Part shown: piece after piece, positions 1 to 64,000 of the stretch | How the letters are laid out: every line of letters starts with the position of its first letter | Position numbering within the stretch: the stretch's first letter is position 1 | Origin: Candidatus Delongbacteria bacterium | Lineage (GTDB): Bacteria; UBA4055 | NCBI GenBank assembly: GCA_016938275.1 | Contig: JAFGUZ010000165.1 | Location: 15,459 to 79,458 of the forward strand | DNA length: 64,000 bases | Direction: 5' to 3' | Program-made: the position numbers and the translations under genes | Notes under the pieces: model-generated | What the model was told of the DNA's origin: nothing | Seen by the model: the letters and a program-made list of their open reading frames with translations, nothing else | Databases searched by the model: none

Positions 1-23
1 TAACTTTTATCGTTCTAACAGTG

Positions 24-51
24 CTTGACAAACTAGTTTGAGTAATTATCT
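24..51 (+). promoter_or_regulatory. possible sigma70-like promoter (TTGACA, 16-nt spacer, TATCTT) upstream of the HTH-TPR gene
   Basis: Perfect -35 hexamer at 24-29 and a weak -10. A GAAAGGGA ribosome-binding site follows 8 nt before the TTG start at 88. Confidence 0.2.
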
Positions 52-87
52 TTCAGAGGAATCTTAAGCTTTGAAAGGGACTTTTTC

Positions 88-2520
88 TTGTCAGAAAATA
101 GTAGAATACGGATTGAAAAAAGATTAAAAATTTTAAGTTTAGCTGCTGATTTAGGTGTAAGTCAAACAGCAAAAATGTATGATATTGATCCAAAAACAAT
201 CAGAAATTGGAGAAGAAAGTTTGAAGATTCAGGCAGAAATGCTCTAGAAAATCAATCAAAAAAGCATATTGAACAAAAATACAAAATGCCAGAATCAGAA
301 TTCAATTTAATTAAAGAATGTTATCTAAATAATCCTAATCTTAGTGCAAGAGAAATTAAAGAAAATTTAAACCTTAAATATTCACTAAAAACAATATTGA
401 AAAAATTGAGTGAGATAAAATCTGATCCAAATGATTTAAAATACTCACTAGATGAGATAAGAATCCCACTACTCAATAATGATTTTTATTTAAGAATTAG
501 TGATTTGGAAAATAAAGGATTTAAAAATAAAATCTATAAATATTTGTTTATTTTAATAAATAGCTCAACAGGAGCAATATTTTGCTCTTTTGCATCAGAA
601 AAAACAGATTTAAATATTGCCTTATTTATCGACTACAGCGTATTTTGGCTCAAGAAAAATCAGTTCGAACCCAGTTTCCTAAATTTCCACCTAGATCCTT
701 CAATTTTGAAGACAAAAGGTTTTATCAAGAAGGTGGCAGAGAAAAATAAAATAGAGATAATGACTAGTAGATATAGTGAAGATATTTTTGATTTTGACAA
801 CCGAAAATATATTAAAATTTTCATAAACAATCTCAAATCAAAAGATATCAAAAACAATGACGATCTTCTTCTGTTTACACATTCACTTGTAGTGTCAAGT
901 AATACTCAGGTGTTTTCTGAAAGATTGGAAAAACATAATAGATCTGATATCTCATTTTTCGAAAAATTAGAGAATTTATCTTTTTCTTTTGTTCCAATTT
1001 ACATCGATAAACACTTCACTAGATTTAGTGCAATATTAAATAATACTCAACCTTGGGATGATTTTTTAACAGAATTCAATAATTTCACAGCAAAATCATC
1101 GACAATTTTCTATCAGACTTGTAATGATATTAGAAAAGTTGGTGATAATAAATCTGCATTGTTATTTTTTGGAGTAGCTGCAAAATGGCTACAGATTAGA
1201 AATCCAGAATTAAAGATATTAAGTCTTTTACAACAATGTATAATTTTATGGAATTTAGAACGTGATGAAGACGCTTGGAGACATCTTCAAAATGCCTACT
1301 CACAAGCAGTTAAATTAAAGCATATTCCTACTTTGATAAAATGCTATAATTTACTTTCTATGCATTTTTATAGAAAAAGTGATTTTGAAAGGGCATTTTT
1401 TTATAACAAAAAAGAGTTGGATCTAGCTAGAAAAATTAATGACACAAAGAATATCATGAGAACCACAATCAACATGGGTGTTCAATTACAAATAAAAGGT
1501 AGTTACAATACTGCGATTAAACTTTACAACAACCTTATTAATACATCGAATGATAATTACAATATTACCTTCAGTTACATCAATCTGTCTCTATTATATC
1601 TTAATATTGGAAAGCCTAGTCTTGCTTTAAAAAATTCATATTTAGTTCTTGAGTACAGTAATGATCATAATTATCACAATAATGATTATCATATCTATAA
1701 TTCAATCGGAAGGTCATATCTTGCACTGGATAGATTTCTCGAAGCTAAAATTAATTTTCAAAAAGCTGCCGAAATATCAATGGCATCAGGTTTATTCAGA
1801 GAATATTATGAATGTCAAAATTTTCTAGCTCATATTTCATGCGAAACGGGAAATTTCAAAAAGGCTTTAGAAATTCTACAAGAGATCCAAAATAATAAAA
1901 AGGAGCTAAATCTTGAATTTCTACTTGCTGAGCTAAATCTAATTAAATCTAAGATATTACTAAGAATAGGCAAAGATAAGAATTTCAAAGAATCAATAGA
2001 GGAAGCTAAAAATAAAGCAATAAATTTAAATGAGCTGGATACTCTTTTTGAGATAAAAATGTTGGAGGGATACTTTTATTTAACAAAAACAAAATTCAAT
2101 ATTGCTCATGAAATTTATAAAGAAGCAAAAGAGTTATGTCCAAAAAGATTTTCCGAAAAATTAGCTTCTGTCTATAAATATATAGCACTAGCTGATGCTC
2201 TAATTCATATCTCCAAGTCAGAAACTAGCCTTTCTACAATAATGGAAAAGATAGAAATCTTTTTTAATATGTATAATGTAAAAGATCGAAAGAGAACAAG
2301 TGCAGAATTTAACTTCAGAATTTGGTTTATTGTAAAGCTTCTCACTGAAAAAGGACTAATAACAGATATCAGTGAATCCTTATATAAGAAGTACCCTGCA
2401 GTTGATTTTTCATTGGATAAATTGAGGTTAAAAGCGATAAGGGGATATCAGAAATTATTTATGCAAACTCAAAAAATAATATACTCAGAAAGAATAGAAA
2501 TGTTAAAGTCATATAATTAA
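88..2520 (+). CDS. 810-aa protein: N-terminal transposase-type helix-turn-helix (IS630/IS3-like HTH) fused to a long TPR-like alpha-helical repeat region. No transposase catalytic domain.
   Basis: TTG start with AAGGGA RBS. The N-terminus LAADLGVSQTAKMYDIDPKTIRNWRRKFEDSG is a typical transposase HTH. Residues ~390-700 show TPR-like periodicity (YNLLSMHFYRKSDFERAFFYNKKELDLARK...). Confidence 0.6.
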   Translation: MSENSRIRIEKRLKILSLAADLGVSQTAKMYDIDPKTIRNWRRKFEDSGRNALENQSKKHIEQKYKMPESEFNLIKECYLNNPNLSAREIKENLNLKYSLKTILKKLSEIKSDPNDLKYSLDEIRIPLLNNDFYLRISDLENKGFKNKIYKYLFILINSSTGAIFCSFASEKTDLNIALFIDYSVFWLKKNQFEPSFLNFHLDPSILKTKGFIKKVAEKNKIEIMTSRYSEDIFDFDNRKYIKIFINNLKSKDIKNNDDLLLFTHSLVVSSNTQVFSERLEKHNRSDISFFEKLENLSFSFVPIYIDKHFTRFSAILNNTQPWDDFLTEFNNFTAKSSTIFYQTCNDIRKVGDNKSALLFFGVAAKWLQIRNPELKILSLLQQCIILWNLERDEDAWRHLQNAYSQAVKLKHIPTLIKCYNLLSMHFYRKSDFERAFFYNKKELDLARKINDTKNIMRTTINMGVQLQIKGSYNTAIKLYNNLINTSNDNYNITFSYINLSLLYLNIGKPSLALKNSYLVLEYSNDHNYHNNDYHIYNSIGRSYLALDRFLEAKINFQKAAEISMASGLFREYYECQNFLAHISCETGNFKKALEILQEIQNNKKELNLEFLLAELNLIKSKILLRIGKDKNFKESIEEAKNKAINLNELDTLFEIKMLEGYFYLTKTKFNIAHEIYKEAKELCPKRFSEKLASVYKYIALADALIHISKSETSLSTIMEKIEIFFNMYNVKDRKRTSAEFNFRIWFIVKLLTEKGLITDISESLYKKYPAVDFSLDKLRLKAIRGYQKLFMQTQKIIYSERIEMLKSYN

Positions 2521-2574
2521 AATAAATCTTACTGATTTTATGTTATACTTATAAACTGCCATTGAATTATATTA

Positions 2575-2601
2575 AAAAAGGTGCCTTAAAGACACCTTTT
2601 A
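2575..2601. terminator. bidirectional rho-independent terminator hairpin (AAAAAGGTG-ccttaaaga-CACCTTTTT)
   Basis: A 9-bp perfect stem flanked by an A-run and a T-run. It lies between the convergent genes 88-2520 (+) and 2603-2974 (-). Confidence 0.6.
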
Positions 2602-2602
2602 T

Positions 2603-2974
2603 TTATCTAGCATACTTTTTACATAAGGCAATAAATTTGTCAATATCAACAGGTTTCTGTAAAACAGTTCTAACATTTAGATCATTTAGATCAAAATTTC
2701 TACCTGAAGCTGCAGCTATAGAAGAACTAAGAATAATTGGAATATCAAAATTTCCCTCTTTTAAAGCTTCAGCAAACTCAAAACCAGAATCTGCACTTTC
2801 CATCATAACATCAAGAATGATAAGATTTGGTGAATCATTTTTAGCAATTTTCAAACCCTCTTCGCTTGAAAGTGCTGATTTTATCTCAAAACCTTCTTTT
2901 TCAAGAATAAGAGTATAGGATTCGATAAAATCTATATCATCATCAACCAAAAGAACCATCTTTTTATCGGACAT
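2603..2974 (-). CDS. stand-alone CheY-like response regulator receiver domain
   Basis: MVLLVDDDIDF...LIILDVMM...IPIILSS...QKP carries the receiver acidic pocket, phospho-Asp and Ser/Lys motifs. The start was moved to the second ATG (MSDKK), which has a GGAGG RBS. The ORF-track start at 2986 has no RBS. Confidence 0.75.
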   Translation of the reverse strand: MSDKKMVLLVDDDIDFIESYTLILEKEGFEIKSALSSEEGLKIAKNDSPNLIILDVMMESADSGFEFAEALKEGNFDIPIILSSSIAAASGRNFDLNDLNVRTVLQKPVDIDKFIALCKKYAR

Positions 2975-3016
2975 TTTTTCCTCCATTGTTTATAATCAGA
3001 CATCTATGTCAAAATT

Positions 3017-3045
3017 ATTTTATCAACTTACATAAGTATAGTCAA
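3017..3045 (-). promoter_or_regulatory. sigma70-like promoter (TTGACT, 17-nt spacer, TAAAAT) for the receiver gene
   Basis: Read on the minus strand it gives TTGACTatacttatgtaagttgaTAAAAT. It lies between the hydB-proximal hairpin and the RR start. Confidence 0.35.
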
Positions 3046-3065
3046 TATAATTTTTTAGAATTATT

Positions 3066-3084
3066 GCGGCAGGAAATCTGCCGC
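3066..3084 (-). terminator. stem-loop GCGGCAG-gaaat-CTGCCGC immediately after the hydB stop (weak terminator or mRNA-stabilising hairpin; no U-tract on the minus strand)
   Basis: 7-bp GC-rich perfect stem. On the minus strand the downstream sequence is A-rich rather than U-rich. Confidence 0.3.
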
Positions 3085-3090
3085 CTATTC

Positions 3091-4821
3091 CTATTTCATA
3101 AGATCTTCAAATTCTGATCTGAATTTTTTCACCATATTCTCAATAGGCACACAGAAAGCCTCACCTGTAGGACAGATAGTAACACCTTTAACATTTCTAC
3201 AAATTGTAAGGATATTCTCAAGATCCTCTGGTTTACCATTTCCATCAAGAATATTAGTTAAAATTCTCTTAATTGATTGAGATCCATGACGACAAGGTGC
3301 ACATCTTCCACAAGATTCATGAGCATAGAAATCTATCGTTCTTTTTGCAATTTTTGGTATAGATGTCTCTTTGTTGATAACCATTACCCCACCAGACCCA
3401 AGTGCAGTACCATGTTTAATACATGAATCATAATCCATCTTCAGATTTTGAAGCTCGTTAGCAGTAAGAATAGGTACAGATAAGCCACCAACTATAGCCG
3501 CTTTCAATTCCCCTTTTACACCACCTGCAGCTTCAATAAGCTCATCAAATGGAATACCCATTGGATATTCGTATACGCCAGGTTTGTTTACATGACCACT
3601 AATTCCAAAAATTTTAAATCCATTATTATTTGACGGTCCAAATGTTCTGTAAGCCTCAGCTCCATTTTCAACAATGTAAGGAACACTTGCCAAAGTTTCA
3701 ACATTGTTAACAATAGTAGGGCATCCATATAGACCTTCAACAGCAGGGAATGGAGGTTTTATTCTAGGCTCACCACGCTTACCTTCAATAGATTCGATCA
3801 AAGCAGTTTCTTCACCGCAAACGTAAGCACCAGCTCCCCTATGAACAATAATATCGAAATTATTAAGTTTTCCATCTCTTCTGGCTTCTTCAATAGCATT
3901 TTCTAAAATCTGTGCGATCCACTCAAATTCACCACGAATATAGATAAAACCAAGTTGCGATTTTAAAGCGTGAGCTGAAATCACCATACCTTCAATTAGA
4001 AGATGTGGATCGTATTCCATAATTTGTCTGTCTTTGAAAGTTCCAGGTTCACCTTCGTCAGCATTACAGATTAGGTATACTGGTTTTTCATTATTTTTTG
4101 GTAAGAATCCCCATTTAACACCAGTAGGAAAACCAGCTCCCCCCCTGCCTCTAAGCATGGATTTTTTTACTTCAGAAATAATATCAGCTGGATTCATTTC
4201 TAAAGCTTTTACTAGAGCTGAATAGCCACCATTTTTCTTGTAAGTATCAATAGATACAGAATTTTCTACACCACGATTTTTCAAAAGGATATTACATACT
4301 GTAGCCCAATTATATTCATCCTGTTTCGGAGGCATCACACCTTCTCTTAATGATTTTATCAGTGCAACTGTTTTTTCAGGAGTCATATTTTCATAATATG
4401 TGTCGTTAACTTGAATTACTGGACATGAACCACACGAACCTAAATCTTCAACAGCTTTCAATGTAAACATTTTATCGCTAGTCGTTTGACCAACTTCAAT
4501 TCCAAGTTCATCTTTCACAGTTTTTAAAATTTCACACGCACCCATAAGTGAGGCGGGGATGTTTGTATCAACTTGAATAAAATATTTACCAACTTCTTTA
4601 GTATTGTACATTGAATAATAAGTCAACACACCGTAAGCAGCGGATTCAGGAACTCCAAGAAGTTCTGCAACTTCTCTGGTAAGGTCTCTAGTGATGTAGT
4701 TATTATTATCTTTCTGAACCATCATAAGAGCAGGCATAATAGCAGACTCTTTCTTAGGATATCTTCCAGCTAGATCCAGAATTTTTGATTTTATATTATC
4801 AGAAATCATTATATCTCCCAT
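3091..4821 (-). CDS. NuoF-like NADH-binding flavoprotein (hydrogenase diaphorase subunit, HydB/HndC type) with an N-terminal NuoE/thioredoxin-like domain
   Basis: NADH/FMN motif GGAGFPTGVKWGF. C-terminal 4Fe-4S motif CGRCAPC...C. The N-terminal ~150 aa are NuoE-like but retain only CGSC (CxxC), with no Cx4C pair. Confidence 0.85.
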   Translation of the reverse strand: MGDIMISDNIKSKILDLAGRYPKKESAIMPALMMVQKDNNNYITRDLTREVAELLGVPESAAYGVLTYYSMYNTKEVGKYFIQVDTNIPASLMGACEILKTVKDELGIEVGQTTSDKMFTLKAVEDLGSCGSCPVIQVNDTYYENMTPEKTVALIKSLREGVMPPKQDEYNWATVCNILLKNRGVENSVSIDTYKKNGGYSALVKALEMNPADIISEVKKSMLRGRGGAGFPTGVKWGFLPKNNEKPVYLICNADEGEPGTFKDRQIMEYDPHLLIEGMVISAHALKSQLGFIYIRGEFEWIAQILENAIEEARRDGKLNNFDIIVHRGAGAYVCGEETALIESIEGKRGEPRIKPPFPAVEGLYGCPTIVNNVETLASVPYIVENGAEAYRTFGPSNNNGFKIFGISGHVNKPGVYEYPMGIPFDELIEAAGGVKGELKAAIVGGLSVPILTANELQNLKMDYDSCIKHGTALGSGGVMVINKETSIPKIAKRTIDFYAHESCGRCAPCRHGSQSIKRILTNILDGNGKPEDLENILTICRNVKGVTICPTGEAFCVPIENMVKKFRSEFEDLMK

Positions 4822-4845
4822 TTTTTAATTCTTTGAATTTGATAA

Positions 4846-6630
4846 TTAGTGTTTATGTGTAACCTCTTTTACAGCATTACCAAAAGCTTTTGATCTTTCA
4901 AAGTAATTTGTGTGAAGTAATTTATGAGCAAGTTCTGAATTTGGTTTTTCTAGATAGTCTTGATAAATTTTCTGAACCATTGGATTTTCATGAGAGAATC
5001 TTATAGAAAGAGCTTTATCTTCATTATAAAGACCTTCACCACGAACTTCTCTATCAACCATTCCACAACCGAAAGGCTGACCACCACCTCCAACACATCC
5101 ACCTGGACATGCCATTACTTCAATGAAATGGAATTCAGATTTACCAGTTTCAGCAATTTGAGCTCTAACTTTATCCATTAATTTTCTAGCATTTCCAAGA
5201 CCGTTTGCAACAGCTACTCTAACAGGGAAAGGAAGTCCAGGAGCATCAATAGTTGCTTCTTTAATACCTTCTAATCCTCTAACAACTTTGATATCTGGAT
5301 CAGGAAGATTATTGTTAGTTAAAAGGAAGTATGCAGATCTTACGGCTGCTTCCATAACACCACCTGTTGCACCAAAAATTGTAGCAGCACCAGTATAAGC
5401 ACCCATCAATCTGTCAGCTTCTTCTTCAGGTAAATTTTTATAGTCTAGACCAGCTTCTTTAACCATTCTAACAAACTCTCTAGTAGTAAGAACATAATCA
5501 ACATCCTGATATCCAGAATCATTCATTTCAGGTCTTCTAGCTTCAAACTTTTTAGCAGTACAAGGCATTAGAGATACAGAAACTATATCTTTAGGATCAA
5601 TATTATTTTCTTTAGCATAATATGTTTTTACCAAAGCACCAAACATTTGCTGTGGAGATTTACAAGTAGAGACATTTTTTGCAAGATCTGGGAAGAATGT
5701 CTCCATAAATTTAATCCATCCAGGAGAACAGGAAGTAACAAGTGGTAATGTGCCACCATTAACTACTCTAGAAATAAGCTCAGAACCCTCTTCCATAATT
5801 GTAAGATCGGCTGTAAAATTTGTATCAAACACTCTGTCAAAACCAAGTCTTCTTAATGCTGCATACATTTTACCAGGAGTAGCAAGACCTTGCTCCATGC
5901 CAAATTCTTCAGCTAAAGCAACTCTGATTGCAGGAGCTTCTTGAATGACAACATGTTTTTTAGGATCAAGTAAAGCTGTCCATACTTCATCAATTTCACT
6001 TTTTTCAGTTAAAGCACCAGTTGGACAATAAACTGTACACTGTCCACAATTGATACATGGACTATTAGCCATTCCTTCATCAAAAGCTGTTGTTGCATAT
6101 GTTTTATAGCCTCTTTCAGCTTTGGTAAGAGCATTTACAGTCTGAATGGACGAACATACTTCTATACATCTTCCACAATTTATACATTTATTAGGATCTC
6201 TAATTATCGATGGGCTGGAATCGTCAACAGGAAGTCTTTCCATGCTCACAGGAACTCTTCTCATCGTTACGCTAAGATTATTTGCTAGATCTTCAAGTTC
6301 ACATTTTCCATGAGCAAGACAAGTAGGACATTCAACATGATGATCAGCCAAAGTCATCTCTAGAATAAGCTTTCTTGTTTCTCTAATACGCAATGAATTT
6401 GTTGTAACATCCATACCCTCTCTAACTGGAGTTGTACAAGATCTTTTTGGGCTATTTTCACCTTCTATATCAACAACGCATATACCACAACTTCCAGATG
6501 GTTTTAAATCTGGGTGATAACAAAGACTCGGAATTTTTATTCCAACCTTTTTTGCTGCTTCTAAAATTGTAGTGTTTTCTGGTACTTTAACTTCAAGACC
6601 GTCAATTACCAGGTTTACCATTTTTTGCAT
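4846..6630 (-). CDS. hydA: [FeFe]-hydrogenase catalytic subunit (M3-type: 2Fe-2S ferredoxin, His-ligated 4Fe-4S, 2x 4Fe-4S, H-cluster domain) with an atypical L1 motif
   Basis: N-terminal 2Fe-2S cysteines; HHVECPTCLAHGKC; CINCGRCIEVC; CINCGQCTVYCP. H-cluster motifs are L2 MPCTAKKFE and L3 EVMACPGGCVGGGGQP. L1 reads TSCSPGW (Ser where the second Cys is expected). AAGGAG RBS. Confidence 0.85.
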   Translation of the reverse strand: MQKMVNLVIDGLEVKVPENTTILEAAKKVGIKIPSLCYHPDLKPSGSCGICVVDIEGENSPKRSCTTPVREGMDVTTNSLRIRETRKLILEMTLADHHVECPTCLAHGKCELEDLANNLSVTMRRVPVSMERLPVDDSSPSIIRDPNKCINCGRCIEVCSSIQTVNALTKAERGYKTYATTAFDEGMANSPCINCGQCTVYCPTGALTEKSEIDEVWTALLDPKKHVVIQEAPAIRVALAEEFGMEQGLATPGKMYAALRRLGFDRVFDTNFTADLTIMEEGSELISRVVNGGTLPLVTSCSPGWIKFMETFFPDLAKNVSTCKSPQQMFGALVKTYYAKENNIDPKDIVSVSLMPCTAKKFEARRPEMNDSGYQDVDYVLTTREFVRMVKEAGLDYKNLPEEEADRLMGAYTGAATIFGATGGVMEAAVRSAYFLLTNNNLPDPDIKVVRGLEGIKEATIDAPGLPFPVRVAVANGLGNARKLMDKVRAQIAETGKSEFHFIEVMACPGGCVGGGGQPFGCGMVDREVRGEGLYNEDKALSIRFSHENPMVQKIYQDYLEKPNSELAHKLLHTNYFERSKAFGNAVKEVTHKH

Positions 6631-7121
6631 TTAACTCTCCTTAATATTTGAACTATAATTACTTTTGCCTCTGGACGCAATACGACTTATTTGCAGAAAC
6701 CGTAATCACAACCAGTGCTAGCAATATTCAATAGTATATGATATTTGTCAATTATTTTTTTTACATTTTTTTTGTTACAAAATTCACAATCGACTTTAAC
6801 ACGCCCACATAATGTATATTATTTTATTTATACAACTACTTAATGGGAAATAATTTATTCCTACAATATTTGAAAAAACGAATAAATCTACGTAATTTCT
6901 TTACGTTGGCAACAATAATGTATTTGTTACTTAAATAACAACTTTATGATTATAGTAATCATTCTTTGATTTTCCCCGATACATAAAAGAGATATTTAGA
7001 TCTCACCGTATATAGTATTGCGTATACAATTAATTATATAATGCCCACATTCAGAGATATCAAATAAAAAAAAAAGTAATTTAAGAAGTGATCAAACTGT
7101 CTAACCTATTATAAGAAGGAG

Positions 7122-9413
7122 CTAAATCTCCTGTCTGTCTCTCTTTGTTGCTAACTGAATCTCATTTAAAAGAATCTTACCTTCCAGAGGCTTATGTAAA
7201 ATTTTAGCAACACCCAACTCTTCAGCCTTTTTCATATCAAAAGAGCTTGTAAATCCTGTTATTATTATTACAGGAATATTATCACCTGCAGCTTGTATTA
7301 TATCAAGACCTGTATAATTTGGCATACTCATATCGGAAATAATAATATCATAAGATCTTACATTTCTCTTTACCTCATCAATAGCTTTTTTGCTATCTGT
7401 AAAACAGGTCACCTGATGACCTACCATCTCCAATAGTTCTGAAACATTCTCAACTATTTTCTTTTCATCGTCAACCAAAAGAATTCTCTTAGGTTCAATT
7501 ACTCCACTTTCAAGACTTGAAAAGTCTGAAATAGGTTTTATTGCAGCCTCTTCAGCTATAGGAAGATATATCTTAAAAGTTGTCCCTTTATCCTCTTCTG
7601 AAACAACTTCAATATGTCCATCATAAGATTTTACTATTCCATGAACCATCGACAATCCAAGACCTGTTCCATCTTTACCTTTTGTTGTAAAATATGGATC
7701 AAAAATTCTTGTTAGATTTTCTTTTGCGATACCTTTTCCATTATCTTCAATGGACAGTAGAACATAATTGCTTTTTTTGAGGATTAAATGAAGGTGACTG
7801 TTGAGATTATTCCAATTAACATCAACTAATGATATTGAAAGCTCCCCCTGAATATCCTTCATTGCATAAATTGAATTTGTACAGAGATTCATTACAATCT
7901 GTTGAATTTCAGAAGGATCAATATAGGCAATACTATTACTATCGATATTCCGCCTGATTATTATATTTTTTGGCAATGTTGATTTTAACAGTTTTATAGT
8001 CTCTTTTACATAGATAGAAATCTGACAGGAATTCATATTATTTTCATTTTTATGACTGAAAGTAAGAATTCTTTTAACCAGTTTTTTCATGCGGTCTGCA
8101 GCTTCATAAATATCTTGAATTTTGTTTCTTACTTTGCCCTCACCTAAAGTTCTAAGCAAAATATATGAGCTACCGTATATTATAGTTAAAATATTGTTTA
8201 TATCATGGGCAATTCCACCGGCCAACGTTCCAATAGCTTCCATTTTTTGAGAATGCTTCAATTGTTCTTCCAGTAAAGATTCCTTTGTTACATCTTTTTT
8301 TACTGCAACATAGTTAGATATTTCCTTATCAACATTAAAAAGAGGATAAATAATTGCGTCTTCCTTATAAATCATACCATCTTTTTTCTTATTGAATATC
8401 GTTCCTTTCCAAAAACTTCCAGCAGAAATGGTACTCCAAATATCAGCGTAAAATTCATGTGAATGTCTTCCACTCTTAGTAAGATTCGACTTTCTTCCAA
8501 CTACTTCATCTCTTTTAAACCCTGTAACATCAAGATATCTCTGATTTACATATTCAATAAACCCATTCTTATCGCAAATCATAACTGAGTGGAGTGAATT
8601 TTCAACTACTGACGCAAGCTTAGATATCTCACTTTGATCGTTAATGTTCTTTGTTATATCAAAGGCTATTCCACCAATCAAAGGTTGGTTATTTATTCTA
8701 TTTATCAAAAACTTTTGTATCTTTAGCCTTTTAATTTCCCCATCAAAAACAAGCTTTTTATCAAATTCAACAAAACCTTTTTCCAATACAATCTTATCTT
8801 CATTTGTCAATTCTTCAGCAAAACTCTTTTCAAATATTTCATCAGTATGCTTTCCAGCATACTCACTTAGCTTAAACAACTCTTTCATATTATTATTAAC
8901 AAAGAGGTATCTTGAGTCAACAGTCTTGATAAAAACTGAAACAGATACATAATTCATAAACTGTGTAAAGATTCTTTCTAGCAGCTCACCATCTCCATAT
9001 ATATCTTTCTTTAAATCCCTGAATTGAATCTCCAAAGATTTATCTCGTTTATATTTTTCTATCGATTTATTAATTATTGAATCGATTTCTTGCTGAGAAT
9101 CGTTAATGTCAATTACATCAGAAACCCCATTTCTATAAGCTTTGATAATTGTTTTATTGGAACAATTATTGGAAAATCCTAAAACAGGGAACTCAAAAGA
9201 TTTTTCATGAAAAAAAGTTTCTTCTGTATTCAAACTATCATCAGTTAGAGACAATATTACCAAATCAGGTTTAAAATTATCAATTAAATCAAATCCAGTT
9301 TTGTGATCCAAAGCTCTAATTACATTATAGCCCAAATTATTAAGACGTTGAGCAAGCTTCTTTGTTGAATCAAGCGATGGATCAATTATCACAATTTTTT
9401 TAACTCTACACAT
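7122..9413 (-). CDS. hybrid sensor histidine kinase: N-terminal receiver-like domain, PAS domains, HisKA/HATPase_c, C-terminal receiver
   Basis: HisKA H-box AHDINNILTII. HATPase N/G boxes (DNGKGIAKENL, GTGLGLSMV). C-terminal RILLVDDEKK...IISDMSMP receiver. The N-terminus IVIIDPSLD...DLVILSL is receiver-like. Confidence 0.8.
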   Translation of the reverse strand: MCRVKKIVIIDPSLDSTKKLAQRLNNLGYNVIRALDHKTGFDLIDNFKPDLVILSLTDDSLNTEETFFHEKSFEFPVLGFSNNCSNKTIIKAYRNGVSDVIDINDSQQEIDSIINKSIEKYKRDKSLEIQFRDLKKDIYGDGELLERIFTQFMNYVSVSVFIKTVDSRYLFVNNNMKELFKLSEYAGKHTDEIFEKSFAEELTNEDKIVLEKGFVEFDKKLVFDGEIKRLKIQKFLINRINNQPLIGGIAFDITKNINDQSEISKLASVVENSLHSVMICDKNGFIEYVNQRYLDVTGFKRDEVVGRKSNLTKSGRHSHEFYADIWSTISAGSFWKGTIFNKKKDGMIYKEDAIIYPLFNVDKEISNYVAVKKDVTKESLLEEQLKHSQKMEAIGTLAGGIAHDINNILTIIYGSSYILLRTLGEGKVRNKIQDIYEAADRMKKLVKRILTFSHKNENNMNSCQISIYVKETIKLLKSTLPKNIIIRRNIDSNSIAYIDPSEIQQIVMNLCTNSIYAMKDIQGELSISLVDVNWNNLNSHLHLILKKSNYVLLSIEDNGKGIAKENLTRIFDPYFTTKGKDGTGLGLSMVHGIVKSYDGHIEVVSEEDKGTTFKIYLPIAEEAAIKPISDFSSLESGVIEPKRILLVDDEKKIVENVSELLEMVGHQVTCFTDSKKAIDEVKRNVRSYDIIISDMSMPNYTGLDIIQAAGDNIPVIIITGFTSSFDMKKAEELGVAKILHKPLEGKILLNEIQLATKRDRQEI

Positions 9414-9543
9414 ATAAGCAATTATCCAGTATATTCACCTTAAAATAAAAAATTAAAGTTAATAAAACAATCCAATTATTATTTTAATTTTTGAAATGTA
9501 ACTAAGAAAACCTTTTTGAATTGAATTTAAAGAATGTAATAAC

Positions 9544-9570
9544 TTGACTTCTTTGTATCTTAAATATAAT
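9544..9570 (+). promoter_or_regulatory. sigma70-like promoter (TTGACT, 15-nt spacer, TATAAT) upstream of the SGNH hydrolase gene
   Basis: Good -35 and perfect -10 hexamers, but the spacer is slightly short. It lies ~30 nt upstream of the AGGTG RBS and ATG at 9598. Confidence 0.3.
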
Positions 9571-9597
9571 TTTTGTTTCTAACAATTTAGGTGTTCA

Positions 9598-10644
9598 ATG
9601 GGAAAAAAATTGAAAATTGCTATATACGTATTATTATCTATAATTATCAATCTCATTTTTTGGAATTTTATAATAGAGAGGTTTATATATTTGAGTGAAG
9701 AAGCCCATCTAGATAATAAAATTGGCAGGAGAGGAAAAAGTCACAAGAAAATAGTTTTTGGTTTAGAAGGATTTTCAAGTATTAAACTGGATTCGCTAGG
9801 ATTTAACAATAATGACTATAAAATCGAAAAAGATGAAAATAAAAAAAGAATCCTCCTGCTCGGAGATTCATTTACTGAAGCATATCAAGTTCAAAGAGAA
9901 GATAATTACTGTTCAATATTAGGCAATCATCTAGAAGATAAATATGAAGTTATCAATCTTGGCATCAGTGGAGCAACCATGGCATATCACCTTTTTGCTT
10001 CAAAATACATTTCAGAATACTTACAGCCGGATTTAGTTTTTATTCAAGTAGACACTCTTCAAGATTTTTTACTTGATAACTTTTTACAATCAAATTGGTT
10101 GTATGTAGAAAAAAACAATTCATCATTTACAATTAAAAAAAATTATGACAGAAATAGTAAAAGTGTCAGAATAAAAAATAAGCTATATTCTTTTTCAGGA
10201 ATTACTGGTTATTTTGTAATTCGATTAAGAGAATTTGCAAATACTTTATGTAAAAAAGTTGACAATGAAAATCAAACTGTTCAATTGGATTATGATTTCC
10301 TGCAAGAATATATTGATTGGGAATTAAATGAGATCAAATCAAACTATACCAATTTAGTTGTACTTGATTTTTCAGGTTTAGCTTCGATTGGAAACAATCG
10401 TTTTATCGTACATGAGAGTGACAATAACTCTAAAAAACTGGATAGTCTTGTTATTAATAGTTTGTATAAAAATGATATAAAAATTCTTTCAGTAGATGAA
10501 GAGTTTAACTTATACCAAGAACAACATAAGATAGCATTGTTAGGCTTCAATAATAAGATAATCGGATATGGGCATTTGAATGAACAAGGCCATAAGTTAG
10601 TTGCAGACATTATGATGCAATATATAAATAATTTAAATTTTTAG
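9598..10644 (+). CDS. membrane-anchored SGNH/GDSL-family hydrolase (AlgJ/PatB-like O-acetyltransferase partner)
   Basis: N-terminal TM helix. GDSF block in LLLGDSFTEAY. C-terminal GHLNEQGH block. It sits directly upstream of an MBOAT gene. Confidence 0.6.
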   Translation: MGKKLKIAIYVLLSIIINLIFWNFIIERFIYLSEEAHLDNKIGRRGKSHKKIVFGLEGFSSIKLDSLGFNNNDYKIEKDENKKRILLLGDSFTEAYQVQREDNYCSILGNHLEDKYEVINLGISGATMAYHLFASKYISEYLQPDLVFIQVDTLQDFLLDNFLQSNWLYVEKNNSSFTIKKNYDRNSKSVRIKNKLYSFSGITGYFVIRLREFANTLCKKVDNENQTVQLDYDFLQEYIDWELNEIKSNYTNLVVLDFSGLASIGNNRFIVHESDNNSKKLDSLVINSLYKNDIKILSVDEEFNLYQEQHKIALLGFNNKIIGYGHLNEQGHKLVADIMMQYINNLNF

Positions 10645-10656
10645 TAAGGATAATTA

Positions 10657-12054
10657 ATGGTTTTTTCCAGTTTTACTTTTCTTTTATTTTTTTTTATCGT
10701 ATATCTACTTCTTCTAATATTCAAAAAAAGTCATAAAATCGAAAAAATTATATTATTATCTTCGAGCTACTTTTTTTACGGTTATTGGGATTATAGATTT
10801 TTATCTCTTATTTTTTTTTCAACCATTGTAGATTATTATATTGGTAGAAAAATCTTTCAAACAAAAAACATATTTTCTAAAAAGAAGTTACTTTTTACTA
10901 GTATGTTTGCCAATCTTGGTCTACTCTTTTTCTTTAAGTATTTTAATTTCTTTATCGATTCATTTAATTCATCATTTTCATTTTCAGGAATTGAATTTGA
11001 AACATTGAATATTATTCTTCCTGTAGGAATTTCATTCTACACTTTTCAGACAATGAGCTATACGTTAGACATTTATAGAGGAAAATTGAAGCCTGCTAAT
11101 AGCTTAATGGATTTTAGTATCTTTGTAGCTTTCTTTCCACAACTTGTTGCTGGTCCAATTGTTAGAGCAATTGATTTCATACCACAATTAGAAAAAAAAA
11201 TTGAGTTAAATAAAACAAATTTAAATTTAGGATTTCAAATTTTTTTGAATGGTTTCTTTAAAAAACTTTTTATTGCAGATACTCTATCGGTTTATGTCGA
11301 TCACGTTTTTGCAAACCCTTCAGTTTTCGATAGTCTAACTATTTGGTTTGGTGTTATTGCATACGCTGTGCAGATCTTTTGTGATTTCAGTGGATACTCA
11401 GATATGGCTATTGGAATTGCTAAAATATTTGGCTTTAACTTGCCAGAAAATTTTAGAGCACCATATTTAGCTAAAAACATCACTGAATTCTGGCATAGAT
11501 GGCATATATCTCTATCTACGTGGCTGAAAGATTATCTTTACATCTCTCTCGGTGGTAACAGGAAAGGAAAAATCAGGACTTATATAAACTTAATGTTGAC
11601 AATGGTCCTTGGTGGATTATGGCATGGAGCAAGTTGGAATTTTGTTATATGGGGAACGCTCCATGGTCTGGGATTAGTAGTGCATAAACTTTTATTGAGT
11701 AAACTGCTCGGTTTGAATAATCTTTTTTTTAGTGTGATATCATGGATATTTAATATGATTTTTATTTTGATTTGCTGGGTATTCTTCAGAGCTGAAAACA
11801 CTGATTTTGCTATGATAATGATAAGAAAAATGTTCACAATTTCTGAAGGAGCATCTTTTCTTTATACAAAATTTTTAATTTTTTTCCCTTTTATAATATT
11901 GACACATATATTTGCAAAGTATGGATATGATAGGAAATATTATACTGTAGATTTAACATCTCTTAGAGGGATTTTTGTTATAGTTACTATTATATTTATC
12001 TTTATTCTATTCAGTCCTCTTGATACCTCTCCTTTTATTTATTTTCAATTTTAA
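10657..12054 (+). CDS. MBOAT-family membrane-bound O-acyltransferase (AlgI/DltB/PatA-like)
   Basis: Polytopic protein with FPQLVAGPIVRA, WHRWHISLSTWLKDYLY and GGLWHGASWNF motifs including the conserved His. Confidence 0.85.
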   Translation: MVFSSFTFLLFFFIVYLLLLIFKKSHKIEKIILLSSSYFFYGYWDYRFLSLIFFSTIVDYYIGRKIFQTKNIFSKKKLLFTSMFANLGLLFFFKYFNFFIDSFNSSFSFSGIEFETLNIILPVGISFYTFQTMSYTLDIYRGKLKPANSLMDFSIFVAFFPQLVAGPIVRAIDFIPQLEKKIELNKTNLNLGFQIFLNGFFKKLFIADTLSVYVDHVFANPSVFDSLTIWFGVIAYAVQIFCDFSGYSDMAIGIAKIFGFNLPENFRAPYLAKNITEFWHRWHISLSTWLKDYLYISLGGNRKGKIRTYINLMLTMVLGGLWHGASWNFVIWGTLHGLGLVVHKLLLSKLLGLNNLFFSVISWIFNMIFILICWVFFRAENTDFAMIMIRKMFTISEGASFLYTKFLIFFPFIILTHIFAKYGYDRKYYTVDLTSLRGIFVIVTIIFIFILFSPLDTSPFIYFQF

Positions 12055-12138
12055 GTAAATGGAATAACTTATTACGTGAAAGAATTAGTTTTGTATAATT
12101 ACTGCTTATAATAAAAAGTTCAAAATAGTGATAAAAAA

Positions 12139-12159
12139 AAGGGTGGAATATCCACCCTT
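12139..12159 (-). terminator. rho-independent terminator (AAGGGTGGA-ata-TCCACCCTT followed by U9 on the minus strand)
   Basis: 9-bp perfect stem immediately after the stop of the 12184-13809 gene, with a long T-run on the minus strand. Confidence 0.7.
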
Positions 12160-12183
12160 CAAAGTAATAGAATCGTAATTTTA

Positions 12184-13809
12184 CTAATCCATAAATGGAT
12201 ATTTATAACATGTAGGAGTAACAAATGTTTCCTTAATTGTTCTTGGGGAAACCCATCTCATCAGATTTAGATGCGAACCTGCTTTGTCATTTGTTCCTGA
12301 AGCTCTTGCACCACCAAATGGCTGCTGACCAACAACTGCACCAGTTGGTTTATCATTTATGTAGAAGTTTCCTGCTGCATTTTCTAATTTGTTAATCGCA
12401 AATCTTGCAGCATATCTATCTTTTGCAAATATAGAACCTGTCAAAGCATAAATTGAAGTAGTATCACAAAGTTCTAATGTTTCTTCATATTTTTCATCTT
12501 CATAAACATAAATTGTAAGTACCGGACCAAAAAGCTCTGTTTCCATAGTCACATATTTTGGATCTTTTGCCAAGATAACTGTAGGCTCGATGAAATAACC
12601 AACACTATCATCACAGTTTCCACCAAAGATAACTTCAGCATTTTCATCATTTTTAGCATTATCAATATAGCCTTTAAGATCACTGTAAGAATTTTTATCA
12701 ATTACGGCAGAAACAAAATTTTTGAAATCTCTTACGCAGCCCATTTTGACATCACTTAGCATTTTACCCATAGTTTCTTTAATTTCAGGCCATAAAGAAT
12801 TTGGAATGTAAGCTCTAGAACAAGCTGAGCACTTTTGACCTTGATACTCAAAAGCACCCCTTACAAGAGCTGTAGCAACTTCTATAGGATCAGCAGATTT
12901 GTGAGTAAAAATAAAATCTTTTCCACCTGTCTCACCTACAATTCTTGGATAAGATTTATATTTAGCGATATTTTCACCAACAGTTTTCCACATTTGATGA
13001 AACACACCTGTAGATCCTGTAAAATGAATACCACCAAGATCTTTATGAGCCATAACAATTCTTCCAACCTGTGATCCTCTACCTGGAATGAAATTGATGA
13101 CACCATCTGGGAATCCAGCTTCTTTGAAAATTTTCATTAAATAATAACCAGATAGAACAGAAGTTGAAGCAGGTTTCCAAACTACAGTATTACCCATTAG
13201 AGCAGCACTACTTGGAAGATTTCCTGCTATCGCTGTAAAATTAAATGGTGTAACAGCAAATACGAAACCTTCAAGAGGTCTGTACTCTAATCTATTGTAA
13301 ACACCTTCGGAAGATTCAGGTTGTTGTTTATAAATATCTTCCATGTATTTAACATTAAATCTAAGGAAATCAATTATTTCACATGCTGAATCAATTTCTG
13401 CCTGATAAGCGGTTTTACCTTGATTTAACATTGTAGCAGCATTCATCAAATATCTGTATTTTTTAGAAATCAATTCAGCTGCTTTGAGAGCAATACTAGC
13501 TCTATCTTCCATTGGTAGAGCTGCCCACTCTTTTTTGGCTTGCATTGAAGCTTCAATTGCCATATTTATCTCTTTTTCACCTGCCTGATGATAAGTTGCT
13601 AAAACATGACCGTGTTCGGAAGGCATCACTGCAGTATCAGTATTACCAGTATAAATTTCTTTTCCTCCAATGATTACTGGAATCTCAATAGTTTGGTTGT
13701 ATTGTCTCTCCAGCTCTTTTTCAAGAAGCTCTCTCTCTTTAGTTCCCGGAGCATAAGAATATATTGGTTCATTTACCGGTTTAGGAAATGTAAAAATTGC
13801 AGTACTCAT
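12184..13809 (-). CDS. L-glutamate gamma-semialdehyde (delta-1-pyrroline-5-carboxylate) dehydrogenase, ALDH superfamily
   Basis: 541 aa. Catalytic Cys in EYQGQKCSACSR. The ETGGKDF glutamate motif and overall P5CDH (RocA/PruA)-like sequence. Confidence 0.8.
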   Translation of the reverse strand: MSTAIFTFPKPVNEPIYSYAPGTKERELLEKELERQYNQTIEIPVIIGGKEIYTGNTDTAVMPSEHGHVLATYHQAGEKEINMAIEASMQAKKEWAALPMEDRASIALKAAELISKKYRYLMNAATMLNQGKTAYQAEIDSACEIIDFLRFNVKYMEDIYKQQPESSEGVYNRLEYRPLEGFVFAVTPFNFTAIAGNLPSSAALMGNTVVWKPASTSVLSGYYLMKIFKEAGFPDGVINFIPGRGSQVGRIVMAHKDLGGIHFTGSTGVFHQMWKTVGENIAKYKSYPRIVGETGGKDFIFTHKSADPIEVATALVRGAFEYQGQKCSACSRAYIPNSLWPEIKETMGKMLSDVKMGCVRDFKNFVSAVIDKNSYSDLKGYIDNAKNDENAEVIFGGNCDDSVGYFIEPTVILAKDPKYVTMETELFGPVLTIYVYEDEKYEETLELCDTTSIYALTGSIFAKDRYAARFAINKLENAAGNFYINDKPTGAVVGQQPFGGARASGTNDKAGSHLNLMRWVSPRTIKETFVTPTCYKYPFMD

Positions 13810-14025
13810 GATTTACCTTTCTTTTCATTTTAATGTTAAGTTATTACACACTATCGAATTAATCAAATTAATATATTTCATTGATTTAATGAATCGTATT
13901 CATAATTAAAAATATAAAACAGTTCAACTTCATTTAATAATGCCTAAACTATCAAAATATTAAACATTTTACTAAAAAAGTTTTATATTCAAACAAATCT
14001 AGAACAAAGTAAGAGTTATGTAAGT

Positions 14026-14640
14026 ATGATTATCAAATTGTATGAAGAGAATCCGAGACAGAAGGAGATTGATAGCATAGTTAAGATTCTAAACAATGGA
14101 GGAGTAATTATATACCCTACAGACACAGGATATAGTCTTGGTTGTGATGTTACAAACAAGAAAGCTATGGAAAAACTACTTCTAATAAAAAACTCAAAGA
14201 GAAAGGAAGACCTTAGTTTTATTTGCAGTGATCTAAAACATATCAGCGAGTTTGCTAATATTTCCAATGACAACTATAAAATATTAAGGAAATATTTACC
14301 TGGTGGCTATACTTTCATATTAGAAGCTTCCAATCAAATCGCAAAGTTAGTAAGCAGAGGGAAGAAAACTGTTGGGATCAGAATTCCAGATAATAACATA
14401 GCTATCTCTATTGTTCGATTTCTGGGAAGACCTATCATAACTACAAGTATCAACAGTGATGATATTAGTGAAGTTTTAGCTGACCCGGAAATAATCGAAG
14501 AGATCTATGGAAAACAGGTTGATTGCGTCATAGATGGAGGTTATATCTATCCAGAGCTTTCTACAGTTTTAGACATCAGTAATGAAGAGGTTGAAATCAT
14601 TAGAGAGGGAAAAGGATCAATTGATTGGTTGTTAAACTAA
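14026..14640 (+). CDS. tsaC: L-threonylcarbamoyladenylate synthase (YrdC/TsaC family)
   Basis: YPTDTGYSLGCD and GIRIPDNNIA motifs; ~200 aa. Confidence 0.8.
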   Translation: MIIKLYEENPRQKEIDSIVKILNNGGVIIYPTDTGYSLGCDVTNKKAMEKLLLIKNSKRKEDLSFICSDLKHISEFANISNDNYKILRKYLPGGYTFILEASNQIAKLVSRGKKTVGIRIPDNNIAISIVRFLGRPIITTSINSDDISEVLADPEIIEEIYGKQVDCVIDGGYIYPELSTVLDISNEEVEIIREGKGSIDWLLN

Positions 14641-14653
14641 AAAAGAGAGATAT

Positions 14654-15607
14654 ATGAAAAAAACAATAATCTTACTTTTAACTTTTATTCTGACACTTTT
14701 CGGTAGTGGAAAATATGCTGGTGAATTTATAACAGGTTCTATTGATGCTAGAAGTTTAGCTTTGGGAAACAATATCCTTACATCTTTTTCTACTGCCTCA
14801 TCCGCCTACTTCAATCCTGCATTTCTACCAGAAATGACGAAAAGCAGTATTACTTTAAATCACAGTGAAAGATTTGACGGTTGGGTCAATCAGGAATACG
14901 CTGCATATACATCAAAAATGAATGATCTTTCTTTTGGTTTATATGTTATTCGTTTGGGAGTTGACGATGTTCCTGTAACTGCTATCAATGATGACGAAAA
15001 CGACCCATCTCTTGATAATAGACCCTATATAGTAAAAGAAGTGAGTGACAACGAAATAGCAGTGGGTCTCTCCTTAGGTAAAAGATATAACGAAGTTTTG
15101 AATTATGGAGTTTCTGCTAAAATTCTATATAAAGGTTTTGAGGAGGAATCAGCCTTTGGACTTGGCTTTGATCTGTCTATGCTTTATAAAATGAATGACG
15201 ATCTTAATTTTGCAGCAAAACTACAAGATGTAACTACATCAGGATTATTTTGGACAACGGGAGAGAACGAGTTTATTAAACCTTCTCTTTATGGTGGAGC
15301 AGAATACAATTTCTTTTGGGAATATCTTGATTCAAGCATTAAGCTTATTTCTGGTATGCGCGTTGGATCTGAAGGATACAATGAAAATGCTGCAATTTCT
15401 TTTTCAGAATTTGATGTAACTTTCAATGGTGGTGCAGAACTATTATTAAATGAATTCATCACATTAAGAGGTGGTTCTGAAATGGAAAGATGGTCTGTGG
15501 GAGCTGGTATAAATTTATACGGTGTCAGTTTAGATTATGCTTTCAAACCTGATGATGAACTTGGAGATACTCATAAAGCATCCATTAGTTATGGATGGGG
15601 AGACTAA
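14654..15607 (+). CDS. secreted outer-membrane beta-barrel protein (FadL/PorV/PorQ-like)
   Basis: Signal peptide. ARSLALGNN...AYFNPAFL N-terminal motif typical of the FadL/PorV superfamily. Alternating amphipathic beta-strands. Confidence 0.35.
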   Translation: MKKTIILLLTFILTLFGSGKYAGEFITGSIDARSLALGNNILTSFSTASSAYFNPAFLPEMTKSSITLNHSERFDGWVNQEYAAYTSKMNDLSFGLYVIRLGVDDVPVTAINDDENDPSLDNRPYIVKEVSDNEIAVGLSLGKRYNEVLNYGVSAKILYKGFEEESAFGLGFDLSMLYKMNDDLNFAAKLQDVTTSGLFWTTGENEFIKPSLYGGAEYNFFWEYLDSSIKLISGMRVGSEGYNENAAISFSEFDVTFNGGAELLLNEFITLRGGSEMERWSVGAGINLYGVSLDYAFKPDDELGDTHKASISYGWGD

Positions 15608-16045
15608 ATGGAAAAGGGATACGTCCTAAAAGCTGATGATAATTTTGCTGAAATTACAATAAATCTTAACAGTGGTTGTAGTGCATGTGCAAACAAAGGC
15701 GTGTGCATGGTTGGAGACAAACCGATTAATTTGAAAGTAAAAAATAAAATTGGAATGAAAAAAGGAGATCTTGTCCTTTTTGAAATCTCTTCTTCAAATA
15801 GAATAATGTTAAGTTTTTTAGTTTTCATTCTACCTTTAATCAATCTATTTGTGGGTTATTATTTAGGAGTAAAGTTTTATGAAACCGAAATCTCAGGAAT
15901 AATTGGAGCATCAATAGGTTTAATTGCCGGTGGAACAGAATTAGTTGTACTAAACAAAATCTTAAAAGACAGTGATAGGGTCACTCCACAAAATATCAGA
16001 GTTGTAAATCAAGAGGAATATGATAATTTTTCATGCTCTATCTAA
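15608..16045 (+). CDS. RseC/MucC-family (SoxR-reducing-system) Cys-rich membrane protein
   Basis: N-terminal CSACANKGVC cysteine cluster followed by two TM helices. The start abuts the upstream stop; RBS is GGGGAG. Confidence 0.6.
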   Translation: MEKGYVLKADDNFAEITINLNSGCSACANKGVCMVGDKPINLKVKNKIGMKKGDLVLFEISSSNRIMLSFLVFILPLINLFVGYYLGVKFYETEISGIIGASIGLIAGGTELVVLNKILKDSDRVTPQNIRVVNQEEYDNFSCSI

Positions 16046-16839
16046 AAACAATATTTTACTTAAGTAGACCTATAAATATTATTATAACATTATTTGTTGT
16101 TTATATAAGCTCCCGAATTGGATTACCGATTCGGGATTCTTTTTTACTTTTAGCTATATATTTAAACATTGTTCTTACACTGGCAGCAGGTAATCTCATA
16201 AATGATTTTTACGATTTTGAGCTTGATAACAGATCTTTGCAAAGTAAGACTCTAAGGCTGGGAATATATGATAAATCTGTGATTCTTATCTCTTACATTT
16301 TACTACAAATGATAAATATATTTTTATTTATTTTTGAAGATTTAAATAGAATAATAATTTTAATTTTGGTCAATATAATTCTATTTTTATACAGTCGAAA
16401 CATTACAAAATTATGGTATTTGAAAAATTTTATAGTTTCATCCTTAACGGCTTATGTAATATTCTTTGTTGCTTCTGTTTTAAATTCGAAGTCTCTCTTT
16501 TTAATGTCCACTGCCTTCTGTTTAAATTTCGCCAGAGAAATTGTAAAAGATTTTGAAGATTTAGATAATGATCGAAGTAATGGAAGATTTACAATGGCAG
16601 CAAAATTTCCAGTAAAGTCTCGATACCTAACAATTGTCTACTTAATTTTAAACCTTGTAATATCAATAATTTATTTCGAAAAACATGGCATGCCTTTTCT
16701 GTTTTCATCTATAATTTTCATATTAACTTCTATTACAATTTCAATGATCATAAAAACCGAGAAATGGAATAGAATAAGTCTTTTAATTAAAATCACTATT
16801 GCTACAGGTTTATTACTATTTTGGCTGACAATTAAATAA
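16033..16839 (+). CDS. UbiA-family aromatic/isoprenoid prenyltransferase (polytopic membrane protein)
   Basis: NDFYDFELD (NDxxDxxxD) and DFEDLDND second Asp-rich motif; ~8 TM segments. The start overlaps the upstream ORF by 13 nt. Confidence 0.65.
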   Translation: MLYLKTIFYLSRPINIIITLFVVYISSRIGLPIRDSFLLLAIYLNIVLTLAAGNLINDFYDFELDNRSLQSKTLRLGIYDKSVILISYILLQMINIFLFIFEDLNRIIILILVNIILFLYSRNITKLWYLKNFIVSSLTAYVIFFVASVLNSKSLFLMSTAFCLNFAREIVKDFEDLDNDRSNGRFTMAAKFPVKSRYLTIVYLILNLVISIIYFEKHGMPFLFSSIIFILTSITISMIIKTEKWNRISLLIKITIATGLLLFWLTIK

Positions 16840-17278
16840 TTTTATCATGAAACCTCGCTGCTATTCTAGCAAAAATCGCTTTAAAAAAAATCCACTGACT
16901 ACAAAAAATTACATAAAAATAAAATATACCCATCAGATTTGAAGGTATGTAGTATTGTGTAAAAATAAGTTCGGAATAATCGGACAATTTATTAGACTTT
17001 ATCTCAAGCTTTGACTTATAAAGTTTTGAATCAGATGATAGCATAATACAATTTTTCTTGAAAAAAAGTATCTTATAGAAACCTGCTTTATCTTTTTTGA
17101 AATCCACCTCAAATTTTCTATGTTTAAGGTACTTCCCCGTGAAAAGAAAAGAACGAAATCCTAATAAAAACTGGAGATATTTTTCTGGCACATTTAGAAA
17201 CTCCTCTTCAGCAACTTTAAAAAGGAGTTCATCATTTACAGTTTCATAGACTTTTCTATATTTTAAGACTTTAATCAC
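16832..17278 (-). CDS. hypothetical protein (148 aa, Lys/Phe-rich), last gene of the nfo-omp85 operon
   Basis: The ORF start overlaps the stop of the upstream Omp85 gene. No recognisable domain. Confidence 0.4.
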   Translation of the reverse strand: MIKVLKYRKVYETVNDELLFKVAEEEFLNVPEKYLQFLLGFRSFLFTGKYLKHRKFEVDFKKDKAGFYKILFFKKNCIMLSSDSKLYKSKLEIKSNKLSDYSELIFTQYYIPSNLMGIFYFYVIFCSQWIFFKAIFARIAARFHDKII

Positions 17279-18570
17279 TACAGAAACTCAACTAAGGCTA
17301 AAGAGAATCTAAACTTCTCTTTATCGTAGAAATAACCTGACATCGATTCCGTAGAATATCCAAAATCGAACCTTATCCAATTTGCTGCAAAAGGATTTTT
17401 CACGTAATGTGATAATCCAACTGTAGTTACCAAAGATTCGTTTAAATCTTCAAAATCGGTATAGCTTTTACCAATAAAACCGTTATCAACAAACAGTTCA
17501 GTTACCATTTCTACTCTTAAGCTATTTTTCTTTTTATCAAATAATTGTACAGAAAAAGTCTCATCTAAGCTTTTTATTCTAAGGGCAAGAGAAAGCCTGG
17601 CATAGGAATCACCTGTTATAACAGGATTAAAGCCTCTTATCAATTCATCATAATTTAGAAAAATTTTATCTTGAGGCATCATCTCATCTCCATGATTAAA
17701 ATTTAATCTTACATTTGTAGATAAAATAAATGGAGAATCATTTGGTCCATCAAAAAGCTTAAATGGTTTGGATAGATCCAATGTTGTATTAACAAAATTA
17801 ACATTATCTTCACCTGCGGGGAAATTATAGTTTAGCGAAGATTCGATGTAATACCCCTTCGTAGGATAATTAAATCTATCAAAATTATCCCATTTAAACT
17901 CAGAACCTAAAGTTATGAAGCTATTTTTAAGCCCGGGTCCTGCAAAATTTCTCTCATTATATCTCATTAAAAAGTTTATTTTTGTATAATCATTTATATG
18001 ATAGCCAGGCTTGAACTCAATTGAAAATATATCGTGAAAAATATCGTCAGCCTCGCGAAAATATTTTTTGTCCGTATATTCACCAAACTCAATTGAACTA
18101 TTAAAATAAAAGTCAGAGTTCCTAAAAGTCTTAGCATTATAGTTTAACTTATACTGTTTTTGATATCCAAAACTGGCAAGAAAATATACATCATGATTCA
18201 TTCCCAACAAGTTTCTGTATAACAGCATACCTACATAACTTAAATCTTCAGTGCCATTGTTATGAAATCTAAGAAAAGGAACTGGAAGTAAAAAAAACTG
18301 TTCCTTGACACTTATCATCATAATATTTTGATCACCCCTATTTTCAAACTCAATTGAAGCACTTTCGAACAATCCACTCTTTATTAGATTATTGATATAT
18401 ACTTCAGATTTCGAAGTATCATAAGTCTTATTACTCTCCAGCTTAAGTATTTGCATAATTACATATGATTTTGTTACTTCATTCCCATATATTTCAATTT
18501 TATCTGGTATAATTATTTCTCCAAAAATAGAGATCGTAAAAAGAAATATTAAAAAAAATCGAATAAACAT
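17278..18570 (-). CDS. Omp85-family outer-membrane protein with a single POTRA domain (BamA/TamA/TpsB-like)
   Basis: Signal peptide. POTRA-like IEIYGNEVTKSYVIMQ...ISVKEQ followed by a ~350-aa beta-barrel. AAGGAG RBS. Confidence 0.6.
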   Translation of the reverse strand: MFIRFFLIFLFTISIFGEIIIPDKIEIYGNEVTKSYVIMQILKLESNKTYDTSKSEVYINNLIKSGLFESASIEFENRGDQNIMMISVKEQFFLLPVPFLRFHNNGTEDLSYVGMLLYRNLLGMNHDVYFLASFGYQKQYKLNYNAKTFRNSDFYFNSSIEFGEYTDKKYFREADDIFHDIFSIEFKPGYHINDYTKINFLMRYNERNFAGPGLKNSFITLGSEFKWDNFDRFNYPTKGYYIESSLNYNFPAGEDNVNFVNTTLDLSKPFKLFDGPNDSPFILSTNVRLNFNHGDEMMPQDKIFLNYDELIRGFNPVITGDSYARLSLALRIKSLDETFSVQLFDKKKNSLRVEMVTELFVDNGFIGKSYTDFEDLNESLVTTVGLSHYVKNPFAANWIRFDFGYSTESMSGYFYDKEKFRFSLALVEFL

Positions 18571-18571
18571 C

Positions 18572-19417
18572 TTACTCCTTAATCAAACTATATAAATAGT
18601 TTATTTCATCTTTCCATATTGTTTCATCGATTGTCTCCAATACGATAGGAATATCATCGAATCTTGGATCATTCATAAATCTAATAAAAAACTCTTCACC
18701 CAAAAAACCCTTTCCAATACTGTGATGCCTATCAACTCTAGAGTTCAACTTTGATTTCGAGTCATTTAAGTGAACTCCCATCAGTTTATCGAAACCAATC
18801 AAAGATTCAAATTCCATGAAAGTCTCATTATACCCTTCGACAGAACTAATATCATAACCTGCAGCATAGATATGACATGTATCGATACAAACTCCCACTC
18901 TATCCTTAACATCCACATTTTTAATAATTTTTGCTATTTGTTCAAATTTATATCCAAGATTTGTTCCTTGACCGGCAGTTGTCTCAATCACAAATCTAAC
19001 CCTTTCAGTAGCTTTGATTGCTTCATTTATTGATTTAGCGATTTTTTCTAAGCAATCCAGTTCATCTATTTCATTTAGATGACTACCAGGATGAAAATTA
19101 AGTAATTCCAACCCCAACAGTTCTACTCTTTTAGCTTCATCTATAAAAGCCTCCAGGGACTGATTATGCTTTTCATTATCAGGATTACCAAGATTTATTA
19201 GGTAGCCGTCATGGGGAAGAACGACTTTTGGTTTATAATTCATTCTCTCTAAATTATCTTTAAACATCTGTACTTCTTCGATACTGTATGGTTTAGATTC
19301 CCATCTTCTCTGGTTTTTTGTAAACATTGCAAATGCTTTAGCTCCAATATCAAATGCGTTCATGGGAGCTTTAAATACACCTCCTGAAATAGAAACATGA
19401 GCTCCGATATATTTCAT
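18572..19417 (-). CDS. nfo: endonuclease IV (AP endonuclease, Nfo)
   Basis: MKYIGAHVS...YLINLG...FHPGSH...CIDTCH is near-colinear with E. coli Nfo. The start was set at MKYIGAH (GGAG RBS) rather than the upstream ATG at 19429. Confidence 0.9.
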   Translation of the reverse strand: MKYIGAHVSISGGVFKAPMNAFDIGAKAFAMFTKNQRRWESKPYSIEEVQMFKDNLERMNYKPKVVLPHDGYLINLGNPDNEKHNQSLEAFIDEAKRVELLGLELLNFHPGSHLNEIDELDCLEKIAKSINEAIKATERVRFVIETTAGQGTNLGYKFEQIAKIIKNVDVKDRVGVCIDTCHIYAAGYDISSVEGYNETFMEFESLIGFDKLMGVHLNDSKSKLNSRVDRHHSIGKGFLGEEFFIRFMNDPRFDDIPIVLETIDETIWKDEINYLYSLIKE

Positions 19418-19521
19418 TATTGACTCCATTTTTTACATTAAAATAACTCAAAATTATTTAAACAGAAATTGCAAAAATCACAATTAGTGTTTAATTTCAC
19501 AAAAAATTCAGGAGAAGTTCT

Positions 19522-20100
19522 TTGAAAACGCTCTTTATTGATAATTTTGATTCATTTACATATAATTTAGTTCGGTATTTTAAACTAGCTGGAGCTGAAA
19601 CAGATGTTGTTCGTAATAATTTCCCCATCGATTCAATTTTTTATGAAAAGTATGACAGCATTGTAATCTCCCCCGGTCCCGGAACTCCAAAAGATTCTGG
19701 AATAAGTTTGAAAGTATTGGAGAAATGTACTGGTAAAATTCCAATCTTGGGAGTATGTCTTGGAATGCAATGTATTAATGAATTATACGGAGGTAAAACC
19801 ATACTTGCTCCATACCCATGTCATGGCAAGAAATCCATACTAATACATTCCGAATTGGATCTTTTTTCTAATATTAGACAAAAAACAACTATCGCTAGAT
19901 ACCATTCCCTTATTATAGATCCTGCGAAACAACTTAAAGTTGACTCATGGACTGAAAATGATAACCTGCCAATGTCTATCATTGACAAAAAAAACCTGAT
20001 CTTTGCAGTACAATTCCACCCTGAATCCTTTATGACTCAGGATGGTTTGAAAATGATTCAAAATTTCTGTATAAGTACTTCTAAGAATCTAAAAAGTTAG
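19522..20100 (+). CDS. class-I glutamine amidotransferase, anthranilate/aminodeoxychorismate synthase component II (TrpG/PabA type)
   Basis: GVCLGMQ catalytic Cys; HPES His/Glu. TTG start with AGGAGAAG RBS. No adjacent trpE/pabB. Confidence 0.8.
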   Translation: MKTLFIDNFDSFTYNLVRYFKLAGAETDVVRNNFPIDSIFYEKYDSIVISPGPGTPKDSGISLKVLEKCTGKIPILGVCLGMQCINELYGGKTILAPYPCHGKKSILIHSELDLFSNIRQKTTIARYHSLIIDPAKQLKVDSWTENDNLPMSIIDKKNLIFAVQFHPESFMTQDGLKMIQNFCISTSKNLKS

Positions 20101-20112
20101 ATATCAGGCTCA

Positions 20113-21033
20113 TCAATCCCAAATTCTTAAATCAAAAACTCCATCAGATGAATAAACTCCTCTAAACATACCCAAAGAATTATAAGGCATACAGAAAGAA
20201 CCATCTTTACCAACGGCAATCAAACCTCCTGATCCAGAAGGCAGCCTTTCTTCAATATTAGCTCTACATGCTTCAAAAAGAGTTTCGTCGCCATATTTTA
20301 TTCGAGAACTAATATCATATGCCACAGTCAATCTGATAAAATCTTCACCTTTACCTGTGCAGGATATTGCACAAGTATCGTTATCGGCATAAGTACCGGC
20401 ACCGATAATCGGAGTATCACCTACTCTACCATACTTTTTATTTGTGATACCACCTGTAGATGTTGCAGCGGCAAGATTTCCCAATTTATCCAGGGCTACA
20501 GCTCCTACTGTTCCAAATTTTTTATCCAGATCACTATGATCTAATACCACTCTATCTTTATCTCTTGCATTTTGCCACTGTTTAAATCTAATTTCTGTTT
20601 TGAAGTAATCTGAATCTTCAAATTCAATATTATTTTTTCTAGCAAACTCTTCAGCTCCAGTCGAACAGAGGAAAGAATGCTCACTATTTTCCATAACAGC
20701 TCTAGCTAAATTTATCGGATTTTTAACATTTCTAACACCACAAACAGCCCCATTTTTCAAATTATGACCAGTCATGATTGCAGCGTCCATTTCAATTTCA
20801 CCATTACTATTGAACACAGATCCTCTTCCAGCATTAAAAGATGGACAATTTTCTAATTCATTTACTGCCGCATTTACGGCATCTAAAGCAGAACCACCTC
20901 TTTCAAGAACATCTTTTCCTGCCTTTAGAGCTTTATCTAAACCCTCTAAATACGGCTTATATTTTTCTTGATCATCTGTTCTCGGGATTACTCCTGCTCC
21001 ACCATGTATTACAAGAACTGTTTTATTTTCCAT
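20113..21033 (-). CDS. iaaA: isoaspartyl peptidase / L-asparaginase (Ntn-hydrolase, plant-type asparaginase)
   Basis: VLVIHGGAG and GTVGAVALD autocleavage-site Thr motif. Confidence 0.85.
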   Translation of the reverse strand: MENKTVLVIHGGAGVIPRTDDQEKYKPYLEGLDKALKAGKDVLERGGSALDAVNAAVNELENCPSFNAGRGSVFNSNGEIEMDAAIMTGHNLKNGAVCGVRNVKNPINLARAVMENSEHSFLCSTGAEEFARKNNIEFEDSDYFKTEIRFKQWQNARDKDRVVLDHSDLDKKFGTVGAVALDKLGNLAAATSTGGITNKKYGRVGDTPIIGAGTYADNDTCAISCTGKGEDFIRLTVAYDISSRIKYGDETLFEACRANIEERLPSGSGGLIAVGKDGSFCMPYNSLGMFRGVYSSDGVFDLRIWD

Positions 21034-21035
21034 AA

Positions 21036-21497
21036 TTAATATACCTCATAAATCATCTTACATATTTTTTCTAACCATATTTTATCTGTTTCATCGAAAC
21101 TACTTCCCTTATCGCTATCAACATCCAAAACAGCAACGAGTGAATTGTCTCTATCAAAAACAGGAACTACAATTTCAGATTTTGATCTTGAATCACAGGC
21201 GATATGCCCTGGGAATTTCTCAACATCATCAACGATTACGGTTTCCCTATCAATGACAGCTGACCAACAAACACCGTGAGGTTTTGCCAAAACCTGACAT
21301 GCCAAAGAACCTTGATATGGTCCGACGATAAGTTTTTCATCCTTAATAAAATAAAATCCAGTCCAAAAATAATAAGAAAATTTATGATGTAAAACAGCAA
21401 TAATTGTACTCATTCTTGGAAGAGGATCTTTTGTCTTTGTTAATAAGGATTCCAATTGGTTGTATATCCGCTCATATTTACTATTTTTATTGTCCAT
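21036..21497 (-). CDS. msrC: GAF-domain free methionine-(R)-sulfoxide reductase (fRMsr/MsrC-like)
   Basis: GFYF...GPYQGSLACQ...HGVCWSAV...FPGHIACDS...EIVVPV conserved fRMsr signature. Confidence 0.7.
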   Translation of the reverse strand: MDNKNSKYERIYNQLESLLTKTKDPLPRMSTIIAVLHHKFSYYFWTGFYFIKDEKLIVGPYQGSLACQVLAKPHGVCWSAVIDRETVIVDDVEKFPGHIACDSRSKSEIVVPVFDRDNSLVAVLDVDSDKGSSFDETDKIWLEKICKMIYEVY

Positions 21498-22383
21498 TCC
21501 TTCTCCTTTTCTGACTCAAATAAACTCCAAAAAGTACAAGAACACCTCCCAAAAACACTCCAAAACTAATAGATTCATCCAATAAAAACCAACCAAGAAT
21601 TGTCACAACAATAGGAGTAAAATAAAGTGCGGTTGTGGCTCTTGTTGCCGAATCAATTAATGAGAGGGCTTTATTCCATGTGAAATATGCAATGGCACCT
21701 GGAAAAATACCAAGATAAACTATAATAGATATTTTTGAATTTGACAATTGAGAGAATTGTACTACAAGTTCAGGAAAATACAGAGTCATGAATATAGTTC
21801 CAAACCAAACTGACCATACCAAAGTATTTAAACTTCCATATTTTGTAACTAATTTTTTCTGAACGATGGTATAAACACTACTGGATATTGCCGAAACGAG
21901 CACTAAAATAACTCCATAATTCATTGAAGCTTTTTCACCTTCATAGAACGATATTATACCTATGCCAAAAAAACTTACAACGATCCCAATCCAGCTTCTA
22001 ACACCAAGTTTCTCTTTAAAAACTACAGCAGAAATCACTCCTGTAAAGATAGTCAAAGAACTTACAAGAAAGCTTGCTGTCGCAGCATTTACCAATTGTT
22101 CTCCCCAGTTGAGGGTCAAATTATATAGAAAAAAACCCGAAAAACCTGAAAATAGAAAATATTTCAAATCTTTTTTTTCTGGAATCCTTTTCGTAGAGGA
22201 AAGAATGTAAAACATAAATAATACAATTGATACTACTATAAATCTCAGTAAAGCCATTGGACCGGCATCAATATATTTCACAACATCTCTAATGCCAACG
22301 AAAGCAGATGCCCAAAGGAGCACTGTTATTACTAGGTATATTCGATAATCATCTCTTTTCATAGCACCGAAAAATAAGAACAT
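21487..22383 (-). CDS. EamA/DMT-superfamily transporter (10 TM)
   Basis: Two EamA repeats; hydrophobic profile. Confidence 0.75.
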   Translation of the reverse strand: MFLFFGAMKRDDYRIYLVITVLLWASAFVGIRDVVKYIDAGPMALLRFIVVSIVLFMFYILSSTKRIPEKKDLKYFLFSGFSGFFLYNLTLNWGEQLVNAATASFLVSSLTIFTGVISAVVFKEKLGVRSWIGIVVSFFGIGIISFYEGEKASMNYGVILVLVSAISSSVYTIVQKKLVTKYGSLNTLVWSVWFGTIFMTLYFPELVVQFSQLSNSKISIIVYLGIFPGAIAYFTWNKALSLIDSATRATTALYFTPIVVTILGWFLLDESISFGVFLGGVLVLFGVYLSQKRRRNGQ

Positions 22384-22450
22384 TTAGTTGCATAATCTAT
22401 AGTAATATTACTTTTTCTTACGTTAACTTTATTGGAGACACCATTTCATT

Positions 22451-24298
22451 TCATATCAACAAACTAAAATCAGTATAATTTTTTATAATCCAAGAAGTAA
22501 AACCACTACTATCTTTGAGTGAAAATCTAAAATAATCCACTAATTTATTCGGACTAAAAATTTTGTTTTTAGATAATTTTGAACACGTTATTATATCCTG
22601 AATTGCACTATCCTGAGTAAAACTTCGATATGGTACGGGAAAACTAAATTTGGGTCTTTTAATAATTTCTTCGGGTAGTCTATCTTTCATGATTTGTCTT
22701 AGCAAAAATTTTGTAGTATCTGAACTGGATGTAAACTCCTGTGAGTTTTTATGGCAAAAACAACCACTTACTTGAGTCTTTAACTTAAACCTACGAGGAA
22801 TATTAATTGCAAAATCTACTAATTTTTTATCCAGAAAAGGAGTTCTCCCTTCAACGGAACCCAACATTGTATTAAAATCCAATCGGTCAAGCAAGGAGCT
22901 TAAATTTATATCAAAAACTATCGCCTGCCATCTGTCGTATATATCAAGTTTATTATATTTTTTAAACAACAATTCAAAATAAGCATTAATTTCTTTAGAA
23001 ATTTTTAAGAGATCAAACTTCTCATCCAATAACAGAGCTAGATTCTGAAAATTTATTCGCCTAAAGTAAAATTGAAACAGATCCTGTTCATCATAATAGA
23101 CCAAATCTGTATAAAGCCTCTCCATTGAAAGCTGAAACGATGTTTGACTTTTTAGATAATTTTTAAACTCGTTCCTAATATAATCCATAGCTCCACGTGA
23201 AATGTGCGAATAACCGTACAAAAGTTCATCTGCACCTTCTCCGGAAAGTATAACAGTCAAATCATTTGACACTAATTGAGATAATTTATAGATAGCAGCT
23301 TCATTTGGAGTGCTTAAGGGAACTCCTTTTATTGAAATAAGATACTCCAGAACACCTGCCAATTTTGTATTATCAAAAAGTAATGATGTATGTTTAATCC
23401 CAAGTTTTTTTGCAGTTATCTCAGCATGATAATTTTCGCCAGTTTCATCAAGTCCATAAGATATAGAAAATGTTCTATAATCATTCTTAAACTGTTTTGC
23501 ATAGTAGCTTATTGCTGAAGAATCCAATCCACCGGACAAAAAACCACCTAATGGTACATCACTTAACAAACGTTTTTTAACACTCTCAGATAAAAGTTCA
23601 TCCATCTTTTGTTCTGCTTGCTGCAAATCTAAATCATAATATTTCCTACTTCGCTCAAACTCAATGTATTTTGTATTTTCCAATCCATTAACAGAAAATT
23701 GTATAAAAGATCCCGGTTCAACTGAAAAAACATTTTCAAAAATTGTCCTATTCCCCATCCGTAAACTTCCGTACATCATAGAAAAAACAACCACCGTTTT
23801 ATCAATTTTTCCTTTGCCTAGTTCTGCCACAACTTTTATCGAAGATGAATAAATTATCGTATTACCTATAATTGAATAGTACAGTGGTTTTTGACCTGCA
23901 GGATCTCTTGCCAGGATAATAGACTGTTCACCAGAAAAAGCCAACGCAAACATACCATCTAGTCTATCAAGGCAATTAGCTCCATTCACTTTTAATAATT
24001 CGAAAAGCATTTCTGTGTCTGAATTATAGGATCTATTTAAGCTTTTGTTTAAATCCTTGAAATTGTAAATCTCACCATTGTAAACCAGTGAATATTTATC
24101 ATTGTTTAAAGGTTGGTTACCATTTTTTGGGCTGATAATTGAAAGTCTTCTATGAATCATGAAATTTTTTTCGTCACAGAAAATTCCACGCTTATCGGGA
24201 CCTCTGGTAATTATCTCTTTTTCAAGACTAACTATTTTATAAATTAGATCCTGACCAATGTTTCCAACAGGTGAATATGCTCCAATAAATCCACACAT
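22451..24298 (-). CDS. asnB: asparagine synthetase B-type glutamine-hydrolysing amidotransferase
   Basis: N-terminal MCGF nucleophile Cys. PP-loop SGGLDSS. 615 aa. Confidence 0.8.
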   Translation of the reverse strand: MCGFIGAYSPVGNIGQDLIYKIVSLEKEIITRGPDKRGIFCDEKNFMIHRRLSIISPKNGNQPLNNDKYSLVYNGEIYNFKDLNKSLNRSYNSDTEMLFELLKVNGANCLDRLDGMFALAFSGEQSIILARDPAGQKPLYYSIIGNTIIYSSSIKVVAELGKGKIDKTVVVFSMMYGSLRMGNRTIFENVFSVEPGSFIQFSVNGLENTKYIEFERSRKYYDLDLQQAEQKMDELLSESVKKRLLSDVPLGGFLSGGLDSSAISYYAKQFKNDYRTFSISYGLDETGENYHAEITAKKLGIKHTSLLFDNTKLAGVLEYLISIKGVPLSTPNEAAIYKLSQLVSNDLTVILSGEGADELLYGYSHISRGAMDYIRNEFKNYLKSQTSFQLSMERLYTDLVYYDEQDLFQFYFRRINFQNLALLLDEKFDLLKISKEINAYFELLFKKYNKLDIYDRWQAIVFDINLSSLLDRLDFNTMLGSVEGRTPFLDKKLVDFAINIPRRFKLKTQVSGCFCHKNSQEFTSSSDTTKFLLRQIMKDRLPEEIIKRPKFSFPVPYRSFTQDSAIQDIITCSKLSKNKIFSPNKLVDYFRFSLKDSSGFTSWIIKNYTDFSLLI

Positions 24299-24310
24299 AA
24301 TTATCCTCTA

Positions 24311-25912
24311 TCAATCCCAGAATGTCCAACGAATTCCCCATATTTCATCATATCCCATCATATTATGACCAGCAACAGTTTGATAATGATAATTTGGGTT
24401 AAAACTATAATCTTCTGTAATTGAATTATAAGTATTCCTATATCCATTGGATATCGAATAATAGGCTTCAAATGTTTTAATTATTGCAGATATTTTAAGC
24501 CCAAAATTATTTTCTATTTGATTGGTTCCATCAGCCAAATACTCAGAATACCTGTGTAATAAACTTATGGAGATATCTAGCTCTTCATCGAAAAAATTAT
24601 CAAACCATGACAATCTGCTATTTATTGAATAATCTGTATGATCTAATGATAAAACCTCTCCCAAACTTTTGTAGTAACTTGAATTTATACTGAAATGTTT
24701 AAACAAATCAATATTTAAATCAAAAGTGAGATCCTGGTAAAGATCTCTGTTATACAATTCTCTATAATCGTATGAAAATTCATATTCTGTTTTTACGGAT
24801 ACAGAAAAGAAATCAAACTCATTACGAAAATCTGCTTGAAATCGTTTTGATAGAAGAGATACCCTTCTATACTTTTCATCGGAAAAACTAATTGAAACAG
24901 CTTCACCGAGAATAAAATATCCTAGCTTTTTACTCAATAACAATTCGCCAGCAGTATAAAATTTATCATTTTCCAACAATCCTGCTATCAAACGTTCTCT
25001 AACATTAAACTTTAAAAATTCGCTTTCGTTTGAACCTATGATAGAAACATCCATTAAATCGTCAGACAAACCTTTTGAATTTGAAAAAAATAAACCTAAT
25101 GATCTTTTTCTATCTTCTAAACTACTAATGATGAGTTGTCCAGTTTCTTCATTATAGCTATCACCTTTAAACTCGCCATACTCAGCTCGTATTCCACCAA
25201 ATATATTATATTTAGCTAGAATATAATTATATGTGTATTCACCATTATACCGAGTATCTACCTCTTTAGTTGAATCTTTGGCAAAATTGAATCTTTGGCT
25301 CCTAAAATATCCAAACTTTAAATCCTGATTTATTGTTTCTCCTTCTCTCCTCAAGCTAAAATTATAATTCTGCCTCAGATAAGGATAATTATAAAAATCG
25401 TCATCTTCTCTATTATCCATATAATCCGTAATATTTCCATAAATTTTGAATTTATAGTTTTTACTAAATCTTTGTGCTAAATATATATCAAGATCTCTAT
25501 GATTTAAATACGCATCACGATATGAAACTTCACTGCATACATCTCTTGAATTTAACTTCTTTGTGAAAATTTTTATAGTTGAACCTGAAGAACTCAAAGG
25601 ATCATCACAAATACTAATGCTATCAATTATTGATAAAGAAAAATCCTCTAGCTTCATTTCATTATAAGTACCAATTGCTAGGTTATCTACCACAATGGAG
25701 ATAGTTTTTTCAACTGCTCCATTTTTATAAATTCTAATATCTTGCCCAGTTTGCTTGTAGGTTTTCAAATGATACCCAGGAATTGTTTTTAAAATATCAT
25801 AGACAGTCCTTGCAGGGTAAAATCTAAACTCATTTTTCCCAAAACTATATGAAGAACCTTCTAAAAAATTTAAACAAGCTATTATTAACAGTGTCAGAAA
25901 TTTGAAATACAT
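24311..25912 (-). CDS. secreted outer-membrane beta-barrel protein with a TonB-receptor-plug-like N-terminal region
   Basis: Signal peptide; plug-like ILKTIPGYHL...DIRIYKNG...IVVDNLAIG; beta-rich remainder. Too short for a canonical 22-strand TBDR. Confidence 0.35.
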   Translation of the reverse strand: MYFKFLTLLIIACLNFLEGSSYSFGKNEFRFYPARTVYDILKTIPGYHLKTYKQTGQDIRIYKNGAVEKTISIVVDNLAIGTYNEMKLEDFSLSIIDSISICDDPLSSSGSTIKIFTKKLNSRDVCSEVSYRDAYLNHRDLDIYLAQRFSKNYKFKIYGNITDYMDNREDDDFYNYPYLRQNYNFSLRREGETINQDLKFGYFRSQRFNFAKDSTKEVDTRYNGEYTYNYILAKYNIFGGIRAEYGEFKGDSYNEETGQLIISSLEDRKRSLGLFFSNSKGLSDDLMDVSIIGSNESEFLKFNVRERLIAGLLENDKFYTAGELLLSKKLGYFILGEAVSISFSDEKYRRVSLLSKRFQADFRNEFDFFSVSVKTEYEFSYDYRELYNRDLYQDLTFDLNIDLFKHFSINSSYYKSLGEVLSLDHTDYSINSRLSWFDNFFDEELDISISLLHRYSEYLADGTNQIENNFGLKISAIIKTFEAYYSISNGYRNTYNSITEDYSFNPNYHYQTVAGHNMMGYDEIWGIRWTFWD

Positions 25913-26070
25913 AGAGACCTTTTTTTAGGTAAAATATGCCTGAGTGTTAATATTAGCAAATCAAAATATTTAGTAATAAAAAAAATATGTTGATTAGTTT
26001 AACTATAATACATATTTTGATATTTTCCAGATCGGAAAAAAGCGAATAATTATTTCGGAGTCAAAAAGAA

Positions 26071-27000
26071 TTGAAAAACAAATTTACAATTACAATCTCA
26101 GATGTCTACGGTTCCAGAAGCTTTAATTTATCTCAAATTATAAAAAAATATCTGATCTACTTCACATCCTTTGTGTTTTTAGTGATTTTGGCATCCGTTT
26201 CAACTGCATGGTATCTAAAAATTGAACTGGATAAAATTGAAACGAAGAAAAGTGAGCTCACTAAACATAATGATGAATTAAAAAATGAAAATTCAAAACT
26301 TATTGATAATATCCAATCTAAAAACAATGAACTATTAAGTTTGAATGATAAAATTGGTGGTATTGAAGAATTACTTGGATTGAAAAGTGCAGACAGTACT
26401 TCGACTGAGGAGAGAATAGATGTTGCAACCTTAAGTTCGGTAAAAAAAGTTTATGCCCTTCAAATAATCCCAAATGGTCTTCCATTATTGGAAAATGATG
26501 GTGTAACAAGTAAATACGGTTATAGAATTCATCCAATAAGTGGTACTAAAGAGTTTCATAGAGGATTGGATTTCAGAGCAAAAACGGGCGAAGATGTTCT
26601 TACAACTGCCGATGGAATTGTTGAATATGCAGGCTTTCATAAAGAAAGTGGTTATGGCAATGTAGTGATAATAGATCATGGACTGGGATTTAAAACTATA
26701 TATGGTCACCTTAATAAAACTCTGGTTAAAGCTGGAACTAGCGTAAAAAAAGGTGAAATAATTGCACTCTCTGGTAATTCTGGTAAAAGCAGTGGTCCAC
26801 ATCTCCATTATGAAATAAAATTTGTAAATAGAAACCTCGACCCTCAAAATTTTGTTGATTGGAACTTGGCATCTTTTAATGATATTTTTGAAAAGGAGAA
26901 AAAAGTAAAATGGGCTTCTTTAATAGATCTGATAGACAGACAAATATCGGTACTGGAAAAACAATTATTGCAACCGGGTCTACCATTTGCGGCACTGTAG
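26071..27000 (+). CDS. M23-family peptidoglycan metallo-endopeptidase with an N-terminal TM helix and coiled coil (EnvC/Csd1-like)
   Basis: HRGLDF...DHGLGFKTIYGHL...GPHLHYEI M23 metal-binding motifs. TTG start, GGAG 10 nt upstream. Confidence 0.75.
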   Translation: MKNKFTITISDVYGSRSFNLSQIIKKYLIYFTSFVFLVILASVSTAWYLKIELDKIETKKSELTKHNDELKNENSKLIDNIQSKNNELLSLNDKIGGIEELLGLKSADSTSTEERIDVATLSSVKKVYALQIIPNGLPLLENDGVTSKYGYRIHPISGTKEFHRGLDFRAKTGEDVLTTADGIVEYAGFHKESGYGNVVIIDHGLGFKTIYGHLNKTLVKAGTSVKKGEIIALSGNSGKSSGPHLHYEIKFVNRNLDPQNFVDWNLASFNDIFEKEKKVKWASLIDLIDRQISVLEKQLLQPGLPFAAL

Positions 27001-27329
27001 AAATAGAGTGTAATCTTCATATTGATGGTAATTTAGAAGGGAAGATCAACTCCAAAAATGTCGTTATTGTTGGAAGAAATGGAAGTGTCAAGGGCGATAT
27101 AATTGCAAATTCAATAATAATTTCTGGTCTGGTTGAAGGAAATGTTGATGCTGAGAAAGTCGAAGTCCTCGCAGGTGGAAAACTTGTCGGTTCAGTTACT
27201 TCCAAAGATCTGATCATTGAAAAAGAGGGCGTTTTCCAGGGTGAAAGTAAACCTTTGTTATTAATTGGTGAGAATAAAAAAGACAAAATCGAAACCCAAT
27301 CGAAAGGAACAAACGTTTCCGTTAAATAA
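26910..27329 (+). CDS. bactofilin (CcmA/BacA family cytoskeletal polymer)
   Basis: Canonical bactofilin beta-helix repeats (TIIATGSTICGTVEIECNLHIDGNLEGKI...). The start overlaps the M23 gene by 91 nt in another frame. Confidence 0.75.
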   Translation: MGFFNRSDRQTNIGTGKTIIATGSTICGTVEIECNLHIDGNLEGKINSKNVVIVGRNGSVKGDIIANSIIISGLVEGNVDAEKVEVLAGGKLVGSVTSKDLIIEKEGVFQGESKPLLLIGENKKDKIETQSKGTNVSVK

Positions 27330-27802
27330 CTTTTTATAATCTTTTCCTATTTTTTTATCTCATATTTTCTTTTTAATTATTCAAAATGTATCAGTATTGA
27401 AAGTATAAAAGTTTTTTAACAACAGATATTATTGCTTACAGGTTTTAGTAGCTAATTGTTTCCTAGTTTCATTGGAAGAATAAACGATAAGGAGGTGATT
27501 TTTGGGATATTTACTACAATAGACTATAATTTTTTGTAGGACTGTAAAGATAATGCAAAAAACATGTTCAGAAATAATAGTCGCTAGTTAAGGTATTCCA
27601 TTCATGCATTTAATATTTTTAACCGTGAGGGTTCTTTATAGATAAAAGGATTGACAATAAAATATTATTTTGACCTCTATGATTTCCAATAGCTTTGCCA
27701 GAGTAATTTCAACTGTGAATCAATCAGTAAAAATCGTATAAATTATTCATTTGTGTTCACACGACACAATATATATATTCAAAGTCAAAACGCGGAAGGG
27801 AA

Positions 27803-28990
27803 ATGAAGCAAATTTTTAATTTTATACTGGGAATAATAACAGGAATTATTATCCTTGGAGGTTTTTATTTTTTTAAATTTAAAAATGAGCTCGTTACCAA
27901 ATCTGATTTGGATAATTTGTCAAAAATGTTGTATGAGCAAAAATCTCAGGATTTGATTATTAAATCGAATGAAAATTCCATAACAAATTCAGTGGCAAAA
28001 GTATCCCCATGCGTTGTTGGTATAAATGTTGTTAAATTAAAGAATCAAACAGTAAGAGAAAGAATCGATAATCCTTTTGACTTTTTTGCTTTGCCTCCTT
28101 TGTATCAATATAAAAATACAATTAAAAGAGTAAAGAGTATTGGTAGTGGTTTTATTTTTAGTTCGGATGGGCATATTATTACTAATGAACATGTTATTCA
28201 TAATGCTGAAGAGATAATTGTTACAACTACCGAGGGAAAACAGTATATAGCTGAAATAATTGGGGCAGATGAAATTTCTGATATCGCAGTTCTTAAGATA
28301 GATGTTTTTAATCATAATTATATCAAATTTGGTAATTCTGATGAGTTGTTAACCGGCGAGTGGGTTATTGCTCTTGGAAATCCATATGGACTTTTTGAAT
28401 ACAATAACAAACCATTGATAACTCTTGGTGTTGTTTCAGGTAAGAGTATTAACTTTGGTAGAAGTAGTGGAAACAATCATTTTTATGGAGAAATGATACA
28501 AACAGATGCTTCCATTAATCCTGGAAATTCAGGAGGACCACTAGTAAATCTGAATGGAGAAGTAATAGGTTTAAATACTATGATTTATTCTGAAAATGGA
28601 AGAGGAAGTGTTGGTATTGGATTTGTAACTCCGATTAATAAGGTTAAGGAGATAACAGATATTCTACAAACTAATGGCTACGTAAACAGAGCAATTAATT
28701 ATGGATTTTTAGTTGTGGATCTTACTAAAGAATTTGCCGACAAACTCGGAATTGATAAAGATAGTGGAGTTGTAATTTTAGATATATTGAATGGGAGCTC
28801 AGCTTACGATTCAGGTTTATTGAAAGGTGATTTAATTGTTGGAATAGAAGGTTATGAAGTAAAGTCAATTTATGATATAGAAACAGTTAAAAAATCTACA
28901 AAAGATTTTAAGGTTGGCGATCAAATTAAACTCGTAGTATATCGCAATGGACAATATCTAAATTTTGATATGAAATTAAAATCGTACTAA
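27803..28990 (+). CDS. htrA: HtrA/DegP-family trypsin-like serine protease with one PDZ domain, N-terminal membrane anchor
   Basis: Catalytic His (TNEHVI), Asp and GNSGGPL Ser motif. C-terminal PDZ (GDLIVGIEG). Confidence 0.85.
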   Translation: MKQIFNFILGIITGIIILGGFYFFKFKNELVTKSDLDNLSKMLYEQKSQDLIIKSNENSITNSVAKVSPCVVGINVVKLKNQTVRERIDNPFDFFALPPLYQYKNTIKRVKSIGSGFIFSSDGHIITNEHVIHNAEEIIVTTTEGKQYIAEIIGADEISDIAVLKIDVFNHNYIKFGNSDELLTGEWVIALGNPYGLFEYNNKPLITLGVVSGKSINFGRSSGNNHFYGEMIQTDASINPGNSGGPLVNLNGEVIGLNTMIYSENGRGSVGIGFVTPINKVKEITDILQTNGYVNRAINYGFLVVDLTKEFADKLGIDKDSGVVILDILNGSSAYDSGLLKGDLIVGIEGYEVKSIYDIETVKKSTKDFKVGDQIKLVVYRNGQYLNFDMKLKSY

Positions 28991-29002
28991 ACAGGAGATA
29001 AT

Positions 29003-30349
29003 ATGAATACCCCTATGAATGGAGAAGCGGTATCCAAAATCATCAAGGAAAGCAAACTAAAAAATGTAGGTCTTGCTAGTATAAGAGAGTTAAACAGGCT
29101 TGTAAATAATATTGAAAAGGCAACTGGAGAAAAGTTCATCAGAATGGAAATGGGCATTCCGGGACTTGATGCTCCAAAAGTAGCCATCGATGCTGAAATT
29201 GAAGCACTTAAAAGAGGAGTTAGTTCTAAATATCCTCCATTTGAAGGTGTACCAGAAGTAAAATCAGAAATTCAGAAATTTGTAAAGAATTTTATGAATG
29301 TTGACGTAAATTTTGAAGGATGTCTTCCAACAGTTGGATCTATGCAGGGTTGCTACATGGGTCAAATGGTTTGTACAAGAAGATTTAAAAATAAAAATAA
29401 AATTCTTTTTATTGACCCTGGTTTTCCGGTAAACAAAAGACAAGCTGCAGTAATTGGTATTCAGTCTGCTAGTTTTGATATATATGATTTTCGTGGAGAT
29501 AAATTAAGAGATAAACTTGATTCGATTCTTTCAAGTGGAGAATTTGGAGCTTTGCTATATTCGAATCCAAACAATCCAGCCTGGATCACATTAACTGAAG
29601 AGGAGCTTTCAATAATTGGTGAAATGTGTACAAAGCATGATGTAGTTGCCTTGGAAGATTTAGCTTATTTTGGAATGGACTTTAGATTAGACTATTCAAA
29701 GCCAGGAGTAGAGCCATTTATTCCAACAGTTGCAAAATACACTGATAACTATATTCTTATCATATCTAGTTCAAAATCATTTACTCTAGCAGGACAAAGA
29801 ATTGGAATGACGGTAATTTCAAATAATTTATTTGAAAAGGAGTATAAAGACCTCGAATCATGGTTTGGTTCAACCAGTTTTGGACATGCTTATCTCTTTG
29901 GTGCTCTTTATGCTCTTAGTTCAGGTGTTTCTCATAGTGCTCAATATGGACTTGCTGGAGTATTAAAAGCTGTTAATGACGGAACTTTCAATTTTGTTGA
30001 CTCCGTGAGAGAGTATGGAGAAAGAGCAAAAGTTATGAAAGATCTTTTTAAAAAATATGGATTTCATATAGTTTACGACACGGATGGCAATGAACCAATT
30101 GCTGACGGATTTTATTTTACAGTTGCTTATAATGGTTTTGACGGTGGAGAACTGATCGAGGAGCTGTTGTATTATGGAATCTCAGCGATTGCACTTACAA
30201 CAACTGGTAGTACCAGACATGAAGGACTTCGAGCTTGCGTTTCTTTGACAGGTTCAGATAGGTATGAAGATCTAGAGGAAAGATTGAAATGTTTTGCAAA
30301 AGATCATGAAAACAATGAAAGAGCAAAAGATTTTTTTAGAAATGTTTAA
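29003..30349 (+). CDS. PLP-dependent aminotransferase, class I/II fold
   Basis: SSSKSFTLAGQRIG PLP-lysine region and NPNNPAW motif; 448 aa. Confidence 0.7.
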   Translation: MNTPMNGEAVSKIIKESKLKNVGLASIRELNRLVNNIEKATGEKFIRMEMGIPGLDAPKVAIDAEIEALKRGVSSKYPPFEGVPEVKSEIQKFVKNFMNVDVNFEGCLPTVGSMQGCYMGQMVCTRRFKNKNKILFIDPGFPVNKRQAAVIGIQSASFDIYDFRGDKLRDKLDSILSSGEFGALLYSNPNNPAWITLTEEELSIIGEMCTKHDVVALEDLAYFGMDFRLDYSKPGVEPFIPTVAKYTDNYILIISSSKSFTLAGQRIGMTVISNNLFEKEYKDLESWFGSTSFGHAYLFGALYALSSGVSHSAQYGLAGVLKAVNDGTFNFVDSVREYGERAKVMKDLFKKYGFHIVYDTDGNEPIADGFYFTVAYNGFDGGELIEELLYYGISAIALTTTGSTRHEGLRACVSLTGSDRYEDLEERLKCFAKDHENNERAKDFFRNV

Positions 30350-30387
30350 TCAACAATTCGCTTTTATATTTTTATTTTAATCTATAA

Positions 30388-30414
30388 AAAAAGGTGTCTA
30401 AAAGACACCTTTTT
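30388..30414. terminator. bidirectional rho-independent terminator (AAAAAGGTGTC-taaaa-GACACCTTTTT)
   Basis: 11-bp perfect stem flanked by an A-run and a T-run. It lies between convergent genes 29003-30349 (+) and 30414-30917 (-). Near-identical to the hairpin at 2575-2601. Confidence 0.7.
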
Positions 30415-30917
30415 TAGAAAGCCCAAAACTTGTTGTCATGCCAGATCTTTTCTTTCAATTGTTTTCCAATTTCTTCAAGATCATTAAGATGATTTGTTTC
30501 CCAATCTGCTAAGAATTCATAAAAATGTTTTTCATTAGCATCATCAGCTTCTTTAGCTCTATTTGAATACAGCTCAATAGCTCTTTTTTCAAATTCAATT
30601 GCAGCATCTATTGCAGCAGATTCGAAACTTGCAGCTTCTATTTTATTTATCATCTCTTTATCCATAACAGAATCAACCACTTCCATACCTTTTGCTTTTT
30701 CTGTGATTTCACTGTCAAAGTAGCCTTTTGATTTAAATCCATTGTAGAGGTCAGTTAGAAAACCATAATGAACGACTTCCTCTTCAGCCATTTCATTAAA
30801 AAATTCTTTAACTTTTGGATCTTCAACTTGAGAAGCTACTTTTCTAAAAAACTCCATACCTTTTTTCTCTAGTATTATCCCTTGTTTCAAAGTAATCAAA
30901 GTTTTGCTCTCATCCAT
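30414..30917 (-). CDS. ferritin-like / rubrerythrin-family diiron protein (no rubredoxin domain)
   Basis: E...EEEVVHY and E...ETNHL paired Glu/His motifs typical of ferritin-like diiron four-helix bundles. Confidence 0.55.
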   Translation of the reverse strand: MDESKTLITLKQGIILEKKGMEFFRKVASQVEDPKVKEFFNEMAEEEVVHYGFLTDLYNGFKSKGYFDSEITEKAKGMEVVDSVMDKEMINKIEAASFESAAIDAAIEFEKRAIELYSNRAKEADDANEKHFYEFLADWETNHLNDLEEIGKQLKEKIWHDNKFWAF

Positions 30918-31043
30918 AATGTCTCCCTTTGTGTTTATTGAAATGATATCAAATTTGTTATTAATATTATATGATATTTCCCACAGTAAAAAATAAAAAA
31001 GGACTTACTGATGAAGCCCTTTATAAAATTTCAAGTAGGAAAT

Positions 31044-31859
31044 CTATTTGCCGTATCTAACTTTTAAATAATTGGTAATTTTATCTGATTGTTTTAAGAT
31101 CTTTAAACCTTCTGCGTCTAATCTTCCAAAACTTGTTCCTTTGATATTTGACAACTCACCTGTAACATCTTTACCAAACAACTCAATTTTTAAAACATTT
31201 GATCTTCCACTTTTAAATTCGACAAACTCGCAATCATAGAAGCTCAAAGTATCATTTTTATCTAACTTCCTCTCTTTAATATCTTCTTTATCAGTATAAT
31301 AAAAAAGGTAACACTCTTCGGTACTAATTATTGAAAACATCTCGCTAGATACACTATCTGTTTTCTTATTTTCTGAAGTCTCTTTTACAATTATCGCAGG
31401 TTTATCCTTGACTGATTCTTCATAATTTTCAACATTGATTACATTTACTTTTGAAGAATCACCCTTAAAATCATTCCAAAAAGATTTTATTATCAAAAAT
31501 AGAATAATGAAAATGATTGATATAATAATAATCAATATTTTGTTTTTATGTACTTCAAGAAATCTTAAAATTTCATTCGTCATAGTACTCTGTTCAGTGT
31601 TCACATTTTCTAATTTAGAGTTCTCTGACTTTGATGAATCAATTCTTTTTTCAGTGATATTTTCTTCAAGATTCAATCCCAATTCTCTTGCATAAGAGCT
31701 TATAAACATCTTGACATAAGCTTCTGGCAAAGCATCAAATGTAGAGTTTTCTATAGCTTCCAAATATTTAATATTGATTTTAATTCTCTGTGATATAGCG
31801 ATAAGATCCAAACCACTTTTCTCTCTGGCTTTTTTTAATTTTTCACCAAGTTCAACCAT
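31044..31859 (-). CDS. rodZ: RodZ-like cytoskeleton-associated protein (XRE-type HTH, single TM helix, C-terminal domain)
   Basis: MVELGEKLKKAREKSGLDL...YLEAIE...MFISSYARELGL matches the RodZ N-terminus. TM ILIIIISIIFIILFLII. The start was moved from the TTG at 31874 to the ATG at 31859. Confidence 0.55.
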   Translation of the reverse strand: MVELGEKLKKAREKSGLDLIAISQRIKINIKYLEAIENSTFDALPEAYVKMFISSYARELGLNLEENITEKRIDSSKSENSKLENVNTEQSTMTNEILRFLEVHKNKILIIIISIIFIILFLIIKSFWNDFKGDSSKVNVINVENYEESVKDKPAIIVKETSENKKTDSVSSEMFSIISTEECYLFYYTDKEDIKERKLDKNDTLSFYDCEFVEFKSGRSNVLKIELFGKDVTGELSNIKGTSFGRLDAEGLKILKQSDKITNYLKVRYGK

Positions 31860-32052
31860 TTCTCTATCCTGCAATATTTTTCAAGTACTCTAATATAACT
31901 ATAGTAAGCTTATTTAAAAAGCAATTTTTATGGAATATCCCATTTTTGCAATTGCTTCTTATTTCACAATTTTAAAATAAGTGGTTAAGATGAAACAGCT
32001 TACTAAATCGTAACCCATATTTTTAATTTGGAAAATAATTACTTTAAAACTG

Positions 32053-34296
32053 TCAAATTTTAAAATAACTAACAATTTCTTTTAGCTTTTCGGCTTGAGA
32101 TGACAGTTCTTTAGCTGCATCAGCTGTTTCTTCTGAGCTAGCAGAATTAGTTTGAGTTATTTTTGAAACCTGAACAAGTCCTGTATTAGCTTGTTCAATT
32201 GCTCTGGCTTGCTCTTGAGATGAAACTGCAATTTCATTTACTAAATCAACTGCTTTGGTTATACTTTTTTCAATCTCTTTTAATGATTGGACTGATTTTT
32301 TTGTTATTGATGAACCTGTTTCTACTCTTTTAACAGAATCTTCGATCAATTCTGTGGTTTCTTTTGCGGCTTCTGCCGATCTTTGAGCAAGGTTTCTTAC
32401 TTCATCTGCTACAACTGCAAATCCTTTACCATGAATTCCAGCCCTTGCAGCCTCAACTGCTGCATTCAAAGCTAAAAGATTGGTTTGAAAAGCAATATCA
32501 TCAATTACTTTAATAATTTTTTTTATCTCTCCAGAACTAATTGCAATACCATGAACAGCCTTTTCCAGATCATTCATATTTTGATTTCCTTGTAAAGCTA
32601 ATTTTTTTGCATCTGATGAAATATTTGCTGCAAGATTTGCGTTCTCAGCATTTAATCTAGTTTGAGAACCAATTTCAAGCATAGTTGAAGTCAATTCCTC
32701 AATTGAGCTTGACTGCTCTGTAGAGCCAAGTGATAGAGAACTGGAAGCCTCAGATAATTGAGTAGACCCATGATCAATATCCTCTGCTGCAAAAGTAATT
32801 TCTTCGATGGTCAAATATAGTTTTTTGATTGTGTCTTCCAATGAGACAGATATTTTATTCATCATTTCATAATAGATTTTCATATCTTCGTTAAATGAAT
32901 CAGGTTGATATTGTATAGTTAAATCACCTTCAGACAATTTTTTTAAAAAGTATGATATTTGATCAACTTCTTTTACAAGGTATTCAGTGATCTGCTTACT
33001 TTTTTCTTGCTCAGCCAAAGCAATTTTTTTGGCATCTTCTGCAATTTTAAGCACTGAATTATCTGTAGATTCATCTTTAATCAGATTAAATGAACCACAT
33101 ACATTGTTTTCCAAATCAATAATAGGATAGGTTGCAATCGAATAAACAATCCTATTCCCTTTTTTCTCGATATTAAATGTGTCTTTTTTAGTAGTATTTC
33201 TTTCAACAGTTTCAATAAAGAGATCCCTTTTTAAATTGAGACTTGTTTGCTCCATTATTGAATCTACGTTCCCAAAAGTTTGTTCAAACAGATCATTCCT
33301 GTATAATATTTTTCCATCTTTATCATTGATAAATATAAGAACTGGCATTTTATCAAAATAAATTGTGTATGTTTTAATAATTTGATTGATGCCTTGTACG
33401 ATACTTATGTTCAAACCATGCCTTGATTTCTCAGATGTATCAATATCAACAGAACTTTTTAAGCTTCCTCGAACAATATTAGTTTTAATTTTCATTGTGT
33501 TTTCAGTAATAAGAGCTAAGTTTTCTTTGATTAAATTTAGATTGTCTGATAATTCTCCTAATTCATCGTTACTTACCTTTGAAAGGCTTATGTCATACTT
33601 ACCAGAAGCAATCTGTTTAGCAACATAACTAATTTCTTTTATAGGGTTTATGAAGTATTTATAAGAAAAAGAAACCATTGTTAAAATAACAATTAAGAAG
33701 ATTGTAAAAATTACAGTAATTCTAAAAAAAAGATCACTGTGCAGATCTTTTTCAAAATTATTTAGAAGAAGATCTAAATCATCAGAGTATATACCTGTAG
33801 CAAGGATCATATCAGATTTTGGTATTTTTTTAAACCATACATGTTTTTTTACAGGTTCATCTTTTCCACTCTTATTCCAATAATAGTCGATATAACCTTC
33901 GTCTTGTAATTTCGACATATCAACTAATTCTTTAAAGAATTTCTTACCTTTTACATCTTCATAATCAGATAAGTCTTTGTTTAGAAGGGATTTTACATAT
34001 GGATGATAGAGGCAATAATATTTTGAATTCATAACATAAAAATAGCCTTCAGGATCATATTTCATAAAATCTAGAGATTTAAAAAATTTTTCTTGGGAAC
34101 GTGTCGCAATGTAATCACCAATAGTCACATCTACGAGTGATTTCAATTGATTTAATCGTTCTTTTGTTAGTAATTCTTTTTGATCATTCAATTTAGAGCT
34201 ATAAGTTGAAAAATCAAATATTAATATGCCTCCTGTTATAGAGACTGCAGTTATCAATAAAACCAACAAGATTTTTCTATAAATGTCCAATTTCAT
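32053..34296 (-). CDS. methyl-accepting chemotaxis protein with a periplasmic double-Cache-like sensor, HAMP, PAS-like segment and MCP signalling domain
   Basis: Highly conserved MCP core IAFQTNLLALNAAVEAARAGIHGKGFAVVADEVRNLAQRSA. Two TM helices flank a ~180-aa periplasmic domain. The start was set at MKLDIYRK (GGAGAA RBS), not the ORF-track start. Confidence 0.8.
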   Translation of the reverse strand: MKLDIYRKILLVLLITAVSITGGILIFDFSTYSSKLNDQKELLTKERLNQLKSLVDVTIGDYIATRSQEKFFKSLDFMKYDPEGYFYVMNSKYYCLYHPYVKSLLNKDLSDYEDVKGKKFFKELVDMSKLQDEGYIDYYWNKSGKDEPVKKHVWFKKIPKSDMILATGIYSDDLDLLLNNFEKDLHSDLFFRITVIFTIFLIVILTMVSFSYKYFINPIKEISYVAKQIASGKYDISLSKVSNDELGELSDNLNLIKENLALITENTMKIKTNIVRGSLKSSVDIDTSEKSRHGLNISIVQGINQIIKTYTIYFDKMPVLIFINDKDGKILYRNDLFEQTFGNVDSIMEQTSLNLKRDLFIETVERNTTKKDTFNIEKKGNRIVYSIATYPIIDLENNVCGSFNLIKDESTDNSVLKIAEDAKKIALAEQEKSKQITEYLVKEVDQISYFLKKLSEGDLTIQYQPDSFNEDMKIYYEMMNKISVSLEDTIKKLYLTIEEITFAAEDIDHGSTQLSEASSSLSLGSTEQSSSIEELTSTMLEIGSQTRLNAENANLAANISSDAKKLALQGNQNMNDLEKAVHGIAISSGEIKKIIKVIDDIAFQTNLLALNAAVEAARAGIHGKGFAVVADEVRNLAQRSAEAAKETTELIEDSVKRVETGSSITKKSVQSLKEIEKSITKAVDLVNEIAVSSQEQARAIEQANTGLVQVSKITQTNSASSEETADAAKELSSQAEKLKEIVSYFKI

Positions 34297-34454
34297 GAGT
34301 TCTCCAAAAATAGTATTATGTAATATAAGATAATGCTTTATTTGTGTGATAAACAATAATGTTGTAGAAATCTTTTAAATTCATGAAAACTATCATTTGG
34401 TATTTCATTATTTTTTTTATATGTTCATGTTCGCTATTAACAAAGAGGATTAGA

Positions 34455-35024
34455 ATGAACAAGATATATACAAAAACTGGAGACAAGGGAACCACTTCTC
34501 TTGTTGGGGGTGAAAGAGTAGATAAATTTAATATCAAAGTTGAAAGTTATGGTACAATTGATGAGCTTAACTCAGTTGTAGGTTTATTAAGATCCTTCTT
34601 AAATTCTGAAGAACATAATCCTGATTTAGATATCATTATTGATGAACTTGGCATAATCCAAAATGTATTGTTTGATTTAGGTTCTTATCTAGCATCTTCA
34701 ATAATAGCCAGAGAGAAGTATGGACTAAAATTTTGTACAGATAAAACTGAAATGCTTGAGAAAACCATGGATAAATGGCTGAAAGTATTACCAAAACTGA
34801 ACTCTTTCATAATACCGGGAGGTTCAATAAGCTCATCTTATATGCATCTTGCAAGAACAGTTTGTAGAAGAGCAGAGAGAACAATCGTTAATTTAAGTAA
34901 GCAAGAAGAAGTAAATGATGATTCATTAAAATTTATCAACAGGTTAAGTGATTATTTTTTTGTTTTAGCAAGGTATTATAATTTTCTTAAAAAGAATGAT
35001 GAAATATTATGGACTAAATGTTGA
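34455..35024 (+). CDS. ATP:cob(I)alamin adenosyltransferase, PduO/MMAB type
   Basis: IYTKTGDKGTTSL...YGTIDELNS N-terminal signature. The start was moved to MNKIY (AGAGGA RBS); the upstream ORF-track extension is hydrophobic junk. Confidence 0.75.
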   Translation: MNKIYTKTGDKGTTSLVGGERVDKFNIKVESYGTIDELNSVVGLLRSFLNSEEHNPDLDIIIDELGIIQNVLFDLGSYLASSIIAREKYGLKFCTDKTEMLEKTMDKWLKVLPKLNSFIIPGGSISSSYMHLARTVCRRAERTIVNLSKQEEVNDDSLKFINRLSDYFFVLARYYNFLKKNDEILWTKC

Positions 35025-35673
35025 GGTTGATTTGAAAGTATTAGATTATGATTTACCAGATATTGAGATATTACGAAGTGAAAAGGATTTTGATTTTTTT
35101 ATTTGGGTACCAGATCAGACAAATTTGATCCTTGGTCAAAGTAATAATCCAGAAAAATCACTAAATACTGAATTTGTAATTCTTGACAATATCCCTGTTT
35201 TCAAAAGACCTTCCGGGGGAGAAACTGTAGTTTTAACGCCAAAAACAATTGTATTGGCATTTGTGGAGAAAAAAAACAGTCTTATTGCTCCAGGTACATT
35301 TTTTAAAAAATTTAATGGAATTGTAATGCATGCTTTGGAAACTTTAGGAATTTCAAATGTGTTCCATAGAGGAATATCTGATTTAACAATAGGAAATAAA
35401 AAAATCCTTGGTTCATCTATTTATATGAAACCTGATCGAATATTTTACCATGCTGTGATTAATGTTTCGGAATCTATTGATACAATAACTAGATATATTT
35501 CACATCCTGATAAGGAACCAGATTATAGAAAAGGTAGATCTCATAATGATTTTGTAACCTCTATTTCCAAAGAGTATCCAGAGATAAATATTGAAAGAGT
35601 TTTGAAATCTTTGAAACTTAGCATAGCTGATTATAAGCTAAAAAAAGAGATTAAAGATGCCCAAGGAAGATAA
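34996..35673 (+). CDS. biotin/lipoate protein ligase family protein (LplA/LipB-like catalytic domain)
   Basis: BPL_LplA_LipB-type core (FKRPSGGETVVLTP...IGNKKILGSSIY, conserved Lys). The start overlaps the upstream gene. Confidence 0.55.
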   Translation: MMKYYGLNVEVDLKVLDYDLPDIEILRSEKDFDFFIWVPDQTNLILGQSNNPEKSLNTEFVILDNIPVFKRPSGGETVVLTPKTIVLAFVEKKNSLIAPGTFFKKFNGIVMHALETLGISNVFHRGISDLTIGNKKILGSSIYMKPDRIFYHAVINVSESIDTITRYISHPDKEPDYRKGRSHNDFVTSISKEYPEINIERVLKSLKLSIADYKLKKEIKDAQGR

Positions 35674-36508
35674 AAAGTTAGCAGTTTCTCTTATGCTTTT
35701 ATCTTCGTTAAGTTTTGCTATTATGGGATTGATGGTTAAGTTTTCTGGTGATATCCCCGTTTTTGAAAAAGTATTTGCTAGAAATTTGATAAGTCTTTTT
35801 GTTGCAATTATTGTTTTGGTAAAGAGTTCTTCTAGATTTTTTGGAAAGCTTGAGAATCAGAAATTTCTATTCTTACGCTCACTATTAGGATTATCAGGAG
35901 TTGCATTGTTTTTTTATGCCATTCATAATATGAATTTAGCAGATTCCTCCATGTTGAATAAGATGTCACCTTTTTTTGTTACTATCTTTGCGTCTCTTTT
36001 TTTAAAAGAAAAGATCACGAGAAGATCCATCTTAATTTTAGTAATAGTTTTTTTAAGTGTCCTTTTGATTGTAAAACCTAAGCTTGACTTTACAATCCTA
36101 CCTGCCTTTGCAGGACTGACATCGGCTGCTTGTGCTGGTGGAGCATATACAATTCTGAGATATTTGAAGGATAAGGAAAAACCAGAAACAATTGTATTTT
36201 ATTTTTCTTTATTTTCTGTTATAGTGATGTTTCCATTAATGATGATTAATTTCGTAATACCTTCCTTAGAAGAGTTTTTTGCCTTACTTGGTATTGGAGT
36301 ATTTGCTGGAATAGCACAGATATTATTAACATATTCATACAGATATGGTAAAGCTTCAGAATTATCTATCTACAGTTACACAAATGTTGTTTTTTCTGGG
36401 GTTTTTGGCTTCGTTTTTATGAAAGAGATTCCAGATATTTTATCTTTTGTAGGTATAACTCTAATTGTAGTAACTTCTACTTACTTTTATAAATGGAGTA
36501 AGTCTTAA
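35657..36508 (+). CDS. EamA/DMT-superfamily transporter
   Basis: 10 predicted TM helices in two EamA repeats. Confidence 0.7.
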   Translation: MPKEDKKLAVSLMLLSSLSFAIMGLMVKFSGDIPVFEKVFARNLISLFVAIIVLVKSSSRFFGKLENQKFLFLRSLLGLSGVALFFYAIHNMNLADSSMLNKMSPFFVTIFASLFLKEKITRRSILILVIVFLSVLLIVKPKLDFTILPAFAGLTSAACAGGAYTILRYLKDKEKPETIVFYFSLFSVIVMFPLMMINFVIPSLEEFFALLGIGVFAGIAQILLTYSYRYGKASELSIYSYTNVVFSGVFGFVFMKEIPDILSFVGITLIVVTSTYFYKWSKS

Positions 36509-36731
36509 TTTTCCAACGATAAAATCTATTAGTCTACACCTTGTTTATCAAAATATATAATTTTAAAATTTTTAATCTTATTGTTATAGATAGATTTTAC
36601 TAGAACTTTTTATTGGGTAAAAAGTCTTTGAGCGAAAGTTAATAATTTGTTATTTTTTTTTAAAGTGTGAGCTAGCTCTCATTTCTTATATTAAAAACGC
36701 TTTATCATTCTTATATACAAGGGAGGTTAAT

Positions 36732-37136
36732 ATGTTTCTTAAAGTTTATTCCATCGGATCGGATCTTTTCAATTCCTCGATAATTGATATGATTTCGGAC
36801 GAATACACTGTGAAGATTAGTAGTGTTTTTTATGATGACATGGTTGATTCTGAGGATTTACTTGGTTTGACGATTTTTATCTTTGATGAAGGTAAAAATG
36901 GAATTGGAATGGAGTTCCTCAAAGATTTAAGAAGAAATGATTCGAAATCTCCAGCAATAGTTATTGCATCAAAAGAAAAAAATCTTGACAGTATATTAAG
37001 TTTACAAAAAGCTACATACTTGTTAAATTCACCTTTAGACCAAAATAAATTGAAGAATATGCTATCAAAACTTAAACAAGAATTTCATCAAACACAAGTT
37101 GAACTAGTACTTAAAAAAATATCCAGCTACCTTTAA
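36732..37136 (+). CDS. stand-alone atypical receiver-like (pseudo-receiver) domain protein
   Basis: Aligns with CheY: IFIFDE...GMEFLKDLR; PAIVIAS. It lacks the N-terminal DD acidic pair, and the conserved Lys position reads Asn (LLNSP). AAGGGAGG RBS. Confidence 0.4.
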   Translation: MFLKVYSIGSDLFNSSIIDMISDEYTVKISSVFYDDMVDSEDLLGLTIFIFDEGKNGIGMEFLKDLRRNDSKSPAIVIASKEKNLDSILSLQKATYLLNSPLDQNKLKNMLSKLKQEFHQTQVELVLKKISSYL

Positions 37137-37351
37137 ATTTACCTTACTCTACAGATATAAATGAAAAAGCAGTATTGTTACAAAAATAACAATTTTATGG
37201 TTAATTAACGATTAATTTAACTATTTCTCACCCCCCCTATTTGCAATTATTCCATTATATAAAGAATACAACATAATTTAACCTTGCTTTTTATTCATTA
37301 GTATGATAATTTTCGGCTTGTATTGCGGGGTGCGTACATTAAAAATTACCT

Positions 37352-38902
37352 ATGGAGGACGAGATGTTTGAAAAAATTTCTGCATTCCTTGAGAAAGTGG
37401 GAGTTCTTTCCAAAGGTGGCGGAGAGGATAAGATTCAACAACGAAAACAAAAAGGATTATTAACTGCCCGTGAAAGAATAGATACATTACTTGATAAAGG
37501 TACCTTCAATGAGTTAGACCTTTTTGTTGAGCATCAAGGTCGTGATTTTGGTCTTGACAAACAAAAGCTTGCTGCTGATGGTGTTATTACTGGATTTGGT
37601 AAAGTTCATGGTCGTGACGTTTGTGTTTACGCTCAAGATTTTACAGTTCAAGGTGGATCCCTTGGTAAAATGCATGCTGCGAAAATTACAAAAGTTATGG
37701 ATTTGGCATCAAAAATGGGAGTCCCTGTAGTTGGAATCAATGACTCTGGTGGAGCTAGAATCCAAGAAGGTGTGGATTCTCTTGCTGGATATGGAGAAAT
37801 TTTTTATAGAAACACTATTAACAGTGGTAAAATTCCTCAAATTTCTGTAATTATGGGTCCTTGTGCTGGTGGAGCTGTATACTCACCGGCTATAACTGAT
37901 TTTGTATTCATGGTTGATAAAAAATCACAAATGTTTATTACAGGACCAAAGGTTATCGAATCTGTTCTAAACGAGAAAATTGCACCTGAAGAGCTTGGGG
38001 GTGCTTTGGTTCACAATAAAAAAACAGGTAATGCACATTTTTTTACTAAAAATGAACAGGAAACCTTTGAGCAAATCAGAAAATTACTACAATTTTTGCC
38101 TTCAGCATGGGATAAAGAAATTCCTAAATCTGAACCAAAACCTCCAAAAGCAAATTATGAAATAACAAGAATTGTACCTGAAGATACAAGAAAAGCTTAT
38201 GACGTAAAAGATCTTATCAAAGCTATTGTTGATAATTCAGACTTTATGGAAGTTCAAGAACTTTTTGCTCAGAATGTTGTGGTAGGATTTGCCAGACTTA
38301 ATGGTAAAAGTATAGGAATTGTGGCGAATCAACCAAAATATTTAGCTGGTGTACTTGATGTAGATTCTTCCGATAAAGCAGCTAGATTTGTAAGATTTTG
38401 TGATGCCTTCAATGTACCACTTCTTACTCTAGTAGATCTACCGGGATATCTTCCAGGTGTTGACCAAGAACATAATGGTGTAATCCGACATGGTGCAAAA
38501 CTACTTTATGCCTTCTCTGAAGCTTCTGTACCTAAAGTAACTTTAATTGTCCGTAAGGCATACGGAGGTGGATATATTGCGATGTCATCAAAACACTTAA
38601 ATACCGATTTTGTTTACGCATGGCCAACAGCAGAAGTTGCTGTAATGGGTCCTGAAGGAGCTTGCAATATTATTTTTGCAAAAGAGATTTTGGAATCAGA
38701 AAATCCTGAACTTACCAGACAACAGAAGGTTGCTGAGTATAAAGAGAAGTTTTCAAATCCATATAAGCCAGCTTCAAAAGGTTATGTTGATGCTGTAATT
38801 CACCCAAATGACACTCGTAAAACTCTCATAAGTGCATTTGAGATTGCAAAAGATAAAAAGCCTTACTACAAAGAACATAAACACGGCTGTATCCCTCTAT
38901 AG
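37352..38902 (+). CDS. acyl-CoA carboxyltransferase (methylmalonyl-CoA decarboxylase alpha / propionyl-CoA carboxylase beta / transcarboxylase 12S family)
   Basis: 516 aa. Two crotonase-like carboxyltransferase halves; the overall sequence is characteristic of MmdA/PccB. Confidence 0.85.
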   Translation: MEDEMFEKISAFLEKVGVLSKGGGEDKIQQRKQKGLLTARERIDTLLDKGTFNELDLFVEHQGRDFGLDKQKLAADGVITGFGKVHGRDVCVYAQDFTVQGGSLGKMHAAKITKVMDLASKMGVPVVGINDSGGARIQEGVDSLAGYGEIFYRNTINSGKIPQISVIMGPCAGGAVYSPAITDFVFMVDKKSQMFITGPKVIESVLNEKIAPEELGGALVHNKKTGNAHFFTKNEQETFEQIRKLLQFLPSAWDKEIPKSEPKPPKANYEITRIVPEDTRKAYDVKDLIKAIVDNSDFMEVQELFAQNVVVGFARLNGKSIGIVANQPKYLAGVLDVDSSDKAARFVRFCDAFNVPLLTLVDLPGYLPGVDQEHNGVIRHGAKLLYAFSEASVPKVTLIVRKAYGGGYIAMSSKHLNTDFVYAWPTAEVAVMGPEGACNIIFAKEILESENPELTRQQKVAEYKEKFSNPYKPASKGYVDAVIHPNDTRKTLISAFEIAKDKKPYYKEHKHGCIPL

Positions 38903-38910
38903 GAGATTAT

Positions 38911-39234
38911 ATGACACAAACAGGAATCATTCAAATAGATACAAACGGTGCTAAGTATGAAACTGAGTTCACTGATAATTATCTTGAGAATATTAAATAT
39001 AAATTACCTGAGCAAGGTCAGCTTAAAGCTGTCATCCCAGGTCTTATTACTGATATCAAAGTGTCTTCTGGCTCTAAATTAAAAAAGGGGAAAACAATTC
39101 TTGTTTTAGAAGCTATGAAAATGCTCAATGACATATTTATTGACTTTGATATAATTGTGAAAGATATTTCGGTTTCTGTTGGTGATATTGTTGTTAAAAA
39201 TCAACTTTTAATCACCTATGAACGAGCCGAATAA
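38911..39234 (+). CDS. small biotin carboxyl carrier (biotinyl-domain) protein
   Basis: EAMKM biotinylation motif in a ~70-aa C-terminal biotinyl domain; 107 aa (1.3S/MmdC-like). Confidence 0.8.
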   Translation: MTQTGIIQIDTNGAKYETEFTDNYLENIKYKLPEQGQLKAVIPGLITDIKVSSGSKLKKGKTILVLEAMKMLNDIFIDFDIIVKDISVSVGDIVVKNQLLITYERAE

Positions 39235-39252
39235 AATAGATAAACCATCTAA

Positions 39253-39277
39253 AACCGGCTTGCTAAGTCGGTTTTTT
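39253..39277 (+). terminator. rho-independent terminator after the biotin-carrier gene (AACCGGCT-tgcta-AGTCGGTT + T6)
   Basis: 8-bp stem (one G-U) followed by TTTTTT. Confidence 0.55.
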
Positions 39278-39293
39278 AATTTAAGGGGGAAAT

Positions 39294-40619
39294 GTGACTA
39301 GTAATCTCAAGAATCTATCAAAATTAGCATATCCTGTTGTCTTAGGTCAAATTGCTAACATGATTCTTCATTTCGTTGATAGATATTTTATAGCTATGCT
39401 CGGTGTAGATGAAGCAGCTGGTTCTAGTCTTTCCGGTGGTCTGATATGGGTTCTTATGAGTTTTACAATGCTTATTTCAGGTGGTACAGTAGCATATATT
39501 TCTAGAAGAGTAGGCGAAAAAGATTTTGTTAAGGCTGGAATTGGTGCAGAACAATCGGTTTTACTTTCAGTTTTTCTAGGAATCTTCTTAGGTTTAGTCT
39601 CTTTTATTTTCTCCGAACAACTAATTGGCTTTTATAATGCAACTCCTACTGTTACAGAAATAGGTATCGTATATTTCGATGTATTAGCTATTGGATTCCC
39701 TTTCTTAATTTCAGGAATGGTATTGGCTTCGGTTTTTCAGGCAGCAGGTGACACAAAAACACCAATGTTCATTTTTGCTGGTATGAGTGTAATGAATTTA
39801 ATTCTCGATCCTGCATTTATTTTCGGCTTCCATTTAATTCCTCCTATGGGTGTGAAAGGAGCTGCTATAGCTTCAGTACTTTCGGAAGCTTGTGCCTTCA
39901 TAGCTATTTTATACATGATGATAAAATCTACAAAATTTAAAATTCAATTTAAAAATTTCTTTATAATTCATCGTGAAATTGCCTTTCGTATTTTAAGAAT
40001 TGGCTTTTGGACTGGTCTTAATGGTTTTTCTAGACCACTTTCCGCTATATTTCTTCAAAAGGCCCTAGCCTATCACGGTACAAAAGCTATCGCAGCTTTC
40101 AGTTTTGGTATACAATGGATCTCTTTATACTTTGTTGTAATGGAAGGTGTAAGAGTAGCAGTTGCAACCCTAGTAGGTCAAAATCTTGGTGACAAAAATT
40201 ATCCAGAGGTACATAATAGTGTCAAATCCGGATTAAAACTTGGAGTTTTAATAGTTATTTTATCTTTAATAGTAGGAATTCCTCTTAAAGAAACGGCAAT
40301 TTCAATTTTTTCAAAAGATCCTGAAATAATTAAAATGGGATCATCATACCTTTTCATTGTAATCATTTCTTTAATTTTTGAAGTTCCTATGACTGTTTAC
40401 GCTGCAGCCTTAAACGGTGCTGGAGATACCAAGCCGCCAATGATCATTGCTTTCATATCTAATTGGTTGGGAAAAATTAGCATAGCTTACATTTTCACTT
40501 ATATCTTCAATTTCGGTGTAGATTGCGTATGGTGGGCTATTTCTGCTTCAATTGTAATTGAGGGAGTTGGAATGTGGATCTGGTTCAAACGAGGTACATG
40601 GATGAGAAGAGTTGTTTAG
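39294..40619 (+). CDS. MATE-family multidrug/oligosaccharide efflux transporter
   Basis: 12 TM helices with the typical MATE N-terminus LAYPVVLGQIANMILHFVDRYFIAMLG. GTG start with AAGGGGGA RBS. Confidence 0.8.
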   Translation: MTSNLKNLSKLAYPVVLGQIANMILHFVDRYFIAMLGVDEAAGSSLSGGLIWVLMSFTMLISGGTVAYISRRVGEKDFVKAGIGAEQSVLLSVFLGIFLGLVSFIFSEQLIGFYNATPTVTEIGIVYFDVLAIGFPFLISGMVLASVFQAAGDTKTPMFIFAGMSVMNLILDPAFIFGFHLIPPMGVKGAAIASVLSEACAFIAILYMMIKSTKFKIQFKNFFIIHREIAFRILRIGFWTGLNGFSRPLSAIFLQKALAYHGTKAIAAFSFGIQWISLYFVVMEGVRVAVATLVGQNLGDKNYPEVHNSVKSGLKLGVLIVILSLIVGIPLKETAISIFSKDPEIIKMGSSYLFIVIISLIFEVPMTVYAAALNGAGDTKPPMIIAFISNWLGKISIAYIFTYIFNFGVDCVWWAISASIVIEGVGMWIWFKRGTWMRRVV

Positions 40620-40779
40620 TAAAAAAGTTTAGTTTAGATTTTGGAAACTCACAAGTAATTGTCTAATAGATAGATAACTAAATCAAATAACCATAGAGTT
40701 TCCATATAAAATTAATTCGTAACAACTTCTAACACAGCTTTGACCCCACCTAAAATTTTGTGTAAACTCGTTATTTAGG

Positions 40780-41028
40780 CTATTTCCACCTCTTCAAATT
40801 TGGCAAAGTTTGATTCAGAATTTCCCTCGCTTCTTGTTCGTTCATACCCTCTTCTTTCATATACTGTACACAAATATTAATCATACTATCCATTGTAATT
40901 TCAGGAATAGTATACTTACCATTCTGATAACAATAAGTACAAAACTCATTTGTTTTTGTGCCATCTTCCAATGTTCCAAATAGATTTTCATTCTCCATTG
41001 GCATCCCACAGCTTTGACATAGATTCAT
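40780..41028 (-). CDS. small C4 zinc-ribbon domain protein (82 aa)
   Basis: CQSCGMP...CTYCY two CxxC pairs. Belongs to the 'putative zinc ribbon' small-protein family. Confidence 0.55.
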   Translation of the reverse strand: MNLCQSCGMPMENENLFGTLEDGTKTNEFCTYCYQNGKYTIPEITMDSMINICVQYMKEEGMNEQEAREILNQTLPNLKRWK

Positions 41029-41101
41029 AATACTCTCCTTAAGTTTAGTTCAAAGGAAATTTACAATCATAATTATGACATCATTATGTCGTATATAAAA
41101 A

Positions 41102-42016
41102 TTATAAATCATAATTTGATAATGTGTTTTTAAGAATATCCTTCATCTTTTCTCTGGCATAATCAGGATTAAGTAATGTCAGGCTATCCCCAAAACCTAA
41201 GAAAAAATCATAAATCCAGCGATTTAGTGGGAGCCTAATTCGTAAGATTACAGTATTATCATTTGCCTGTTCAAACTCACTATCATCGAAATATAACTTA
41301 GCTTTCTTTATTCCATCTCCTCGAAAACTGAGAGTAAACTCTTCAGAATTTTTCTCGCTCCATTCTTTGTCAAAATCCAATTTAGAAAATTCTCGTCTGC
41401 AAAATCGTTCTTTTAAAACTTTAATTTCAGCAATTCTATTGATCCTAAACAATCTAAAATCCGATCTTAGAGAACAATATGCGTATAGATACCATACACC
41501 GGATTTATTAACAAGTTTATGAGGTTCAATTATTCTTTCAGTTTTGTCAAAATCACTTGAATTATACACTATAGCTATTTTATTGCTTTGATCAATACAA
41601 TCAGATATAGTTGATATTCTGTCCTTTAACTTTTTAGAAAACCCCCATTGGGAAAAATCAAATTCAATCTTATCATTTTGAAAACATGAATCTTTCTTTA
41701 CTGTGGAAATTTTAGATATGGTGTTTTTTAACTTCACACTGTCTAATCCAGATGAAACTCCAGACAAAAGTTTCATTATAAGGTCTGCTTCTTCGTCTGT
41801 AAAAAAACTTTTGTCAATTTTGTAATTTTTATCAATAAAATAACCACCATCCTTACCTCTTTCAGAAAAAACTGGTATTCCGGAAGCACTTATTGCATCT
41901 ATATCACGTTGAATGGTACGGATGTTAACATCGTAATAATCGGCAAGTTCTTTGGCTGTTATTCTGTTTTTCGTTGCAAGAGTAAGTACAATACCTAAAA
42001 GCCTATCACTTTTCAT
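41102..42016 (-). CDS. YafY-family transcriptional regulator: N-terminal HTH, central WYL domain, C-terminal WCX-like domain (BrxR/CapW/PafBC-like architecture)
   Basis: N-terminus RLLGIVLTLATKNRITAKELADYYDVNIRTIQRDIDAISASGIPVFSERGKDGGYF is canonical YafY HTH. WYL motif in VWYLYAYCSLRSDFRLFRINRI. Confidence 0.75.
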   Translation of the reverse strand: MKSDRLLGIVLTLATKNRITAKELADYYDVNIRTIQRDIDAISASGIPVFSERGKDGGYFIDKNYKIDKSFFTDEEADLIMKLLSGVSSGLDSVKLKNTISKISTVKKDSCFQNDKIEFDFSQWGFSKKLKDRISTISDCIDQSNKIAIVYNSSDFDKTERIIEPHKLVNKSGVWYLYAYCSLRSDFRLFRINRIAEIKVLKERFCRREFSKLDFDKEWSEKNSEEFTLSFRGDGIKKAKLYFDDSEFEQANDNTVILRIRLPLNRWIYDFFLGFGDSLTLLNPDYAREKMKDILKNTLSNYDL

Positions 42017-42027
42017 AATCTTTCAAC

Positions 42028-42630
42028 CTAAAACCTTTTTTTTAAAGCCCAATTATATTGTTTTTCATCAAATAACTTATCAATATATGTTTTAGTTATT
42101 CTAATTGTATCTATCGGTTTATCTGTTGAATCAGTTTTAGTATAGTTGATTTTATCTACCACTTCCAAGCCCAAAACTACCCGCCCAAAAACAGTATACT
42201 CTCCGTCAAGCTGATGTTGTGGTCTTACACAAATGTAAAACTGAGATCCTGATGATTTTTTTTCAGGATTTACTTCATCGGCTGTTCTTGCCATTGCCAC
42301 GGCACCTCTGAAGTGAATTCTTGATATCTCGCTTTCAATTTCTTCTCCTTTATTTCCAGATCCCCAATCTTTTGATTTCTCCCCTTTTGTATTTGGGTCA
42401 CCGGTTTGTATCATAAATCCTGGAATAACCCTGTGAAAAGCGAGACCTTCATATGATCTGTTTTTTATCAGCTTTATGAAATTTTCACAATGTTTCGGTG
42501 CATCATTTTTGAACAACTCTATAATAACATCTCCGCTATCTGTCTGTAAAACACAGACATCAATTAAAAAATCCTCTTTTTCAATAGCTGATAATTTCAA
42601 AAAAAATATTAAAATTAATAAAAATCTCAT
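42028..42630 (-). CDS. periplasmic cyclophilin-type peptidyl-prolyl cis-trans isomerase
   Basis: Signal peptide. FHRVIPGFMIQTGDP and SGSQFYI cyclophilin motifs. Confidence 0.85.
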   Translation of the reverse strand: MRFLLILIFFLKLSAIEKEDFLIDVCVLQTDSGDVIIELFKNDAPKHCENFIKLIKNRSYEGLAFHRVIPGFMIQTGDPNTKGEKSKDWGSGNKGEEIESEISRIHFRGAVAMARTADEVNPEKKSSGSQFYICVRPQHQLDGEYTVFGRVVLGLEVVDKINYTKTDSTDKPIDTIRITKTYIDKLFDEKQYNWALKKRF

Positions 42631-42730
42631 TCCTCCTCCTTTTCAATTGAGTAAATATAGTTAAATTATTTTTTATGAATATCATTTTTATTAAAATTAT
42701 TATATATTTAGAGAAAATTTGGAGGTTAAT

Positions 42731-43465
42731 TTGAAAATTAAGGTTTTACTTATACTCATTATAAGTCTTATAGTATACTCTGTTCCACCATTTTGGGAAT
42801 TTCAGACTACAGAGAACAATCATTCTGTTTTTATTTTATCTGAAGCAAATCCAAGAATTAACACAACACCTCTGGTTGAAGGTGATTATATTGGAGTTTT
42901 TTACGAAAATGATGGATTACACTATTGCTGTGGATATACAGCTTTTATACCGAATACTACTCTAAGCTTAAGTGCATGGGGTGATGACAATTCTACACCT
43001 GAAAAGGATGGACTGGCAAATGGTGAAACTTTTAAATGGAAAATTTTTCAAGCATCAACAGGATTTGTTTACAGTGCAAATGCAACCTACGCTCCTATTG
43101 GTGGACCGCTTTACAACCAAACGTCTAATTACGCAACAGATGGAATAAGCGGAATTACTGATTTAATTGGTCAAGGAGTATCAATTGAAGAACAAAAGCC
43201 ATCTTCAAGTATTTTAATCAAAAACTATCCCAATCCCTTCAATCCTGAAACAGTGATAAGCTTCGAACTTAAAGGTAGAGAGTATGTAAAACTTGCAGTT
43301 TACAATGCTAAAGGCGAATTGATAAGATCACTTGTAAACGGAATATTGAACCCTGGTAAACATGTAACTTCATTTAATGCTTCAGATTTAAACTCTGGGA
43401 TTTATTATTATATTTTCACGGCAGGTGAGGAAAAACATTCTGGAAAAATGGTTCTTGTGAAATAG
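42731..43465 (+). CDS. secreted protein with a type IX secretion system C-terminal sorting domain (T9SS CTD)
   Basis: Signal peptide. The C-terminal ~80 aa (KNYPNPFNPETVISFEL...SGIYYYIFTAGEE...KMVLVK) match the Por_Secre_tail signature. The start was moved to TTG 42731 (GGAGG RBS 5 nt upstream). Confidence 0.7.
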   Translation: MKIKVLLILIISLIVYSVPPFWEFQTTENNHSVFILSEANPRINTTPLVEGDYIGVFYENDGLHYCCGYTAFIPNTTLSLSAWGDDNSTPEKDGLANGETFKWKIFQASTGFVYSANATYAPIGGPLYNQTSNYATDGISGITDLIGQGVSIEEQKPSSSILIKNYPNPFNPETVISFELKGREYVKLAVYNAKGELIRSLVNGILNPGKHVTSFNASDLNSGIYYYIFTAGEEKHSGKMVLVK

Positions 43466-43580
43466 TGACATCCATTGTTAAAAAAAGTTTATTTGCTTAT
43501 ATCTAAAATAAACAATATTTCGTAGCATTTTATCTTGTTAAGGAGTATAGTCTAAAATTTTTTATTTTTGAATTAGTATA

Positions 43581-44549
43581 TTAATTATTGAACCTTTTAC
43601 TTCTTAAAAAAAGAACTAATCCAAGTATACTTGGAATTACAACATTTATTGAAAATAATAAAAAACCTGAAGCTACTCCAGATTCAATTGGAATTAAAAA
43701 GATTTTACAAGAATAAGCCGCAGCACTTTCTCTAATACCTACATCACCAAAACTAATTGGAAGAAGAGATTTTAAAAATATAGAGAACCAAGAAACTTCT
43801 AAATTTATTAAAAAAGATGAGCCATTGAAAGCTTTTAACAATAATGCTAACTGAGTAGAATAAGTCAAAAATAGGAATAATGAACCTATCGTAAGCTGAA
43901 GAAATCTCACTTTACCTGCCGTCTTGTAAAAACCTGTAACTTTTCCTAAGTTTCTCACTAGATTATTATTCTTGTTCTTGTATCTGTTAAATATCACAAC
44001 AACTATGCTGAAAAAAGTTATTAGACAAATCACAGGAATTATGATACGATTTATGATACTACTATTGTCTAGATTGTTTCCAATTGATAAAACTGGAGGC
44101 AAAGCAAATACTAAGATCCATATTGAATCAAGAATTTTCTCATAAAATGTACCCCCTGCCATTTCAAACTTATCTTCATTTTTAATTAACAGAAATTTTG
44201 CCATCTCACCTGTTTTCCCTGGAGTAACAAAGCCCATCAAAATTCCTATTAACGATGTTTCTAGAATCATATATATTGGTGTTCTTTTTTTTTCTACTGA
44301 TCTAAGTATTACATACCACTTATAAACTTGGAAAAAAATATTTACTGGTAGTAATAATAAAGCAAAAAGAAGATATTTTGTATCCATTTTGATTATGTTA
44401 CTTTTCAATTCATCTACATTTATCTCAGCAAAAAGAAAAATTACAATAATTAATGTTACTAATAATTTGATAATGATAATAGTATTTTTTTTTCTCAATT
44501 TTGCTCCAAATTTATCGGTGTAATATCTGCAAATTTGTTTTAAAAACAA
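43581..44549 (-). CDS. flippase-like membrane protein (UPF0104 / lysyl-phosphatidylglycerol-synthase TM-domain family)
   Basis: 8 TM helices. The N-terminal region resembles the TIGR00374/MprF-N flippase-like family. Confidence 0.5.
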   Translation of the reverse strand: MFLKQICRYYTDKFGAKLRKKNTIIIIKLLVTLIIVIFLFAEINVDELKSNIIKMDTKYLLFALLLLPVNIFFQVYKWYVILRSVEKKRTPIYMILETSLIGILMGFVTPGKTGEMAKFLLIKNEDKFEMAGGTFYEKILDSIWILVFALPPVLSIGNNLDNSSIINRIIIPVICLITFFSIVVVIFNRYKNKNNNLVRNLGKVTGFYKTAGKVRFLQLTIGSLFLFLTYSTQLALLLKAFNGSSFLINLEVSWFSIFLKSLLPISFGDVGIRESAAAYSCKIFLIPIESGVASGFLLFSINVVIPSILGLVLFLRSKRFNN

Positions 44550-44665
44550 GCAAAATAATATTTAACTTGCATAGATTTTCTATATTAAATATATTTTACC
44601 TTCAATGCAAGCACGACGATGATTGCTAAATATAGATTAAGAGATAAATTAACCCGGAGGGTGCT

Positions 44666-45988
44666 GTGGAAGAATATCTAATAGTAAATGCAAACGTTCT
44701 TACTTTTGGTTTTAAGAATAGATATATAGCCGATGCAGCAATACACATCGGCAGAGGTGTTATTCTAGATTTTGGAACACGTAAAGAGATGGAAATTAAA
44801 CATCCCACTCTAGAAAAACTAGATATGGGCGGAAAGGTTGTAATGCCGGGTTTCGTAGATCTTCATAATCATCTTTACAGTGGTTTTTTTCAAAATATGC
44901 CAATTGAACTTGGTTCTGTAAAAAATTACAATGAATTTATGAATAAATTCTGGTGGAAATTGACTGACAAATTATCATCTGACGGAATTTTTTATTCAGC
45001 AGTTAAGGGTATTATTAAAGCCATTAAATCTGGCACTACTACCATATTCAATCTTCATTCTAGTCCTAATTGCATAGATGATTCTCTTAATGACGTTGCG
45101 GATGCTTTTCTAGACACAGGTATGAGAGGTGTAATAGCATATGAGATCAGCAATAGAAAAGGCGAAAAAGACGCTGAAAAAATGTTTGAAGTAAATGCTA
45201 ATTTTGTAACTCAAAATGCATCTAATTCTCTCATTAATGGAATGATAGGTCTATACAATGTAAACGAAGTTTCAGATGCTTTACTAACTAAAATTAGTAA
45301 TTTTGGCAAGAAAACTGGTTGCGGACTTATGCTGCATCTCTCAGAGACTGGTACAGAAGATGACTATTCAATTGCTAAATTCAAAAAATACACAATTGAC
45401 AGATTGAATGATCATGGTCTACTTAATGCAAAAACTCTTCTTGTTGGTGCAAATAATTTGGATGAATACGAAGCTGATGTCTTGGTCCGAACTGAAGCAA
45501 ATGTGGTGCTAACTCCTTCATCTTCTCTTTACAAGAGCTTTGAATTTCCTCCAATTGATTTGTATGTCGATAAAAATATTCCGTTAAGTTTCGGTACTGA
45601 CGGTATTTTTCACTCAATATCTGGTGAAGCTGATTTTGCTAACAGACTTTTTAAGCAACACTTGAATACTTTTGATAGAGGGAATAAGGAAGTAAGCAAT
45701 ATATTGATGAATACAAATTATAAAATTGCTAATAAATTTGTTTCAAGAGTAATTGGAGAAATAAAACCAGGTGCAGCTGCTGATCTTATAGCTGTTGATT
45801 ACCATCCAGAGATTGAAATTAACGATGAAAATCTGTACACTCATTTGATGTTCGGTATTTTACAATCAAGAATTGATACCACAATAGTTGATGGCAAAGT
45901 TCTTATGAAAGATTACAAGCTAGTTGAACTTGATATTGATGACATCTTAGAACATTGTAAAACTTTTGCAAATGATTTCAACAGATAG
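44666..45988 (+). CDS. amidohydrolase-superfamily metal-dependent deaminase/chlorohydrolase (MtaD/SsnA/cytosine-deaminase-like)
   Basis: VMPGFVDLHNHL HxH metal motif. Later His and Asp (FGTDG) motifs. GTG start with GGAGGG RBS. Confidence 0.7.
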   Translation: MEEYLIVNANVLTFGFKNRYIADAAIHIGRGVILDFGTRKEMEIKHPTLEKLDMGGKVVMPGFVDLHNHLYSGFFQNMPIELGSVKNYNEFMNKFWWKLTDKLSSDGIFYSAVKGIIKAIKSGTTTIFNLHSSPNCIDDSLNDVADAFLDTGMRGVIAYEISNRKGEKDAEKMFEVNANFVTQNASNSLINGMIGLYNVNEVSDALLTKISNFGKKTGCGLMLHLSETGTEDDYSIAKFKKYTIDRLNDHGLLNAKTLLVGANNLDEYEADVLVRTEANVVLTPSSSLYKSFEFPPIDLYVDKNIPLSFGTDGIFHSISGEADFANRLFKQHLNTFDRGNKEVSNILMNTNYKIANKFVSRVIGEIKPGAAADLIAVDYHPEIEINDENLYTHLMFGILQSRIDTTIVDGKVLMKDYKLVELDIDDILEHCKTFANDFNR

Positions 45989-45994
45989 GACAGA

Positions 45995-46945
45995 ATGATG
46001 AACAATTTCAAACTGTTTATTATACTGGCTTTTATAACACTTTTTTCCTGTACTAAAGACAAGCAGATCTATAAAAGATCTACTGAGAATAAAAGAAAAG
46101 AGGAAATTAGACAATTGAATACTTCCGATTCACTGGCGACTGATCTTCTGAAGATAATTGATGAATCTGGAGTTGATGAATGCTATCCTTTCTTTGTAGA
46201 GAAATCAAATACGATTTATTTTCAAAGAAAGTTAAGAGACGGTTTTTGGACTATAGCTAAGAAAAAATTAGATAAAGATACTGTTATAGTTCAAATCTAT
46301 GACGACAATTCCAATTGTACGAATCCTGTAGTCGATAATGATGGTAGGTACATCGCTTACCTTTCTGACAGGTATGGTATAACAGACAAAGACGGTTTCA
46401 AATACAGGGATGTTATTCTGTATGATTCTGATCTAAAGATTTCAAAAGTATTAAGTGATAGAATTTCTGATAACTATTCAGTTAAAATTAATGGTGCTAA
46501 AATTTATTTTATCTCTAATACAAAGGATAAACTAAAACTAGCTTACGACAAAAATGAAAAACTAACTTTATTTTGTTATAATTTAGAAACCAAATCATTG
46601 GAAGAAATTGTTTTAAATTATAGTTTTTTTGATTATTATCCATCAGGAAATTTCGTCTGTTTTATTGACAATGAGTTTAAGTTGAAATATGGCACGGTAG
46701 ATGATATAAAAACTTTTGATATTGATGGATATTGTGGAGACCCGATTGTTTCTGGTGATAAAATTTTTATATCACATAGGAACGAAAATATAATGGATTT
46801 CTATTATTTAGATATTAATACAGGCACAAAAACTAAAATGGAATATTTTGGTGGTTTCGGTGGATATTTCCCTGTAAAAGACAGATTGTTTTTCCATAAA
46901 AAAAGTGGAAATGATTTTGGAATTTATTCCAATTTAATAAAATAG
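45995..46945 (+). CDS. lipoprotein with TolB/PD40-like beta-propeller repeats
   Basis: Lipobox LFSC after the signal peptide; repeated DNDGRYIAYLSDR-type PD40-like blades. Confidence 0.45.
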   Translation: MMNNFKLFIILAFITLFSCTKDKQIYKRSTENKRKEEIRQLNTSDSLATDLLKIIDESGVDECYPFFVEKSNTIYFQRKLRDGFWTIAKKKLDKDTVIVQIYDDNSNCTNPVVDNDGRYIAYLSDRYGITDKDGFKYRDVILYDSDLKISKVLSDRISDNYSVKINGAKIYFISNTKDKLKLAYDKNEKLTLFCYNLETKSLEEIVLNYSFFDYYPSGNFVCFIDNEFKLKYGTVDDIKTFDIDGYCGDPIVSGDKIFISHRNENIMDFYYLDINTGTKTKMEYFGGFGGYFPVKDRLFFHKKSGNDFGIYSNLIK

Positions 46946-46955
46946 TGGATAGAGA

Positions 46956-48035
46956 ATGATTGAAAAGCTGGAGAATATACTTGAAAAGTTCAATGATCTT
47001 ACTGAGAGTCTTTCAGATCCAGATGTAATTTCTGATATGACAAAATTCAGAGCGATTGGTAAGGAGCGTTCACAACTTGAGCCAATAGTTGAAAAATTTT
47101 CTGAGTATAAAAAGGTTGTTAGTGACTTAGAAGGGGCTAAAGAGGTTTTAAGCCTTGAAGAGGATCCTGAAATGAAAGAAATGGCTAAGATGGAAATTGA
47201 TGATTTGGAAGAAAAATCAAAAGTTCTTTATGAAGATCTTAAATTTCTGTTGATACCAAAAGATCCCAACGATTCTAGAGATTGTTATCTAGAAATTCGT
47301 GCTGGAACCGGTGGTGAAGAAGCTGGCTTATTTGCACAAGATCTTCTAAGAATGTACCAGAAATATGCCGAATCTCAAAGATGGTCGTTTGAAATTGCTG
47401 ACCTAAACGAAACGGGAATTGGTGGTATAAAGGAAGTTGTTGTTGAGATAAAAGGTGAAGAAGTATACGGTAAAATGAAATTCGAATCTGGCGTTCATAG
47501 GGTTCAAAGAGTTCCTCAAACTGAAACTCAAGGAAGAGTTCATACAAGTGCTGCAACTGTGGCTGTTATGCCTGAGTTTGAAGCTGAAGAGATTAAGATT
47601 GACCCAAAAGATCTTAAGATAGATACTTATCGTTCTTCTGGAGCTGGTGGTCAGCACGTTAATAAAACTGACTCAGCTATAAGAATAACTCACCTTCCAA
47701 CCAATACAGTAGTAACTTGTCAAAATGAAAGATCTCAGCATAAAAACAAAGACAGTGCTATGAAAATGTTAGCTTCAAGACTACAAGAGGTTGAAGATGA
47801 AAGAGCAAGAGCTAATGAGTCTTCAACAAGAAAATCACTTGTTGGTACAGGAGACAGGTCTGCAAAGATCAGAACTTATAATTACCCTCAGGGTAGAATG
47901 ACTGATCACAGAATTGGACTTACTTTGTATAAACTTGACCAAATCATGAATGGAGATATTGGTGAAATTGTCGAAGCTTTGATTCTTGCCGATAGAACAG
48001 AGAGATTACAACAAACTCAAAATGAAGAGATGTAA
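46956..48035 (+). CDS. prfA: peptide chain release factor 1
   Basis: GGQ motif ([14 protein letters not shown]); RF1-type tripeptide-region PQT (PAT-like); 359 aa. Confidence 0.95.
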
Positions 48036-48040
48036 AAAAA

Positions 48041-48066
48041 ATCCCGGGTTCCGGGATTTTTTTTTA
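48041..48066. terminator. bidirectional rho-independent terminator (A8-ATCCCGG-gtt-CCGGGAT-T9)
   Basis: Perfect 7-bp GC-rich stem flanked by an A-run and a T-run, directly after the prfA stop. Confidence 0.8.
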
Positions 48067-48204
48067 CTTTATCATCTTATCATCTCAATATAGAACTTTT
48101 ACATTATTCTCTATGAATTGCTTAGGCACGATTTTAGCTTGACATATCGCTCTGTTTTCAATAGCTTATAGAAAGCAATTGGAAAATTAGTACTTGGAGA
48201 AATT

Positions 48205-49629
48205 ATGTTGAAAACCGGATTGAGCACATCACTTAAACTAGAAACTAGAATAGATCCGGCATTAATTTTGAGATCAGAATTACTTGAGCTCCCCTTACTT
48301 CAATTAGACAATAGAATTCAATTAGAATTATCAGTCAATCCTTTTTTAGTCACAGATTTAGAATTTGATGAAGGTCTCGAAATATCCACTACTGAAACTA
48401 AAAACGAAGAGAAGACAGATGATTTTGACTGGGAAGAATATGTAAAAGACTTTTCAAATTATGAAGACAATTATCCAACAATGTACGATAAAGATAAAGA
48501 TGAGATTGAGTTCCAACCTCCAGTAGAAACAACTCTTGAAGATTCTCTTATACTTCAACTTAGTGATGGTAATTTTAACGAATTAGAACAAGAAATTGCT
48601 AAGGAGATTATTGGAAACATTGATAATGATGGGTATTTAGCTTGTCCTCTGTATGATATATCAAGGAATTTTGATGGAATTGACGAAGAAACAGTGGAGA
48701 ATGTTCTAAAAAAAGTTCAATTGTTAGATCCCGTAGGAATAGCCTCAAGAGACGTGAGAGAGTGCCTATTGACCCAATTATTGAATCAAGAACTCTATAT
48801 GGAAGATTCTTTAATTGTGCTAAGAGATTACTATAATGATTTTGTCAATAAACGCTATGAAAAAATTATGAAACGCACTGGAATCGATAGAGATCAGATG
48901 CAAGAGGTAATAGAAGAGATTACTTCTTTAAATCCCAAGCCAGGGTCTTCCAGAAAAATCGATCAATGGGAAAAAACACACCAGAGTGTCGATAAGAAAG
49001 ATTCCATAACTCCTGATTTCTTTGTTAGAGAAATTGATGGAGAAATCACAATTTTACTCAATGACTCATTTGTTCCAAATCTTGCCATTAATCAACAATA
49101 CAGCAATTTAATTCTTTCAAATACAACTGAAAAAACTACTAAAGACTTTGTGAAACGTAAGCTTGAATCTGCCAGATGGTTCATTAACGCAATTGCTCAA
49201 AGAAAAAACACTTTGAGAAAGGTAATGCTTTCAATAGTTAAGTTTCAGGAAGATTTCTTTAGAAAAGGACCTGAACAGATCAAACCTCTCATATTAAAAG
49301 ATGTTGCAGAAGATATTGAAATGGATGTAGCTACCGTTTCAAGATGTACAAAAGAAAAGTATGTTGATACTGAATATGGAATTTTTGAATTGAAGTATTT
49401 TTTTACGGATAAGCTTGCGACTGTGGACGGAGATGATGTTTCAACAACAGTTGTAAAGGAGAGGATTAGAGCTATCATAGATAAAGAGGATAAGAAAAAT
49501 CCTTTTTCAGATCAAACTATATCAGAACTCCTAAGAGAAGAGGGTCATACGGCTGCAAGAAGAACAGTTCAAAAATATAGGGAACAAATGGCAATTCCTG
49601 TTGCAAGACTTAGAAAAGATATTTTCTAG
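48205..49629 (+). CDS. rpoN: RNA polymerase sigma-54 factor
   Basis: C-terminal RpoN box ARRTVQKYRE; an HTH and an acidic region II. 474 aa. Confidence 0.9.
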   Translation: MLKTGLSTSLKLETRIDPALILRSELLELPLLQLDNRIQLELSVNPFLVTDLEFDEGLEISTTETKNEEKTDDFDWEEYVKDFSNYEDNYPTMYDKDKDEIEFQPPVETTLEDSLILQLSDGNFNELEQEIAKEIIGNIDNDGYLACPLYDISRNFDGIDEETVENVLKKVQLLDPVGIASRDVRECLLTQLLNQELYMEDSLIVLRDYYNDFVNKRYEKIMKRTGIDRDQMQEVIEEITSLNPKPGSSRKIDQWEKTHQSVDKKDSITPDFFVREIDGEITILLNDSFVPNLAINQQYSNLILSNTTEKTTKDFVKRKLESARWFINAIAQRKNTLRKVMLSIVKFQEDFFRKGPEQIKPLILKDVAEDIEMDVATVSRCTKEKYVDTEYGIFELKYFFTDKLATVDGDDVSTTVVKERIRAIIDKEDKKNPFSDQTISELLREEGHTAARRTVQKYREQMAIPVARLRKDIF

Positions 49630-49951
49630 ATTCTAAAATTTAAAATTATATAATTTTTTAGATTCATTCATAAATAAATGATATTGTAGTATAAAGAAAC
49701 AAGTATTACAAAATCTTTAACAATAACTACAATCTAGTTGTAAAACTTATCTGTCAATCATTTCAGACAAACTCTTTAGCAAAACACATCTTTATATAAC
49801 TTTAGCACTGTTAGAGATAAATACAACTACCTATCTGAGAACTATATCATCAAATAAATAATGGTCAAACATCAATACTTGAATGAATCATTTTCTCGTT
49901 CTACTTTCAATAATTCAACAGCACATATAGCAATACTCCTAATAAAATCTA

Positions 49952-51340
49952 TTAATCAAATATAGCTTTTACGTATTCTTTTGGATCAAAGATTTTAATA
50001 TCATCTATCTTCTCCCCTATTCCAATAAATTTGATAGGAATATCAAGTTCTTGATTTATCGCTATTGCTACACCACCTTTTGCTGTTCCATCAAGCTTTG
50101 TTAGCACTAGCCCAGTAACACCTGAACTTAAATTAAAGTTTCTAGCCTGACTAACAGCATTCTGACCTGTAGTTGCATCCAAAACAAGTAGAACTTCGTG
50201 AGGAGATTCTTCATTTAATTTCGTTAAAACTTTAGTAATTTTTTCAAGTTCTTTCATAAGATTTACTTTATTATGCAATCGTCCTGCAGTATCAATCAAT
50301 ACGACATCACAATCTCTGGCTACAGCAGCTTCGTAAGCATTATATGCCACTGCAGCAGGATCAGAGTTCATTTGATTCTTAACAAATTCAGCACCTGCTC
50401 TTTTAGCCCAGGTCTCCAATTGTTCTATAGCTGCCGCCCTAAAGGTATCAGCAGCTCCGATTAATACTTTTTTCCCTATTTTCTTGTAATAATGGGCTAA
50501 TTTACCTATAGTTGTGGTCTTACCATTACCATTTACACCAACAACCAAAATAACGTAAGGTTTCTTGTCAAACTTACCATCAACAAGATTATCATCACAT
50601 TTAACAAGTTTAACGATTTCTTCCGAAATTAATGTTTTTAACAATTTAGGATCTTCGGTTTTCTCTTCTTTAATTCTCTTCCTAATATTTTCAATAATCA
50701 GTTCTGTCGTTTTTACACCGATATCTGAAGTATAAAGAGCTTCTTCCAGCTCATCCAATAGATCTTCATCAATAACTTCAGAGCTAAATATATTATTAAG
50801 CTTTGAAAATAGAGAGTTTTTTGTTTTTTCAAGAGATTGCTTCAATTTAGAAAAAAGAGAAGGCTTTTGAGTTTTATTCTCGACATCAATATTTACTTCA
50901 TCAGTAAACAACTCAATATCAGACTCAATTTCAGTTTTGATTTCAGATAAAGAATTATCATCTTTTAACTCGAAACTACTTTCTGTTAATATGCTCTCTT
51001 TAATAAATTGTTTTTTATCAATTTTATTAATTTCTACTTCTTCTATGCTAATATCAGAAGGGACAAGACCCTCTTCAGACTCTAATACATCAAATGAACT
51101 TGCATTATCAGCACTAGGATTTACAGCCTCTTCTCCATCTAAGCTATCAATTGAATCAATTTCTTCAATAACAGGTAATTTTTCTATTTCACCAGAAACA
51201 TCATCTTCAGGAAGACTTTTATCAAATTCTGGAGTTTCACTATTCGGAAGATTATCAATGATTTCTTCGCTACGATTTACAGATTTATCATCTTCAATAA
51301 TATAATCACGAACTCTTTTTCTTTTGAATAAATTAAGCAT
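49952..51340 (-). CDS. ftsY: signal recognition particle receptor FtsY
   Basis: Acidic N-terminal A-domain. NG domain with GVNGNGKTTT P-loop, DTAGR and TKLDG motifs. Confidence 0.9.
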   Translation of the reverse strand: MLNLFKRKRVRDYIIEDDKSVNRSEEIIDNLPNSETPEFDKSLPEDDVSGEIEKLPVIEEIDSIDSLDGEEAVNPSADNASSFDVLESEEGLVPSDISIEEVEINKIDKKQFIKESILTESSFELKDDNSLSEIKTEIESDIELFTDEVNIDVENKTQKPSLFSKLKQSLEKTKNSLFSKLNNIFSSEVIDEDLLDELEEALYTSDIGVKTTELIIENIRKRIKEEKTEDPKLLKTLISEEIVKLVKCDDNLVDGKFDKKPYVILVVGVNGNGKTTTIGKLAHYYKKIGKKVLIGAADTFRAAAIEQLETWAKRAGAEFVKNQMNSDPAAVAYNAYEAAVARDCDVVLIDTAGRLHNKVNLMKELEKITKVLTKLNEESPHEVLLVLDATTGQNAVSQARNFNLSSGVTGLVLTKLDGTAKGGVAIAINQELDIPIKFIGIGEKIDDIKIFDPKEYVKAIFD

Positions 51341-51357
51341 AAATATCCTATCTAAAA

Positions 51358-52218
51358 TTATTTTACATACCTTTTTTTAAATCCACCCCAACCTAGCTTT
51401 TCTCTTAAAATCTTATAATAATCAGAATTATGAAATTTGATAAAACTTGCAAAATGGTCTGATTTTTTCACTGTAATTAACTCATAAGAATCAATTTCAG
51501 AATTCTCCTGACCATCGGCACTGATCACCATTTTCCCGTTTTCAGAGCTAGCTTCAATACTTAACTCAGATAGATCGGAAACAATTACCGGTCTCATCGC
51601 CAGAGCATGTGGTGAAATTGGATTAATTATCATACCTCTAACCCCTGGCTCCATAATTGGTCCAGAAGCTGAAAGATTATAAGCTGTTGACCCTGTTGGT
51701 GTAGAGATAATCAAACCGTCTGACGTATATGTTGTTAAATATTTATTGTTTACTTTAACATCAATTTTTATCAACCTAGAAGAAGCCCCCTTATCTATGA
51801 CAATATCATTCAAGGCAGAATAATACTTCCCACCAAATGAAGCTGTCAACATGATCCTCTTCTCAATAAAAAAATCTTCATTTTCAATTTTTTGTATACT
51901 GCTTCTTAAATTTACAAGATTTGTATCTGCTAAAAATCCCAATTTACCTAAATTCACACCTAGTATTCGTCTATCAAACAAAATACTGTCACGAGCAATC
52001 TTAAGAATTGAACCATCTCCACCAAAAACAATATAAATATCTGAATTTTTAATGACCTCTTTGTAATCCAAAACATCAAACCCACCACCAAAATCTTTAT
52101 TACAACAAAACGTAAGTTTCATTGATTTCAACCAATTGAGTACAGAACATATGTCATTAAACTCCTTTTCAGATGACATATTATGAATTAATCCGTATTT
52201 GTACTTACAGTTCATCAT
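51358..52218 (-). CDS. nadK: NAD+ kinase
   Basis: GGDGSIL and NLGKLGFL motifs. Confidence 0.9.
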   Translation of the reverse strand: MMNCKYKYGLIHNMSSEKEFNDICSVLNWLKSMKLTFCCNKDFGGGFDVLDYKEVIKNSDIYIVFGGDGSILKIARDSILFDRRILGVNLGKLGFLADTNLVNLRSSIQKIENEDFFIEKRIMLTASFGGKYYSALNDIVIDKGASSRLIKIDVKVNNKYLTTYTSDGLIISTPTGSTAYNLSASGPIMEPGVRGMIINPISPHALAMRPVIVSDLSELSIEASSENGKMVISADGQENSEIDSYELITVKKSDHFASFIKFHNSDYYKILREKLGWGGFKKRYVK

Positions 52219-52301
52219 TCATGCTCAATTTTTTGTCAATATAAAGTTAAAAATCCAGTGTTGCAAGTCTATAATTGTTATGCAAATTCGAATCAATTAC
52301 C

Positions 52302-55300
52302 TCATAATACAGACTCTTTTATAATCATCAAAAGGTCATTAAGAACAGATAATTCAAAATCTTCAATTGCCTTTTCAAGTTTTATCGAATAATCTTTCAG
52401 TACCAAATCATCATCACTTCCCAAAGATTCTGAAAAAGCCCTATAATCTGATATGTTTTTGCTTTTTTCTGCTTTAATAAGAAGATTCAATTGCTTAATA
52501 TTTAAGTTCAACTTTTTTTCGAGATTATTCTTTTTAGTTAATTTTAGAGTTTGAACAATCTCAATAATCTTTTCTTCAAAAACATCTCTGTTGACAATGA
52601 GATCAAAAAGTTCATTGTGACTTTCATCTATATTCTTTAAATCAGATATCGCAATAATCTTTACTTCTTTTATATGTTTGAATAATCTTATGATACGAAT
52701 ACCATCTCTGAAGCTATTTTGTATATAGTCAAAATTTATTATCATGAAGCTGACATTGGTACTATCAATAAATTCTTCGAAAGCCATTTCATCGATATGA
52801 AATTCGAGTCGAACATTGTAATTGGAAAATTTATACGAGATCAGTTCATTCATAGTTGGACTTTCAAAAAAAACGGCACCTTTAAGTTTTCTATCTTGAT
52901 CAATACTTTTATCTATATTCTCATTATCAACCGTAATTTTACGCATATTAAATAAAGAGACATTAAATTCCGAACCTTGATTTACCTGACTTTTTACTTC
53001 AATCATTCCACCAAGTAAATTAACCAATCTCTTTGTAATCGAAAGTCCCAATCCTGTTCCTCCATACTTTCTTGAAAGATTGGATTCTCCTTGTGAGAAT
53101 GGCTCGAAAATCTGATCCTTAAACTCATCTGTAATACCTACCCCTGTATCCACAACAGATATAAATATGTTGTAAATTCTAAATCTCACTCTATTTGCAC
53201 TTACTTTTATAATTACGGAACCGTGATCTGTAAACTTGATAGCATTACCAACCAAATTAACTAAAATCTGTCTAAGTATCGTGATATCAGAAATAATAGA
53301 TTGAGGAGTATTTGGAGATACATAGCTTTGTAGTAGAAGTCCTTTTTCTTTTGCAATTGCATAGAAAATAGTTTTGACATCTTCTATAAGATTTGTAATA
53401 TTTACAGAGTCTTCAATAATATTTACTTTTCCAGCGTCGATTTTTGATAAATCCAAAATATTATTTAAAGTACAGAGTAAATCTTTAGATCCTTTATGTA
53501 TGTTGAAAAGGTAATTTTTATATTTCTCATCAATATCAGATTCCATTAAAATATTCGTGTAACCTAACACCGCATTCAAAGGTGTTCTAATTTCGTGACT
53601 AACAGTAGCTATAAATTCCGATTTTGTTAAACTTGCTTTTTCTGCTTCAGCCTTCGATTTTTCTGCTTCATTTTTAGCCTTGACAAGTCTATTTTCCAAA
53701 TCTTTATTTTGAGTAATATCCGTACCAATAAATAGAAGTTCAACTTTCGAATCCTCTGAACTGATTATTCGAACATTCCATAAAATCCATTTCCTTTCGC
53801 CTGATCGTGTTTTAATTTGTGCTTCAAATGATGTTTGAGAATTTCTGTCTTTGAACAAACCATCTAATCTATCACCAAATTTTTCAAGACCATTGGACGC
53901 TTCAAAAAGTTTTTCAAAAGATGTATATGAAGTATTAACAATTGTTAGATTCAATAACTCCACACCAATGGGATTGATATAAATCAATTTACCATTGCTA
54001 TCAAATCTTAATATTAGATTAGCAGCATAATCAATAATCTCTTTTATGTTTTTTTCACTTTGAGCTAACTGTTTAGTTCTCAGATCAATTTGATTCTCTA
54101 GATCCAAATTCAACTCAGTAAGTTTATCCTCAGCTACTTTCCTCTTCGTTATGTCAATAACAAGTACCAAACAAAGTCGTTCTTCATTTTTCTCTGAAAG
54201 CACGACAGGAGTAAACCTTCCTTCAAACCACTTCAACTCTCCATTAATTTCTAAAGAATACTCATATGATTTAACTTTTTCAGAGTTTAAGGAATTTGTA
54301 ATCATCTTTTTATATTTCAATGCAATTCCATCAGGTAATACTTCTGAAAGGTTCTTATTAATTAAATTGTTTGGATCAGATATTAAAAGCTCGTTATGAT
54401 TTGTAATTACGTCTTTGTAATTTCCATCTTTATCCATTACAAAAATTATATCCGGAACGGCATTCATCAAAGCTTTTAACTTACTTTCATTCTCAATTAG
54501 TTTAAACTCTTTGTATTTAAGTTCACTTATATCTCCAATAATGAAAATATAGGATTTACTTATAAACTCTTCCAGTTGTGAAACTGCTACTTGAAAATAT
54601 TTTTGTCCAATCTCAATTTCAAAATTGTTTTCATTGCTGGTAATAAAATAATCAAATATTTTTGTAAAATGAATGAGGTCGCTATCAAAATTCAACCAGT
54701 ATGAATTGACAGTTTCACAAATTTTATCTTCAATATAGTTTTTTTCATCTACTAATATTAAGCCTACTGAGATATTGTTCTTAATGCCTTTCAATATATG
54801 ATTTACTCTTTCAAATTCGGTTTTATTTTCTGTAACACTCTTTATAAGTGAATCCATATTTTTTTTTATGGAGGTAAAATCCTCACTATCGACTTTAAAA
54901 GAATCGGGGAAAAAATCACTAATACTCATTAAAATCTCTTTGATAGGCATAAAAAATCTGACTAGAATTATGTAAACAAGAAGAAGAGCTAAGGTAATTG
55001 CTAAAATAAAGATAATCAAACCAGACCAAATAGAATTTTTAAGCATAGAAATTTGAGTTTCAGAAATCGAAACAAGCAAAATAAATTTACCCTTATTCAA
55101 ATATATAGGACTCCTGAAACTGATAAAACTACCCTTGTGAAATGAAACTAAACTCTCTAAAGATTCATTTTTAAAGACTAAAGAATCTTTATTAATTATC
55201 TCGTCTTCAGGTTTTTCAAAAATCGAAAATATTTTGTTACCATTTGAATCAAATATCGCTATCAAAGATAATTTTTTTTCGATTAGTATCTGCTTTATAC

Positions 55301-55556
55301 TGTTTTCTAAAATATAATCGCTTTTACCATAATGATTCTCAAAGATAGATCTAATCTCTTCATGCACTGTCTCATACAATCTTCTAGCTGACTGATTATG
55401 TTTAAACTTTATAAGAAAAAGATCTGTCACGTACACAGAACCAACAGCTAAAATCAAAATTGCAGAAAAACTGATCATCAATCTAAGAAACAATGACCTA
55501 CTTAGATCAGACTTATTGTTATCACTCATATTATTACTCATTTTGATATATATCAA
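52302..55556 (-). CDS. large membrane sensor histidine kinase (two TM helices, periplasmic-type sensor, multiple PAS domains, HisKA/HATPase_c, ~250-aa C-terminal extension)
   Basis: H-box VSHEIRTPLNAVLGY. N/G boxes (NAIKFTDHG, GGTGLGLSITKRL). PAS repeats between residues ~350-650. Confidence 0.8.
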   Translation of the reverse strand: MIYIKMSNNMSDNNKSDLSRSLFLRLMISFSAILILAVGSVYVTDLFLIKFKHNQSARRLYETVHEEIRSIFENHYGKSDYILENSIKQILIEKKLSLIAIFDSNGNKIFSIFEKPEDEIINKDSLVFKNESLESLVSFHKGSFISFRSPIYLNKGKFILLVSISETQISMLKNSIWSGLIIFILAITLALLLVYIILVRFFMPIKEILMSISDFFPDSFKVDSEDFTSIKKNMDSLIKSVTENKTEFERVNHILKGIKNNISVGLILVDEKNYIEDKICETVNSYWLNFDSDLIHFTKIFDYFITSNENNFEIEIGQKYFQVAVSQLEEFISKSYIFIIGDISELKYKEFKLIENESKLKALMNAVPDIIFVMDKDGNYKDVITNHNELLISDPNNLINKNLSEVLPDGIALKYKKMITNSLNSEKVKSYEYSLEINGELKWFEGRFTPVVLSEKNEERLCLVLVIDITKRKVAEDKLTELNLDLENQIDLRTKQLAQSEKNIKEIIDYAANLILRFDSNGKLIYINPIGVELLNLTIVNTSYTSFEKLFEASNGLEKFGDRLDGLFKDRNSQTSFEAQIKTRSGERKWILWNVRIISSEDSKVELLFIGTDITQNKDLENRLVKAKNEAEKSKAEAEKASLTKSEFIATVSHEIRTPLNAVLGYTNILMESDIDEKYKNYLFNIHKGSKDLLCTLNNILDLSKIDAGKVNIIEDSVNITNLIEDVKTIFYAIAKEKGLLLQSYVSPNTPQSIISDITILRQILVNLVGNAIKFTDHGSVIIKVSANRVRFRIYNIFISVVDTGVGITDEFKDQIFEPFSQGESNLSRKYGGTGLGLSITKRLVNLLGGMIEVKSQVNQGSEFNVSLFNMRKITVDNENIDKSIDQDRKLKGAVFFESPTMNELISYKFSNYNVRLEFHIDEMAFEEFIDSTNVSFMIINFDYIQNSFRDGIRIIRLFKHIKEVKIIAISDLKNIDESHNELFDLIVNRDVFEEKIIEIVQTLKLTKKNNLEKKLNLNIKQLNLLIKAEKSKNISDYRAFSESLGSDDDLVLKDYSIKLEKAIEDFELSVLNDLLMIIKESVL

Positions 55557-55837
55557 CTTTAATTTATGGTTATTTATTGTAATTTGTCAAATCTGATTTT
55601 CAATTATCTGTTAATTCATTATAGGTAATCTTCATCGATTGTTGAAAAATTATAATAAACTATAAACATAGAGTACACTAAAAAAAATGTTGACTAAAGT
55701 GTTAATGATTATTATTGTTATAGCGGGAACTTAAAATGGATTAACAGATGCTCAATTATAAATCATCTAAAAATATAAAAAAGAATATGAAGATGTTACT
55801 AATAAGGATGTAGTAAATCAGTTTTATTAATTTATTG

Positions 55838-55862
55838 AAAGCCGGGTTTACTCGGCTTTTTT
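55838..55862 (+). promoter_or_regulatory. terminator-like hairpin with U-tract ending 8 nt before the lysA RBS (candidate transcription attenuator)
   Basis: AAAGCCGGG-ttta-CTCGGCTTTTTT, 7-10 bp stem with one G-U, then TTTTTT. No upstream plus-strand gene needs it. It follows a ~280-nt AT-rich leader. Confidence 0.4.
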
Positions 55863-55879
55863 GTTTCAATGGAGGTATT

Positions 55880-57124
55880 ATGCAGGATATCTTATGTGCA
55901 AAAGTTTCAACTAAAAATGGTTTTTATAAAAATCACTCACCAGTTGATCTAGTAAATATTTACTCCTCTCCGCTGTATGTTTACAATGAAGAGATCATTA
56001 TCGAGAGAGTTAAAAGAATGAAATCTTTAATTAAGAGTAAAAATTTTAAGCCCTATTATTCAGTTAAGGCAAACAACAATTCTTACATTCTGCGTACAAT
56101 TCATAAATTAGGTATGGGTTTTGAAACTGTATCCTTAGAAGAGGTAAAATATCTTATAAAATTAGGAATATCAGTTGATAAGATTATCTCGACTCCAAAT
56201 AATATTGGTTATGAAGAGTTAAGAAGCCTTATAAATCTTGGAGTTGATCTGACTTTAGATTCTCTTGACCAATTACAGATGGCCGTTAATATTGACAATA
56301 AAAGGAAATTTAAAATTAGAATCAATTCTGGAATAGGTCTAGGACATAGTAACAAAGTAGTTACTGGAGGAAAAAATACAAAATTTGGATTTGATGAAAC
56401 TGAATTATTGGAACTTCTCAATACTGATTTTTTGACAGAGAAGATTGATGGTTTAATGCATCATATGGGATCACTTTTTTTAGATGAAGATGGTTACATC
56501 AAAGGAGCAAGAAAACTTCTTGAATATGCAAAATTATTCAATAATATTAAAACGGTGGATTTTGGAGGTGGATTTGGAGTCTCTTACAATCTTCGTGATT
56601 CGCAAAATGATTTAAATATAGCAAATCTGAGTTATGAGTTAACTAAATTAGTAGATGAATACAAATTTTACGATTGTGAAATACGTATTGAACCAGGCAG
56701 GTACATTGTTGCTGAAAGTTGCATTTTGCTTGGAAAAATTACATCAAAAAAAGTTAGTAATAGTAAAATATATGTCGGCTGTGATATTGGCTTTAATCAG
56801 ATGCCTAGAACTGCCTTATATGGAAGTTACCATGATTTAGAGTTTTATTCAAAAAATATGAAATCAAGAACCAGACAAAGGGTAAACATCGTTGGTAACA
56901 TATGTGAAAGTGGCGATTACATTGCAACAGATCGAGAGTTTTATGAGTTATTCCCCGATGATATAATTGGAGTACTCACTTGCGGTGCATATGGCTATTC
57001 AATGAGTTCAAATTACAACATGAGATTTAGACCAGCTGAAATTATGATTTTAGAAGATGGATCAGTTAGACTTATTAGAAGACGAGAAGAATTAGATGAT
57101 TTTATTAATTTGATGGAGTTCTAA
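55880..57124 (+). CDS. lysA: diaminopimelate decarboxylase (PLP-dependent, Orn/DAP/Arg decarboxylase family 2)
   Basis: YSVKANNN PLP-Lys motif; GGGFG; the C-terminal CESGD-type motif is approximate. The start was moved to MQDIL with a GGAGG RBS. The ORF-track start at 55835 lies inside the hairpin. Confidence 0.85.
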   Translation: MQDILCAKVSTKNGFYKNHSPVDLVNIYSSPLYVYNEEIIIERVKRMKSLIKSKNFKPYYSVKANNNSYILRTIHKLGMGFETVSLEEVKYLIKLGISVDKIISTPNNIGYEELRSLINLGVDLTLDSLDQLQMAVNIDNKRKFKIRINSGIGLGHSNKVVTGGKNTKFGFDETELLELLNTDFLTEKIDGLMHHMGSLFLDEDGYIKGARKLLEYAKLFNNIKTVDFGGGFGVSYNLRDSQNDLNIANLSYELTKLVDEYKFYDCEIRIEPGRYIVAESCILLGKITSKKVSNSKIYVGCDIGFNQMPRTALYGSYHDLEFYSKNMKSRTRQRVNIVGNICESGDYIATDREFYELFPDDIIGVLTCGAYGYSMSSNYNMRFRPAEIMILEDGSVRLIRRREELDDFINLMEF

Positions 57125-58494
57125 TGTTACGTGTAGAAAAAATTGGTGGAACATCAATGAGTAGGTTTAAAGAGATACTTCAAAATATTTTTCTCTACGA
57201 AAATAAAATTTACGGGAGAATCTTTGTAGTTTCAGCATACTCAGGAGTTACTGATATTCTGCTTGAAAATAAAAAAAATAATAATCCTGGTGTATTCGGA
57301 GCATTTCCTGACGATGATTATCTCAATAAACTGGATGATGTAGAAAAGAAGCTGAAGGAAATCAATTTTCAGTTCGAAAAGCTAGGCTTAGATATACATA
57401 AAGCAAATTTAGCTATTGAAAATAGAGTTTCAGCAATTGCAGATTATCTGAAAAATTTGGATTCAATTTTGTGCTCAGGATACGTAGAAAAAAACAATAT
57501 CATCCTAACTGCAAGAGAAATTCTTGCGGGTTTGGGAGAATTCCATTCTGCATACAATACGACAGAAATTTTGAAGAGCCATGGAATAAACGCAAAGCTC
57601 ATTGACCTCTCATGTATCAATGATAAAAATAATTATACTGTGGATCAAAGATTGAGAAATTCAGTAAATCTATTCGATCCTGAAATCGAGGTTCCAATCA
57701 TAACCGGTTATGTAAAAGGTGTGGATGGATTAATGAGAGAATTTGACAGAGGTTATTCTGAAATCACCTTCGCAAAAATAGCAGTTTATTCCAATTCAAA
57801 TGAAGCCATCATACACAAAGAATATAATTTATCTTCAGCTGATCCAAAAATAGTTGGAGTATCTAATTGTAAATCCATTAGATATACAAATTATGATGTT
57901 GCCGACCAACTGGCTGATATTGGAATGGAGGCTATCCATCCAAAAGCATCAAAACTATTGGAAAAATCTGGTATTGATTTGATAATTAAAAATAGTTTTA
58001 AACCTGAAGATCATGGTACGATTATCACATCGGAACATAAAAATCAAAATCCCTCCGTTGAAATAATTTCTGGCTGTGACAAAGTTATACTAATCGATGT
58101 TTTTGATTCGGAAATGGTATTAAAAACAGGGTTTGATCTCAATATAATGGAAGAGCTGAAAAGACACAATATTAGTTATATAATGAAATCTACCTCTGCA
58201 AATAGTATCTCCTTTGTGATTCACGAAAAAGATTTTCACTCTGAGCTAATTAAGCAATTATCTATAAACTATGACAAAGTATCTAAAGAAGAAATAGCTA
58301 TTGTGTCAGTGATTGGGGCTAGCCTCAATATTCCAGGAATATTGTTCCAGATAAGTAAATGTATGTTTCATGAAAAAATCAACATTAAAGCAGTCTCAGT
58401 AGCCTATAGTCAAACAAATGTTCAATTTGTAATTTCAAGGGCTAATTACCGAAAGGCGATCATCACTTTAAATAACGAATTCTTCATCAAATGA
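57124..58494 (+). CDS. lysC: aspartate kinase (monofunctional, with C-terminal ACT domains)
   Basis: VEKIGGTSM and VVSAYSGVTD kinase motifs. C-terminal ACT repeats. The start overlaps the lysA stop (TAATG). Confidence 0.8.
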   Translation: MLRVEKIGGTSMSRFKEILQNIFLYENKIYGRIFVVSAYSGVTDILLENKKNNNPGVFGAFPDDDYLNKLDDVEKKLKEINFQFEKLGLDIHKANLAIENRVSAIADYLKNLDSILCSGYVEKNNIILTAREILAGLGEFHSAYNTTEILKSHGINAKLIDLSCINDKNNYTVDQRLRNSVNLFDPEIEVPIITGYVKGVDGLMREFDRGYSEITFAKIAVYSNSNEAIIHKEYNLSSADPKIVGVSNCKSIRYTNYDVADQLADIGMEAIHPKASKLLEKSGIDLIIKNSFKPEDHGTIITSEHKNQNPSVEIISGCDKVILIDVFDSEMVLKTGFDLNIMEELKRHNISYIMKSTSANSISFVIHEKDFHSELIKQLSINYDKVSKEEIAIVSVIGASLNIPGILFQISKCMFHEKINIKAVSVAYSQTNVQFVISRANYRKAIITLNNEFFIK

Positions 58495-58530
58495 AAGCTA
58501 GATTTCGATATAAAAATAATTGAAAAAAAC

Positions 58531-58562
58531 TTTGCAAATTTTGTAATTAATTCTTATATTTG
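58531..58562 (+). promoter_or_regulatory. Bacteroidetes-type sigmaA promoter (-33 TTTG, 20 nt, -7 TAtaTTTG) for the rplM-rpsI operon
   Basis: TTTG at 58531-58534 and TATATTTG at 58555-58562 match the FCB-group consensus TTTG-N19-21-TAnnTTTG. Confidence 0.45.
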
Positions 58563-58671
58563 CAAGCTGTAATTATGTACCGAATTGGTAGATTCGGTTG
58601 AGAACCAAACTCTCATGATACCCGGAATTGATTGGGAGAGCGGAGAAAAACTGAATAATTGAGGAGATCTA

Positions 58672-59100
58672 ATGAAAACTTTCAGTCAAAGAAAAGAAGA
58701 TATCGAGAGAAAATGGTATCTTGTTGATGCAGAAGGTCTAACACTAGGTAGAGTTGCTACTAAGATTGCCAGACTACTTATCGGAAAACATAAGCCTACT
58801 TACACACCTCACATTGATGGTGGAGATTTTGTTGTAGTTGTTAACAGTGAGAAAATTGTTCTTACTGGTAGTAAAGAAAATCAAAAAACTTATTTCAGTT
58901 ACTCCGGATACATTGGTGGAGATAAGCATACTTCAGTATCTGAAATGAGAGACAAACACCCTGACAGAATTATTTCTAAAGCTGTAAAGGGAATGCTTCC
59001 AAAAAATAAACTTCAGTCTAACAGAATGACTAGACTAAAAGTTTTTGTTGGTCCGGAGCATATCCATCAAGCACAGCAACCAGAAAAATTAAACGTTTAA
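58672..59100 (+). CDS. rplM: 50S ribosomal protein L13
   Basis: MKTFSQRKEDIERKWYLVDAEG...LGRVATKIA. Confidence 0.97.
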   Translation: MKTFSQRKEDIERKWYLVDAEGLTLGRVATKIARLLIGKHKPTYTPHIDGGDFVVVVNSEKIVLTGSKENQKTYFSYSGYIGGDKHTSVSEMRDKHPDRIISKAVKGMLPKNKLQSNRMTRLKVFVGPEHIHQAQQPEKLNV

Positions 59101-59124
59101 TTAAGAAAAACAGGGTAATTTACT

Positions 59125-59526
59125 ATGAAAATAAACAAACAAGGTCACTATACAGCTACAGGTAGAAGAAAGACTTCTACTGCAAGAGTAAGGCTTATTC
59201 CAGGTACTGGTAAAATGTTAGTTAACAAAAGAGAAAGTCTTGAATACTTCAAGAAAAAACTTCTTGTTATGGATTTAGAGCAACCATTGGCTAAAACTGA
59301 AACATTATCAAAATACGATGTATTCGTTAATGTTAGAGGTGGCGGACTTTCTGGTCAAGCTGGTGCAACTAGACTTGGTATCGCAAGAGCACTTGTTCTT
59401 ATCGATGCTGAAAACAAACCTCTTTTGAAAGAAAATGGATTCTTGACAAGAGACTCAAGAATGAAAGAAAGAAAGAAATACGGTATGGCTGGTGCTAGAA
59501 AAAGATTCCAGTTCTCTAAACGTTAA
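59125..59526 (+). CDS. rpsI: 30S ribosomal protein S9
   Basis: [19 protein letters not shown]...[12 protein letters not shown]...KRFQFSKR. Confidence 0.97.
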
Positions 59527-59658
59527 TACTTTCTTTAAAACTGTAAAAAATTTCGAATTCAGACTGAAGGTTCGGGTGTATGAAGAGATCATACCAGCCT
59601 GATGAGTGAAGAATTCGGAAGGGAGATAATCCCAAAACCCGTAAATTTAGGAGATTAA

Positions 59659-60474
59659 ATGGCAAGAGTAACTGCTAATCAGCTTTTGTTAGCCGGTGCA
59701 CATTTTGGTCACTTGGCTAAAAGATGGAACCCAAAAATGAGACAATACATTTTTGCTAAGAAAAAAGGTATCCATATTCTTGATCTTAAAAAAACTGTTG
59801 TTAAACTTGAAGAAGCTTGCAACGAAGCTATGAGAATTGTAAGCAAGAGAGGTAAAATTCTTTTTGTTGGTACAAAAGCACAAGCAAAAGATCTTTTAAG
59901 ATCTGAAGCTGAAAGATGCGGAATGAACTACGTAACTGAAAGATGGTTGGGTGGTTTCCTTACTAATTTCCAAACTATCAGAAAATCTGTTAGAACAATG
60001 GAAGAGATCGAGAAAAAAGCTGTTGATGGCACTTACGACAAATTATCAAAAAAAGAGATAATTGTTGTTGAAAAAGACAAAGAAAAATTACAGAGAATTC
60101 TTGAAGGTGTAAGAACAATGAAAATGCTTCCTAATGCTCTTTTTGTTGTTGACACTGTTAAAGAACATATCGCTATAAAAGAAGCTAAAAAACTTGGTAT
60201 TCCTATTATCGCTTTAGTAGATACCAATTCTGACCCGGATGATGTTGATTTCCCTATTCCGGCAAATGATGATGCTTTTAAATCAATCGGACTAATTACA
60301 AAAATCTTCAGTGATGCAATAGTTGAAGCTAGTCAGGTTGCTAAGATTGTTCAGCAGGATGAAAAAGAAGAAGCAGTTGAAGACAGAAAGCCTAAGAGAA
60401 GAGTTCCTAAGAGACCTGTTAGAAAAGATGACGACTCTGTAGATACTGAATCTGATAATCACGAAGAACAATAA
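59659..60474 (+). CDS. rpsB: 30S ribosomal protein S2
   Basis: LLAGAHFGHLAKRWNPKM N-terminus. Acidic/basic C-terminal tail. Confidence 0.97.
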   Translation: MARVTANQLLLAGAHFGHLAKRWNPKMRQYIFAKKKGIHILDLKKTVVKLEEACNEAMRIVSKRGKILFVGTKAQAKDLLRSEAERCGMNYVTERWLGGFLTNFQTIRKSVRTMEEIEKKAVDGTYDKLSKKEIIVVEKDKEKLQRILEGVRTMKMLPNALFVVDTVKEHIAIKEAKKLGIPIIALVDTNSDPDDVDFPIPANDDAFKSIGLITKIFSDAIVEASQVAKIVQQDEKEEAVEDRKPKRRVPKRPVRKDDDSVDTESDNHEEQ

Positions 60475-60487
60475 ACCGGAGATAACA

Positions 60488-61324
60488 ATGGCTGAAATTA
60501 CTGCTAAAATGGTTGCAGACTTAAGAAAAAGTACCGGTGCTGGTATGATGGACTGTAAAAAAGCCCTAAGTGAAGCTAATGGTGACTTTGACGAAGCTGT
60601 AAGAGTATTGAGAGAAAAGGGACAAGCTAAAGCTGCAAAAAGATTGGGTAATGAAACTAAAGAAGGTAGAATGTTTGCAAAAGTTTCTGAATGCGGAAAA
60701 ACTGCTGCAATGATTTCTCTTACTTGTGAAACAGAACCTGTTGCTGGAGTTACCGAATTTGTTAGTTTTGGTGAAAAAGTTATTGAAACAGTTTTCAATA
60801 ATGAAGATTTATCAATTCATGATGCTGAACTTACTGAGATAAGAGCAGCTTTAGGTGAAAATATCACTATTAAAGAAAACATTCGTATGGAAGGTGATCT
60901 TGTTGAAAGCTACATACACACTAATAAAAAAGTTGGTGTACTTCTAACACTTTCTATTGAGAATAATGAAATGGCTTCAAATGACGATGTTAAAGAGCTT
61001 GCAAAAAATTTAACTCTTCAAATTGCTTCTCTAGCTCCAAAATCAGTTGGAAGAGAAGATCTTGATCCAAAATATGTTGAAGAAGAAAAAGAAATTCTTA
61101 TCGTACAATTGAAAGAAGATCCTAAGAATGCTAATAAACCTCGTGAAATTCTAGAGAAAATTGTTGAAGGTAGATTAGGTAAGATCTTTGCTGAAGCGTG
61201 TCTTCTTGAACAAGAGTACGTTAAAGAAAAAATGCAGGTAAGAGAACTTGTTGAAAGCATTTCCAAAAAAGTTGGAACTACTGTTAAAGTTGAAAAATTC
61301 GTCAGATATCAAATTGGTGGTTAA
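60488..61324 (+). CDS. tsf: translation elongation factor Ts
   Basis: LRKSTGAGMMDCKKAL UBA-like N-terminus. Confidence 0.95.
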   Translation: MAEITAKMVADLRKSTGAGMMDCKKALSEANGDFDEAVRVLREKGQAKAAKRLGNETKEGRMFAKVSECGKTAAMISLTCETEPVAGVTEFVSFGEKVIETVFNNEDLSIHDAELTEIRAALGENITIKENIRMEGDLVESYIHTNKKVGVLLTLSIENNEMASNDDVKELAKNLTLQIASLAPKSVGREDLDPKYVEEEKEILIVQLKEDPKNANKPREILEKIVEGRLGKIFAEACLLEQEYVKEKMQVRELVESISKKVGTTVKVEKFVRYQIGG

Positions 61325-61336
61325 TAGTTTCAAAAA

Positions 61337-61372
61337 AAGGCTTTGAGTACTCAAAGCCTTTTTTATTTTCTT
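61337..61372 (+). terminator. rho-independent terminator after tsf (palindrome AAGGCTTTGAGTACTCAAAGCCTT + T-run)
   Basis: 10-11-bp perfect stem followed by TTTTTTATTTT. Confidence 0.8.
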
Positions 61373-61499
61373 TTTTTTCAATTGATTCAATAATTTTATT
61401 ATAGATAAACAGATGAGTATTGAAATTGAACATATTATAGAGACTAACAATGAAGCTCATGCTATTTAAACAACACCGTTTTTTTGAAATGGAGATAAT

Positions 61500-62207
61500 A
61501 TGACTAAATATAAAAGAGTATTGTTAAAACTTTCTGGTGAAGCACTTGCAGGTGAAGCTGGTTATGGAATTGATCCTGATGTTATGAAAAAAACAGCTGA
61601 AGAAGTAAAAAAAGTGTACAATTTAGGTGCAGAAATCGGAATCGTAGTTGGTGGTGGGAATATTTTTAGAGGACTTTCGGAGCATGCCGCAAATATGGAT
61701 AGAGTTCAAGCCGATCAAATGGGTATGTTAGCCACTATTATGAACTCGATAGCTCTTCAAAATGCTTTGGAGAGAGCTGGAATTGAAACTATAATTCAAA
61801 GTGCAATTCAAATGGATTCTATTGCAGAACCTATTGTTACTAGAAAAGCAATAAGACATTTTTCAAAAGGAAGAGTGGTAATTTTTGCAGGTGGAACAGG
61901 AAATCCATATTTTACAACAGATACAGCAGCAACTTTAAGAGCCCGTGAAATTAATGCAGATGTAATTATAAAAGCCACTAAAGTTGATGGTATTTATGAT
62001 TCAGATCCTATGAAAAATAAAGATGCAATAAAGTTTGATGAGATAAGTTATATAGAAGTTCTAAACAGAAATTTAAGAGTAATGGATACTACTGCTATTA
62101 GTTTTTGTATGGAAAATGATATGGTAATCGGTGTCGTAAATCTTCTAAAAGATGGTGAATTGGAAAGATTTATCAGAGGAGAAAAAACAGGCTCTGTTGT
62201 TAGATAA
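61500..62207 (+). CDS. pyrH: UMP kinase
   Basis: RVLLKLSGEAL, VVGGGNIFRG and FAGGTGNPYFTTDTAA motifs. Confidence 0.95.
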   Translation: MTKYKRVLLKLSGEALAGEAGYGIDPDVMKKTAEEVKKVYNLGAEIGIVVGGGNIFRGLSEHAANMDRVQADQMGMLATIMNSIALQNALERAGIETIIQSAIQMDSIAEPIVTRKAIRHFSKGRVVIFAGGTGNPYFTTDTAATLRAREINADVIIKATKVDGIYDSDPMKNKDAIKFDEISYIEVLNRNLRVMDTTAISFCMENDMVIGVVNLLKDGELERFIRGEKTGSVVR

Positions 62208-62218
62208 TGGTAAACATA

Positions 62219-62245
62219 AAAGCCCCGAATATCGGGGCTTTTTAC
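62219..62245. terminator. bidirectional rho-independent terminator (AAGCCCCGA-ata-TCGGGGCTT + T4)
   Basis: 9-bp perfect GC-rich stem between convergent pyrH (+) and sppA (-). Confidence 0.75.
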
Positions 62246-62253
62246 TTAAATGG

Positions 62254-64000
62254 CTACTTAACATTTACTTCATAAGGTAAAATAACAGCAGCTTTCTCAC
62301 CATTATCTGAGATAGCTTTTAGTACTGACATCTTATCCATGCTTTCCCTTATATCTTCTGGCAGTGCTCTAAAAAATACACTATTTGCAAAATCTGAAAT
62401 TGTAAAGCTACCGGATCTCGTATAGAACTTATATTCTAAATCATCTTCATCAATTCCACTCATTTTTGCAGCATATTTTACAGCCTCTTCCAATCCTCCA
62501 ATTTCATCTACTAATCCATTTTCTTTAGCATCGATACCAGACCATACTCTTCCCTGTCCAAGTTCATCAACTTGCTCAGTAGTCATATTTCTTGATTTTG
62601 CTACAAGATCAATGAATCTATCATAAATTTTTTCAATACTGTTCTGAAGTAATTGTTTTTCATCTTCACTAAGTTTATGCATTCCAAGTAGACCATCTCC
62701 ACTTTGGATTGAATATTTGTTTTGACTGATTTTTGCGAAATTTAAACCAAGAGTTGTATATAAACTATCAAGGTTGGGAACCATTCCAAAAACACCTATA
62801 GAACCTGTAAGAGTTGAGTTGTTAGCAAAAATTCTATCTGACTGGGTTGATATCCAGTATCCGCCAGAAGCAGCCATACCTCCCATTGATATTATAACTG
62901 GTTTTTTATCAACTTCTCTTGCTAACTGGAGCTCACGAAGGATAATATCTGATGCAAGGGCACTACCACCACCAGAATCGATCCTAAATACTATGGCCTT
63001 AACATTTTTATCAGTTCTTGCAGCTTTAATGAGTTCAGCAGTAGTCTTACTTCCCATAGTTTGTCCACCAAACATGCTTTCACTACTATTTCCTGTCACT
63101 ATACTGCCTGTAGCATAGACAATGGCTACTTTTTTGTCAGTTATTGAATCCCACTTGTATTGCTTATCTGAAAATGCAAAATAGAAATTCTCATCAATAA
63201 GCATTGATCCCTTTTTTATATCATTAGTTATTGTAGAATCAACTTGATCTTCATATAGCAATCCATCAACGAGTTTATTCTTTAGAGCTTCATCGCCTTC
63301 TAAATATGGATTTGTATCCATTATAGAATTTATCTCTTCAATACTGATATTTCTAGCTTTTGAAATACCATTTTTTAATACATCGGAATAGGCCTTTAAC
63401 ATTTGATTTAACTGCTCATAATTCTCAGGACTTATGTTCTCTCTGATAAATGGCTCTACTGCAGATTTGAATTTTCCATGACGTATCGCCTGCATTTCTA
63501 TACCGAATTTATCCAATAAACCTTTAAAAAAGACCATCTCCATTCCTATTCCATTCAAAGTAACAGATCCCATTGGGTACATGTAAATCTTATCTGCCAA
63601 TGAAGTCAAATAATAACCTGCTTGAGATTCGTTAACAATATATGCTGTTATTTTTTTCCCTTTTGCTTTAAACTTTTCTAATTCAGCCCTGATCTCTTCC
63701 TTTGCAGCAAATGACATTGAATGCCCGTGATCGATCAAATGAATTCCGGCAATCTCAGGATCTTCTGAAAGTCTCCTAATTTTCTCTTTTAACTCAACTA
63801 CTGTGCTTCCTGACTGTCCACCGGTGATTAAACTCATGAAATTAAAACCAGGTTTTTCTTCTCTATAAGTACCGGCTAGATTTAACTTCACGATTTTAGA
63901 GTCTGGAATTTTTATTAAGTTGTGTACTTTTTCTGTTCCACCCTTAAAATAATAACTAAACGAACCTGTTTCTGTTTCATCAACATAGTCAAAAGTCGAA
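62254..64000 (-). CDS. sppA: signal peptide peptidase SppA (protease IV, 67K two-domain type); the 5' end runs off the window
   Basis: S49 motifs including GGMAASGGYWIS. The reading frame stays open from the annotated GTG at 63891 to coordinate 64000 (…FDYVDETETGSFSYYFKGGTEKVHNLIKIPDSKIVKLNLAG…). The true start therefore lies beyond the window. Confidence 0.85.
   Translation of the reverse strand, partial: STFDYVDETETGSFSYYFKGGTEKVHNLIKIPDSKIVKLNLAGTYREEKPGFNFMSLITGGQSGSTVVELKEKIRRLSEDPEIAGIHLIDHGHSMSFAAKEEIRAELEKFKAKGKKITAYIVNESQAGYYLTSLADKIYMYPMGSVTLNGIGMEMVFFKGLLDKFGIEMQAIRHGKFKSAVEPFIRENISPENYEQLNQMLKAYSDVLKNGISKARNISIEEINSIMDTNPYLEGDEALKNKLVDGLLYEDQVDSTITNDIKKGSMLIDENFYFAFSDKQYKWDSITDKKVAIVYATGSIVTGNSSESMFGGQTMGSKTTAELIKAARTDKNVKAIVFRIDSGGGSALASDIILRELQLAREVDKKPVIISMGGMAASGGYWISTQSDRIFANNSTLTGSIGVFGMVPNLDSLYTTLGLNFAKISQNKYSIQSGDGLLGMHKLSEDEKQLLQNSIEKIYDRFIDLVAKSRNMTTEQVDELGQGRVWSGIDAKENGLVDEIGGLEEAVKYAAKMSGIDEDDLEYKFYTRSGSFTISDFANSVFFRALPEDIRESMDKMSVLKAISDNGEKAAVILPYEVNVK

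Follow-up and report, generated by a model that had tools for sequence, protein, structure and literature searches.

A conserved receiver gene beside the fused NuoE-NuoF subunit of an NADH-dependent [FeFe]-hydrogenase in a Candidatus Delongbacteria genome

Does the position of an [FeFe]-hydrogenase gene pair between a histidine kinase gene and a stand-alone receiver gene mean that the enzyme senses, or is controlled by, H2 or redox state? The question is raised by a 64,000-nucleotide stretch of a Candidatus Delongbacteria genome ("the window"), in which four genes follow one another on the minus strand: a hybrid kinase (9413-7122, 763 aa), hydA (6630-4846, 594 aa), hydB (4821-3091, 576 aa) and a receiver (2974-2603, 123 aa). 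All four ORFs are present where the initial annotation placed them, and their domain content is broadly as it described, except that HydB is also NuoE-like and the N-terminal receiver of the kinase is degenerate; as it also stated, there is no DNA-binding output domain within the four genes. It took the locus for an H2/redox-sensing or redox-regulated module. The interpretation we consider probable, with real room for doubt, is a known NADH-dependent HydAB joined by a conserved phospho-receiver accessory that ties kinase input to an NADH-linked H2/formate module. Features described below are on the minus strand unless otherwise stated.

By Pfam domains, NCBIfam and PDB alignments, hydA (4846-6630) encodes an [FeFe]-hydrogenase large subunit of M3 architecture, composed of a 2Fe-2S, a NuoG-type 4Fe-4S, a 2x4Fe-4S and an H-cluster domain and a small-subunit-like tail. 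With 837 bits it passes the 765-bit cut-off of NCBIfam NF040763 ("NADH-dependent [FeFe] hydrogenase, group A6"), and its best PDB matches are bifurcating HydA1 chains. Motifs L2 (MPCTAKKFE, nt 5542-5568) and L3 (EVMACPGGCVGGGGQP, nt 5074-5121) are canonical, alignment shows the proton-path residues E279, E282, R286, S319 and C299 (CpI numbering) to be conserved, and no PAS domain was found in the protein. The L1 motif, TSCSPGW (aa 299-305, nt 5716-5736), had been called atypical and taken as a hint of sensing; it occurs in each of the 121 HydA relatives examined, as well as in a HydABC of known structure (PDB 7Q4V chain A), and so says nothing on sensing. Judged from its sequence, HydA is a catalytic enzyme subunit and not an H2 sensor.

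The hydB gene (3091-4821) encodes a NuoE-NuoF fusion, recognized by Pfam/NCBIfam domains and signature motifs: the NuoF flavoprotein part already noted in the initial annotation (aa 183-573, nt 3103-4275) is joined to a NuoE/HydC-like domain (aa 18-158, nt 4348-4770; PF01257, E 9e-43). HydC, thought to be lacking, is thus represented by a domain fused to the HydB N-terminus, as in Syntrophus aciditrophicus HydAB (PMC7311640). Translation probably starts at the ATG at 4809, downstream of an RBS-like GGGAGA; the resulting 572 aa match the length annotated for this protein in the MAG. Alignment of the NuoE-like part (4348-4770) to NDUFV2 indicates that, of the four cysteines that normally ligate the N1a [2Fe-2S] cluster, three are gone (D85, A90, D126), with C130 retained and an extra C133; the loss is family-wide, 73/79 fused proteins being of this D/A type and 107/109 unfused NuoE proteins canonical. 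Under the criteria of PMC7311640 for bifurcating and non-bifurcating HydB, the protein carries the non-bifurcating signatures EPGTFKDR (nt 4027-4050) and GAGAYVCGE (nt 3811-3837) and lacks both GGPSG and a C-terminal ferredoxin domain, so that T/K, Y and no-GGPSG are all of the non-bifurcating type; the same split parts 109 from 53 NuoF-type proteins in the related loci, and HydB is nearer to complex-I NuoF than to bifurcating HydB. The view that this is not a plain bifurcating HydABC is borne out. The pair is predicted to form a catalytic, non-bifurcating, NADH-dependent [FeFe]-hydrogenase of the dimeric S. aciditrophicus HydAB type, the hydrogenase itself belonging to an already known two-subunit, NADH-driven, H2-producing kind. 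Electrons would pass from NADH to FMN, the NuoF [4Fe-4S] cluster, the HydA Fe-S chain and the H-cluster, and ferredoxin would not be used.

The signalling link proposed for the locus survives in one of its two halves: the receiver is conserved with hydB/nuoEF, but the kinase is not. In three other lineages (loci L092, L096 and L097), whose HydB proteins form one clade with that of the window, hydB is followed at 16-52 nt by a receiver orthologue of 63-65% identity, among unrelated flanking genes. The neighborhood is thus conserved directly after hydB and, more widely, beside fused nuoEF genes: an adjacent single-domain receiver of the same subfamily is found at 13/69 non-redundant fused nuoEF genes (P <= 2e-10 even at 1% per side), the partners of these being HydA or Sec-FdhA, and a fused nuoEF is present in 6/6 receiver-seeded neighborhoods, one of them a NiFe Hox-type operon. 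No such receiver was detected beside about 60 unfused non-bifurcating HydB genes. Only about one in five fused nuoEF genes carries the receiver; in the closest sister clade its position is taken by hydGEF, and no HydB alignment column tracks the presence of the receiver. The receiver is a conserved companion of NADH-linked H2/formate enzymes with fused nuoEF, a link of which we found no published description; gene neighborhood is the whole basis on which a functional tie between receiver and enzyme is suggested here.

The receiver itself (2603-2974; Response_reg 63 bits, with a GGAGG ribosome-binding site 5') retains all of its catalytic residues (D11, D12, D13, phospho-acceptor D55, S85 and K107), and has best PDB matches of only 30-44 bits. 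Across its subfamily D11, D12, D55, K107 and P108 are invariant and the motif DVMMExxDSG is shared, here as LDVMMESADSG (nt 2783-2815). The hydB-receiver gap is 116 nt, and holds the GC-rich hairpin reported after hydB (3066-3084; 7-bp stem, 5-nt loop, -16.5 kcal/mol, z -3.98), which has no U-tract and is absent from terminator predictions, and a promoter-like site, TTGACT-17-(TG)TAAAAT (3017-3045). This site, described earlier as the receiver's own sigma70-like promoter, does exist, but it is a weak 10/12 match of a kind that is common here (49 sites, versus 34 +/- 6 after shuffling). With the wider gap, the hairpin and the promoter-like site, co-transcription of hydB and the receiver is less certain than in the relatives. 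On the far side of the receiver a terminator-like hairpin with a U-run (2576-2600, -12.6 kcal/mol, z -5.1) separates it from a convergent plus-strand gene for an HTH-TPR protein (88-2520), a neighbor not conserved elsewhere.

The kinase (7122-9413) had been described as REC-PAS-HK-REC; its C-terminal receiver is intact, but the N-terminal one is degenerate and there are two PAS domains, giving the order degenerate receiver, PAS, FAD-sensor-like PAS, HisKA, HATPase and intact receiver. The pseudo-receiver (aa 7-102, nt 9108-9395) scores 21.1 bits for Response_reg, below the Pfam cut-off of 30.2, and has Ser for the phospho-acceptor Asp in LVILSL (nt 9246-9263), with the acidic pair and Lys gone too. 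The HisKA/DHp domain found by domain search (8046-8231) has the H-box GGIAHDINNIL (His403), and the C-terminal receiver (7158-7484, Response_reg 84.6 bits) keeps all catalytic residues, with its Asp in IISDMSMP. Among solved structures, the second PAS domain, PAS2 (aa 266-377, nt 8283-8618), is nearest to the PAS domains of MmoS, Aer and NifL, all FAD-binding (3EWK, E 1.4e-25; 8DIK, 1.2e-11; 2GJ3, 1.6e-11), and it retains the pocket residues W326 and N342, which correspond to W70 and N85; compared with Aer, R57, R115 and M69 are conservatively replaced by K, K and I, but the FAD-pocket His H53 is Ser (PMC9668731). PAS2 thus resembles FAD redox-sensor PAS domains. The kinase is lineage-specific: a search of 5.8 billion proteins returned no orthologue (best non-self match 38-42% identity over two thirds of its length), and it is absent 5' of hydA in every related locus, including the three with the order hydA-hydB-receiver. 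The kinase-hydAB neighborhood is therefore not conserved, an outcome that counts against the reading of the initial annotation by its own criterion. In L092, L147 and L161 the nuoEF-receiver pair does have a hybrid kinase of AHDFNN type no more than 5 kb away, and kinases near other pairs differ in architecture (HisKA-only in L137, Cache in L180). No Hpt domain is present in the kinase and none was found nearby. The same 64 kb also encodes a second PAS kinase, an MCP and a GAF protein; in a genome so rich in signalling genes, the position of the kinase beside hydAB could be due to chance.

Between kinase and hydA lies an intergenic leader of 491 bp (6631-7121), one more than first given, which matches nothing in Rfam, contains no conserved small ORF and shares no conserved sequence with the L096 and L097 leaders. 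At 141 nt 5' of the hydA ATG the leader contains a palindrome, TTGTGAATTTTGTAACAA (6772-6789), a candidate conventional operator of Rex/CRP type. No other site in the window matches with one mismatch or fewer (0.27 sites expected), although 24% of shuffles give at least one, so that the match is not significant alone. The Rex operator is TTGTGAA-W4-TTCACAA (PMC2883068); the palindrome differs from this strict consensus at two positions, and its core also fits CRP-type TGTGA-N6-TCACA. A perfect or one-mismatch palindrome is found 5' of hydA in L005 (perfect) and L001; the version in L096 and L003 is weak, and L097 has none. A second, weaker palindrome, TTGTTATTTAAGTAACAA (6924-6941), and a promoter-like TTGACA-17-AATATT (6723-6751; 10/12, frequent in DNA as AT-rich as this) also lie 5' of hydA. 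Rex controls hydrogenase-related genes (PMC6391272), and in 14 loci a related hydrogenase cluster has a rex gene as its neighbor; the window contains none.

Two alternatives turn on the enzyme. Only the non-textbook L1 motif and the neighboring signalling genes speak for HydA as a sensory, HydS-like hydrogenase in an H2-sensing signal-transduction module, as the initial annotation had in part proposed; this is contradicted by the present data and seems extremely improbable, since the same motif is universal in the relatives and also occurs in a HydABC chain of known structure, L2 and L3, like the proton path, are intact, PAS is lacking, the family is catalytic, and the true HydS-like proteins of related loci are of 400-460 aa and carry SPCxAKVTE and ExQAC motifs. 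There is likewise only a very slim chance of a conventional electron-bifurcating HydABC with HydC encoded elsewhere: the PDB matches of HydA would fit, but a HydC-like domain is present in fused form, and HydB, nearer to complex-I NuoF, has none of the A/M, F and GGPSG signatures of bifurcating enzymes, nor their extra Fe-S domains.

Others concern the signalling genes. One tentative possibility, a refinement of the proposal in the initial annotation, is a redox two-component module in which the flavin-PAS kinase senses redox state and phosphorylates the receiver, the pair controlling hydAB specifically: both genes flank hydAB on the same strand, PAS2 is most like FAD sensor domains, the receiver-hydB linkage recurs across lineages and kinases with similar H-boxes lie near other nuoEF-receiver pairs. 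Against this stand the kinase's lack of orthologues and its absence 5' of hydA in every relative, the differing kinases of L137 and L180, the density of signalling genes and the Hpt protein that a hybrid kinase normally requires, none having been found. The receiver might instead be a phosphate sink, shuttle or connector in the style of Spo0F, DivK or CpdR, making no contact with the enzyme, its dose following operon expression; this too is possible rather than likely, its single domain with full phospho-chemistry and no output, the kinases often within a few kb and the lack of any HydB residue tracking the receiver being consistent with it, but the link to fused nuoEF whatever the partner (HydA, FdhA or NiFe), and the fact that none was detected beside unfused HydB operons, being left unexplained. 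That kinase and receiver belong to unrelated circuits, with hydAB under transcriptional control only, for example by Rex, is unlikely: the unconserved kinase, the Rex/CRP-like site here and in L001 and L005, and the 14 rex-linked loci together with known Rex control (PMC6391272) agree with it, but the conservation statistics make chance very unlikely for the receiver itself.

The preferred reading, HydAB with a conserved phospho-receiver accessory, starts from a distinct receiver subfamily encoded beside fused nuoEF whose partners are [FeFe]-HydA, selenocysteine FdhA or [NiFe] Hox subunits. Since all phosphorylation residues are kept and there is no output domain, we infer that it works through protein contacts that depend on phosphorylation. 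Its target could be the NADH-dehydrogenase module itself, or it could be a shuttle or sink in a circuit controlling that module; either way, exchange between NADH and H2/formate would be tied to kinase input. The nearest candidate input here is the upstream hybrid kinase with its MmoS/Aer/NifL-like PAS, a putative pairing, and hydAB transcription may also answer to the candidate Rex/CRP-type operator.

Among known systems, the dimeric, non-bifurcating, NADH-dependent S. aciditrophicus HydAB (SYN_01369/01370; Losey et al. 2020, PMC7311640) shares the two-gene hydA-hydB unit, an M3-type HydA of about 590 aa, the fused HydC/NuoE-like region (aa 15-152 there, 18-158 here) and the T/K, Y and no-GGPSG signatures, to judge from the published features. 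That paper counts the NuoE-like part as a [2Fe-2S] site by domain analysis, whereas three of four N1a cysteines are lost here, and it describes no receiver or kinase, its text containing neither "two-component" nor "histidine kinase". Syntrophomonas wolfei Hyd1ABC (PMC5626996), also non-bifurcating and NADH-dependent, has the same enzyme logic and HydB signatures, but it has HydC as a subunit of its own that keeps the canonical cluster ligands, not fused and ligand-poor as here; most HydA-seeded relatives have the unfused hydC-hydB-hydA arrangement of Hyd1ABC, with no adjacent receiver detected. Bifurcating HydABC (Thermotoga maritima 7P5H; 7Q4V; 8A6T) have the same HydA fold and cofactor motifs, but the A/M, F and GGPSG signatures and additional Fe-S domains of their HydB are lacking here, as its ferredoxin requirement is predicted to be. 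We take 7Q4V and 8A6T to be the Acetobacterium woodii and Thermoanaerobacter kivui HydABC.

Signalling genes also lie beside the hydrogenase in the kinase- or phosphatase-linked operons of sensory HydS (group C), and in many related loci HydS and a small HATPase protein precede hydC-hydB-hydA; there, however, the sensor is a degenerate HydA paralogue, whereas here HydA is catalytic, HydS is lacking and, of the signalling genes, it is a stand-alone receiver that is conserved. CheY, Spo0F, DivK and CpdR are receiver-only proteins that act via protein contacts or phosphorelay. The present receiver has their architecture and intact D-D-D-S/T-K residues, but differs in its beta3-alpha3 loop (DVMMExxDSG, no Pro, one extra residue). 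HoxJ/HoxA and HupUV/HupT/HupR are two-component systems dedicated to [NiFe]-hydrogenase genes, with NtrC-type DNA-binding activators as regulators. Here too two-component signalling is tied to hydrogenase genes, but the receiver, unlike HoxA and HupR, lacks any output domain and accompanies the diaphorase gene.

The four minus-strand ORFs of the initial annotation lie exactly where it had placed them. The hybrid sensor kinase (9413-7122) is followed, after a 491-bp leader, by hydA (6630-4846) and hydB (4821-3091; a start at 4809, behind an RBS-like GGGAGA, is more probable); a hairpin of -16.5 kcal/mol without a U-tract (3066-3084) then precedes the receiver gene (2974-2603), which stands behind a GGAGG ribosome-binding site and ends before a terminator-like hairpin (2576-2600), both hairpins also being on the minus strand. 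Promoter-like hexamers occur 5' of hydA and of the receiver gene, and carry little weight because this AT-rich DNA has many such matches (49, against 34 +/- 6 in shuffled sequences; the source MAG has a low GC content of about 31%). Genes for HydG, HydE and HydF are absent from the 64 kb, so that the maturases must be encoded elsewhere in the genome. Across the window (1-64000) neither a tRNA gene nor an above-threshold Rfam match was found, and three ORFs lack a Pfam match at E <= 1e-5: 14654-15607 (317 aa), 24311-25912 (533 aa) and 45995-46945 (316 aa). Convergent with the receiver gene, at 88-2520 (+), is a TTG-initiated ORF whose 810-aa product combines TPR repeats with an N-terminal HTH of transposase-like type (HTH_28/HTH_23); it was considered as a DNA-binding partner and rejected, having no homologue near any related locus.

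Is the hydrogenase a sensor, a bifurcating enzyme, or something else? The initial annotation had taken an atypical HydA motif as a hint of sensing. The L1 motif is indeed TSCSPGW (aa 299-305, nt 5716-5736), where the textbook form is TSCCPxW, and the position of Cys300 (CpI numbering), a ligand of [4Fe-4S]H, is occupied by Ser. The same Ser is found throughout the HydA clade: TSCSPGW is present in 121 of 121 full-length relatives from fetched loci (L001-L091), and also in chain A of PDB 7Q4V, a HydABC structure and the best PDB match of HydA. The rest of the protein is conventional, with a full M3 architecture by domain search, L2 and L3 motifs reading MPCTAKKFE and EVMACPGGCVGGGGQP, and aligned counterparts of the CpI proton-transfer residues E279, E282, R286, S319 and C299. 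Because all these relatives and 7Q4V carry it, L2, L3 and the proton path are intact, and HydS-like paralogues differ, TSCSPGW reads as the normal signature of this clade and not as a mark of sensing; the hint falls away, and with it an annotation shortcut. In the searched literature, one remark on TSCSPGW in Melainabacteria was all that bore on TSCSP. Identity with the sensory group C enzyme HydS was likewise rejected: HydA has no PAS domain and its L2 and L3 are canonical, while the HydS-like ORFs of related loci carry SPCxAKVTE and ExQAC motifs. HydA matches instead NCBIfam NF040763, "NADH-dependent [FeFe] hydrogenase, group A6", over aa 5-579 (837.1 bits; cut-off 765).

HydB speaks against the electron-bifurcating HydABC (Bfu family), as the initial annotation had suspected in calling the module something other than a plain HydABC. 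Its EPGTFKDR places T and K at T. maritima HydB positions 232 and 234, matching the Thr/Ser and Lys/Ser/Ala criteria for non-bifurcating beta subunits (PMC7311640, Losey); GAGAYVCGE has Tyr instead of Phe close to the FMN site (position 367), and the SLBB region has VGGLSV in place of GGPSG. The bifurcating type would have A/E232, M234, F367 and GGPSG, as well as the B2-B5 cluster domains, all absent here: HydB ends at the NuoF N3 cluster region, without the following CxxCxxCxxxC motif or a C-terminal ferredoxin domain, and among solved structures it is closest to NuoF chains of complex I, not to bifurcating HydB. In our own locus collection the three characters (T/K, Tyr, GGPSG) split NuoF-type proteins cleanly into 109 of non-bifurcating and 53 of bifurcating type. 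By these signatures hydAB is a known type of enzyme, an [FeFe]-hydrogenase that is NADH-dependent and non-bifurcating, of the dimeric subtype, and not a sensor, with a predicted activity that is NADH-driven and ferredoxin-independent.

The description of hydB as NuoF-like, in a locus with no separate NuoE/HydC gene, needs amending. There is no separate gene, and aa 183-573 are NuoF-like (PF01512, SLBB and PF10589 at aa 218-573), but aa 18-158 form a NuoE/HydC-type domain (PF01257), so that the HydC-like part is present, fused within HydB. All such fused proteins, bar one 1,100-aa outlier, fall in the non-bifurcating-type group. Aligned to NDUFV2, the NuoE-like domain (nt 4348-4770) has D85, A90, D126 and C130, with C133, at the N1a positions; three of the four Cys of the canonical [2Fe-2S] pattern CX4C...CX3C are thus replaced. 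A D/A-type domain of this kind occurs in 73 of 79 fused proteins, and a canonical one in 107 of 109 unfused NuoE/HydC proteins (loci L001-L177), loss of the N1a ligands being a trait of the fused NuoE-NuoF family. Since the fused HydC-like domain lacks canonical ligands, counting cofactors in this family by domain name alone may mislead, and may give too high a number.

Gene order around these enzymes varies. The closest HydB relatives (70-74% identity) are encoded in the order hydA-hydB-hydG-hydE-hydF, and the 80 genome loci seeded with HydA mostly show hydS, a small HATPase gene, hydC, hydB and hydA. In one set of loci, L023-L066 (Syntrophorhabdaceae and others), this operon comprises a HydS-like sensor of ~450 aa, a HATPase-only ORF of ~180 aa, hydC, a non-bifurcating-type hydB of ~527 aa and hydA, often followed by a second, bifurcating-type cluster with a NuoF of ~1,020 aa; in 14 loci a rex gene is found no more than 10 kb away.

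The feature that does recur is the receiver. Three other lineages (L092, L096, L097) have an orthologue, 63-65% identical, at a distance of 16-52 nt after hydB; the outer flanks of these loci are unrelated, and their HydB proteins form one clade with that of the window. Among 78 loci seeded with HydB alone, a single-domain receiver adjoins 13 of 69 non-redundant fused nuoEF genes, the catalytic partner in the receiver-bearing loci usually being a selenocysteine formate dehydrogenase (FDH). Further homologues, of 42-49% identity, occur in three other settings: closing a nuoEF-hoxU-hoxY-hoxH [NiFe] operon, within a cluster of FDH, kinase and PP2C genes adjoined by a fused nuoEF, and divergent from an fdhA-nuoEF pair. 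A fused nuoEF is present in all six receiver-seeded contexts. The homologues share a loop, LD(V/I)MMExxDSG, and keep all residues of the phosphorylation chemistry, which in the window protein are D11, D12, D13, D55, S85 and K107. We define the subfamily as proteins of 120-132 aa consisting of a receiver only, with a gene next to a fused nuoEF or in the same operon, and carrying the motifs (I/V)DDD, LD(V/I)MM(E)xxD(S/A/E)G, IPxxxxSSI and (Q/N/E)KP; the window receiver has all four, and its position after hydB.

Because receivers adjoin fused nuoEF genes and none was detected beside ~60 unfused non-bifurcating HydB genes, the conserved unit is the fused nuoEF plus the receiver. No HydB alignment column that was searched discriminates proteins by receiver adjacency. 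A profile search for natural receiver-NuoEF fusions among 1.84 billion representative proteins was set aside as uninformative, the top matches all being multi-receiver proteins with additive scores. The literature searched, with thin coverage of subscription journals, gave no relevant description of receivers from operons for NADH-linked hydrogenase or FDH, or of CheY-like genes clustered with those of hydrogenases, and the receiver is apparently an undescribed, though real, conserved partner of this enzyme class. We infer its function from gene neighborhood only.

Several of the collected loci have arrangements of their own. Fused nuoEF is found most often with an FDH alpha subunit (L122, L124, L131, L137, L151, L155, L172, L180, L182), in whose ORF an in-frame UGA, presumably a selenocysteine codon, separates ~353 N-terminal from ~530-540 C-terminal residues. 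Three tandem single-domain receiver genes lie directly upstream of a nuoEF-fdhA pair at L126 (8450-9813), with another receiver and an 810-aa kinase 3 kb downstream, and at L147 the gene after the receiver encodes a FocA-type formate channel. Beside FDH and nuoEF at L180 (5095-9655) stand in a row a Cache kinase, a subfamily receiver, an Fe-S/PAS protein (PF04060) and a PP2C phosphatase of SpoIIE type, a partner-switch-like set beside the same receiver family. The Hox-type NAD-linked [NiFe] operon at L178 (1884-7372; also at L179) consists of fused nuoEF, a hoxU-like gene, hoxY, hoxH, a 160-aa ORF and a final subfamily receiver, and just upstream of it are a second fused nuoEF and a rubrerythrin gene.

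The kinase fares differently. Had it and the receiver formed a conserved signalling neighborhood for hydAB, as first proposed, both should recur in relatives; the receiver link does, but the kinase is absent from upstream of hydA in all related loci examined, and no orthologue was found in 5.8 billion proteins, where matches beyond itself reach only 38-42% identity over a generic PAS-kinase-receiver core. Kinases near fused nuoEF-receiver pairs vary. The protein itself, with the order pseudo-receiver, PAS, PAS, HisKA, HATPase, receiver, has what appears to be a functional core (an H-box reading IAHDINN and a HATPase domain), and no Hpt domain was matched in it or in the other window ORFs scanned (at least 145 aa). 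Kinase and receiver thus each have the sequence features expected of a cognate pair; co-conservation across relatives is not seen. Signalling genes are dense in the window, which includes a second PAS kinase of 1,084 aa (52302-55556, -), rpoN for sigma-54 (48205-49629, +), a Cache-HAMP chemoreceptor (32053-34356, -) and a small GAF protein (21036-21497, -), and this raises the chance of a kinase adjoining any given operon. The link between kinase and hydAB rests on adjacency in one lineage, in a genome rich in signalling genes, and the kinase is probably incidental or lineage-specific. Overall, the initial observation holds with these corrections, and its reading as an H2/redox-sensing or redox-regulated module is borne out in part.

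Transcriptional control is another possibility. The leader contains a palindrome, TTGTGAATTTTGTAACAA, at 6772-6789, the sole near-consensus Rex-type site in the 64-kb window, with two mismatches to the strict and one to the degenerate consensus TTGTGAA-N4-TTCACAA; its core also fits a CRP-type site. Upstream of hydA in related loci, Rex-type sites are perfect in L005, have one mismatch in L001 and three in L096 and L003, and are lacking in L097. Probing with a B. subtilis Rex sequence found no rex gene in the window or in L001-L005, and found rex beside 14 related hydrogenase loci. An alignment of the long leaders upstream of hydA in the window, L096 and L097 shows no conserved blocks; the window leader matches no Rfam family, and leader ORFs are tiny and unconserved. 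The site is a candidate Rex/CRP-type operator, a lead rather than a result. The L005 locus (1-6061), from a Delongbacteria-like genome, has its perfect Rex/CRP-type palindrome 61 nt before hydA, and upstream of hydA on the same strand genes for a PAS kinase, for REC-PatA_N and ParA-like proteins, for another REC protein and for an HD-GYP protein: signalling genes in the same position as those of the window, and different genes.

What might the receiver do? Non-bifurcating NADH-dependent hydrogenases and formate dehydrogenases set the limit of H2 and formate production in fermenters and syntrophs, and reverse once H2 or formate builds up; to our knowledge nothing has been described of how their activity is switched. 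Regardless of its catalytic partner, the NADH-input module that these enzymes share is accompanied by the receiver, which points to a single control device for them. A speculative extension, which we consider unlikely as it stands, is that the fused NuoE-NuoF diaphorase has in the receiver a regulatory subunit under control by phosphorylation, by which a kinase gates the flow of electrons between NADH and either H2 or formate, and that this device is common to many phyla. The fused NuoE-like domain, its N1a ligands lost, may then be the docking site; a two-component kinase would, via the receiver, gate this flow directly at the protein level, and the same device would serve [FeFe]-hydrogenases, NAD-linked formate dehydrogenases and [NiFe] Hox-type hydrogenases.

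Known systems bear on both the kinase and the enzyme. The closest PDB matches of the second PAS domain of the kinase (PAS2) are 3EWK, 8DIK and 2GJ3, the FAD-binding PAS domains of MmoS, Aer and NifL, whose flavin pocket it shares in part only: compared with Aer, W70 and N85 are identical, R57, R115 and M69 are replaced by K, K and I, and H53 by S. A redox-sensing role for the kinase, through a putative flavin PAS, is plausible. For the hydrogenase, the comparison is with S. aciditrophicus HydAB, a biochemically characterised enzyme that is dimeric, ferredoxin-independent and NADH-dependent, with a beta subunit described as "a fusion of S. wolfei Hyd1BC" (PMC7311640), and which shares the layout of the window HydB, with its NuoE/HydC-type part N-terminal to NuoF.

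Follow-up and report, generated by a model that had tools for sequence, protein, structure and literature searches.

The HydAB enzyme of Syntrophus aciditrophicus (SYN_01369/01370) has been found experimentally to be NADH-dependent and ferredoxin-independent (Losey et al. 2020, PMC7311640). In the HydABC complex of Acetobacterium woodii, solved by cryo-EM (7Q4V), Ser301 of the catalytic subunit takes the place of a cysteine ligand of cluster A1, and the enzyme is active with an unaffected H-cluster FTIR signature (PMC10021017). The engineered change C115S in HydA1 of Chlamydomonas reinhardtii, by contrast, left the [4Fe-4S] site poorly occupied, prevented [2Fe] insertion and brought activity below the detection limit (Kertess et al. 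2017, PMC5855289; in that numbering C115S is the second cysteine of motif L1, beside the proton-relay Cys114, and C170S is the L2 ligand), so that serine is not tolerated universally. The same 2017 mutagenesis study put the frequency of serine at the L1 ligand position at about 20% of putative hydrogenase sequences (PMC5855289). Serine at the ligand position is thus already known from both reports, and the novelty that an initial annotation of the present DNA attached to it is not borne out.

Here we describe a locus of Candidatus Delongbacteria, contained in a 64-kb stretch of DNA (64,000 nucleotides, hereafter the window), whose hydA very probably encodes the alpha subunit of a two-subunit, NADH-dependent, non-bifurcating HydAB-type [FeFe] hydrogenase with a serine-type H-cluster. 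The observations made here that bear on this assignment are the sequence itself, the lineage-wide occurrence of the serine, the intact catalytic residues, the fold and the signature of the beta subunit; the literature would add, by analogy, the serine ligation and normal activity of A. woodii HydABC and the NADH-only coupling of S. aciditrophicus HydAB. The hydA gene (4846..6630, minus strand; assigned from Pfam, NCBIfam and an AF2 model) is an ORF of 594 aa whose translation includes GTLPLVTSCSPGWIKF, and the NCBI record of the protein, of 591 aa, starts at Met4. The architecture is of the M3 type, comprising an N-terminal [2Fe-2S] domain, a His-ligated [4Fe-4S] domain, a 2x[4Fe-4S] domain, the H-domain and a small-subunit-like C-terminus, with Pfam matches to Fe_hyd_lg_C (2e-96), Fe_hyd_SSU, Fer2_4 and NADH-G_4Fe-4S_3. 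HydA scored 837 bits against NCBIfam NF040763, 'NADH-dependent [FeFe] hydrogenase, group A6' (curated cutoff 765 bits), covering profile positions 1-571 of 571, and, at 522 bits, was also above the threshold of TIGR02512, 'group A' (cutoff 406). The AF2 model (pLDDT 91.3, pTM 0.90) was matched by Foldseek to HydA of T. kivui (8a6t_A, TM 0.92), HydA of A. woodii (7q4w_A, TM 0.91) and CpI (TM 0.89), and has the CpI-like (M3) three-dimensional fold. Judged by motifs, residues and modelled fold, the hydA product would be the catalytic subunit of a group A [FeFe] hydrogenase.

The three H-cluster motifs are encoded on the minus strand. L1, T299-S-C-S-P-G-W305, lies at 5716..5736, with Ser302 encoded by TCT, the reverse complement of 5725..5727; L2, MPCTAKKFE (aa 355-363, including the ligand Cys357 and Lys360), lies at 5542..5568; and L3, EVMACPGGCVGGGGQP (aa 504-519, including the ligand Cys508 and the bridging ligand Cys512), lies at 5074..5121. 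Gapless phmmer alignments paired Ser302 with Ser301 in A. woodii HydA1 (7q4v_A) and with Cys299 in T. kivui HydA1 (8a6t_A), and a constant offset of +2 to CpI equates it with CpI Cys300, the [4Fe-4S]H ligand site. Because of these alignments and this offset, Ser302 belongs to L1 and occupies the [4Fe-4S]H ligand position, and the concern that it might align outside the motif is dispelled. The neighboring Cys301, equivalent to the proton relay Cys299 of CpI, is retained. The initial annotation had therefore read the locus correctly in reporting a serine-containing L1 beside intact L2 and L3 motifs, with the proton-transfer cysteine kept and the ligand cysteine replaced. The proton-transfer pathway is complete (HydA E281, E284, R288, C301 and S321, corresponding to CpI E279, E282, R286, C299 and S319), as are the pocket and ligand residues M355, C357, K360, C508 and C512 (CpI M353, C355, K358, C499 and C503), and most of the pathway and pocket residues are invariant across the homologue alignment. 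Three of the four [4Fe-4S]H ligands are cysteines (Cys357, Cys508 and Cys512), and Ser302, at the L1 ligand position, would serve as a documented alternative ligand that agrees with the ligand motifs of group A.

The serine is shared throughout the lineage. TSCSP was present in 119 of the 120 nearest HydA homologues (63-76% identity, from many phyla), in every one of the 117 hydA genes found at 80 related genome loci, and in all seven nearest readable 50%-identity clusters; among the 115 50%-identity cluster representatives nearest to the query with a readable L1, 23 (20%) carried serine at this position. The occurrence of TSCSP in related lineages, which the initial annotation had proposed checking, is thus general, and its description of TSCCPxW as near-universal was overstated, given the 23 serine-bearing representatives. 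The relatives use all six serine codons at the position of Ser302 (AGC 60, AGT 19, TCT 15, TCA 14, TCG 6 and TCC 3; n=117). These counts bear on whether TCT is a single-base sequencing or assembly error for TGT, from which it differs by one base, in what is a metagenome-assembled genome (MAG). No independent assembly spanning the Ser302 codon was found: a look-up of the 594-aa product gave no match, the 591-aa product was found only in the same assembly (GCA_016931755.1), which holds the sole full-length hydA copy on record, and two independent Logan assemblies break within hydA, short of L1. Nevertheless, an error would need to reproduce the consensus of the whole clade exactly, and the codons in use among relatives include AGC and AGT. 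Lineage conservation and codon diversity thus rule out an error, for which the probability is negligible, and of the two options left by the initial annotation, a genuine variant or a miscalled base, it is the genuine serine at the ligand position that stands. The L1 serine is a normal and previously documented hallmark of active [FeFe] hydrogenases that form a large natural clade, matched by the NCBIfam group A6 model.

When 23 Ser-type and 92 Cys-type representatives were scanned for mutual information, no strong partner emerged that might compensate for serine in place of cysteine, and the top scores were driven by gaps of truncated sequences. Two weak local tendencies were seen: Gly304 is present in 21 of the 23 Ser-types, compared with Ala in 48 and Gly in 37 of the Cys-types, and position 298 in Ser-types tends to be Ile rather than Phe. 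For genome scans, the practical consequence is that a TSCSPGW motif is no reason to call a gene erroneous, a pseudo-enzyme or a sensor, since the M3-type NAD(H)-linked [FeFe] hydrogenases marked by it form a large clade (about 20% of related clusters plus the A6 family). Although the algal enzyme is inactivated by the equivalent engineered substitution, the natural serine ligand has received little functional study so far and therefore remains of interest.

The coupling mode has to be judged from the beta subunit because the A6 model scores HydAs of both modes, including, at 865-943 bits, those beside bifurcating-type beta subunits. The hydB gene (3091..4821, minus strand; assigned from Pfam and homology) encodes an NADH/FMN subunit in which a NuoE-like module (aa ~18-158) is fused to a NuoF-like module (aa ~177-576), and its product is 100% identical to MBN2835797.1 of Ca. 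Delongbacteria. The only Pfam domains are 2Fe-2S_thioredx, Complex1_51K, SLBB and NADH_4Fe-4S, and the protein is nearer to NuoF of complex I (1e-115) than to bifurcating HydB (1e-101). It carries NADEGEPGTFKDR and GAGAYVCGE and lacks both GGPSG and CxxCxxCxxxCP. In keeping with the description of non-bifurcating enzymes by Losey et al., HydB ends at the NuoF [4Fe-4S] domain, with neither a C-terminal 2x[4Fe-4S] domain nor an extra N-terminal [2Fe-2S] domain. Those authors associate Thr/Ser and Lys/Ser/Ala at positions 232 and 234 of T. maritima HydB (TmHydB) with non-bifurcating enzymes, as opposed to Ala/Glu and Met in bifurcating ones; HydB, mapped to these positions by motif correspondence rather than by direct alignment, has Thr and Lys (NADEGEPG-T-F-K-DR), and ...PG-A-F-M-DR is found in the bifurcating-type neighbors at related loci. 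Close to the FMN site (TmHydB 367), where Tyr rather than Phe is the non-bifurcating state, the Tyr of GAGAYVCGE aligns with GAGAYICGE of T. thermophilus Nqo1, and the bifurcating-type neighbors have GAGAFVCGE. The SLBB region reads ...AIVGGLSVPIL..., and GGPSG, the absence of which is a further mark of the non-bifurcating type, occurs in none of the 121 fused homologues. The whole signature is common to all 120 fused HydB homologues. Thus, the ferredoxin-like C-terminus, GGPSG, the Ala/Met/Phe residues and the four-Cys [2Fe-2S] site of electron-bifurcating HydABC are absent or replaced, and HydB would, on its sequence, fit every published criterion for a non-bifurcating NADH-dependent HydAB, criteria that are correlative and based on few characterised enzymes (PMC7311640).

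This signature argues against an electron-bifurcating or confurcating enzyme that makes H2 from NADH and reduced ferredoxin, like the M3-type HydABC of A. woodii or T. maritima. Such an enzyme would be in line with the best solved-structure matches of HydA, which are the HydA chains of HydABC complexes that bifurcate, with the approximately 39 of 117 TSCSP hydA genes in related loci that adjoin bifurcating-type beta subunits, and with the even-handed scoring of the A6 model. It is nevertheless unlikely: in addition to the missing ferredoxin domain and GGPSG and the Thr/Lys and Tyr states of HydB, HydABC bifurcates less once the C-terminus of HydB has been deleted (PMC10021017), other residues stand here in place of the canonical ligands of the HydC-type [2Fe-2S] cluster, to which published models assign a central part in bifurcation, and a second beta subunit was not found within the 64-kb window.

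The [2Fe-2S] ligand region of the NuoE-like module (4423..4569, minus strand) was compared with 115 HydC ORFs, 120 fused homologues and solved NDUFV2 chains. HydB has Asp85, Ala90, Asp126 and Cys130 at the four canonical cysteine positions, plus an extra Cys133. Across the fused family, the canonical Cys-x4-Cys...Cys-x3-Cys has become an invariant Asp, Ala/Gly, Cys/Asp and Cys, together with a gained Cys; all four canonical cysteines are kept in each of the 115 separate HydC ORFs of related loci. Asp126, which gives HydB one ligand substitution more than most of the family, is shared by 22 of 121 members, so that the family evidently tolerates it. A literature search for a published description of an altered NuoE-like [2Fe-2S] site in fused beta subunits found nothing relevant, and the site appears to be undescribed so far. 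A tentative and rather doubtful reading of its strict conservation is a remodelled yet functional metal site with mixed O/S ligation, whose altered potential could lie partly behind the absence of bifurcation. In parallel, the serine might tune H-cluster potential or catalytic bias in NAD(H)-linked enzymes; such tuning, if true, would fit the failure of the same substitution in the algal enzyme.

The initial annotation had taken nearby two-component genes as support for a regulatory or sensory role. A hybrid sensor histidine kinase (7122..9413, minus strand; PAS, HisKA, HATPase_c and a C-terminal receiver by Pfam) does lie on the same strand and upstream of hydA, with 491 bp of AT-rich spacer between the two, and a single-domain response-regulator receiver gene (2603..2986, minus strand; Pfam Response_reg 3e-17 and the L081/L082 gene calls) follows hydB at a distance of 105 bp, in the place taken by hydG-hydE-hydF in close relatives. 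A scan of 2400-9700 for promoters and terminators (31% GC) was uninformative, with 49 promoter-like sites against 34 expected; TTGACA-17-AATATT occurs ~90 bp upstream of hydA. In sensory hydrogenases (HydS, groups C/D) the H-domain deviates around motif L1, and HydS proteins, as Chongdar et al. reportedly described in 2018, have a C-terminal PAS domain and are without the proton-relay cysteine. A HydS-like protein signalling H2 status to the flanking genes would account for their presence on the same strand, and in one relative, L085, a PAS kinase and response regulators are likewise found upstream. It is, however, extremely unlikely. HydA has neither a PAS nor any other signalling domain, Cys301 and the entire proton pathway are kept, its partner is an NADH/FMN module of the NuoEF type, and the L1 serine is common to demonstrably catalytic enzymes. 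Furthermore, the two-component neighbors are not conserved: the kinase is missing from L083 and L086, and two of the three close relatives are without any two-component neighbors, whereas all three have the order hydA-hydB-hydG-hydE-hydF, and none of the 80 more distant loci has a receiver gene near hydA. Because the proton-transfer and pocket residues are intact and a PAS domain is absent, HydA is catalytic rather than sensory, and the proposal of a sensory role does not hold.

None of hydE, hydF and hydG was found within the 64-kb window, and a receiver gene stands in their place. This, together with the additional Asp126 substitution in HydB, could point to a second hydAB copy that lacks hydGEF and is non-functional or unmatured, whether decaying or repurposed. 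As regards a second hydAB-hydGEF copy in the genome, L087 stems from the same SRA run, yet its protein is assigned to a different MAG record. We consider a decaying paralogue very unlikely, since both ORFs are full length, the catalytic, FMN and cluster motifs are all intact, and Asp126 recurs elsewhere in the family. Maturase genes in bacterial genomes are often unlinked from hydA. We infer that the HydAB of Candidatus Delongbacteria is matured, active and non-bifurcating.

In such a HydAB, NADH would reduce FMN in the NuoF-like half of HydB, and electrons would pass, by homology, from the [4Fe-4S] cluster of HydB to the [2Fe-2S] and accessory [4Fe-4S] clusters of HydA and on to the H-cluster, where protons would be reduced to H2. 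The [4Fe-4S] subcluster would be held by Ser302 (through O-gamma), Cys357, Cys508 and the bridging Cys512, with Cys301 presumably keeping its proton-relay role towards the [2Fe] site. The reaction would be reversible, and NADH oxidation would be feasible only at low H2 partial pressure. The locus therefore predicts direct disposal of reducing equivalents from NADH to H2 in Candidatus Delongbacteria, which is typical of a syntrophic way of life or of fermentation at low H2.

Compared with known systems, HydA is unlike HydS of groups C/D in having no PAS domain and in keeping Cys301, and thus does not fit the description of that class. It shares with C. reinhardtii C115S the Cys to Ser change at the same L1 position, but the clade of the Delongbacteria HydA carries the serine naturally, and the A. 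woodii enzyme is fully functional with it. CpI (PDB 1FEH, 4XDC) has the same architecture and fold (TM 0.89, ~41% identity) and the same proton-pathway and pocket residues, but works as a monomer, depends on ferredoxin and carries Cys300 (TSCCPGW) at the position of Ser302. Syntrophomonas wolfei Hyd1ABC and similar unfused clusters, representing approximately 64 of the 117 hydA genes in related loci, combine a TSCSP HydA with the non-bifurcating beta signature, but their HydC and HydB are separate and their order is usually C-B-A rather than A-B as here. HydA1 of A. woodii HydABC (PDB 7Q4V/7Q4W/8A5E; Katsyv et al. 2023, PMC10021017) has the M3 fold (TM 0.91, 49% identity) and an identical L1, TSCSPGW, with Ser301 opposite Ser302, whereas that complex is bifurcating and, in place of the NuoE-NuoF fusion, has a separate HydC and a HydB that bears GGPSG and ends in a ferredoxin domain. 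S. aciditrophicus HydAB belongs to another phylum, but, by its published description, it is likewise a two-gene system that pairs an M3 HydA with a NuoE-like/NuoF-like fusion of ~575-590 aa bearing the same diagnostic beta residues.

The catalytic-subunit gene hydA (4846-6630, - strand) encodes a 594-residue [FeFe] hydrogenase whose translation includes GTLPLVTSCSPGWIKF. Its H-cluster motif L1 (T299-W305) matches 5716-5736 (- strand) exactly, with the TCT codon of Ser302 at 5725-5727 (- strand), and motifs L2 (MPCTAKKFE, residues 355-363) and L3 (EVMACPGGCVGGGGQP, residues 504-519) are intact. In gapless phmmer alignments, the residue aligned with Ser302 is Ser301 in A. woodii HydA1 (7q4v_A) and Cys299 in T. 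kivui HydA1 (8a6t_A); by a constant +2 offset, the counterpart of Ser302 in the Clostridium pasteurianum enzyme CpI is Cys300. The initial annotation was accurate in describing an L1 Ser variant with intact L2 and L3, and this is a genuine Ser-ligand variant.

The competing explanation of a single-base error at Ser302 did not survive comparison with relatives. Of the 120 closest homologues in the database (63-76% identity; Cloacimonadota, Hydrothermota, Spirochaetota, Aminicenantes and others), 119 carry TSCSP. Scanning a single genome of each species gave 80 loci from many phyla, with TSCSPGW in all 117 of their hydA ORFs. The Ser codons of these ORFs (AGC 60, AGT 19, TCT 15, TCA 14, TCG 6, TCC 3) draw on both Ser codon families, which shows long-standing selection for Ser; together with the homologue and ORF counts, they rule out sequencing error. 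Nor is the residue rare, as had been supposed: among the 50%-identity clusters of a sequence library, the seven nearest that could be read carry Ser without exception (six TSCSP, one SSCSP), and 23 of the 115 representatives whose L1 is readable are Ser-type (20%), the same frequency as the ~20% of putative hydrogenase sequences reported by Kertess et al. 2017 (PMC5855289). The sole TSCCP among the 120 homologues, P0009 (595 residues, 72% identical to the window HydA; TSCCPGWVN versus TSCSPGWIK), is an apparent natural Ser-to-Cys reversion inside the Ser-type clade and shows that this scaffold can accommodate either residue. The sole full-length record of the hydA product is from the same assembly (GCA_016931755.1, contig JAFGEE010000340.1, Candidatus Delongbacteria), and hydA is interrupted by assembly breaks in two independent Logan assemblies.

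Ser at the L1 ligand position is an already known feature. In A. woodii HydABC, whose structure is the best structural match of the window protein, Ser301 replaces the [4Fe-4S] H-cluster Cys ligand equivalent to T. kivui Cys299 (Katsyv et al. 2023, PMC10021017), and Melainabacteria hydrogenases with TSCSPGW were described by Di Rienzi et al. 2013 (PMC3787301). In C. reinhardtii HydA1, where the L1 ligand is C115 and the adjacent proton-relay residue Cys114, the engineered variants C115S, C115D and C115A showed poor occupancy of the [4Fe-4S] cluster, failed to take up [2Fe] and had undetectable activity (Kertess et al., PMC5855289). Ser is thus not tolerated in every hydrogenase, yet the window's clade has it as a native, functional residue. 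A search for residues co-varying with Ser versus Cys at L1 gave nothing decisive; what a native Ser ligand means for function has been little studied and is a modest residual lead.

The initial annotation considered a sensory role plausible, but the sequence evidence indicates that the window HydA is catalytic. Its domain set corresponds to the CpI-like M3 architecture and contains no PAS domain; the proton-pathway and pocket residues (E281, E284, R288, C301, S321, M355, K360) and the cluster ligands C357, C508 and C512 are all kept. AlphaFold2, given 30 homologues, produced a confident model (pLDDT 91.3, pTM 0.90), whose superposition gave TM scores of 0.92 against T. kivui HydA, 0.91 against A. 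woodii HydA and 0.89 against CpI. A 763-residue hybrid PAS histidine kinase (7122-9413) lies upstream of hydA and a receiver-only response-regulator gene (2603-2986, - strand) directly downstream of hydB. These neighbours are specific to the window's genome; two of three close relatives lack two-component genes beside hydAB, and no receiver gene was found within ~6 kb at any of the 80 more distant loci. They may control hydAB expression in this genome, but their presence does not turn HydA into a sensor. Next to the receiver gene and convergent with it, 88-2520 (+ strand) encodes 810 residues with a helix-turn-helix at the N-terminus followed by MalT-like TPR repeats. The window also encodes a Cache/HAMP/PAS chemoreceptor (32053-34356) and another PAS histidine kinase, of 1084 residues (52302-55556), so signalling genes are abundant in this genome generally rather than hydAB-specific. 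At 45 of the 80 loci, an ORF of ~176-190 residues with similarity only to a histidine-kinase HATPase_c core (e.g., 2987-3517 in locus L020 and 1340-1891 in L005) occupies a conserved position within the hyd cluster; its architecture is unrelated to the 763-residue kinase.

The coupling mode has to be read from the beta subunit. HydB (3091-4821, - strand; 576 residues), encoded 25 bases downstream of hydA, is a NuoE-like and NuoF-like fusion that shows every feature proposed by Losey et al. 2020 (PMC7311640) for non-bifurcating NADH-dependent enzymes. Its similarity to genuine complex I NuoF (E ~1e-115) exceeds that to bifurcating HydB chains (~1e-101); it ends directly after the NuoF [4Fe-4S] domain and has no extra Fe-S domains. 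Its NADEGEPGTFKDR carries Thr and Lys in place of the Ala and Met of bifurcating enzymes, GAGAYVCGE has Tyr in place of their Phe, and GGPSG is absent. S. aciditrophicus HydB has the same N-terminal gamma-like fusion, and the non-bifurcating signature is common to all 120 fused homologues. The NuoE-like module (4294-4821, - strand; residues 1-176) matches mitochondrial and alphaproteobacterial complex I 24-kDa subunits (E ~2e-35) better than HydC of bifurcating hydrogenases (1e-17 to 1e-25), in keeping with the clustering of non-bifurcating beta subunits with respiratory NuoEF.

Ser-type HydA itself is not specific to non-bifurcating systems, as ~39 of the 117 hydA genes adjoin bifurcating-type beta subunits. 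The window HydA scores 837 bits (cutoff 765) on the curated NCBIfam model NF040763 ("NADH-dependent [FeFe] hydrogenase, group A6"), and when the model was applied to HydAs of loci L010, L020, L067, L068 and L072, those beside bifurcating-type beta subunits scored 858-943 bits (also given as 865-943), equal to or above those beside non-bifurcating ones, so "NADH-dependent" should not be read as "ferredoxin-independent". Many Syntrophorhabdus-type, other deltaproteobacterial or Firmicutes loci (L012, L014-L024, L026, L027, L029-L031, L034-L041, L043, L044, L046, L048-L052, L055 and others; about 6001-13100 in each) contain tandem clusters, in which non-bifurcating-type hydC-hydB-hydA is followed by bifurcating-type hydC, a ~1017-residue hydB with an extra ~400 residues, and a second hydA; both HydAs carry TSCSP.

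In residues 85-133 of HydB (4423-4569, - strand), within the NuoE-like module, the four canonical [2Fe-2S] Cys positions, confirmed by alignment to solved NDUFV2 chains, are occupied by Asp85, Ala90, Asp126 and Cys130, and an extra Cys, Cys133, is gained. All four Cys are kept in 115 of 115 separate HydC ORFs from related loci. Among 121 fused proteins, position 1 is Asp in all, position 2 Ala or Gly in all, position 3 Cys (98) or Asp (22), and position 4 Cys in 119, with the new Cys also in 119. This strict conservation argues for a site still under selection rather than decayed, and suggests that the module has a remodelled metal site. Losey et al. (PMC7311640) counted a [2Fe-2S] cluster here from domain analysis, and no description of the remodelled site was found in the searchable literature. 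The site is a modest residual lead.

The closest relatives, whose beta subunits are 70-74% identical, have the order hydA-hydB-hydG-hydE-hydF (hydG-hydE-hydF at 8829-12578 in L083, 8764-12472 in L085 and 8868-12974 in L086), which ties the hydA-hydB pair to H-cluster maturation. The 64-kb window contains no maturase genes, the chief weak point of the argument; the receiver gene sits where these relatives have hydG-hydE-hydF.

The hydAB locus thus belongs to a known kind and is an ordinary example of it: a HydA of Ser-type A6, paired with a fused beta subunit in a predicted non-bifurcating HydAB system. In such an enzyme, FMN in HydB would take electrons from NADH and pass them via the HydB [4Fe-4S] cluster to the [2Fe-2S] and accessory [4Fe-4S] clusters of HydA and on to the H-cluster, whose [4Fe-4S] subcluster would be held by Ser302, Cys357, Cys508 and the bridging Cys512, with protons presumably delivered via E284, S321, E281 and Cys301. 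The reaction would be reversible and, like that of syntrophic enzymes already characterised, would serve to re-oxidize NADH only when the H2 partial pressure is low.

Follow-up and report, generated by a model that had tools for sequence, protein, structure and literature searches.

Organization of the locus

What does a WYL-domain transcription factor control when its gene lies directly upstream of a small zinc-ribbon gene, and does it act as a repressor or as an activator? The question is raised by a locus within a 64,000-nucleotide stretch of DNA (the window) from an uncultured Delongbacteria genome, for which an earlier note had proposed a BrxR/CapW-like repressor forming a compact, probably co-regulated pair with its neighbour. 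The locus contains the following features:

39294..40619, plus strand: MATE gene, convergent with the zinc-ribbon gene
40780..41028, minus strand: Zn_ribbon_2 (PF12674) protein, 82 aa (Pfam, alignment, AF2 model, pI)
41033..41040, minus strand: Shine-Dalgarno sequence AAGGAGAG, 4 nt ahead of the zinc-ribbon ATG (sequence reading)
41058..41063, minus strand: predicted -10 hexamer TAAATT, exactly 12 nt 3' of the operator
41076..41091, minus strand: predicted operator CGACA-TAATGA-TGTCA (coding strand), 9/10 positions against the family consensus
41102..42016, minus strand: WYL-domain transcription factor, 304 aa, HTH_11-WYL-WCX (Pfam, Foldseek, PDB profile search)
41123..41341, minus strand: WCX (WYL C-terminal extension), aa 226-298 (Pfam PF25583, E 5.6e-08)
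41417..41617, minus strand: WYL ligand-binding domain, aa 134-200 (Pfam, residue alignments to PafBC)
41840..42004, minus strand: winged HTH DNA-binding domain, aa 5-59 (Pfam HTH_11)
42028..42630, minus strand: cyclophilin-type PPIase gene (Pfam Pro_isomerase, E 1e-49)

The 73-nt spacer between the regulator and zinc-ribbon genes and the convergent MATE gene, both described earlier, were verified. The zinc-ribbon gene had also been taken for the only co-directional neighbour of the regulator, which is incorrect, as the PPIase gene lies on the same strand and ends 11 nt upstream of the regulator ATG. The regulator gene is probably transcribed together with this upstream gene. No PPIase homologue was found near WYL-Zn pairs in 80 genome loci, and the PPIase gene is outside the conserved cassette. 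The other flanking genes encode a carboxyltransferase, a biotin carrier, a T9SS-tail protein, an amidohydrolase and RF-1, and Rfam and tRNA scans of the window returned no hits.

The regulator resembles PafBC and DriD

Pfam matches to HTH_11 (E 2.6e-13), WYL (3.6e-19) and WCX (5.6e-08) bear out the HTH-WYL-WCX architecture assigned from the sequence at the outset. An identical protein (P0021) is listed at NCBI as a 'YafY family transcriptional regulator' of a Candidatus Delongbacteria MAG. In the PDB profile search, PafBC was the best match over the full length (E 1e-38), whereas BrxR (E 2e-10) and CapW (E 9e-10) matched the WYL domain only. The structure model gave full-length Foldseek matches to DriD, PafBC, BrxR and CapW, each with probability 1.00; DriD and PafBC ranked first, although by a small margin (E 1e-13 for DriD/PafBC against 4e-11 for BrxR) and from a model with a pTM of only 0.53. 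By sequence profile and fold, the regulator is thus nearer to PafBC and DriD, and the BrxR/CapW-like repressor framing is not supported.

The HTH of the AF2 model comprises three helices and a wing. In the recognition helix (R33-T-I-Q-R37), R33 and R37 are conserved among homologues and align with R46 and R50 of PafB (profile alignment to chain 7p5x_AY), the residues that read the GTC triplet (PMC8635444). In the WYL domain, R161, Y176, R184, R188, R191 and R194 correspond with equal spacing to PafB R181, Y196, R204, R208, R211 and R214, and R161, Y176, R188 and R194 are invariant across 51 homologues; the ssDNA-binding roles of the PafB Arg/Tyr residues come from mutational data (PMC11804915). 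By these alignments, the regulator retains the DNA-reading and ssDNA-binding residues of PafB. The latter cannot distinguish an activator from a repressor, because CapW, a repressor, also binds ssDNA according to the title of PDB entry 9c5g. Neither the operator nor a zinc-ribbon gene occurs near the closest sequence relative of the regulator (P0022, 45% identity).

The zinc-ribbon protein is a typical PF12674 member

The 82-aa protein, initially recognized as a double-CxxC zinc ribbon, indeed matches PF12674 over the full length (103.5 bits, cutoff 22.5; profile positions 1-81 of 81; E 1e-29). Its putative Cys4 metal site consists of C4, C7 and C30, which are invariant in the alignment, and C33, which is nearly so. 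With the four cysteines and both invariant motifs of the family, CQSCGMP and PNLKRW, it is a typical full-length, stand-alone member. The AF2 model (pLDDT 96) places two knuckles in beta-hairpins. The protein is acidic (pI 4.55), and for this reason we judge generic nucleic-acid binding unlikely.

The family comprises about 2,700 clusters at 50% identity and occurs in bacteria and archaea. Our searches found no solved structural relative, and the searchable literature contained no paper naming PF12674 or Zn_ribbon_2 and none on WYL together with GyrI-like proteins. Elsewhere, Zn_ribbon_2 is fused to GyrI-like/Cass2, VOC/bleomycin-resistance-like, PNPOx-like and DJ-1/PfpI domains, and also to XRE-type HTH proteins (L038, L042, P0199); in the majority of fusions, the partner is an enzyme-like or ligand-binding domain rather than a regulator. 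The fusions to GyrI-like, VOC, PNPOx and DJ-1 domains suggest a role in genotoxin or electrophile stress, and Zn_ribbon_2 is probably an accessory or binding module used in responding to small molecules that are genotoxic or electrophilic.

WYL and Zn_ribbon_2 genes are linked across phyla

To follow up the proposed synteny check, we inspected 80 Zn_ribbon_2 loci and found the pair to be co-conserved, so that the outcome named in the earlier note as refuting did not occur: a same-strand WYL homologue lies within ~3 kb at 44 of them, in 40 cases immediately upstream or fused. The linked loci span Bacillota, Thermotogae, Spirochaetes, Fibrobacterota and Desulfobacterota; at one (L019), the gene order is reversed with a 10-nt gap. 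The remaining 36 have no WYL gene nearby. When WYL proteins were paired with their nearest relatives, the type of downstream gene agreed in 94 of 111 cases, compared to 37% expected. Starting from the regulator, a related-loci search with a query alignment of 11 sequences found a Zn_ribbon_2 neighbour for just 12-13 of 80 WYL homologues in a metagenome sample. Other homologous WYL genes have a GyrI-like, DUF3795, VOC, PNPOx or DinB_2 gene in this downstream slot, behind the same operator. There is no conserved third gene across the 80 loci: the surroundings differ from locus to locus, and the zinc-ribbon gene precedes a radical-SAM (SplB-like) gene in only 5 cases.

Single ORFs encoding HTH-WYL-WCX-Zn_ribbon_2 proteins of 412-439 aa occur in two lineages (L044/45/49/56 and L072), with further examples in P0201, P0215, P0270 and P0289. 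The linker DNA of these fusions retains the operator (as an N5 variant), the -10 box, an AAGGAGG ribosome-binding site and the zinc-ribbon ATG, and the fusions are in-frame read-throughs of the former spacer. At the fused loci, separate production of the small protein may continue, and the fusion may be neutral. Because the linker is the old spacer with its signals intact, we downgraded these ORFs as Rosetta-stone proof of a physical interaction. The WYL-Zn_ribbon_2 pairing is real and undescribed in the searchable literature, representing a variation on a known regulatory design.

A conserved predicted operator takes the place of the -35 box

The palindrome TGACA-N6-TGTCA is present at ≥9/10 positions in 41 of 45 WYL-Zn spacers, compared to 0.135 on average and 2 at most in shuffles. 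In the window, YGACA-N6-TGTCR matches only once in 64 kb (0.06 expected), at 41076-41091, beginning 10 nt past the regulator stop codon. Two intervals had been singled out as places to look for an operator; the spacer (41029-41101) does contain one, while the other (42017-42027) is a mere 11-nt gene junction. A minority of loci have an N7 spacing (GAC-N7-GTC) in place of the N8 found here. The operator stays with the zinc-ribbon gene even at a distance of 2 kb from the WYL gene (L075) and where an IS110 insertion has come between the two genes (L070), and it is absent from the 36 Zn_ribbon_2 loci that have no WYL gene. The operator search revealed no further regulon members in the 64-kb window. 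We also considered and rejected control of the regulator gene by its own product through a copy of this operator upstream of it, as the site is absent there in the window and found in just 2 Zn-paired loci. As a separate observation, about 17 non-Zn WYL homologues carry the operator upstream of the regulator itself.

Downstream of the operator comes a TAnnnT hexamer, 12 nt away in 33 loci and 11 nt away in 6, which places the GTC triplet 12-13 nt ahead of TAnnnT in 39 of the 42 promoters aligned. The six bases found where a -35 box would be expected are not TTGACA-like. Of the 42 promoters, 15 show an extended -10 (TGn), and the other 27 lack both this element and a -35 box. In the window, no -35 hexamer lies 16-18 nt from the -10 box and a consensus scan of the spacer found no good sigma-70 promoter; the -10 box TAAATT is weak by a consensus that may not reflect Delongbacteria promoter rules.

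PafBC recognizes the motif tGTCgg(N10)tA(N3)T in promoters that have no -35 box, contacting positions -23 to -28 (PMC8635444). The predicted operator geometry matches this PafBC/SiwR '-26 element' design. An operator over the -35 position, the absence of a -35 box and the '-26 element' distance together fit activation of the zinc-ribbon gene from a promoter of its own, although an operator over the -35 region is equally consistent with a repressor. The suggestion of a compact, probably co-regulated pair holds insofar as the two genes are conserved together and functionally linked; given the operator-promoter geometry, they are better described as a regulator plus its regulated target.

Proposed mechanism

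We favor, with moderate confidence, a self-contained two-gene stress cassette in which a ligand-activated WYL homodimer switches on the zinc-ribbon gene. The regulator would probably be made constitutively by read-through from the PPIase gene and, most likely as a homodimer, would bind the 16-bp palindrome CGACA-N6-TGTCA directly behind its own stop codon. At about -40 to -25 from the zinc-ribbon start site, the bound dimer would occupy the usual place of the -35 box, and the ligand-bound form would likely bridge DNA and sigma in the '-26 element' or sigma-adaptation mode of PafBC and SiwR. Since the promoter has a -10 box and lacks a -35 box, RNA polymerase would fire efficiently only with the ligand-bound regulator. 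The ligand is most likely single-stranded DNA arising from DNA damage, which the WYL domain would bind through its conserved Arg/Tyr patch, and the output would be the acidic 82-aa Cys4 Zn_ribbon_2 protein.

Alternative explanations

The same operator position would also allow the opposite sign of regulation, with the WYL dimer blocking RNA polymerase at -40 to -25 until the ligand releases it and the zinc-ribbon gene is de-repressed in the manner of BrxR and CapW. The overlap with the polymerase contact region is as expected of such a repressor, the 15 promoters with an extended -10 could work without a -35 box or an activator, and BrxR and CapW share the fold, with significant Foldseek matches and, for CapW, ssDNA binding. 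Yet the 27 promoters lacking both elements would be very weak if unoccupied, GTC is spaced from the -10 box just as the PafBC -26 element is, to within 1 bp, the full-length sequence kinship is with PafBC rather than BrxR/CapW, and SiwR, the closest characterized design analogue, is an activator. Repression is therefore a less probable reading, which we regard as somewhat unlikely. It is more doubtful still that the zinc-ribbon protein, besides being the output, contacts the regulator to act as co-sensor or to modulate it by feedback, an idea compatible with ligand-dependent activation of the zinc-ribbon gene. The single ORFs in two lineages, the fusions to XRE-type HTH proteins and the match between an acidic zinc-ribbon protein and the basic ligand tunnel of WYL proteins (PMC11804915) speak for such a contact; against it, the fused ORFs are spacer read-throughs that keep the signals for separate expression, most Zn_ribbon_2 fusions involve enzyme-like or ligand-binding domains, and 36 of 80 members have no WYL gene nearby.

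Two further readings concern the wider locus and the palindrome itself. WYL regulators are common in defence islands, with BrxR controlling BREX and CapW controlling CBASS, and PADLOC models of CRISPR-associated WYL proteins match the regulator, so that it might gate an anti-phage system. These models match its WYL domain and none of its neighbours; the flanking genes are housekeeping genes, the 80 loci share no conserved third or defence gene, the single operator of the window faces the zinc-ribbon gene and Zn_ribbon_2 occurs in only 5 of 50,697 phage records. Gene context and PADLOC largely refute a defence role, which we consider very improbable, in agreement with the original impression that the locus belongs to no recognizable defence system. 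The palindrome could alternatively form an RNA hairpin that serves as a terminator or attenuator of the regulator transcript, as it lies just past or overlaps the regulator stop codon and is followed by a T-rich stretch in many loci. Its stem would be merely 5 bp, though, and a terminator scan was negative at the spacer. The half-site bases are invariant rather than covarying, with rare changes that are one-sided and break pairing, while the fixed 11-12 nt to the -10 hexamer and half-sites identical to those of DriD and PafBC indicate a DNA site. The hairpin was rejected on the terminator scan and half-site conservation, leaving it a marginal prospect, the slightest of those weighed.

Comparison with characterized WYL regulators

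The closest parallel is SiwR-dinS of Mycobacterium smegmatis, in which a single homodimeric HTH-WYL-WCX factor acts on an adjacent small target (PMC10693628), the homodimer being a prediction in our case. SiwR binds an imperfect palindrome upstream of the -10 box that reaches the -35 position, and the -26 region is needed; the layout here is similar. It binds ssDNA through WYL arginines, as is predicted for the Delongbacteria regulator, and activates adjacent DinB-like genes (PMC10693628). The alternative neighbours of SiwR, of the glyoxalase-like or DinB type, belong to the families that fill the output slot of the present cassettes. The SiwR target is divergent and of the DinB_2/DUF664 family, whereas the target here is co-directional, immediately downstream and a Zn_ribbon_2 gene. 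The -26 triplet is GGA in SiwR and GTC in our loci, which come from a different phylum, and our cassette is known from sequence alone.

PafBC and the cassette have in common a GTC that precedes a canonical -10 box by 12-13 nt and the lack of a -35 box. PafBC is a heterodimer (or fusion) of two paralogues that uses a single half-site and controls about 150 genes (PMC8635444, PMC11804915), in contrast to the single regulator gene here, with its operator of two-fold symmetry and, apparently, a single target. DriD of Caulobacter crescentus is a homodimer with an ssDNA ligand that activates the small-protein gene didA (PMC9186387, PMC10853764). Its site, ATACGACA...TGTCGTAT, has the same half-sites as the family operator (PMC10853764), and the distal half-site in the window is identical to ATACGACA. 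The spacing differs, with GAC-N7-GTC for DriD and GAC-N8-GTC in the window, and the DriD site stops at -36, leaving a real -35 box downstream of it, whereas the site in our cassette replaces that box. DriD also governs several genes and is encoded apart from them. BrxR and CapW share the HTH-WYL-WCX fold, use palindromic operators and control the neighbouring operon. The present locus contains no defence genes, its similarity to these repressors is confined to the WYL domain (E about 1e-10, compared to 1e-38 for PafBC), and a promoter without a -35 box argues for activation, unlike in BrxR/CapW.

Implications

Taken by itself, the window yields a modest finding, a small stress cassette in an uncultured Delongbacteria genome. 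We tentatively propose that it represents a cross-phylum class of single-output WYL cassettes sharing TGACA-N6-TGTCA-N12-TAnnnT without a -35 box, in which a PafBC-like working would make sigma adaptation widespread, and that Zn_ribbon_2 is a new Cys4 metal module. If so, sigma adaptation would not be an actinobacterial speciality but a common means of wiring responses to DNA damage or xenobiotics in Bacillota, Thermotogae, Spirochaetes, Fibrobacterota and Delongbacteria, and Zn_ribbon_2 could act as a redox or electrophile sensor or adaptor beside GyrI-like, VOC, PNPOx and DJ-1 detoxification domains, and might feed back on the regulator. Should the promoter function in the way its geometry implies, the mechanism of the PafBC type would reach well beyond mycobacteria. 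Studies of WYL regulators have so far dealt mostly with Actinobacteria, Caulobacter and defence islands. The present analysis offers a first functional handle on PF12674, the WYL linkage and operator of PF12674 genes being new to the searchable literature, and provides a precise operator-promoter consensus and a one-gene regulon for the large 'YafY family' group of regulators, which covers cultivable Bacillus, Lysinibacillus, Paenibacillus and Clostridium species.

Genomic context of the regulator and the zinc-ribbon gene

The WYL regulator and the zinc-ribbon gene noticed earlier are real, as judged from their Pfam domains and ORF coordinates, and the gap between the two ORFs is 73 nt.

Features of the pair and its surroundings
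39294-40619, + strand, MATE transporter gene, convergent, downstream of the zinc-ribbon gene
40780-41028, - strand, zinc-ribbon gene, 82 aa, Pfam PF12674 Zn_ribbon_2, full-length, E 1e-29
41033-41040, - strand, AAGGAGAG, between the -10 box and the zinc-ribbon ATG
41058-41063, - strand, predicted -10 box TAAATT, placed by its position relative to the operator
41076-41091, - strand, predicted operator CGACATAATGATGTCA, sole match in 64 kb, 0.06 expected
41102-42016, - strand, WYL regulator gene, 304 aa, Pfam HTH_11, WYL and WCX
42028-42630, - strand, cyclophilin PPIase gene, stop 11 nt before the regulator ATG, same strand

Identical proteins are recorded for both genes in a Candidatus Delongbacteria MAG, under the names 'YafY family transcriptional regulator' and 'zinc ribbon domain-containing protein'. 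The earlier note correctly described the MATE gene as convergent, but wrongly took the zinc-ribbon gene for the only co-directional neighbour of the regulator, overlooking the PPIase gene; apart from this upstream neighbour, its observation holds. Because the PPIase stop lies so close to the regulator ATG, the regulator may share a transcript with an unrelated housekeeping gene, and its transcription is probably supplied from there. The PPIase has a hydrophobic, signal-peptide-like N-terminus (MRFLLILIFFLKLSA). No PPIase gene was found near WYL-zinc-ribbon pairs in 80 genome loci, indicating that this neighbour is not conserved.

The wider context is housekeeping, comprising a carboxyltransferase, a biotin carrier, a T9SS-tail protein, an amidohydrolase and RF-1, and the PADLOC matches near the pair are to the WYL domain itself and nothing else. 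The pair is not a defence system, in line with the earlier note, which had recognised no such system. The carboxyltransferase (516 aa) and the small biotinyl-carrier protein (107 aa), encoded at 37352-39234 (+) directly before the MATE gene, may belong to a biotin-dependent (de)carboxylase system unrelated to the pair. At 42719-43465 (+), divergent from the PPIase-regulator-zinc-ribbon string, lies a gene whose secreted product carries a C-terminal sorting domain for type IX secretion (Por_Secre_tail). The whole window (1-64000) contains no tRNA genes and no Rfam families at the gathering threshold.

Conservation of the pair

Starting from the zinc-ribbon protein, one genome per species was scanned, giving 574 confirmed relatives, of whose loci the best 80 were retained. 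At 44 of these 80, tblastn places a regulator homologue on the same strand no more than about 3 kb away, so that the pair is co-conserved, rather than the regulator's orthologues lying beside unrelated housekeeping genes, the outcome named beforehand as speaking against it. The WYL gene is immediately upstream in 34 loci, with 34-180 nt from regulator stop to zinc-ribbon start; it is joined in frame to the zinc-ribbon ORF in 5, lies 10 nt downstream of the zinc-ribbon gene in one (L019), and is 0.7-3 kb away in L023, L070 and L075. Pairs occur in Bacillus, Cytobacillus, Lysinibacillus, Paenibacillus, Brevibacillus, Cohnella and Clostridium as well as in Oscillospiraceae, Thermotogae, Spirochaetaceae and Fibrobacterota, with no third conserved gene beside them in the 80 loci.

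When the search starts from the regulator, just 12-13 of 80 homologues from metagenomes, at 27-36% identity, are followed by a Zn_ribbon_2 gene. The slot behind other WYL homologues is occupied by GyrI-like/Cass2, DUF3795 (Cys-rich), VOC/glyoxalase, PNPOx-like or DinB_2 genes, and in 94 of 111 cases the gene type behind a regulator is also that behind its nearest relative, compared to 37% expected. The linkage is not universal, since the regulator's closest relative (P0022, 45% identity) has neither a zinc-ribbon partner nor an operator nearby, and a WYL neighbour is missing at 36 of the best 80 zinc-ribbon loci. The pair is a conserved regulator-target cassette.

In five loci (including L027 6283-7170 and L070 6271-7134), a radical-SAM gene follows the zinc-ribbon gene by 16-40 nt on the same strand. 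Its product carries a CxxxCxxC motif and resembles spore-photoproduct-lyase/'DNA repair photolyase' proteins, which hints at a DNA-damage context.

A predicted palindromic operator upstream of the zinc-ribbon gene

An operator had been anticipated in the spacer between the genes, and the palindrome at 41076-41091 fits this expectation. Aligning 45 regulator-to-zinc-ribbon spacers revealed TGACA-N6-TGTCA at 9 or 10 of 10 positions in 41 of them (shuffled spacers: mean 0.135, maximum 2), followed by a TAnnnT hexamer exactly 12 nt 3' in 33 loci and 11 nt in 6. The aligned promoters give the consensus AAa.aTGACA.AcaG.TGTCA..tTt..tttg.TATA.T, and in 13 loci the left half-site begins with the regulator's own TGA stop codon. 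With positions -12 to -7 assigned to the -10 box, the palindrome extends from about -40 to -25, and its non-conserved N6 falls where a -35 hexamer would be expected; an extended -10 box is seen in just 15 of the 42 promoters. At L143, the most similar pair elsewhere, whose zinc-ribbon protein is 75% identical, CGACACTGTGTTGTCA is followed after 12 nt by TATAAT.

Several findings link the operator to the target gene itself and not just to adjacency: it persists at the zinc-ribbon gene where the WYL gene is 2 kb away (L075) or where an IS110 transposase has inserted between the two (L070), it is absent at zinc-ribbon genes without a WYL neighbour, and it recurs behind 25 of 66 homologous regulators with other output genes. 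An RNA hairpin reading of the palindrome was rejected, as the stem would be only 5 bp and the half-sites are invariant, not covarying; no terminator was predicted there.

The transposase gene in L070 (4651-5691) splits the WYL gene and an operator from the zinc-ribbon gene, leaving a disrupted copy of the cassette. In L143, the WYL gene (3001-3914) is split into two ORFs of 146 and 112 aa, probably through a frameshift/pseudogene or faulty assembly; its operator and zinc-ribbon gene are intact and are followed by FMN-reductase-like and YciI-like genes. DUF3795 (PF12675), a small Cys-rich protein, is encoded behind TGACA-N6-TGTCA in L130, L131, L141, L144, L146, L156 and L157, and some of these loci carry another copy of the operator, about 53 nt 5' of the regulator gene.

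Relation to known WYL factors and proposed mechanism

When a profile of 51 regulator homologues was searched against solved structures, PafBC was the best full-length relative (6sj9, E 1e-38; PafC, E 1e-26), whereas DriD, BrxR and CapW matched through the WYL/WCX part alone (E ~1e-10 to 1e-11). The AF2 model of the regulator (pLDDT 85, pTM 0.53) retrieved DriD and PafBC first (E ~1e-13) and BrxR and CapW next (1e-11 to 1e-8), by a small margin. By alignment, R33 and R37 occupy the positions of PafB R46 and R50, and R161, Y176, R184, R188, R191 and R194 match the spacing of PafB R181, Y196, R204, R208, R211 and R214, mutation of which abolishes ssDNA binding.

PafBC recognises tGTCgg(N10)tA(N3)T in promoters that lack a -35 box, contacting -23 to -28 with PafB R46 and R50 reading GTC, a mode named sigma adaptation (PMC8635444). 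The homodimeric WYL protein SiwR activates adjacent DinB-like genes; it has a 19-bp palindrome located 5' of the -10 box, depends on the -26 region and binds ssDNA, and glyoxalase-like genes are its alternative neighbours (PMC10693628). DriD binds ATACGAC(N7)GTCGTAT (crystallised site ATACGACAGTTACTGTCGTAT; PMC10853764), and its site ends at -36, beside a real -35 box (PMC9186387). The window operator shares the GAC/GTC half-sites with DriD, its distal half ATACGACA being the DriD half-site, but its geometry, which puts GTC 12-13 nt away from the -10 box, is that of PafBC and SiwR. The cassette is built like known WYL activator systems: its design comes closest to SiwR, its sequence and promoter geometry to PafBC. 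The searchable literature contained neither its output gene nor the linkage nor the operator consensus.

Domain architecture, linkage, operator geometry and residue conservation are results of the analysis; regarding binding, sign of regulation and ligand, we infer the following scheme. The regulator would be made constitutively, probably with the PPIase transcript, and bind the palindrome as a homodimer; its WYL domains would bind a ligand, most probably ssDNA, and the ligand-bound regulator would allow the housekeeping holoenzyme to start at the promoter lacking a -35 box, switching the zinc-ribbon gene on. The main rival, a repressor acting at the same site, is rather unlikely given the activator-like build of the cassette; it would agree with the operator position, with the extended -10 box of some promoters and with CapW, a repressor that binds ssDNA too.

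Gene fusions and the zinc-ribbon family

Single ORFs of 412-439 aa join regulator and zinc ribbon in the MAG loci L044, L045, L049, L056 and L072, where the DNA linking the two parts is the old spacer, now translated in frame. This linker keeps the operator, the -10 box 12 nt later, an AAGGAGG ribosome-binding site and the zinc-ribbon ATG; the operator centre is 5 nt instead of 6, the TGA of the left half-site is out of frame, and the regulator ORF reads through. These are gene fusions with an internal promoter still present, and, with the spacer signals intact, the small protein may still be made separately. The fusions resemble Rosetta-stone proteins, but with such a linker they argue only weakly for a physical regulator-zinc-ribbon complex.

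Four Cys and the two invariant motifs CQSCGMP and PNLKRW mark the small zinc-ribbon protein, whose confident AF2 model (pLDDT 96) shows zinc-ribbon hairpins and two helices; the window protein is acidic (pI 4.55 vs family median 5.3). The literature searched contained no mention of the Zn_ribbon_2 family. An exhaustive profile search gave 2,684 clusters at 50% identity, most of them stand-alone proteins of 85-95 aa. Longer members are fusions to GyrI-like/Cass2 (in both orders, the Zn-GyrI-like form accounting for 21 WYL-linked targets in Bacillota), VOC/bleomycin-resistance-like, PNPOx-like, DJ-1/PfpI, XRE-HTH (with or without VOC) and WYL-WCX domains. The fusion partners are the families found in the output slot of homologous WYL cassettes, and such families typically bind or detoxify genotoxic and electrophilic small molecules. 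This overlap would make the zinc-ribbon protein a probable accessory metal or redox module in the response to these molecules. Some other members, among them P0141 (175 aa) and P0142 (171 aa), have tandem Zn_ribbon_2 domains; others are extended by 30-45 residues at the N-terminus or, like P0219, have a membrane segment at the C-terminus.

Follow-up and report, generated by a model that had tools for sequence, protein, structure and literature searches.

Among the systems known to act on amino-acid genes through a terminator in the leader RNA, one that comes close to the locus described here is the lysine riboswitch (L-box or LYS element, Rfam family RF00168), which precedes genes of the lysC and lysA type and has as its expression platform either a terminator placed just before the ribosome-binding site (RBS) or a structure that sequesters the RBS. 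Lysine riboswitches occur chiefly in the Firmicutes and Gammaproteobacteria and seldom in other groups (PMC5584792). The T-box leaders (RF00230) are also terminator-based control elements upstream of amino-acid genes, and in the leader-peptide attenuators (trp, his, thr, leu and phe types) a short open reading frame (ORF) and then a terminator stand before a biosynthetic operon. In the protein-dependent attenuators (TRAP-trp, PyrR-pyr, HutP and BglG/ANTAR types) a trans-acting factor decides at the terminator, as one would at the present locus under one of the options considered below. Outside the Firmicutes and Gammaproteobacteria, the control of lysine genes is poorly known. For the Delongbacteria we know of no lysine riboswitches and of nothing on the control of lysine biosynthesis, nor do we know of any lysine leader peptide, and a full-text search of the literature for lysine leader peptides or for regulation in Delongbacteria returned nothing relevant.

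Here we describe the leader of a lysA-lysC operon in a 64-kb stretch of DNA from the metagenome-assembled genome of an uncultured bacterium labeled Candidatus Delongbacteria, a stretch referred to below as the window, whose numbering is used throughout. The leader ends in a hairpin that resembles an intrinsic terminator and lies immediately ahead of the lysA Shine-Dalgarno (SD) sequence, i.e., where a terminator platform would be expected upstream of a lysine gene under riboswitch control. Unlike the lysine riboswitch, this leader lacks a G/C-rich junction core, has no covariance-model match to the five-helix junction and shows no significant folding; unlike a T-box leader, it has no match to the stem I/specifier/antiterminator model and forms no antiterminator in RNA from the best promoter candidate. 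It differs from the leader-peptide attenuators in lacking a clearly significant run of Lys codons, an RBS for its short ORF and a 2:3 antiterminator, and in the position of the ORF's stop codon, 24 nt off the stem. By eye, it also differs from the protein-dependent attenuators, having no TRAP-, HutP- or PyrR-type repeats and no CsrA-like GGA motifs beyond expectation, and no dual hairpins of the ANTAR type.

The lysA-lysC locus and its neighbors

The window has a GC content of ~31%, and the genes around the leader lie in the order histidine kinase (minus strand), divergent intergenic region, lysA, lysC, rplM, rpsI, rpsB, tsf and pyrH, with LysA, LysC, L13, S9, S2, EF-Ts and PyrH identical to MBN1971657-63 and MBN2835842-48. 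The kinase gene (52302-55529, minus strand), whose product has PAS, HisKA and HATPase_c domains, is identified by Pfam matches, the gene call and the ORF list; the gene caller starts it at 55529, and 55541 and 55556 are alternative candidate starts. On the other side of the intergenic region, lysA (55880-57124, plus strand) encodes a diaminopimelate decarboxylase of 414 aa, recognized by its PLP decarboxylase domain and its homologues, and lysC (57124-58494, plus strand), whose start overlaps the lysA stop, encodes a monofunctional aspartate kinase of 456 aa with an AA_kinase domain and C-terminal ACT domains. The window holds no other lysine genes and, over its 64 kb, no tRNA genes. The divergent intergenic region itself (55530-55879, ~350 nt) has a GC content of about 21-23%. 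When gap lengths are computed from our own gene list, the kinase-lysA gap, at 338 nt, is the longest among the eight divergent intergenic regions of the window, the others measuring 86-216 nt.

The start of lysA bears on how the hairpin is to be read. The Met at 55880 aligns with residue 1 in many LysA homologues, and an SD sequence, GGAGG (55871-55875, plus strand), lies 4 nt 5' of this ATG, in a window where an SD motif precedes half to three quarters of the long ORFs. An in-frame TTG at 55835 was considered as an alternative start and ruled out by the alignment of homologue N-termini. Because the N-termini of the homologues and the GGAGG fix the lysA start at 55880, the hairpin belongs to the non-coding leader. 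On the opposite strand, a 37-aa ORF (55756-55869) runs over the hairpin; it was rejected as composition-driven, having a TTG start and no SD. The ORF list contains no plus-strand ORF of more than 26 aa between the kinase gene and lysA, and the only gene upstream is the divergent kinase on the minus strand, so that the earlier note was right to state that no upstream plus-strand gene needs a terminator here.

A terminator-like hairpin ahead of lysA

The element (55837-55866, plus strand) consists of a stem-loop at 55837-55860 (GAAAGCCGGG TTTA CTCGGCTTTT; 10 pairs, five of them G-C; -12.9 kcal/mol) and a run of six T residues (55857-62), which contributes the final four bases of the stem and is followed by G TTT. 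It thus has the build of an intrinsic terminator, a G/C-rich stem-loop directly followed by a U run. Eight nt separate the T run from GGAGG, and the element lies 17 nt ahead of the lysA ATG. Within 1.2 kb, one terminator-like site is observed where 0.2 are expected. A strict scan of the whole window on both strands (at least 9 pairs, at least 4 of them G-C, and a T run, with block-wise dinucleotide shuffles as the null) gave 14 registers at six loci, compared with a mean of 1.25 registers in the shuffles, which is an excess of about tenfold. Five of the six strong hairpins sit 0-66 nt past a co-directional stop codon, at 12160 on the minus strand and at 16111, 39251, 48034 and 61333 on the plus strand, and the combination of A-tract, GC stem and T run found in the lysA hairpin is common to the gene-end terminators at 12160, 39251, 48034 and 61333. 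Each of these five thus has a gene upstream on its own strand; the lysA hairpin alone lacks one, and it is single-copy. It belongs, in other words, to the class of terminators that this genome uses, and is an orphan of that class.

The terminator-like hairpin with a U6 run that had been claimed just 5' of the GGAGG is therefore present, with a 10-bp stem of -12.9 kcal/mol and a T6 run that together exceed shuffle expectation. We also consider the label of candidate attenuator that was given to this orphan to be a fair one, because the hairpin lies within the leader of lysA-lysC and has no upstream gene to end. A likeness within the same window is offered by the leaky inter-gene terminator before matE (39251-39275), which resembles the lysA hairpin in its build and in its distance from the SD and start codon that follow; the matE terminator ends a real gene of 107 aa, whereas the lysA hairpin has nothing, annotated or detectable, to end.

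Viewed as DNA, the hairpin is a 22-bp imperfect palindrome located 20-43 bp before the start codon, and as such it might be the operator of a dimeric repressor or, in RNA, a protective stem-loop, with no role in termination. We hold this to be highly unlikely, given that the A-tract and T6 flanks are exactly those of the gene-end terminators in the window and that no promoter candidate is close enough for an operator or for a stem-loop at the 5' terminus of the message.

Promoter candidates and the body of the leader

The best sigma-70-like promoter candidate on the plus strand (55690-55718; TTGACT, a 17-nt spacer and TATTGT; a 9/12 match) would place the RNA start near 55725 and give a leader of ~155 nt. 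Other genes of the window carry promoters of the TTGAC...TATAAT type; promoters of the Bacteroidetes type (TAnnTTTG) were considered as well and show no enrichment upstream of the window's genes. The scan found no plus-strand promoter-like site between 55719 and 55880, and a promoter downstream of or within the hairpin was rejected, by scan and by inspection, for want of a credible -10 element. Farther upstream, a weak promoter-like site at 55543-55570 would correspond to a putative start near 55577. There is also a TGG-N9-TGC arrangement at 55737-55751, with the GG/GC spacing of a sigma-54 promoter and 8/12 consensus positions; rpoN is present in the window at 48205-49629, and RNA from this site, if it is a real promoter, would start inside the short ORF discussed below.

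From the candidate start to the hairpin, the AU-rich body of the leader (55722-55836, plus strand) has no significant structure, its minimum free energy (MFE) of -11.9 kcal/mol being that of shuffled sequences (-11.6 +/- 2.7 kcal/mol; z -0.12), and this stability was reached by 89 of 200 shuffles. Two other leaders from this window, those of rplM and rpsB, served as positive controls and gave z values of -2.22 and -1.95, respectively. The 21% GC of the leader body bears out the description of an AT-rich leader ahead of lysA-lysC and is typical of the intergenic DNA of this genome; at this composition no conserved-looking core was seen in the leader, which has no significant similarity to the rest of the window. 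The two control leaders merit a remark of their own. The rplM-rpsI leader (58530-58671; z -2.22) and the rpsB leader (59527-59658; z -1.95) are more stable than shuffles, have 32-36% GC, above other intergenic DNA, and show no match to the ribosomal-protein leaders of Rfam; they may be lineage-specific autoregulatory leaders.

Known RNA families were sought at several levels of stringency. At gathering scores, no Rfam family has a match anywhere in the 64 kb. A scan of 55400-56000 (601 nt) with permissive filters and a cut-off of E<=10 returned no Lysine or T-box match and otherwise chance matches only, e.g., a flavivirus hairpin on the opposite strand, and a scan of the whole window at E<=1 added nothing. 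The covariance models, up to E<=10, thus agree with the initial impression that no L-box or T-box is recognizable in this leader. The proposal that the leader is a diverged riboswitch fares poorly, as there is no covariance-model match and the leader body has 21% GC and a z of -0.12. A novel riboswitch-like leader would be expected to have a structure upstream of its terminator with thermodynamic or evolutionary support, and none is seen by folding, either in 55722-55836 (z -0.12) or in the longer stretch 55577-55832 (z -0.75). That a lysine riboswitch is missing here is unremarkable, since such riboswitches are rare outside the Firmicutes and Gammaproteobacteria (PMC5584792). Nothing around the hairpin resembles a lysine sensor, and the leader RNA is not detectably a sensor.

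A promoter candidate and a terminator that both stand alone in an intergenic region form the classical signature used in the prediction of small RNAs (sRNAs), and both are present here, at 55690-55718 and 55837-62. The two could bound an independent short RNA, either an sRNA or one derived from the 5'-UTR, of ~140 nt (or up to ~290 nt from the upstream start), with lysA-lysC expressed by leakage past its terminator. This has a modest chance of being correct, both as to the RNA and as to its length. In its favor, a transcription unit ends at five of the window's six strong terminators. Against it, the supposed RNA has an unstructured body (z -0.12) and no Rfam match, neither a second copy nor anything similar occurs in 73 kb of this genome, and its promoter matches at only 9/12. 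Moreover, it would physically be the same element as the one that is read here as an attenuator.

The 21-codon reading frame

A second feature of the leader is a short upstream ORF (uORF), MLNYKSSKNIKKNMKMLLIRM (55748-55813, plus strand), to which attention had been drawn because of its Lys codons. It exists as claimed, with 21 codons of which five specify Lys, but it does not clearly rise above chance and is without an SD. None of GGAG, GAGG, AGGA or AAGG occurs within 20 nt upstream of 55748, where there is only a TGGA, and the uORF thus does not have the ribosome-binding site with which the ORF of a leader-peptide attenuator is provided. An ATG ORF of at least 21 codons is present in 41% of dinucleotide-shuffled leaders, and one of 15 codons or more that includes five or more Lys in 8% of them; the Lys content (5 of 20 codons, where composition predicts a Lys fraction of 9.7%) has a binomial P of 0.04. 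The stop codon lies 24 nt ahead of the terminator stem, so a terminating ribosome would probably not reach the hairpin. No antiterminator pairing that overlaps the uORF was found, and the ribosome-controlled antiterminator of such systems is lacking.

The adjacent AAA AAG codons of the uORF form an in-frame A_AAA_AAG heptamer (55777-83), i.e., a slippery site, after which the first stop in the -1 frame is the TAA at 55828-30, 6 nt short of the terminator stem. Such an arrangement of heptamer and -1 stop occurs in 0.45% of shuffles by a test that was devised post hoc. We regard it as a curiosity and do not count it as support, because the test was post hoc and because a starved ribosome would lag behind the polymerase.

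Ribosome-mediated attenuation through the uORF would require that translation of its five Lys codons, including the adjacent AAA AAG, governs the hairpin; in a variant, a -1 slip at A_AAA_AAG would take the ribosome as far as the stop at 55828-30 and so place it over the 5' arm of the terminator. We give very little credence to either form. The slippery heptamer with its -1 stop, at 0.45% of shuffles (post hoc), and the Lys codons themselves are set against the want of an SD in a genome that uses them, a length and a Lys content that are not clearly significant, a stop 24 nt before the stem with no antiterminator in between, and the likelihood that a ribosome short of Lys-tRNA would fall behind the polymerase and come too late to block the hairpin. 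The sigma-54-like site at 55737-51, if real, would in addition start the RNA inside the uORF. The suggestion of an undescribed attenuation mechanism for lysine biosynthesis that works through the uORF is accordingly not upheld, the uORF being statistically unremarkable, devoid of an RBS and free of any overlapping antiterminator.

Comparison with other genomes

A search with LysA in genome and metagenome contig collections found no relative. The closest LysA (Firmicutes-like) shares 46% identity and the closest LysC (Bacteroidota and KSB3) 52%, and none of these has the same gene order; the difference between the nearest groups of LysA and LysC suggests separate histories of the two operon genes. 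A scan based on L13 yielded 80 rplM loci, all from other phyla, none of which has lysA or lysC within 6 kb of rplM. In none of the six homologue loci that were fetched are lysA and lysC paired, and their upstream regions are unrelated to the present leader; a terminator-like hairpin is found upstream in one of the six (L084), and Rfam scans of three of these loci gave only cobalamin and THF riboswitches, located elsewhere. A degenerate pattern of the hairpin matched 68 loci in metagenomes, all of them unrelated chance terminators. A second contig carries the lysA-lysC locus and is identical to the window, and an orthologous leader was not found in any of the collections searched. Sequencing run SRR13394437 also yields an assembly of the contig.

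The dapB gene of the same genome is found 8 kb outside the window, where it follows a peptidase gene and has no leader or terminator of its own; this layout gives no support to a lysine regulon and does not refute one either. On this adjoining stretch (L154), dapB (7426-8202) overlaps the end of the M23 peptidase gene, and a promoter-like TTGACT-16-TATATT sequence (6038-6074) ends 7 nt before the peptidase ATG, hinting at an mRNA that is leaderless or nearly so.

Candidate long-range pairing and an inverted repeat

Antiterminator pairing was assessed by ending the RNA before the 3' arm of the hairpin, which frees the 5' arm to pair with upstream sequence (55660/55722-55836). Within the leader from the best promoter candidate, no antiterminator was found: the gain of -1.8 to -2.5 kcal/mol equals that of shuffles (p about 0.45) and compares with -12.9 kcal/mol for the terminator. 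The only candidate antiterminator strand lies farther upstream (55589-55604, plus strand) and can pair with 55834-55849, a segment that takes in the terminator's 5' arm. This duplex has -10.7 to -12.1 kcal/mol and is equaled by 7.5% of shuffles (p about 0.08); for long-range pairing of the terminator arm proper, p is 0.54. The candidate is thus marginal, and would be relevant only if transcription starts upstream of 55589. When RNA from 55577 to 55850 is folded without the 3' arm, the MFE structure adopts the long-range helix, stacked on a second helix between 55605-55629 and 55725-55749 (z -1.72); with the terminator left out (55577-55832), z is -0.75. For 55577-55866 as a whole, z is -2.10 on the plus strand and -2.63 on the minus strand, and because the minus strand gives at least as strong a signal, inverted repeats at the level of DNA fit better than a strand-specific RNA fold.

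These observations bear on an undescribed RNA of the riboswitch-like or tRNA-sensing kind that would start near 55577 and use the helix 55589-55604/55834-55849 as its antiterminator, a ligand such as lysine, diaminopimelate or tRNA-Lys shifting the balance between antiterminator and terminator. The duplex is comparable in stability to the terminator (-10.7 to -12.1 kcal/mol), the MFE fold of 55577-55850 adopts exactly the proposed structure (z -1.72), and the weak site at 55543-55570 could serve as promoter. We nonetheless judge such an RNA, and any role of a ligand in it, to be decidedly improbable. The duplex is matched by 7.5% of shuffles and the arm alone has a p of 0.54; z falls to -0.75 without the terminator, and the opposite strand shows a signal no weaker; at 21% GC the leader has no conserved-looking core and no Rfam match. 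The helix would also have to close over ~230 nt during transcription, and the putative start lies inside the kinase gene's own promoter and 5' region.

An inverted repeat with arms at 55606-55626 and 55729-55749 (18 of 21 positions complementary) encloses the promoter candidate, with TCAATT directly to its left and again 2 nt off its right end. It may be an RNA helix, a DNA-level repeat or the remnant of an inserted element. The stretch 55600-55757 resembles a small inserted element of ~146 bp, and an insertion of this size would explain why the kinase-lysA gap is the longest divergent gap in the window. Miniature inverted-repeat elements are defined by terminal inverted repeats, a target-site duplication and multiple copies; here the TCAATT is offset by 2 nt on one side, and no further copies of the repeat arms occur in 73 kb of this genome (the window and L154), so that the stretch falls short of that definition.

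The hairpin could be an evolutionary leftover, either the terminator of an upstream gene since lost in a rearrangement or the cargo of an inserted element, leaky and tolerated and without a regulatory role. The longest divergent gap of the window, the 18/21 repeat with TCAATT flanks around the promoter candidate and a fold signal that is not strand specific (z -2.10 plus, -2.63 minus) are in keeping with such an origin, as is a lysA-lysC-rplM order that recurs in 0/80 other rplM loci and 0/6 homologue loci. We think it unlikely all the same, as the repeat arms have no second copy in 73 kb and a useless terminator of -12.9 kcal/mol, 17 nt before a biosynthesis operon, should be selected against.

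Other features of the window

Several features seen elsewhere in the window are recorded here in their own right. A 107-aa ORF with a biotin-lipoyl domain (38911-39234), missed at the 120-aa ORF cut-off, is the gene ended by the terminator at 39251-39275, which lies 18 nt before the GTG start of matE (39294; SD GGGGG). A sigma-70-like promoter with a TG extension (39128-39155; 11/12) lies inside the ORF upstream of matE, and this layout of promoter, about 95 nt, terminator and SD could be an efflux-pump attenuator. The 482-nt gap between matE and a gene for a WYL-domain regulator is occupied by an 82-aa Cys-rich ORF (40780-41028, minus strand; CxxC ... CxxC, zinc-ribbon-like) that also falls below the ORF cut-off. 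The terminator-like hairpin at 16111-16146 (-17.6 kcal/mol and a T run), 66 nt past the stop of an RseC/MucC-like gene, lies in the 5' part of a UbiA-family ORF (16033-16839) whose Pfam match begins at residue 18; either this is a terminator within coding sequence or the start of the UbiA ORF is mis-set. Upstream of an HtrA-like protease gene, a stretch of 473 nt (27330-27802) contains a GGAGG-like motif and promoter-like sites, and has no ORF of at least 30 aa on either strand and no Rfam match.

Proposed expression of lysA-lysC through a leader terminator

Our preferred reading, to which we tentatively assign a probability of about 45%, is that the hairpin is a terminator in the leader which polymerases have to pass on their way to lysA-lysC, whether constitutively or under a trans-acting factor. 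Transcription would start in the AT-rich divergent region, most likely from TTGACT-17-TATTGT (55690-55718), and RNA polymerase would arrive at the terminator after about 115-140 nt, where a fraction of the transcripts would end at the T run (55857-62). GGAGG and lysA-lysC would then be carried by read-through transcripts only, because the 8-nt gap between the T run and the RBS is too short for a promoter. What is observed here are the sequence features with their statistics; where transcription starts, that it terminates in vivo and how it might be regulated we infer. Since the leader RNA gives no sign of sensing, the share of transcripts that read through would be either constant or governed by a trans-acting factor. 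A constant share would damp expression and leave the control of flux to the ACT-domain aspartokinase; in enzymes of this kind, allosteric feedback may carry most of the control.

The arrangement before matE, a terminator (39251-39275) with the SD within about 10-20 nt, is counted in favor of the read-through reading, as it indicates that genes directly behind terminators are not unique to lysA in this genome. To judge from their layout, matE and lysA would both have to be expressed by read-through. Several points count against the preferred reading: a strong unregulated terminator before a biosynthetic operon is an odd design, and the marginal long-range antiterminator comes into play if transcription starts farther upstream. 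In addition, no candidate RNA-binding regulator was found among the genes of the window, which include no regulator gene of the TRAP, PyrR, HutP or BglG/ANTAR type.

The broader proposal that the leader is an attenuator of an undescribed class that responds to the lysine pathway, be it through an AU-rich sensor with the long-range helix or through a ribosome switch at A_AAA_AAG, appears to us improbable. We regard the locus as a reasonable but ordinary-looking attenuator candidate, with no evidence for a new mechanism and with a response to lysine that is at most putative. On present evidence, the hairpin is simply a candidate site of premature termination; a leader terminator that has no recognizable sensor, as this one may be, might be the sign of an antitermination factor acting in trans or of an RNA sensor of a new kind.
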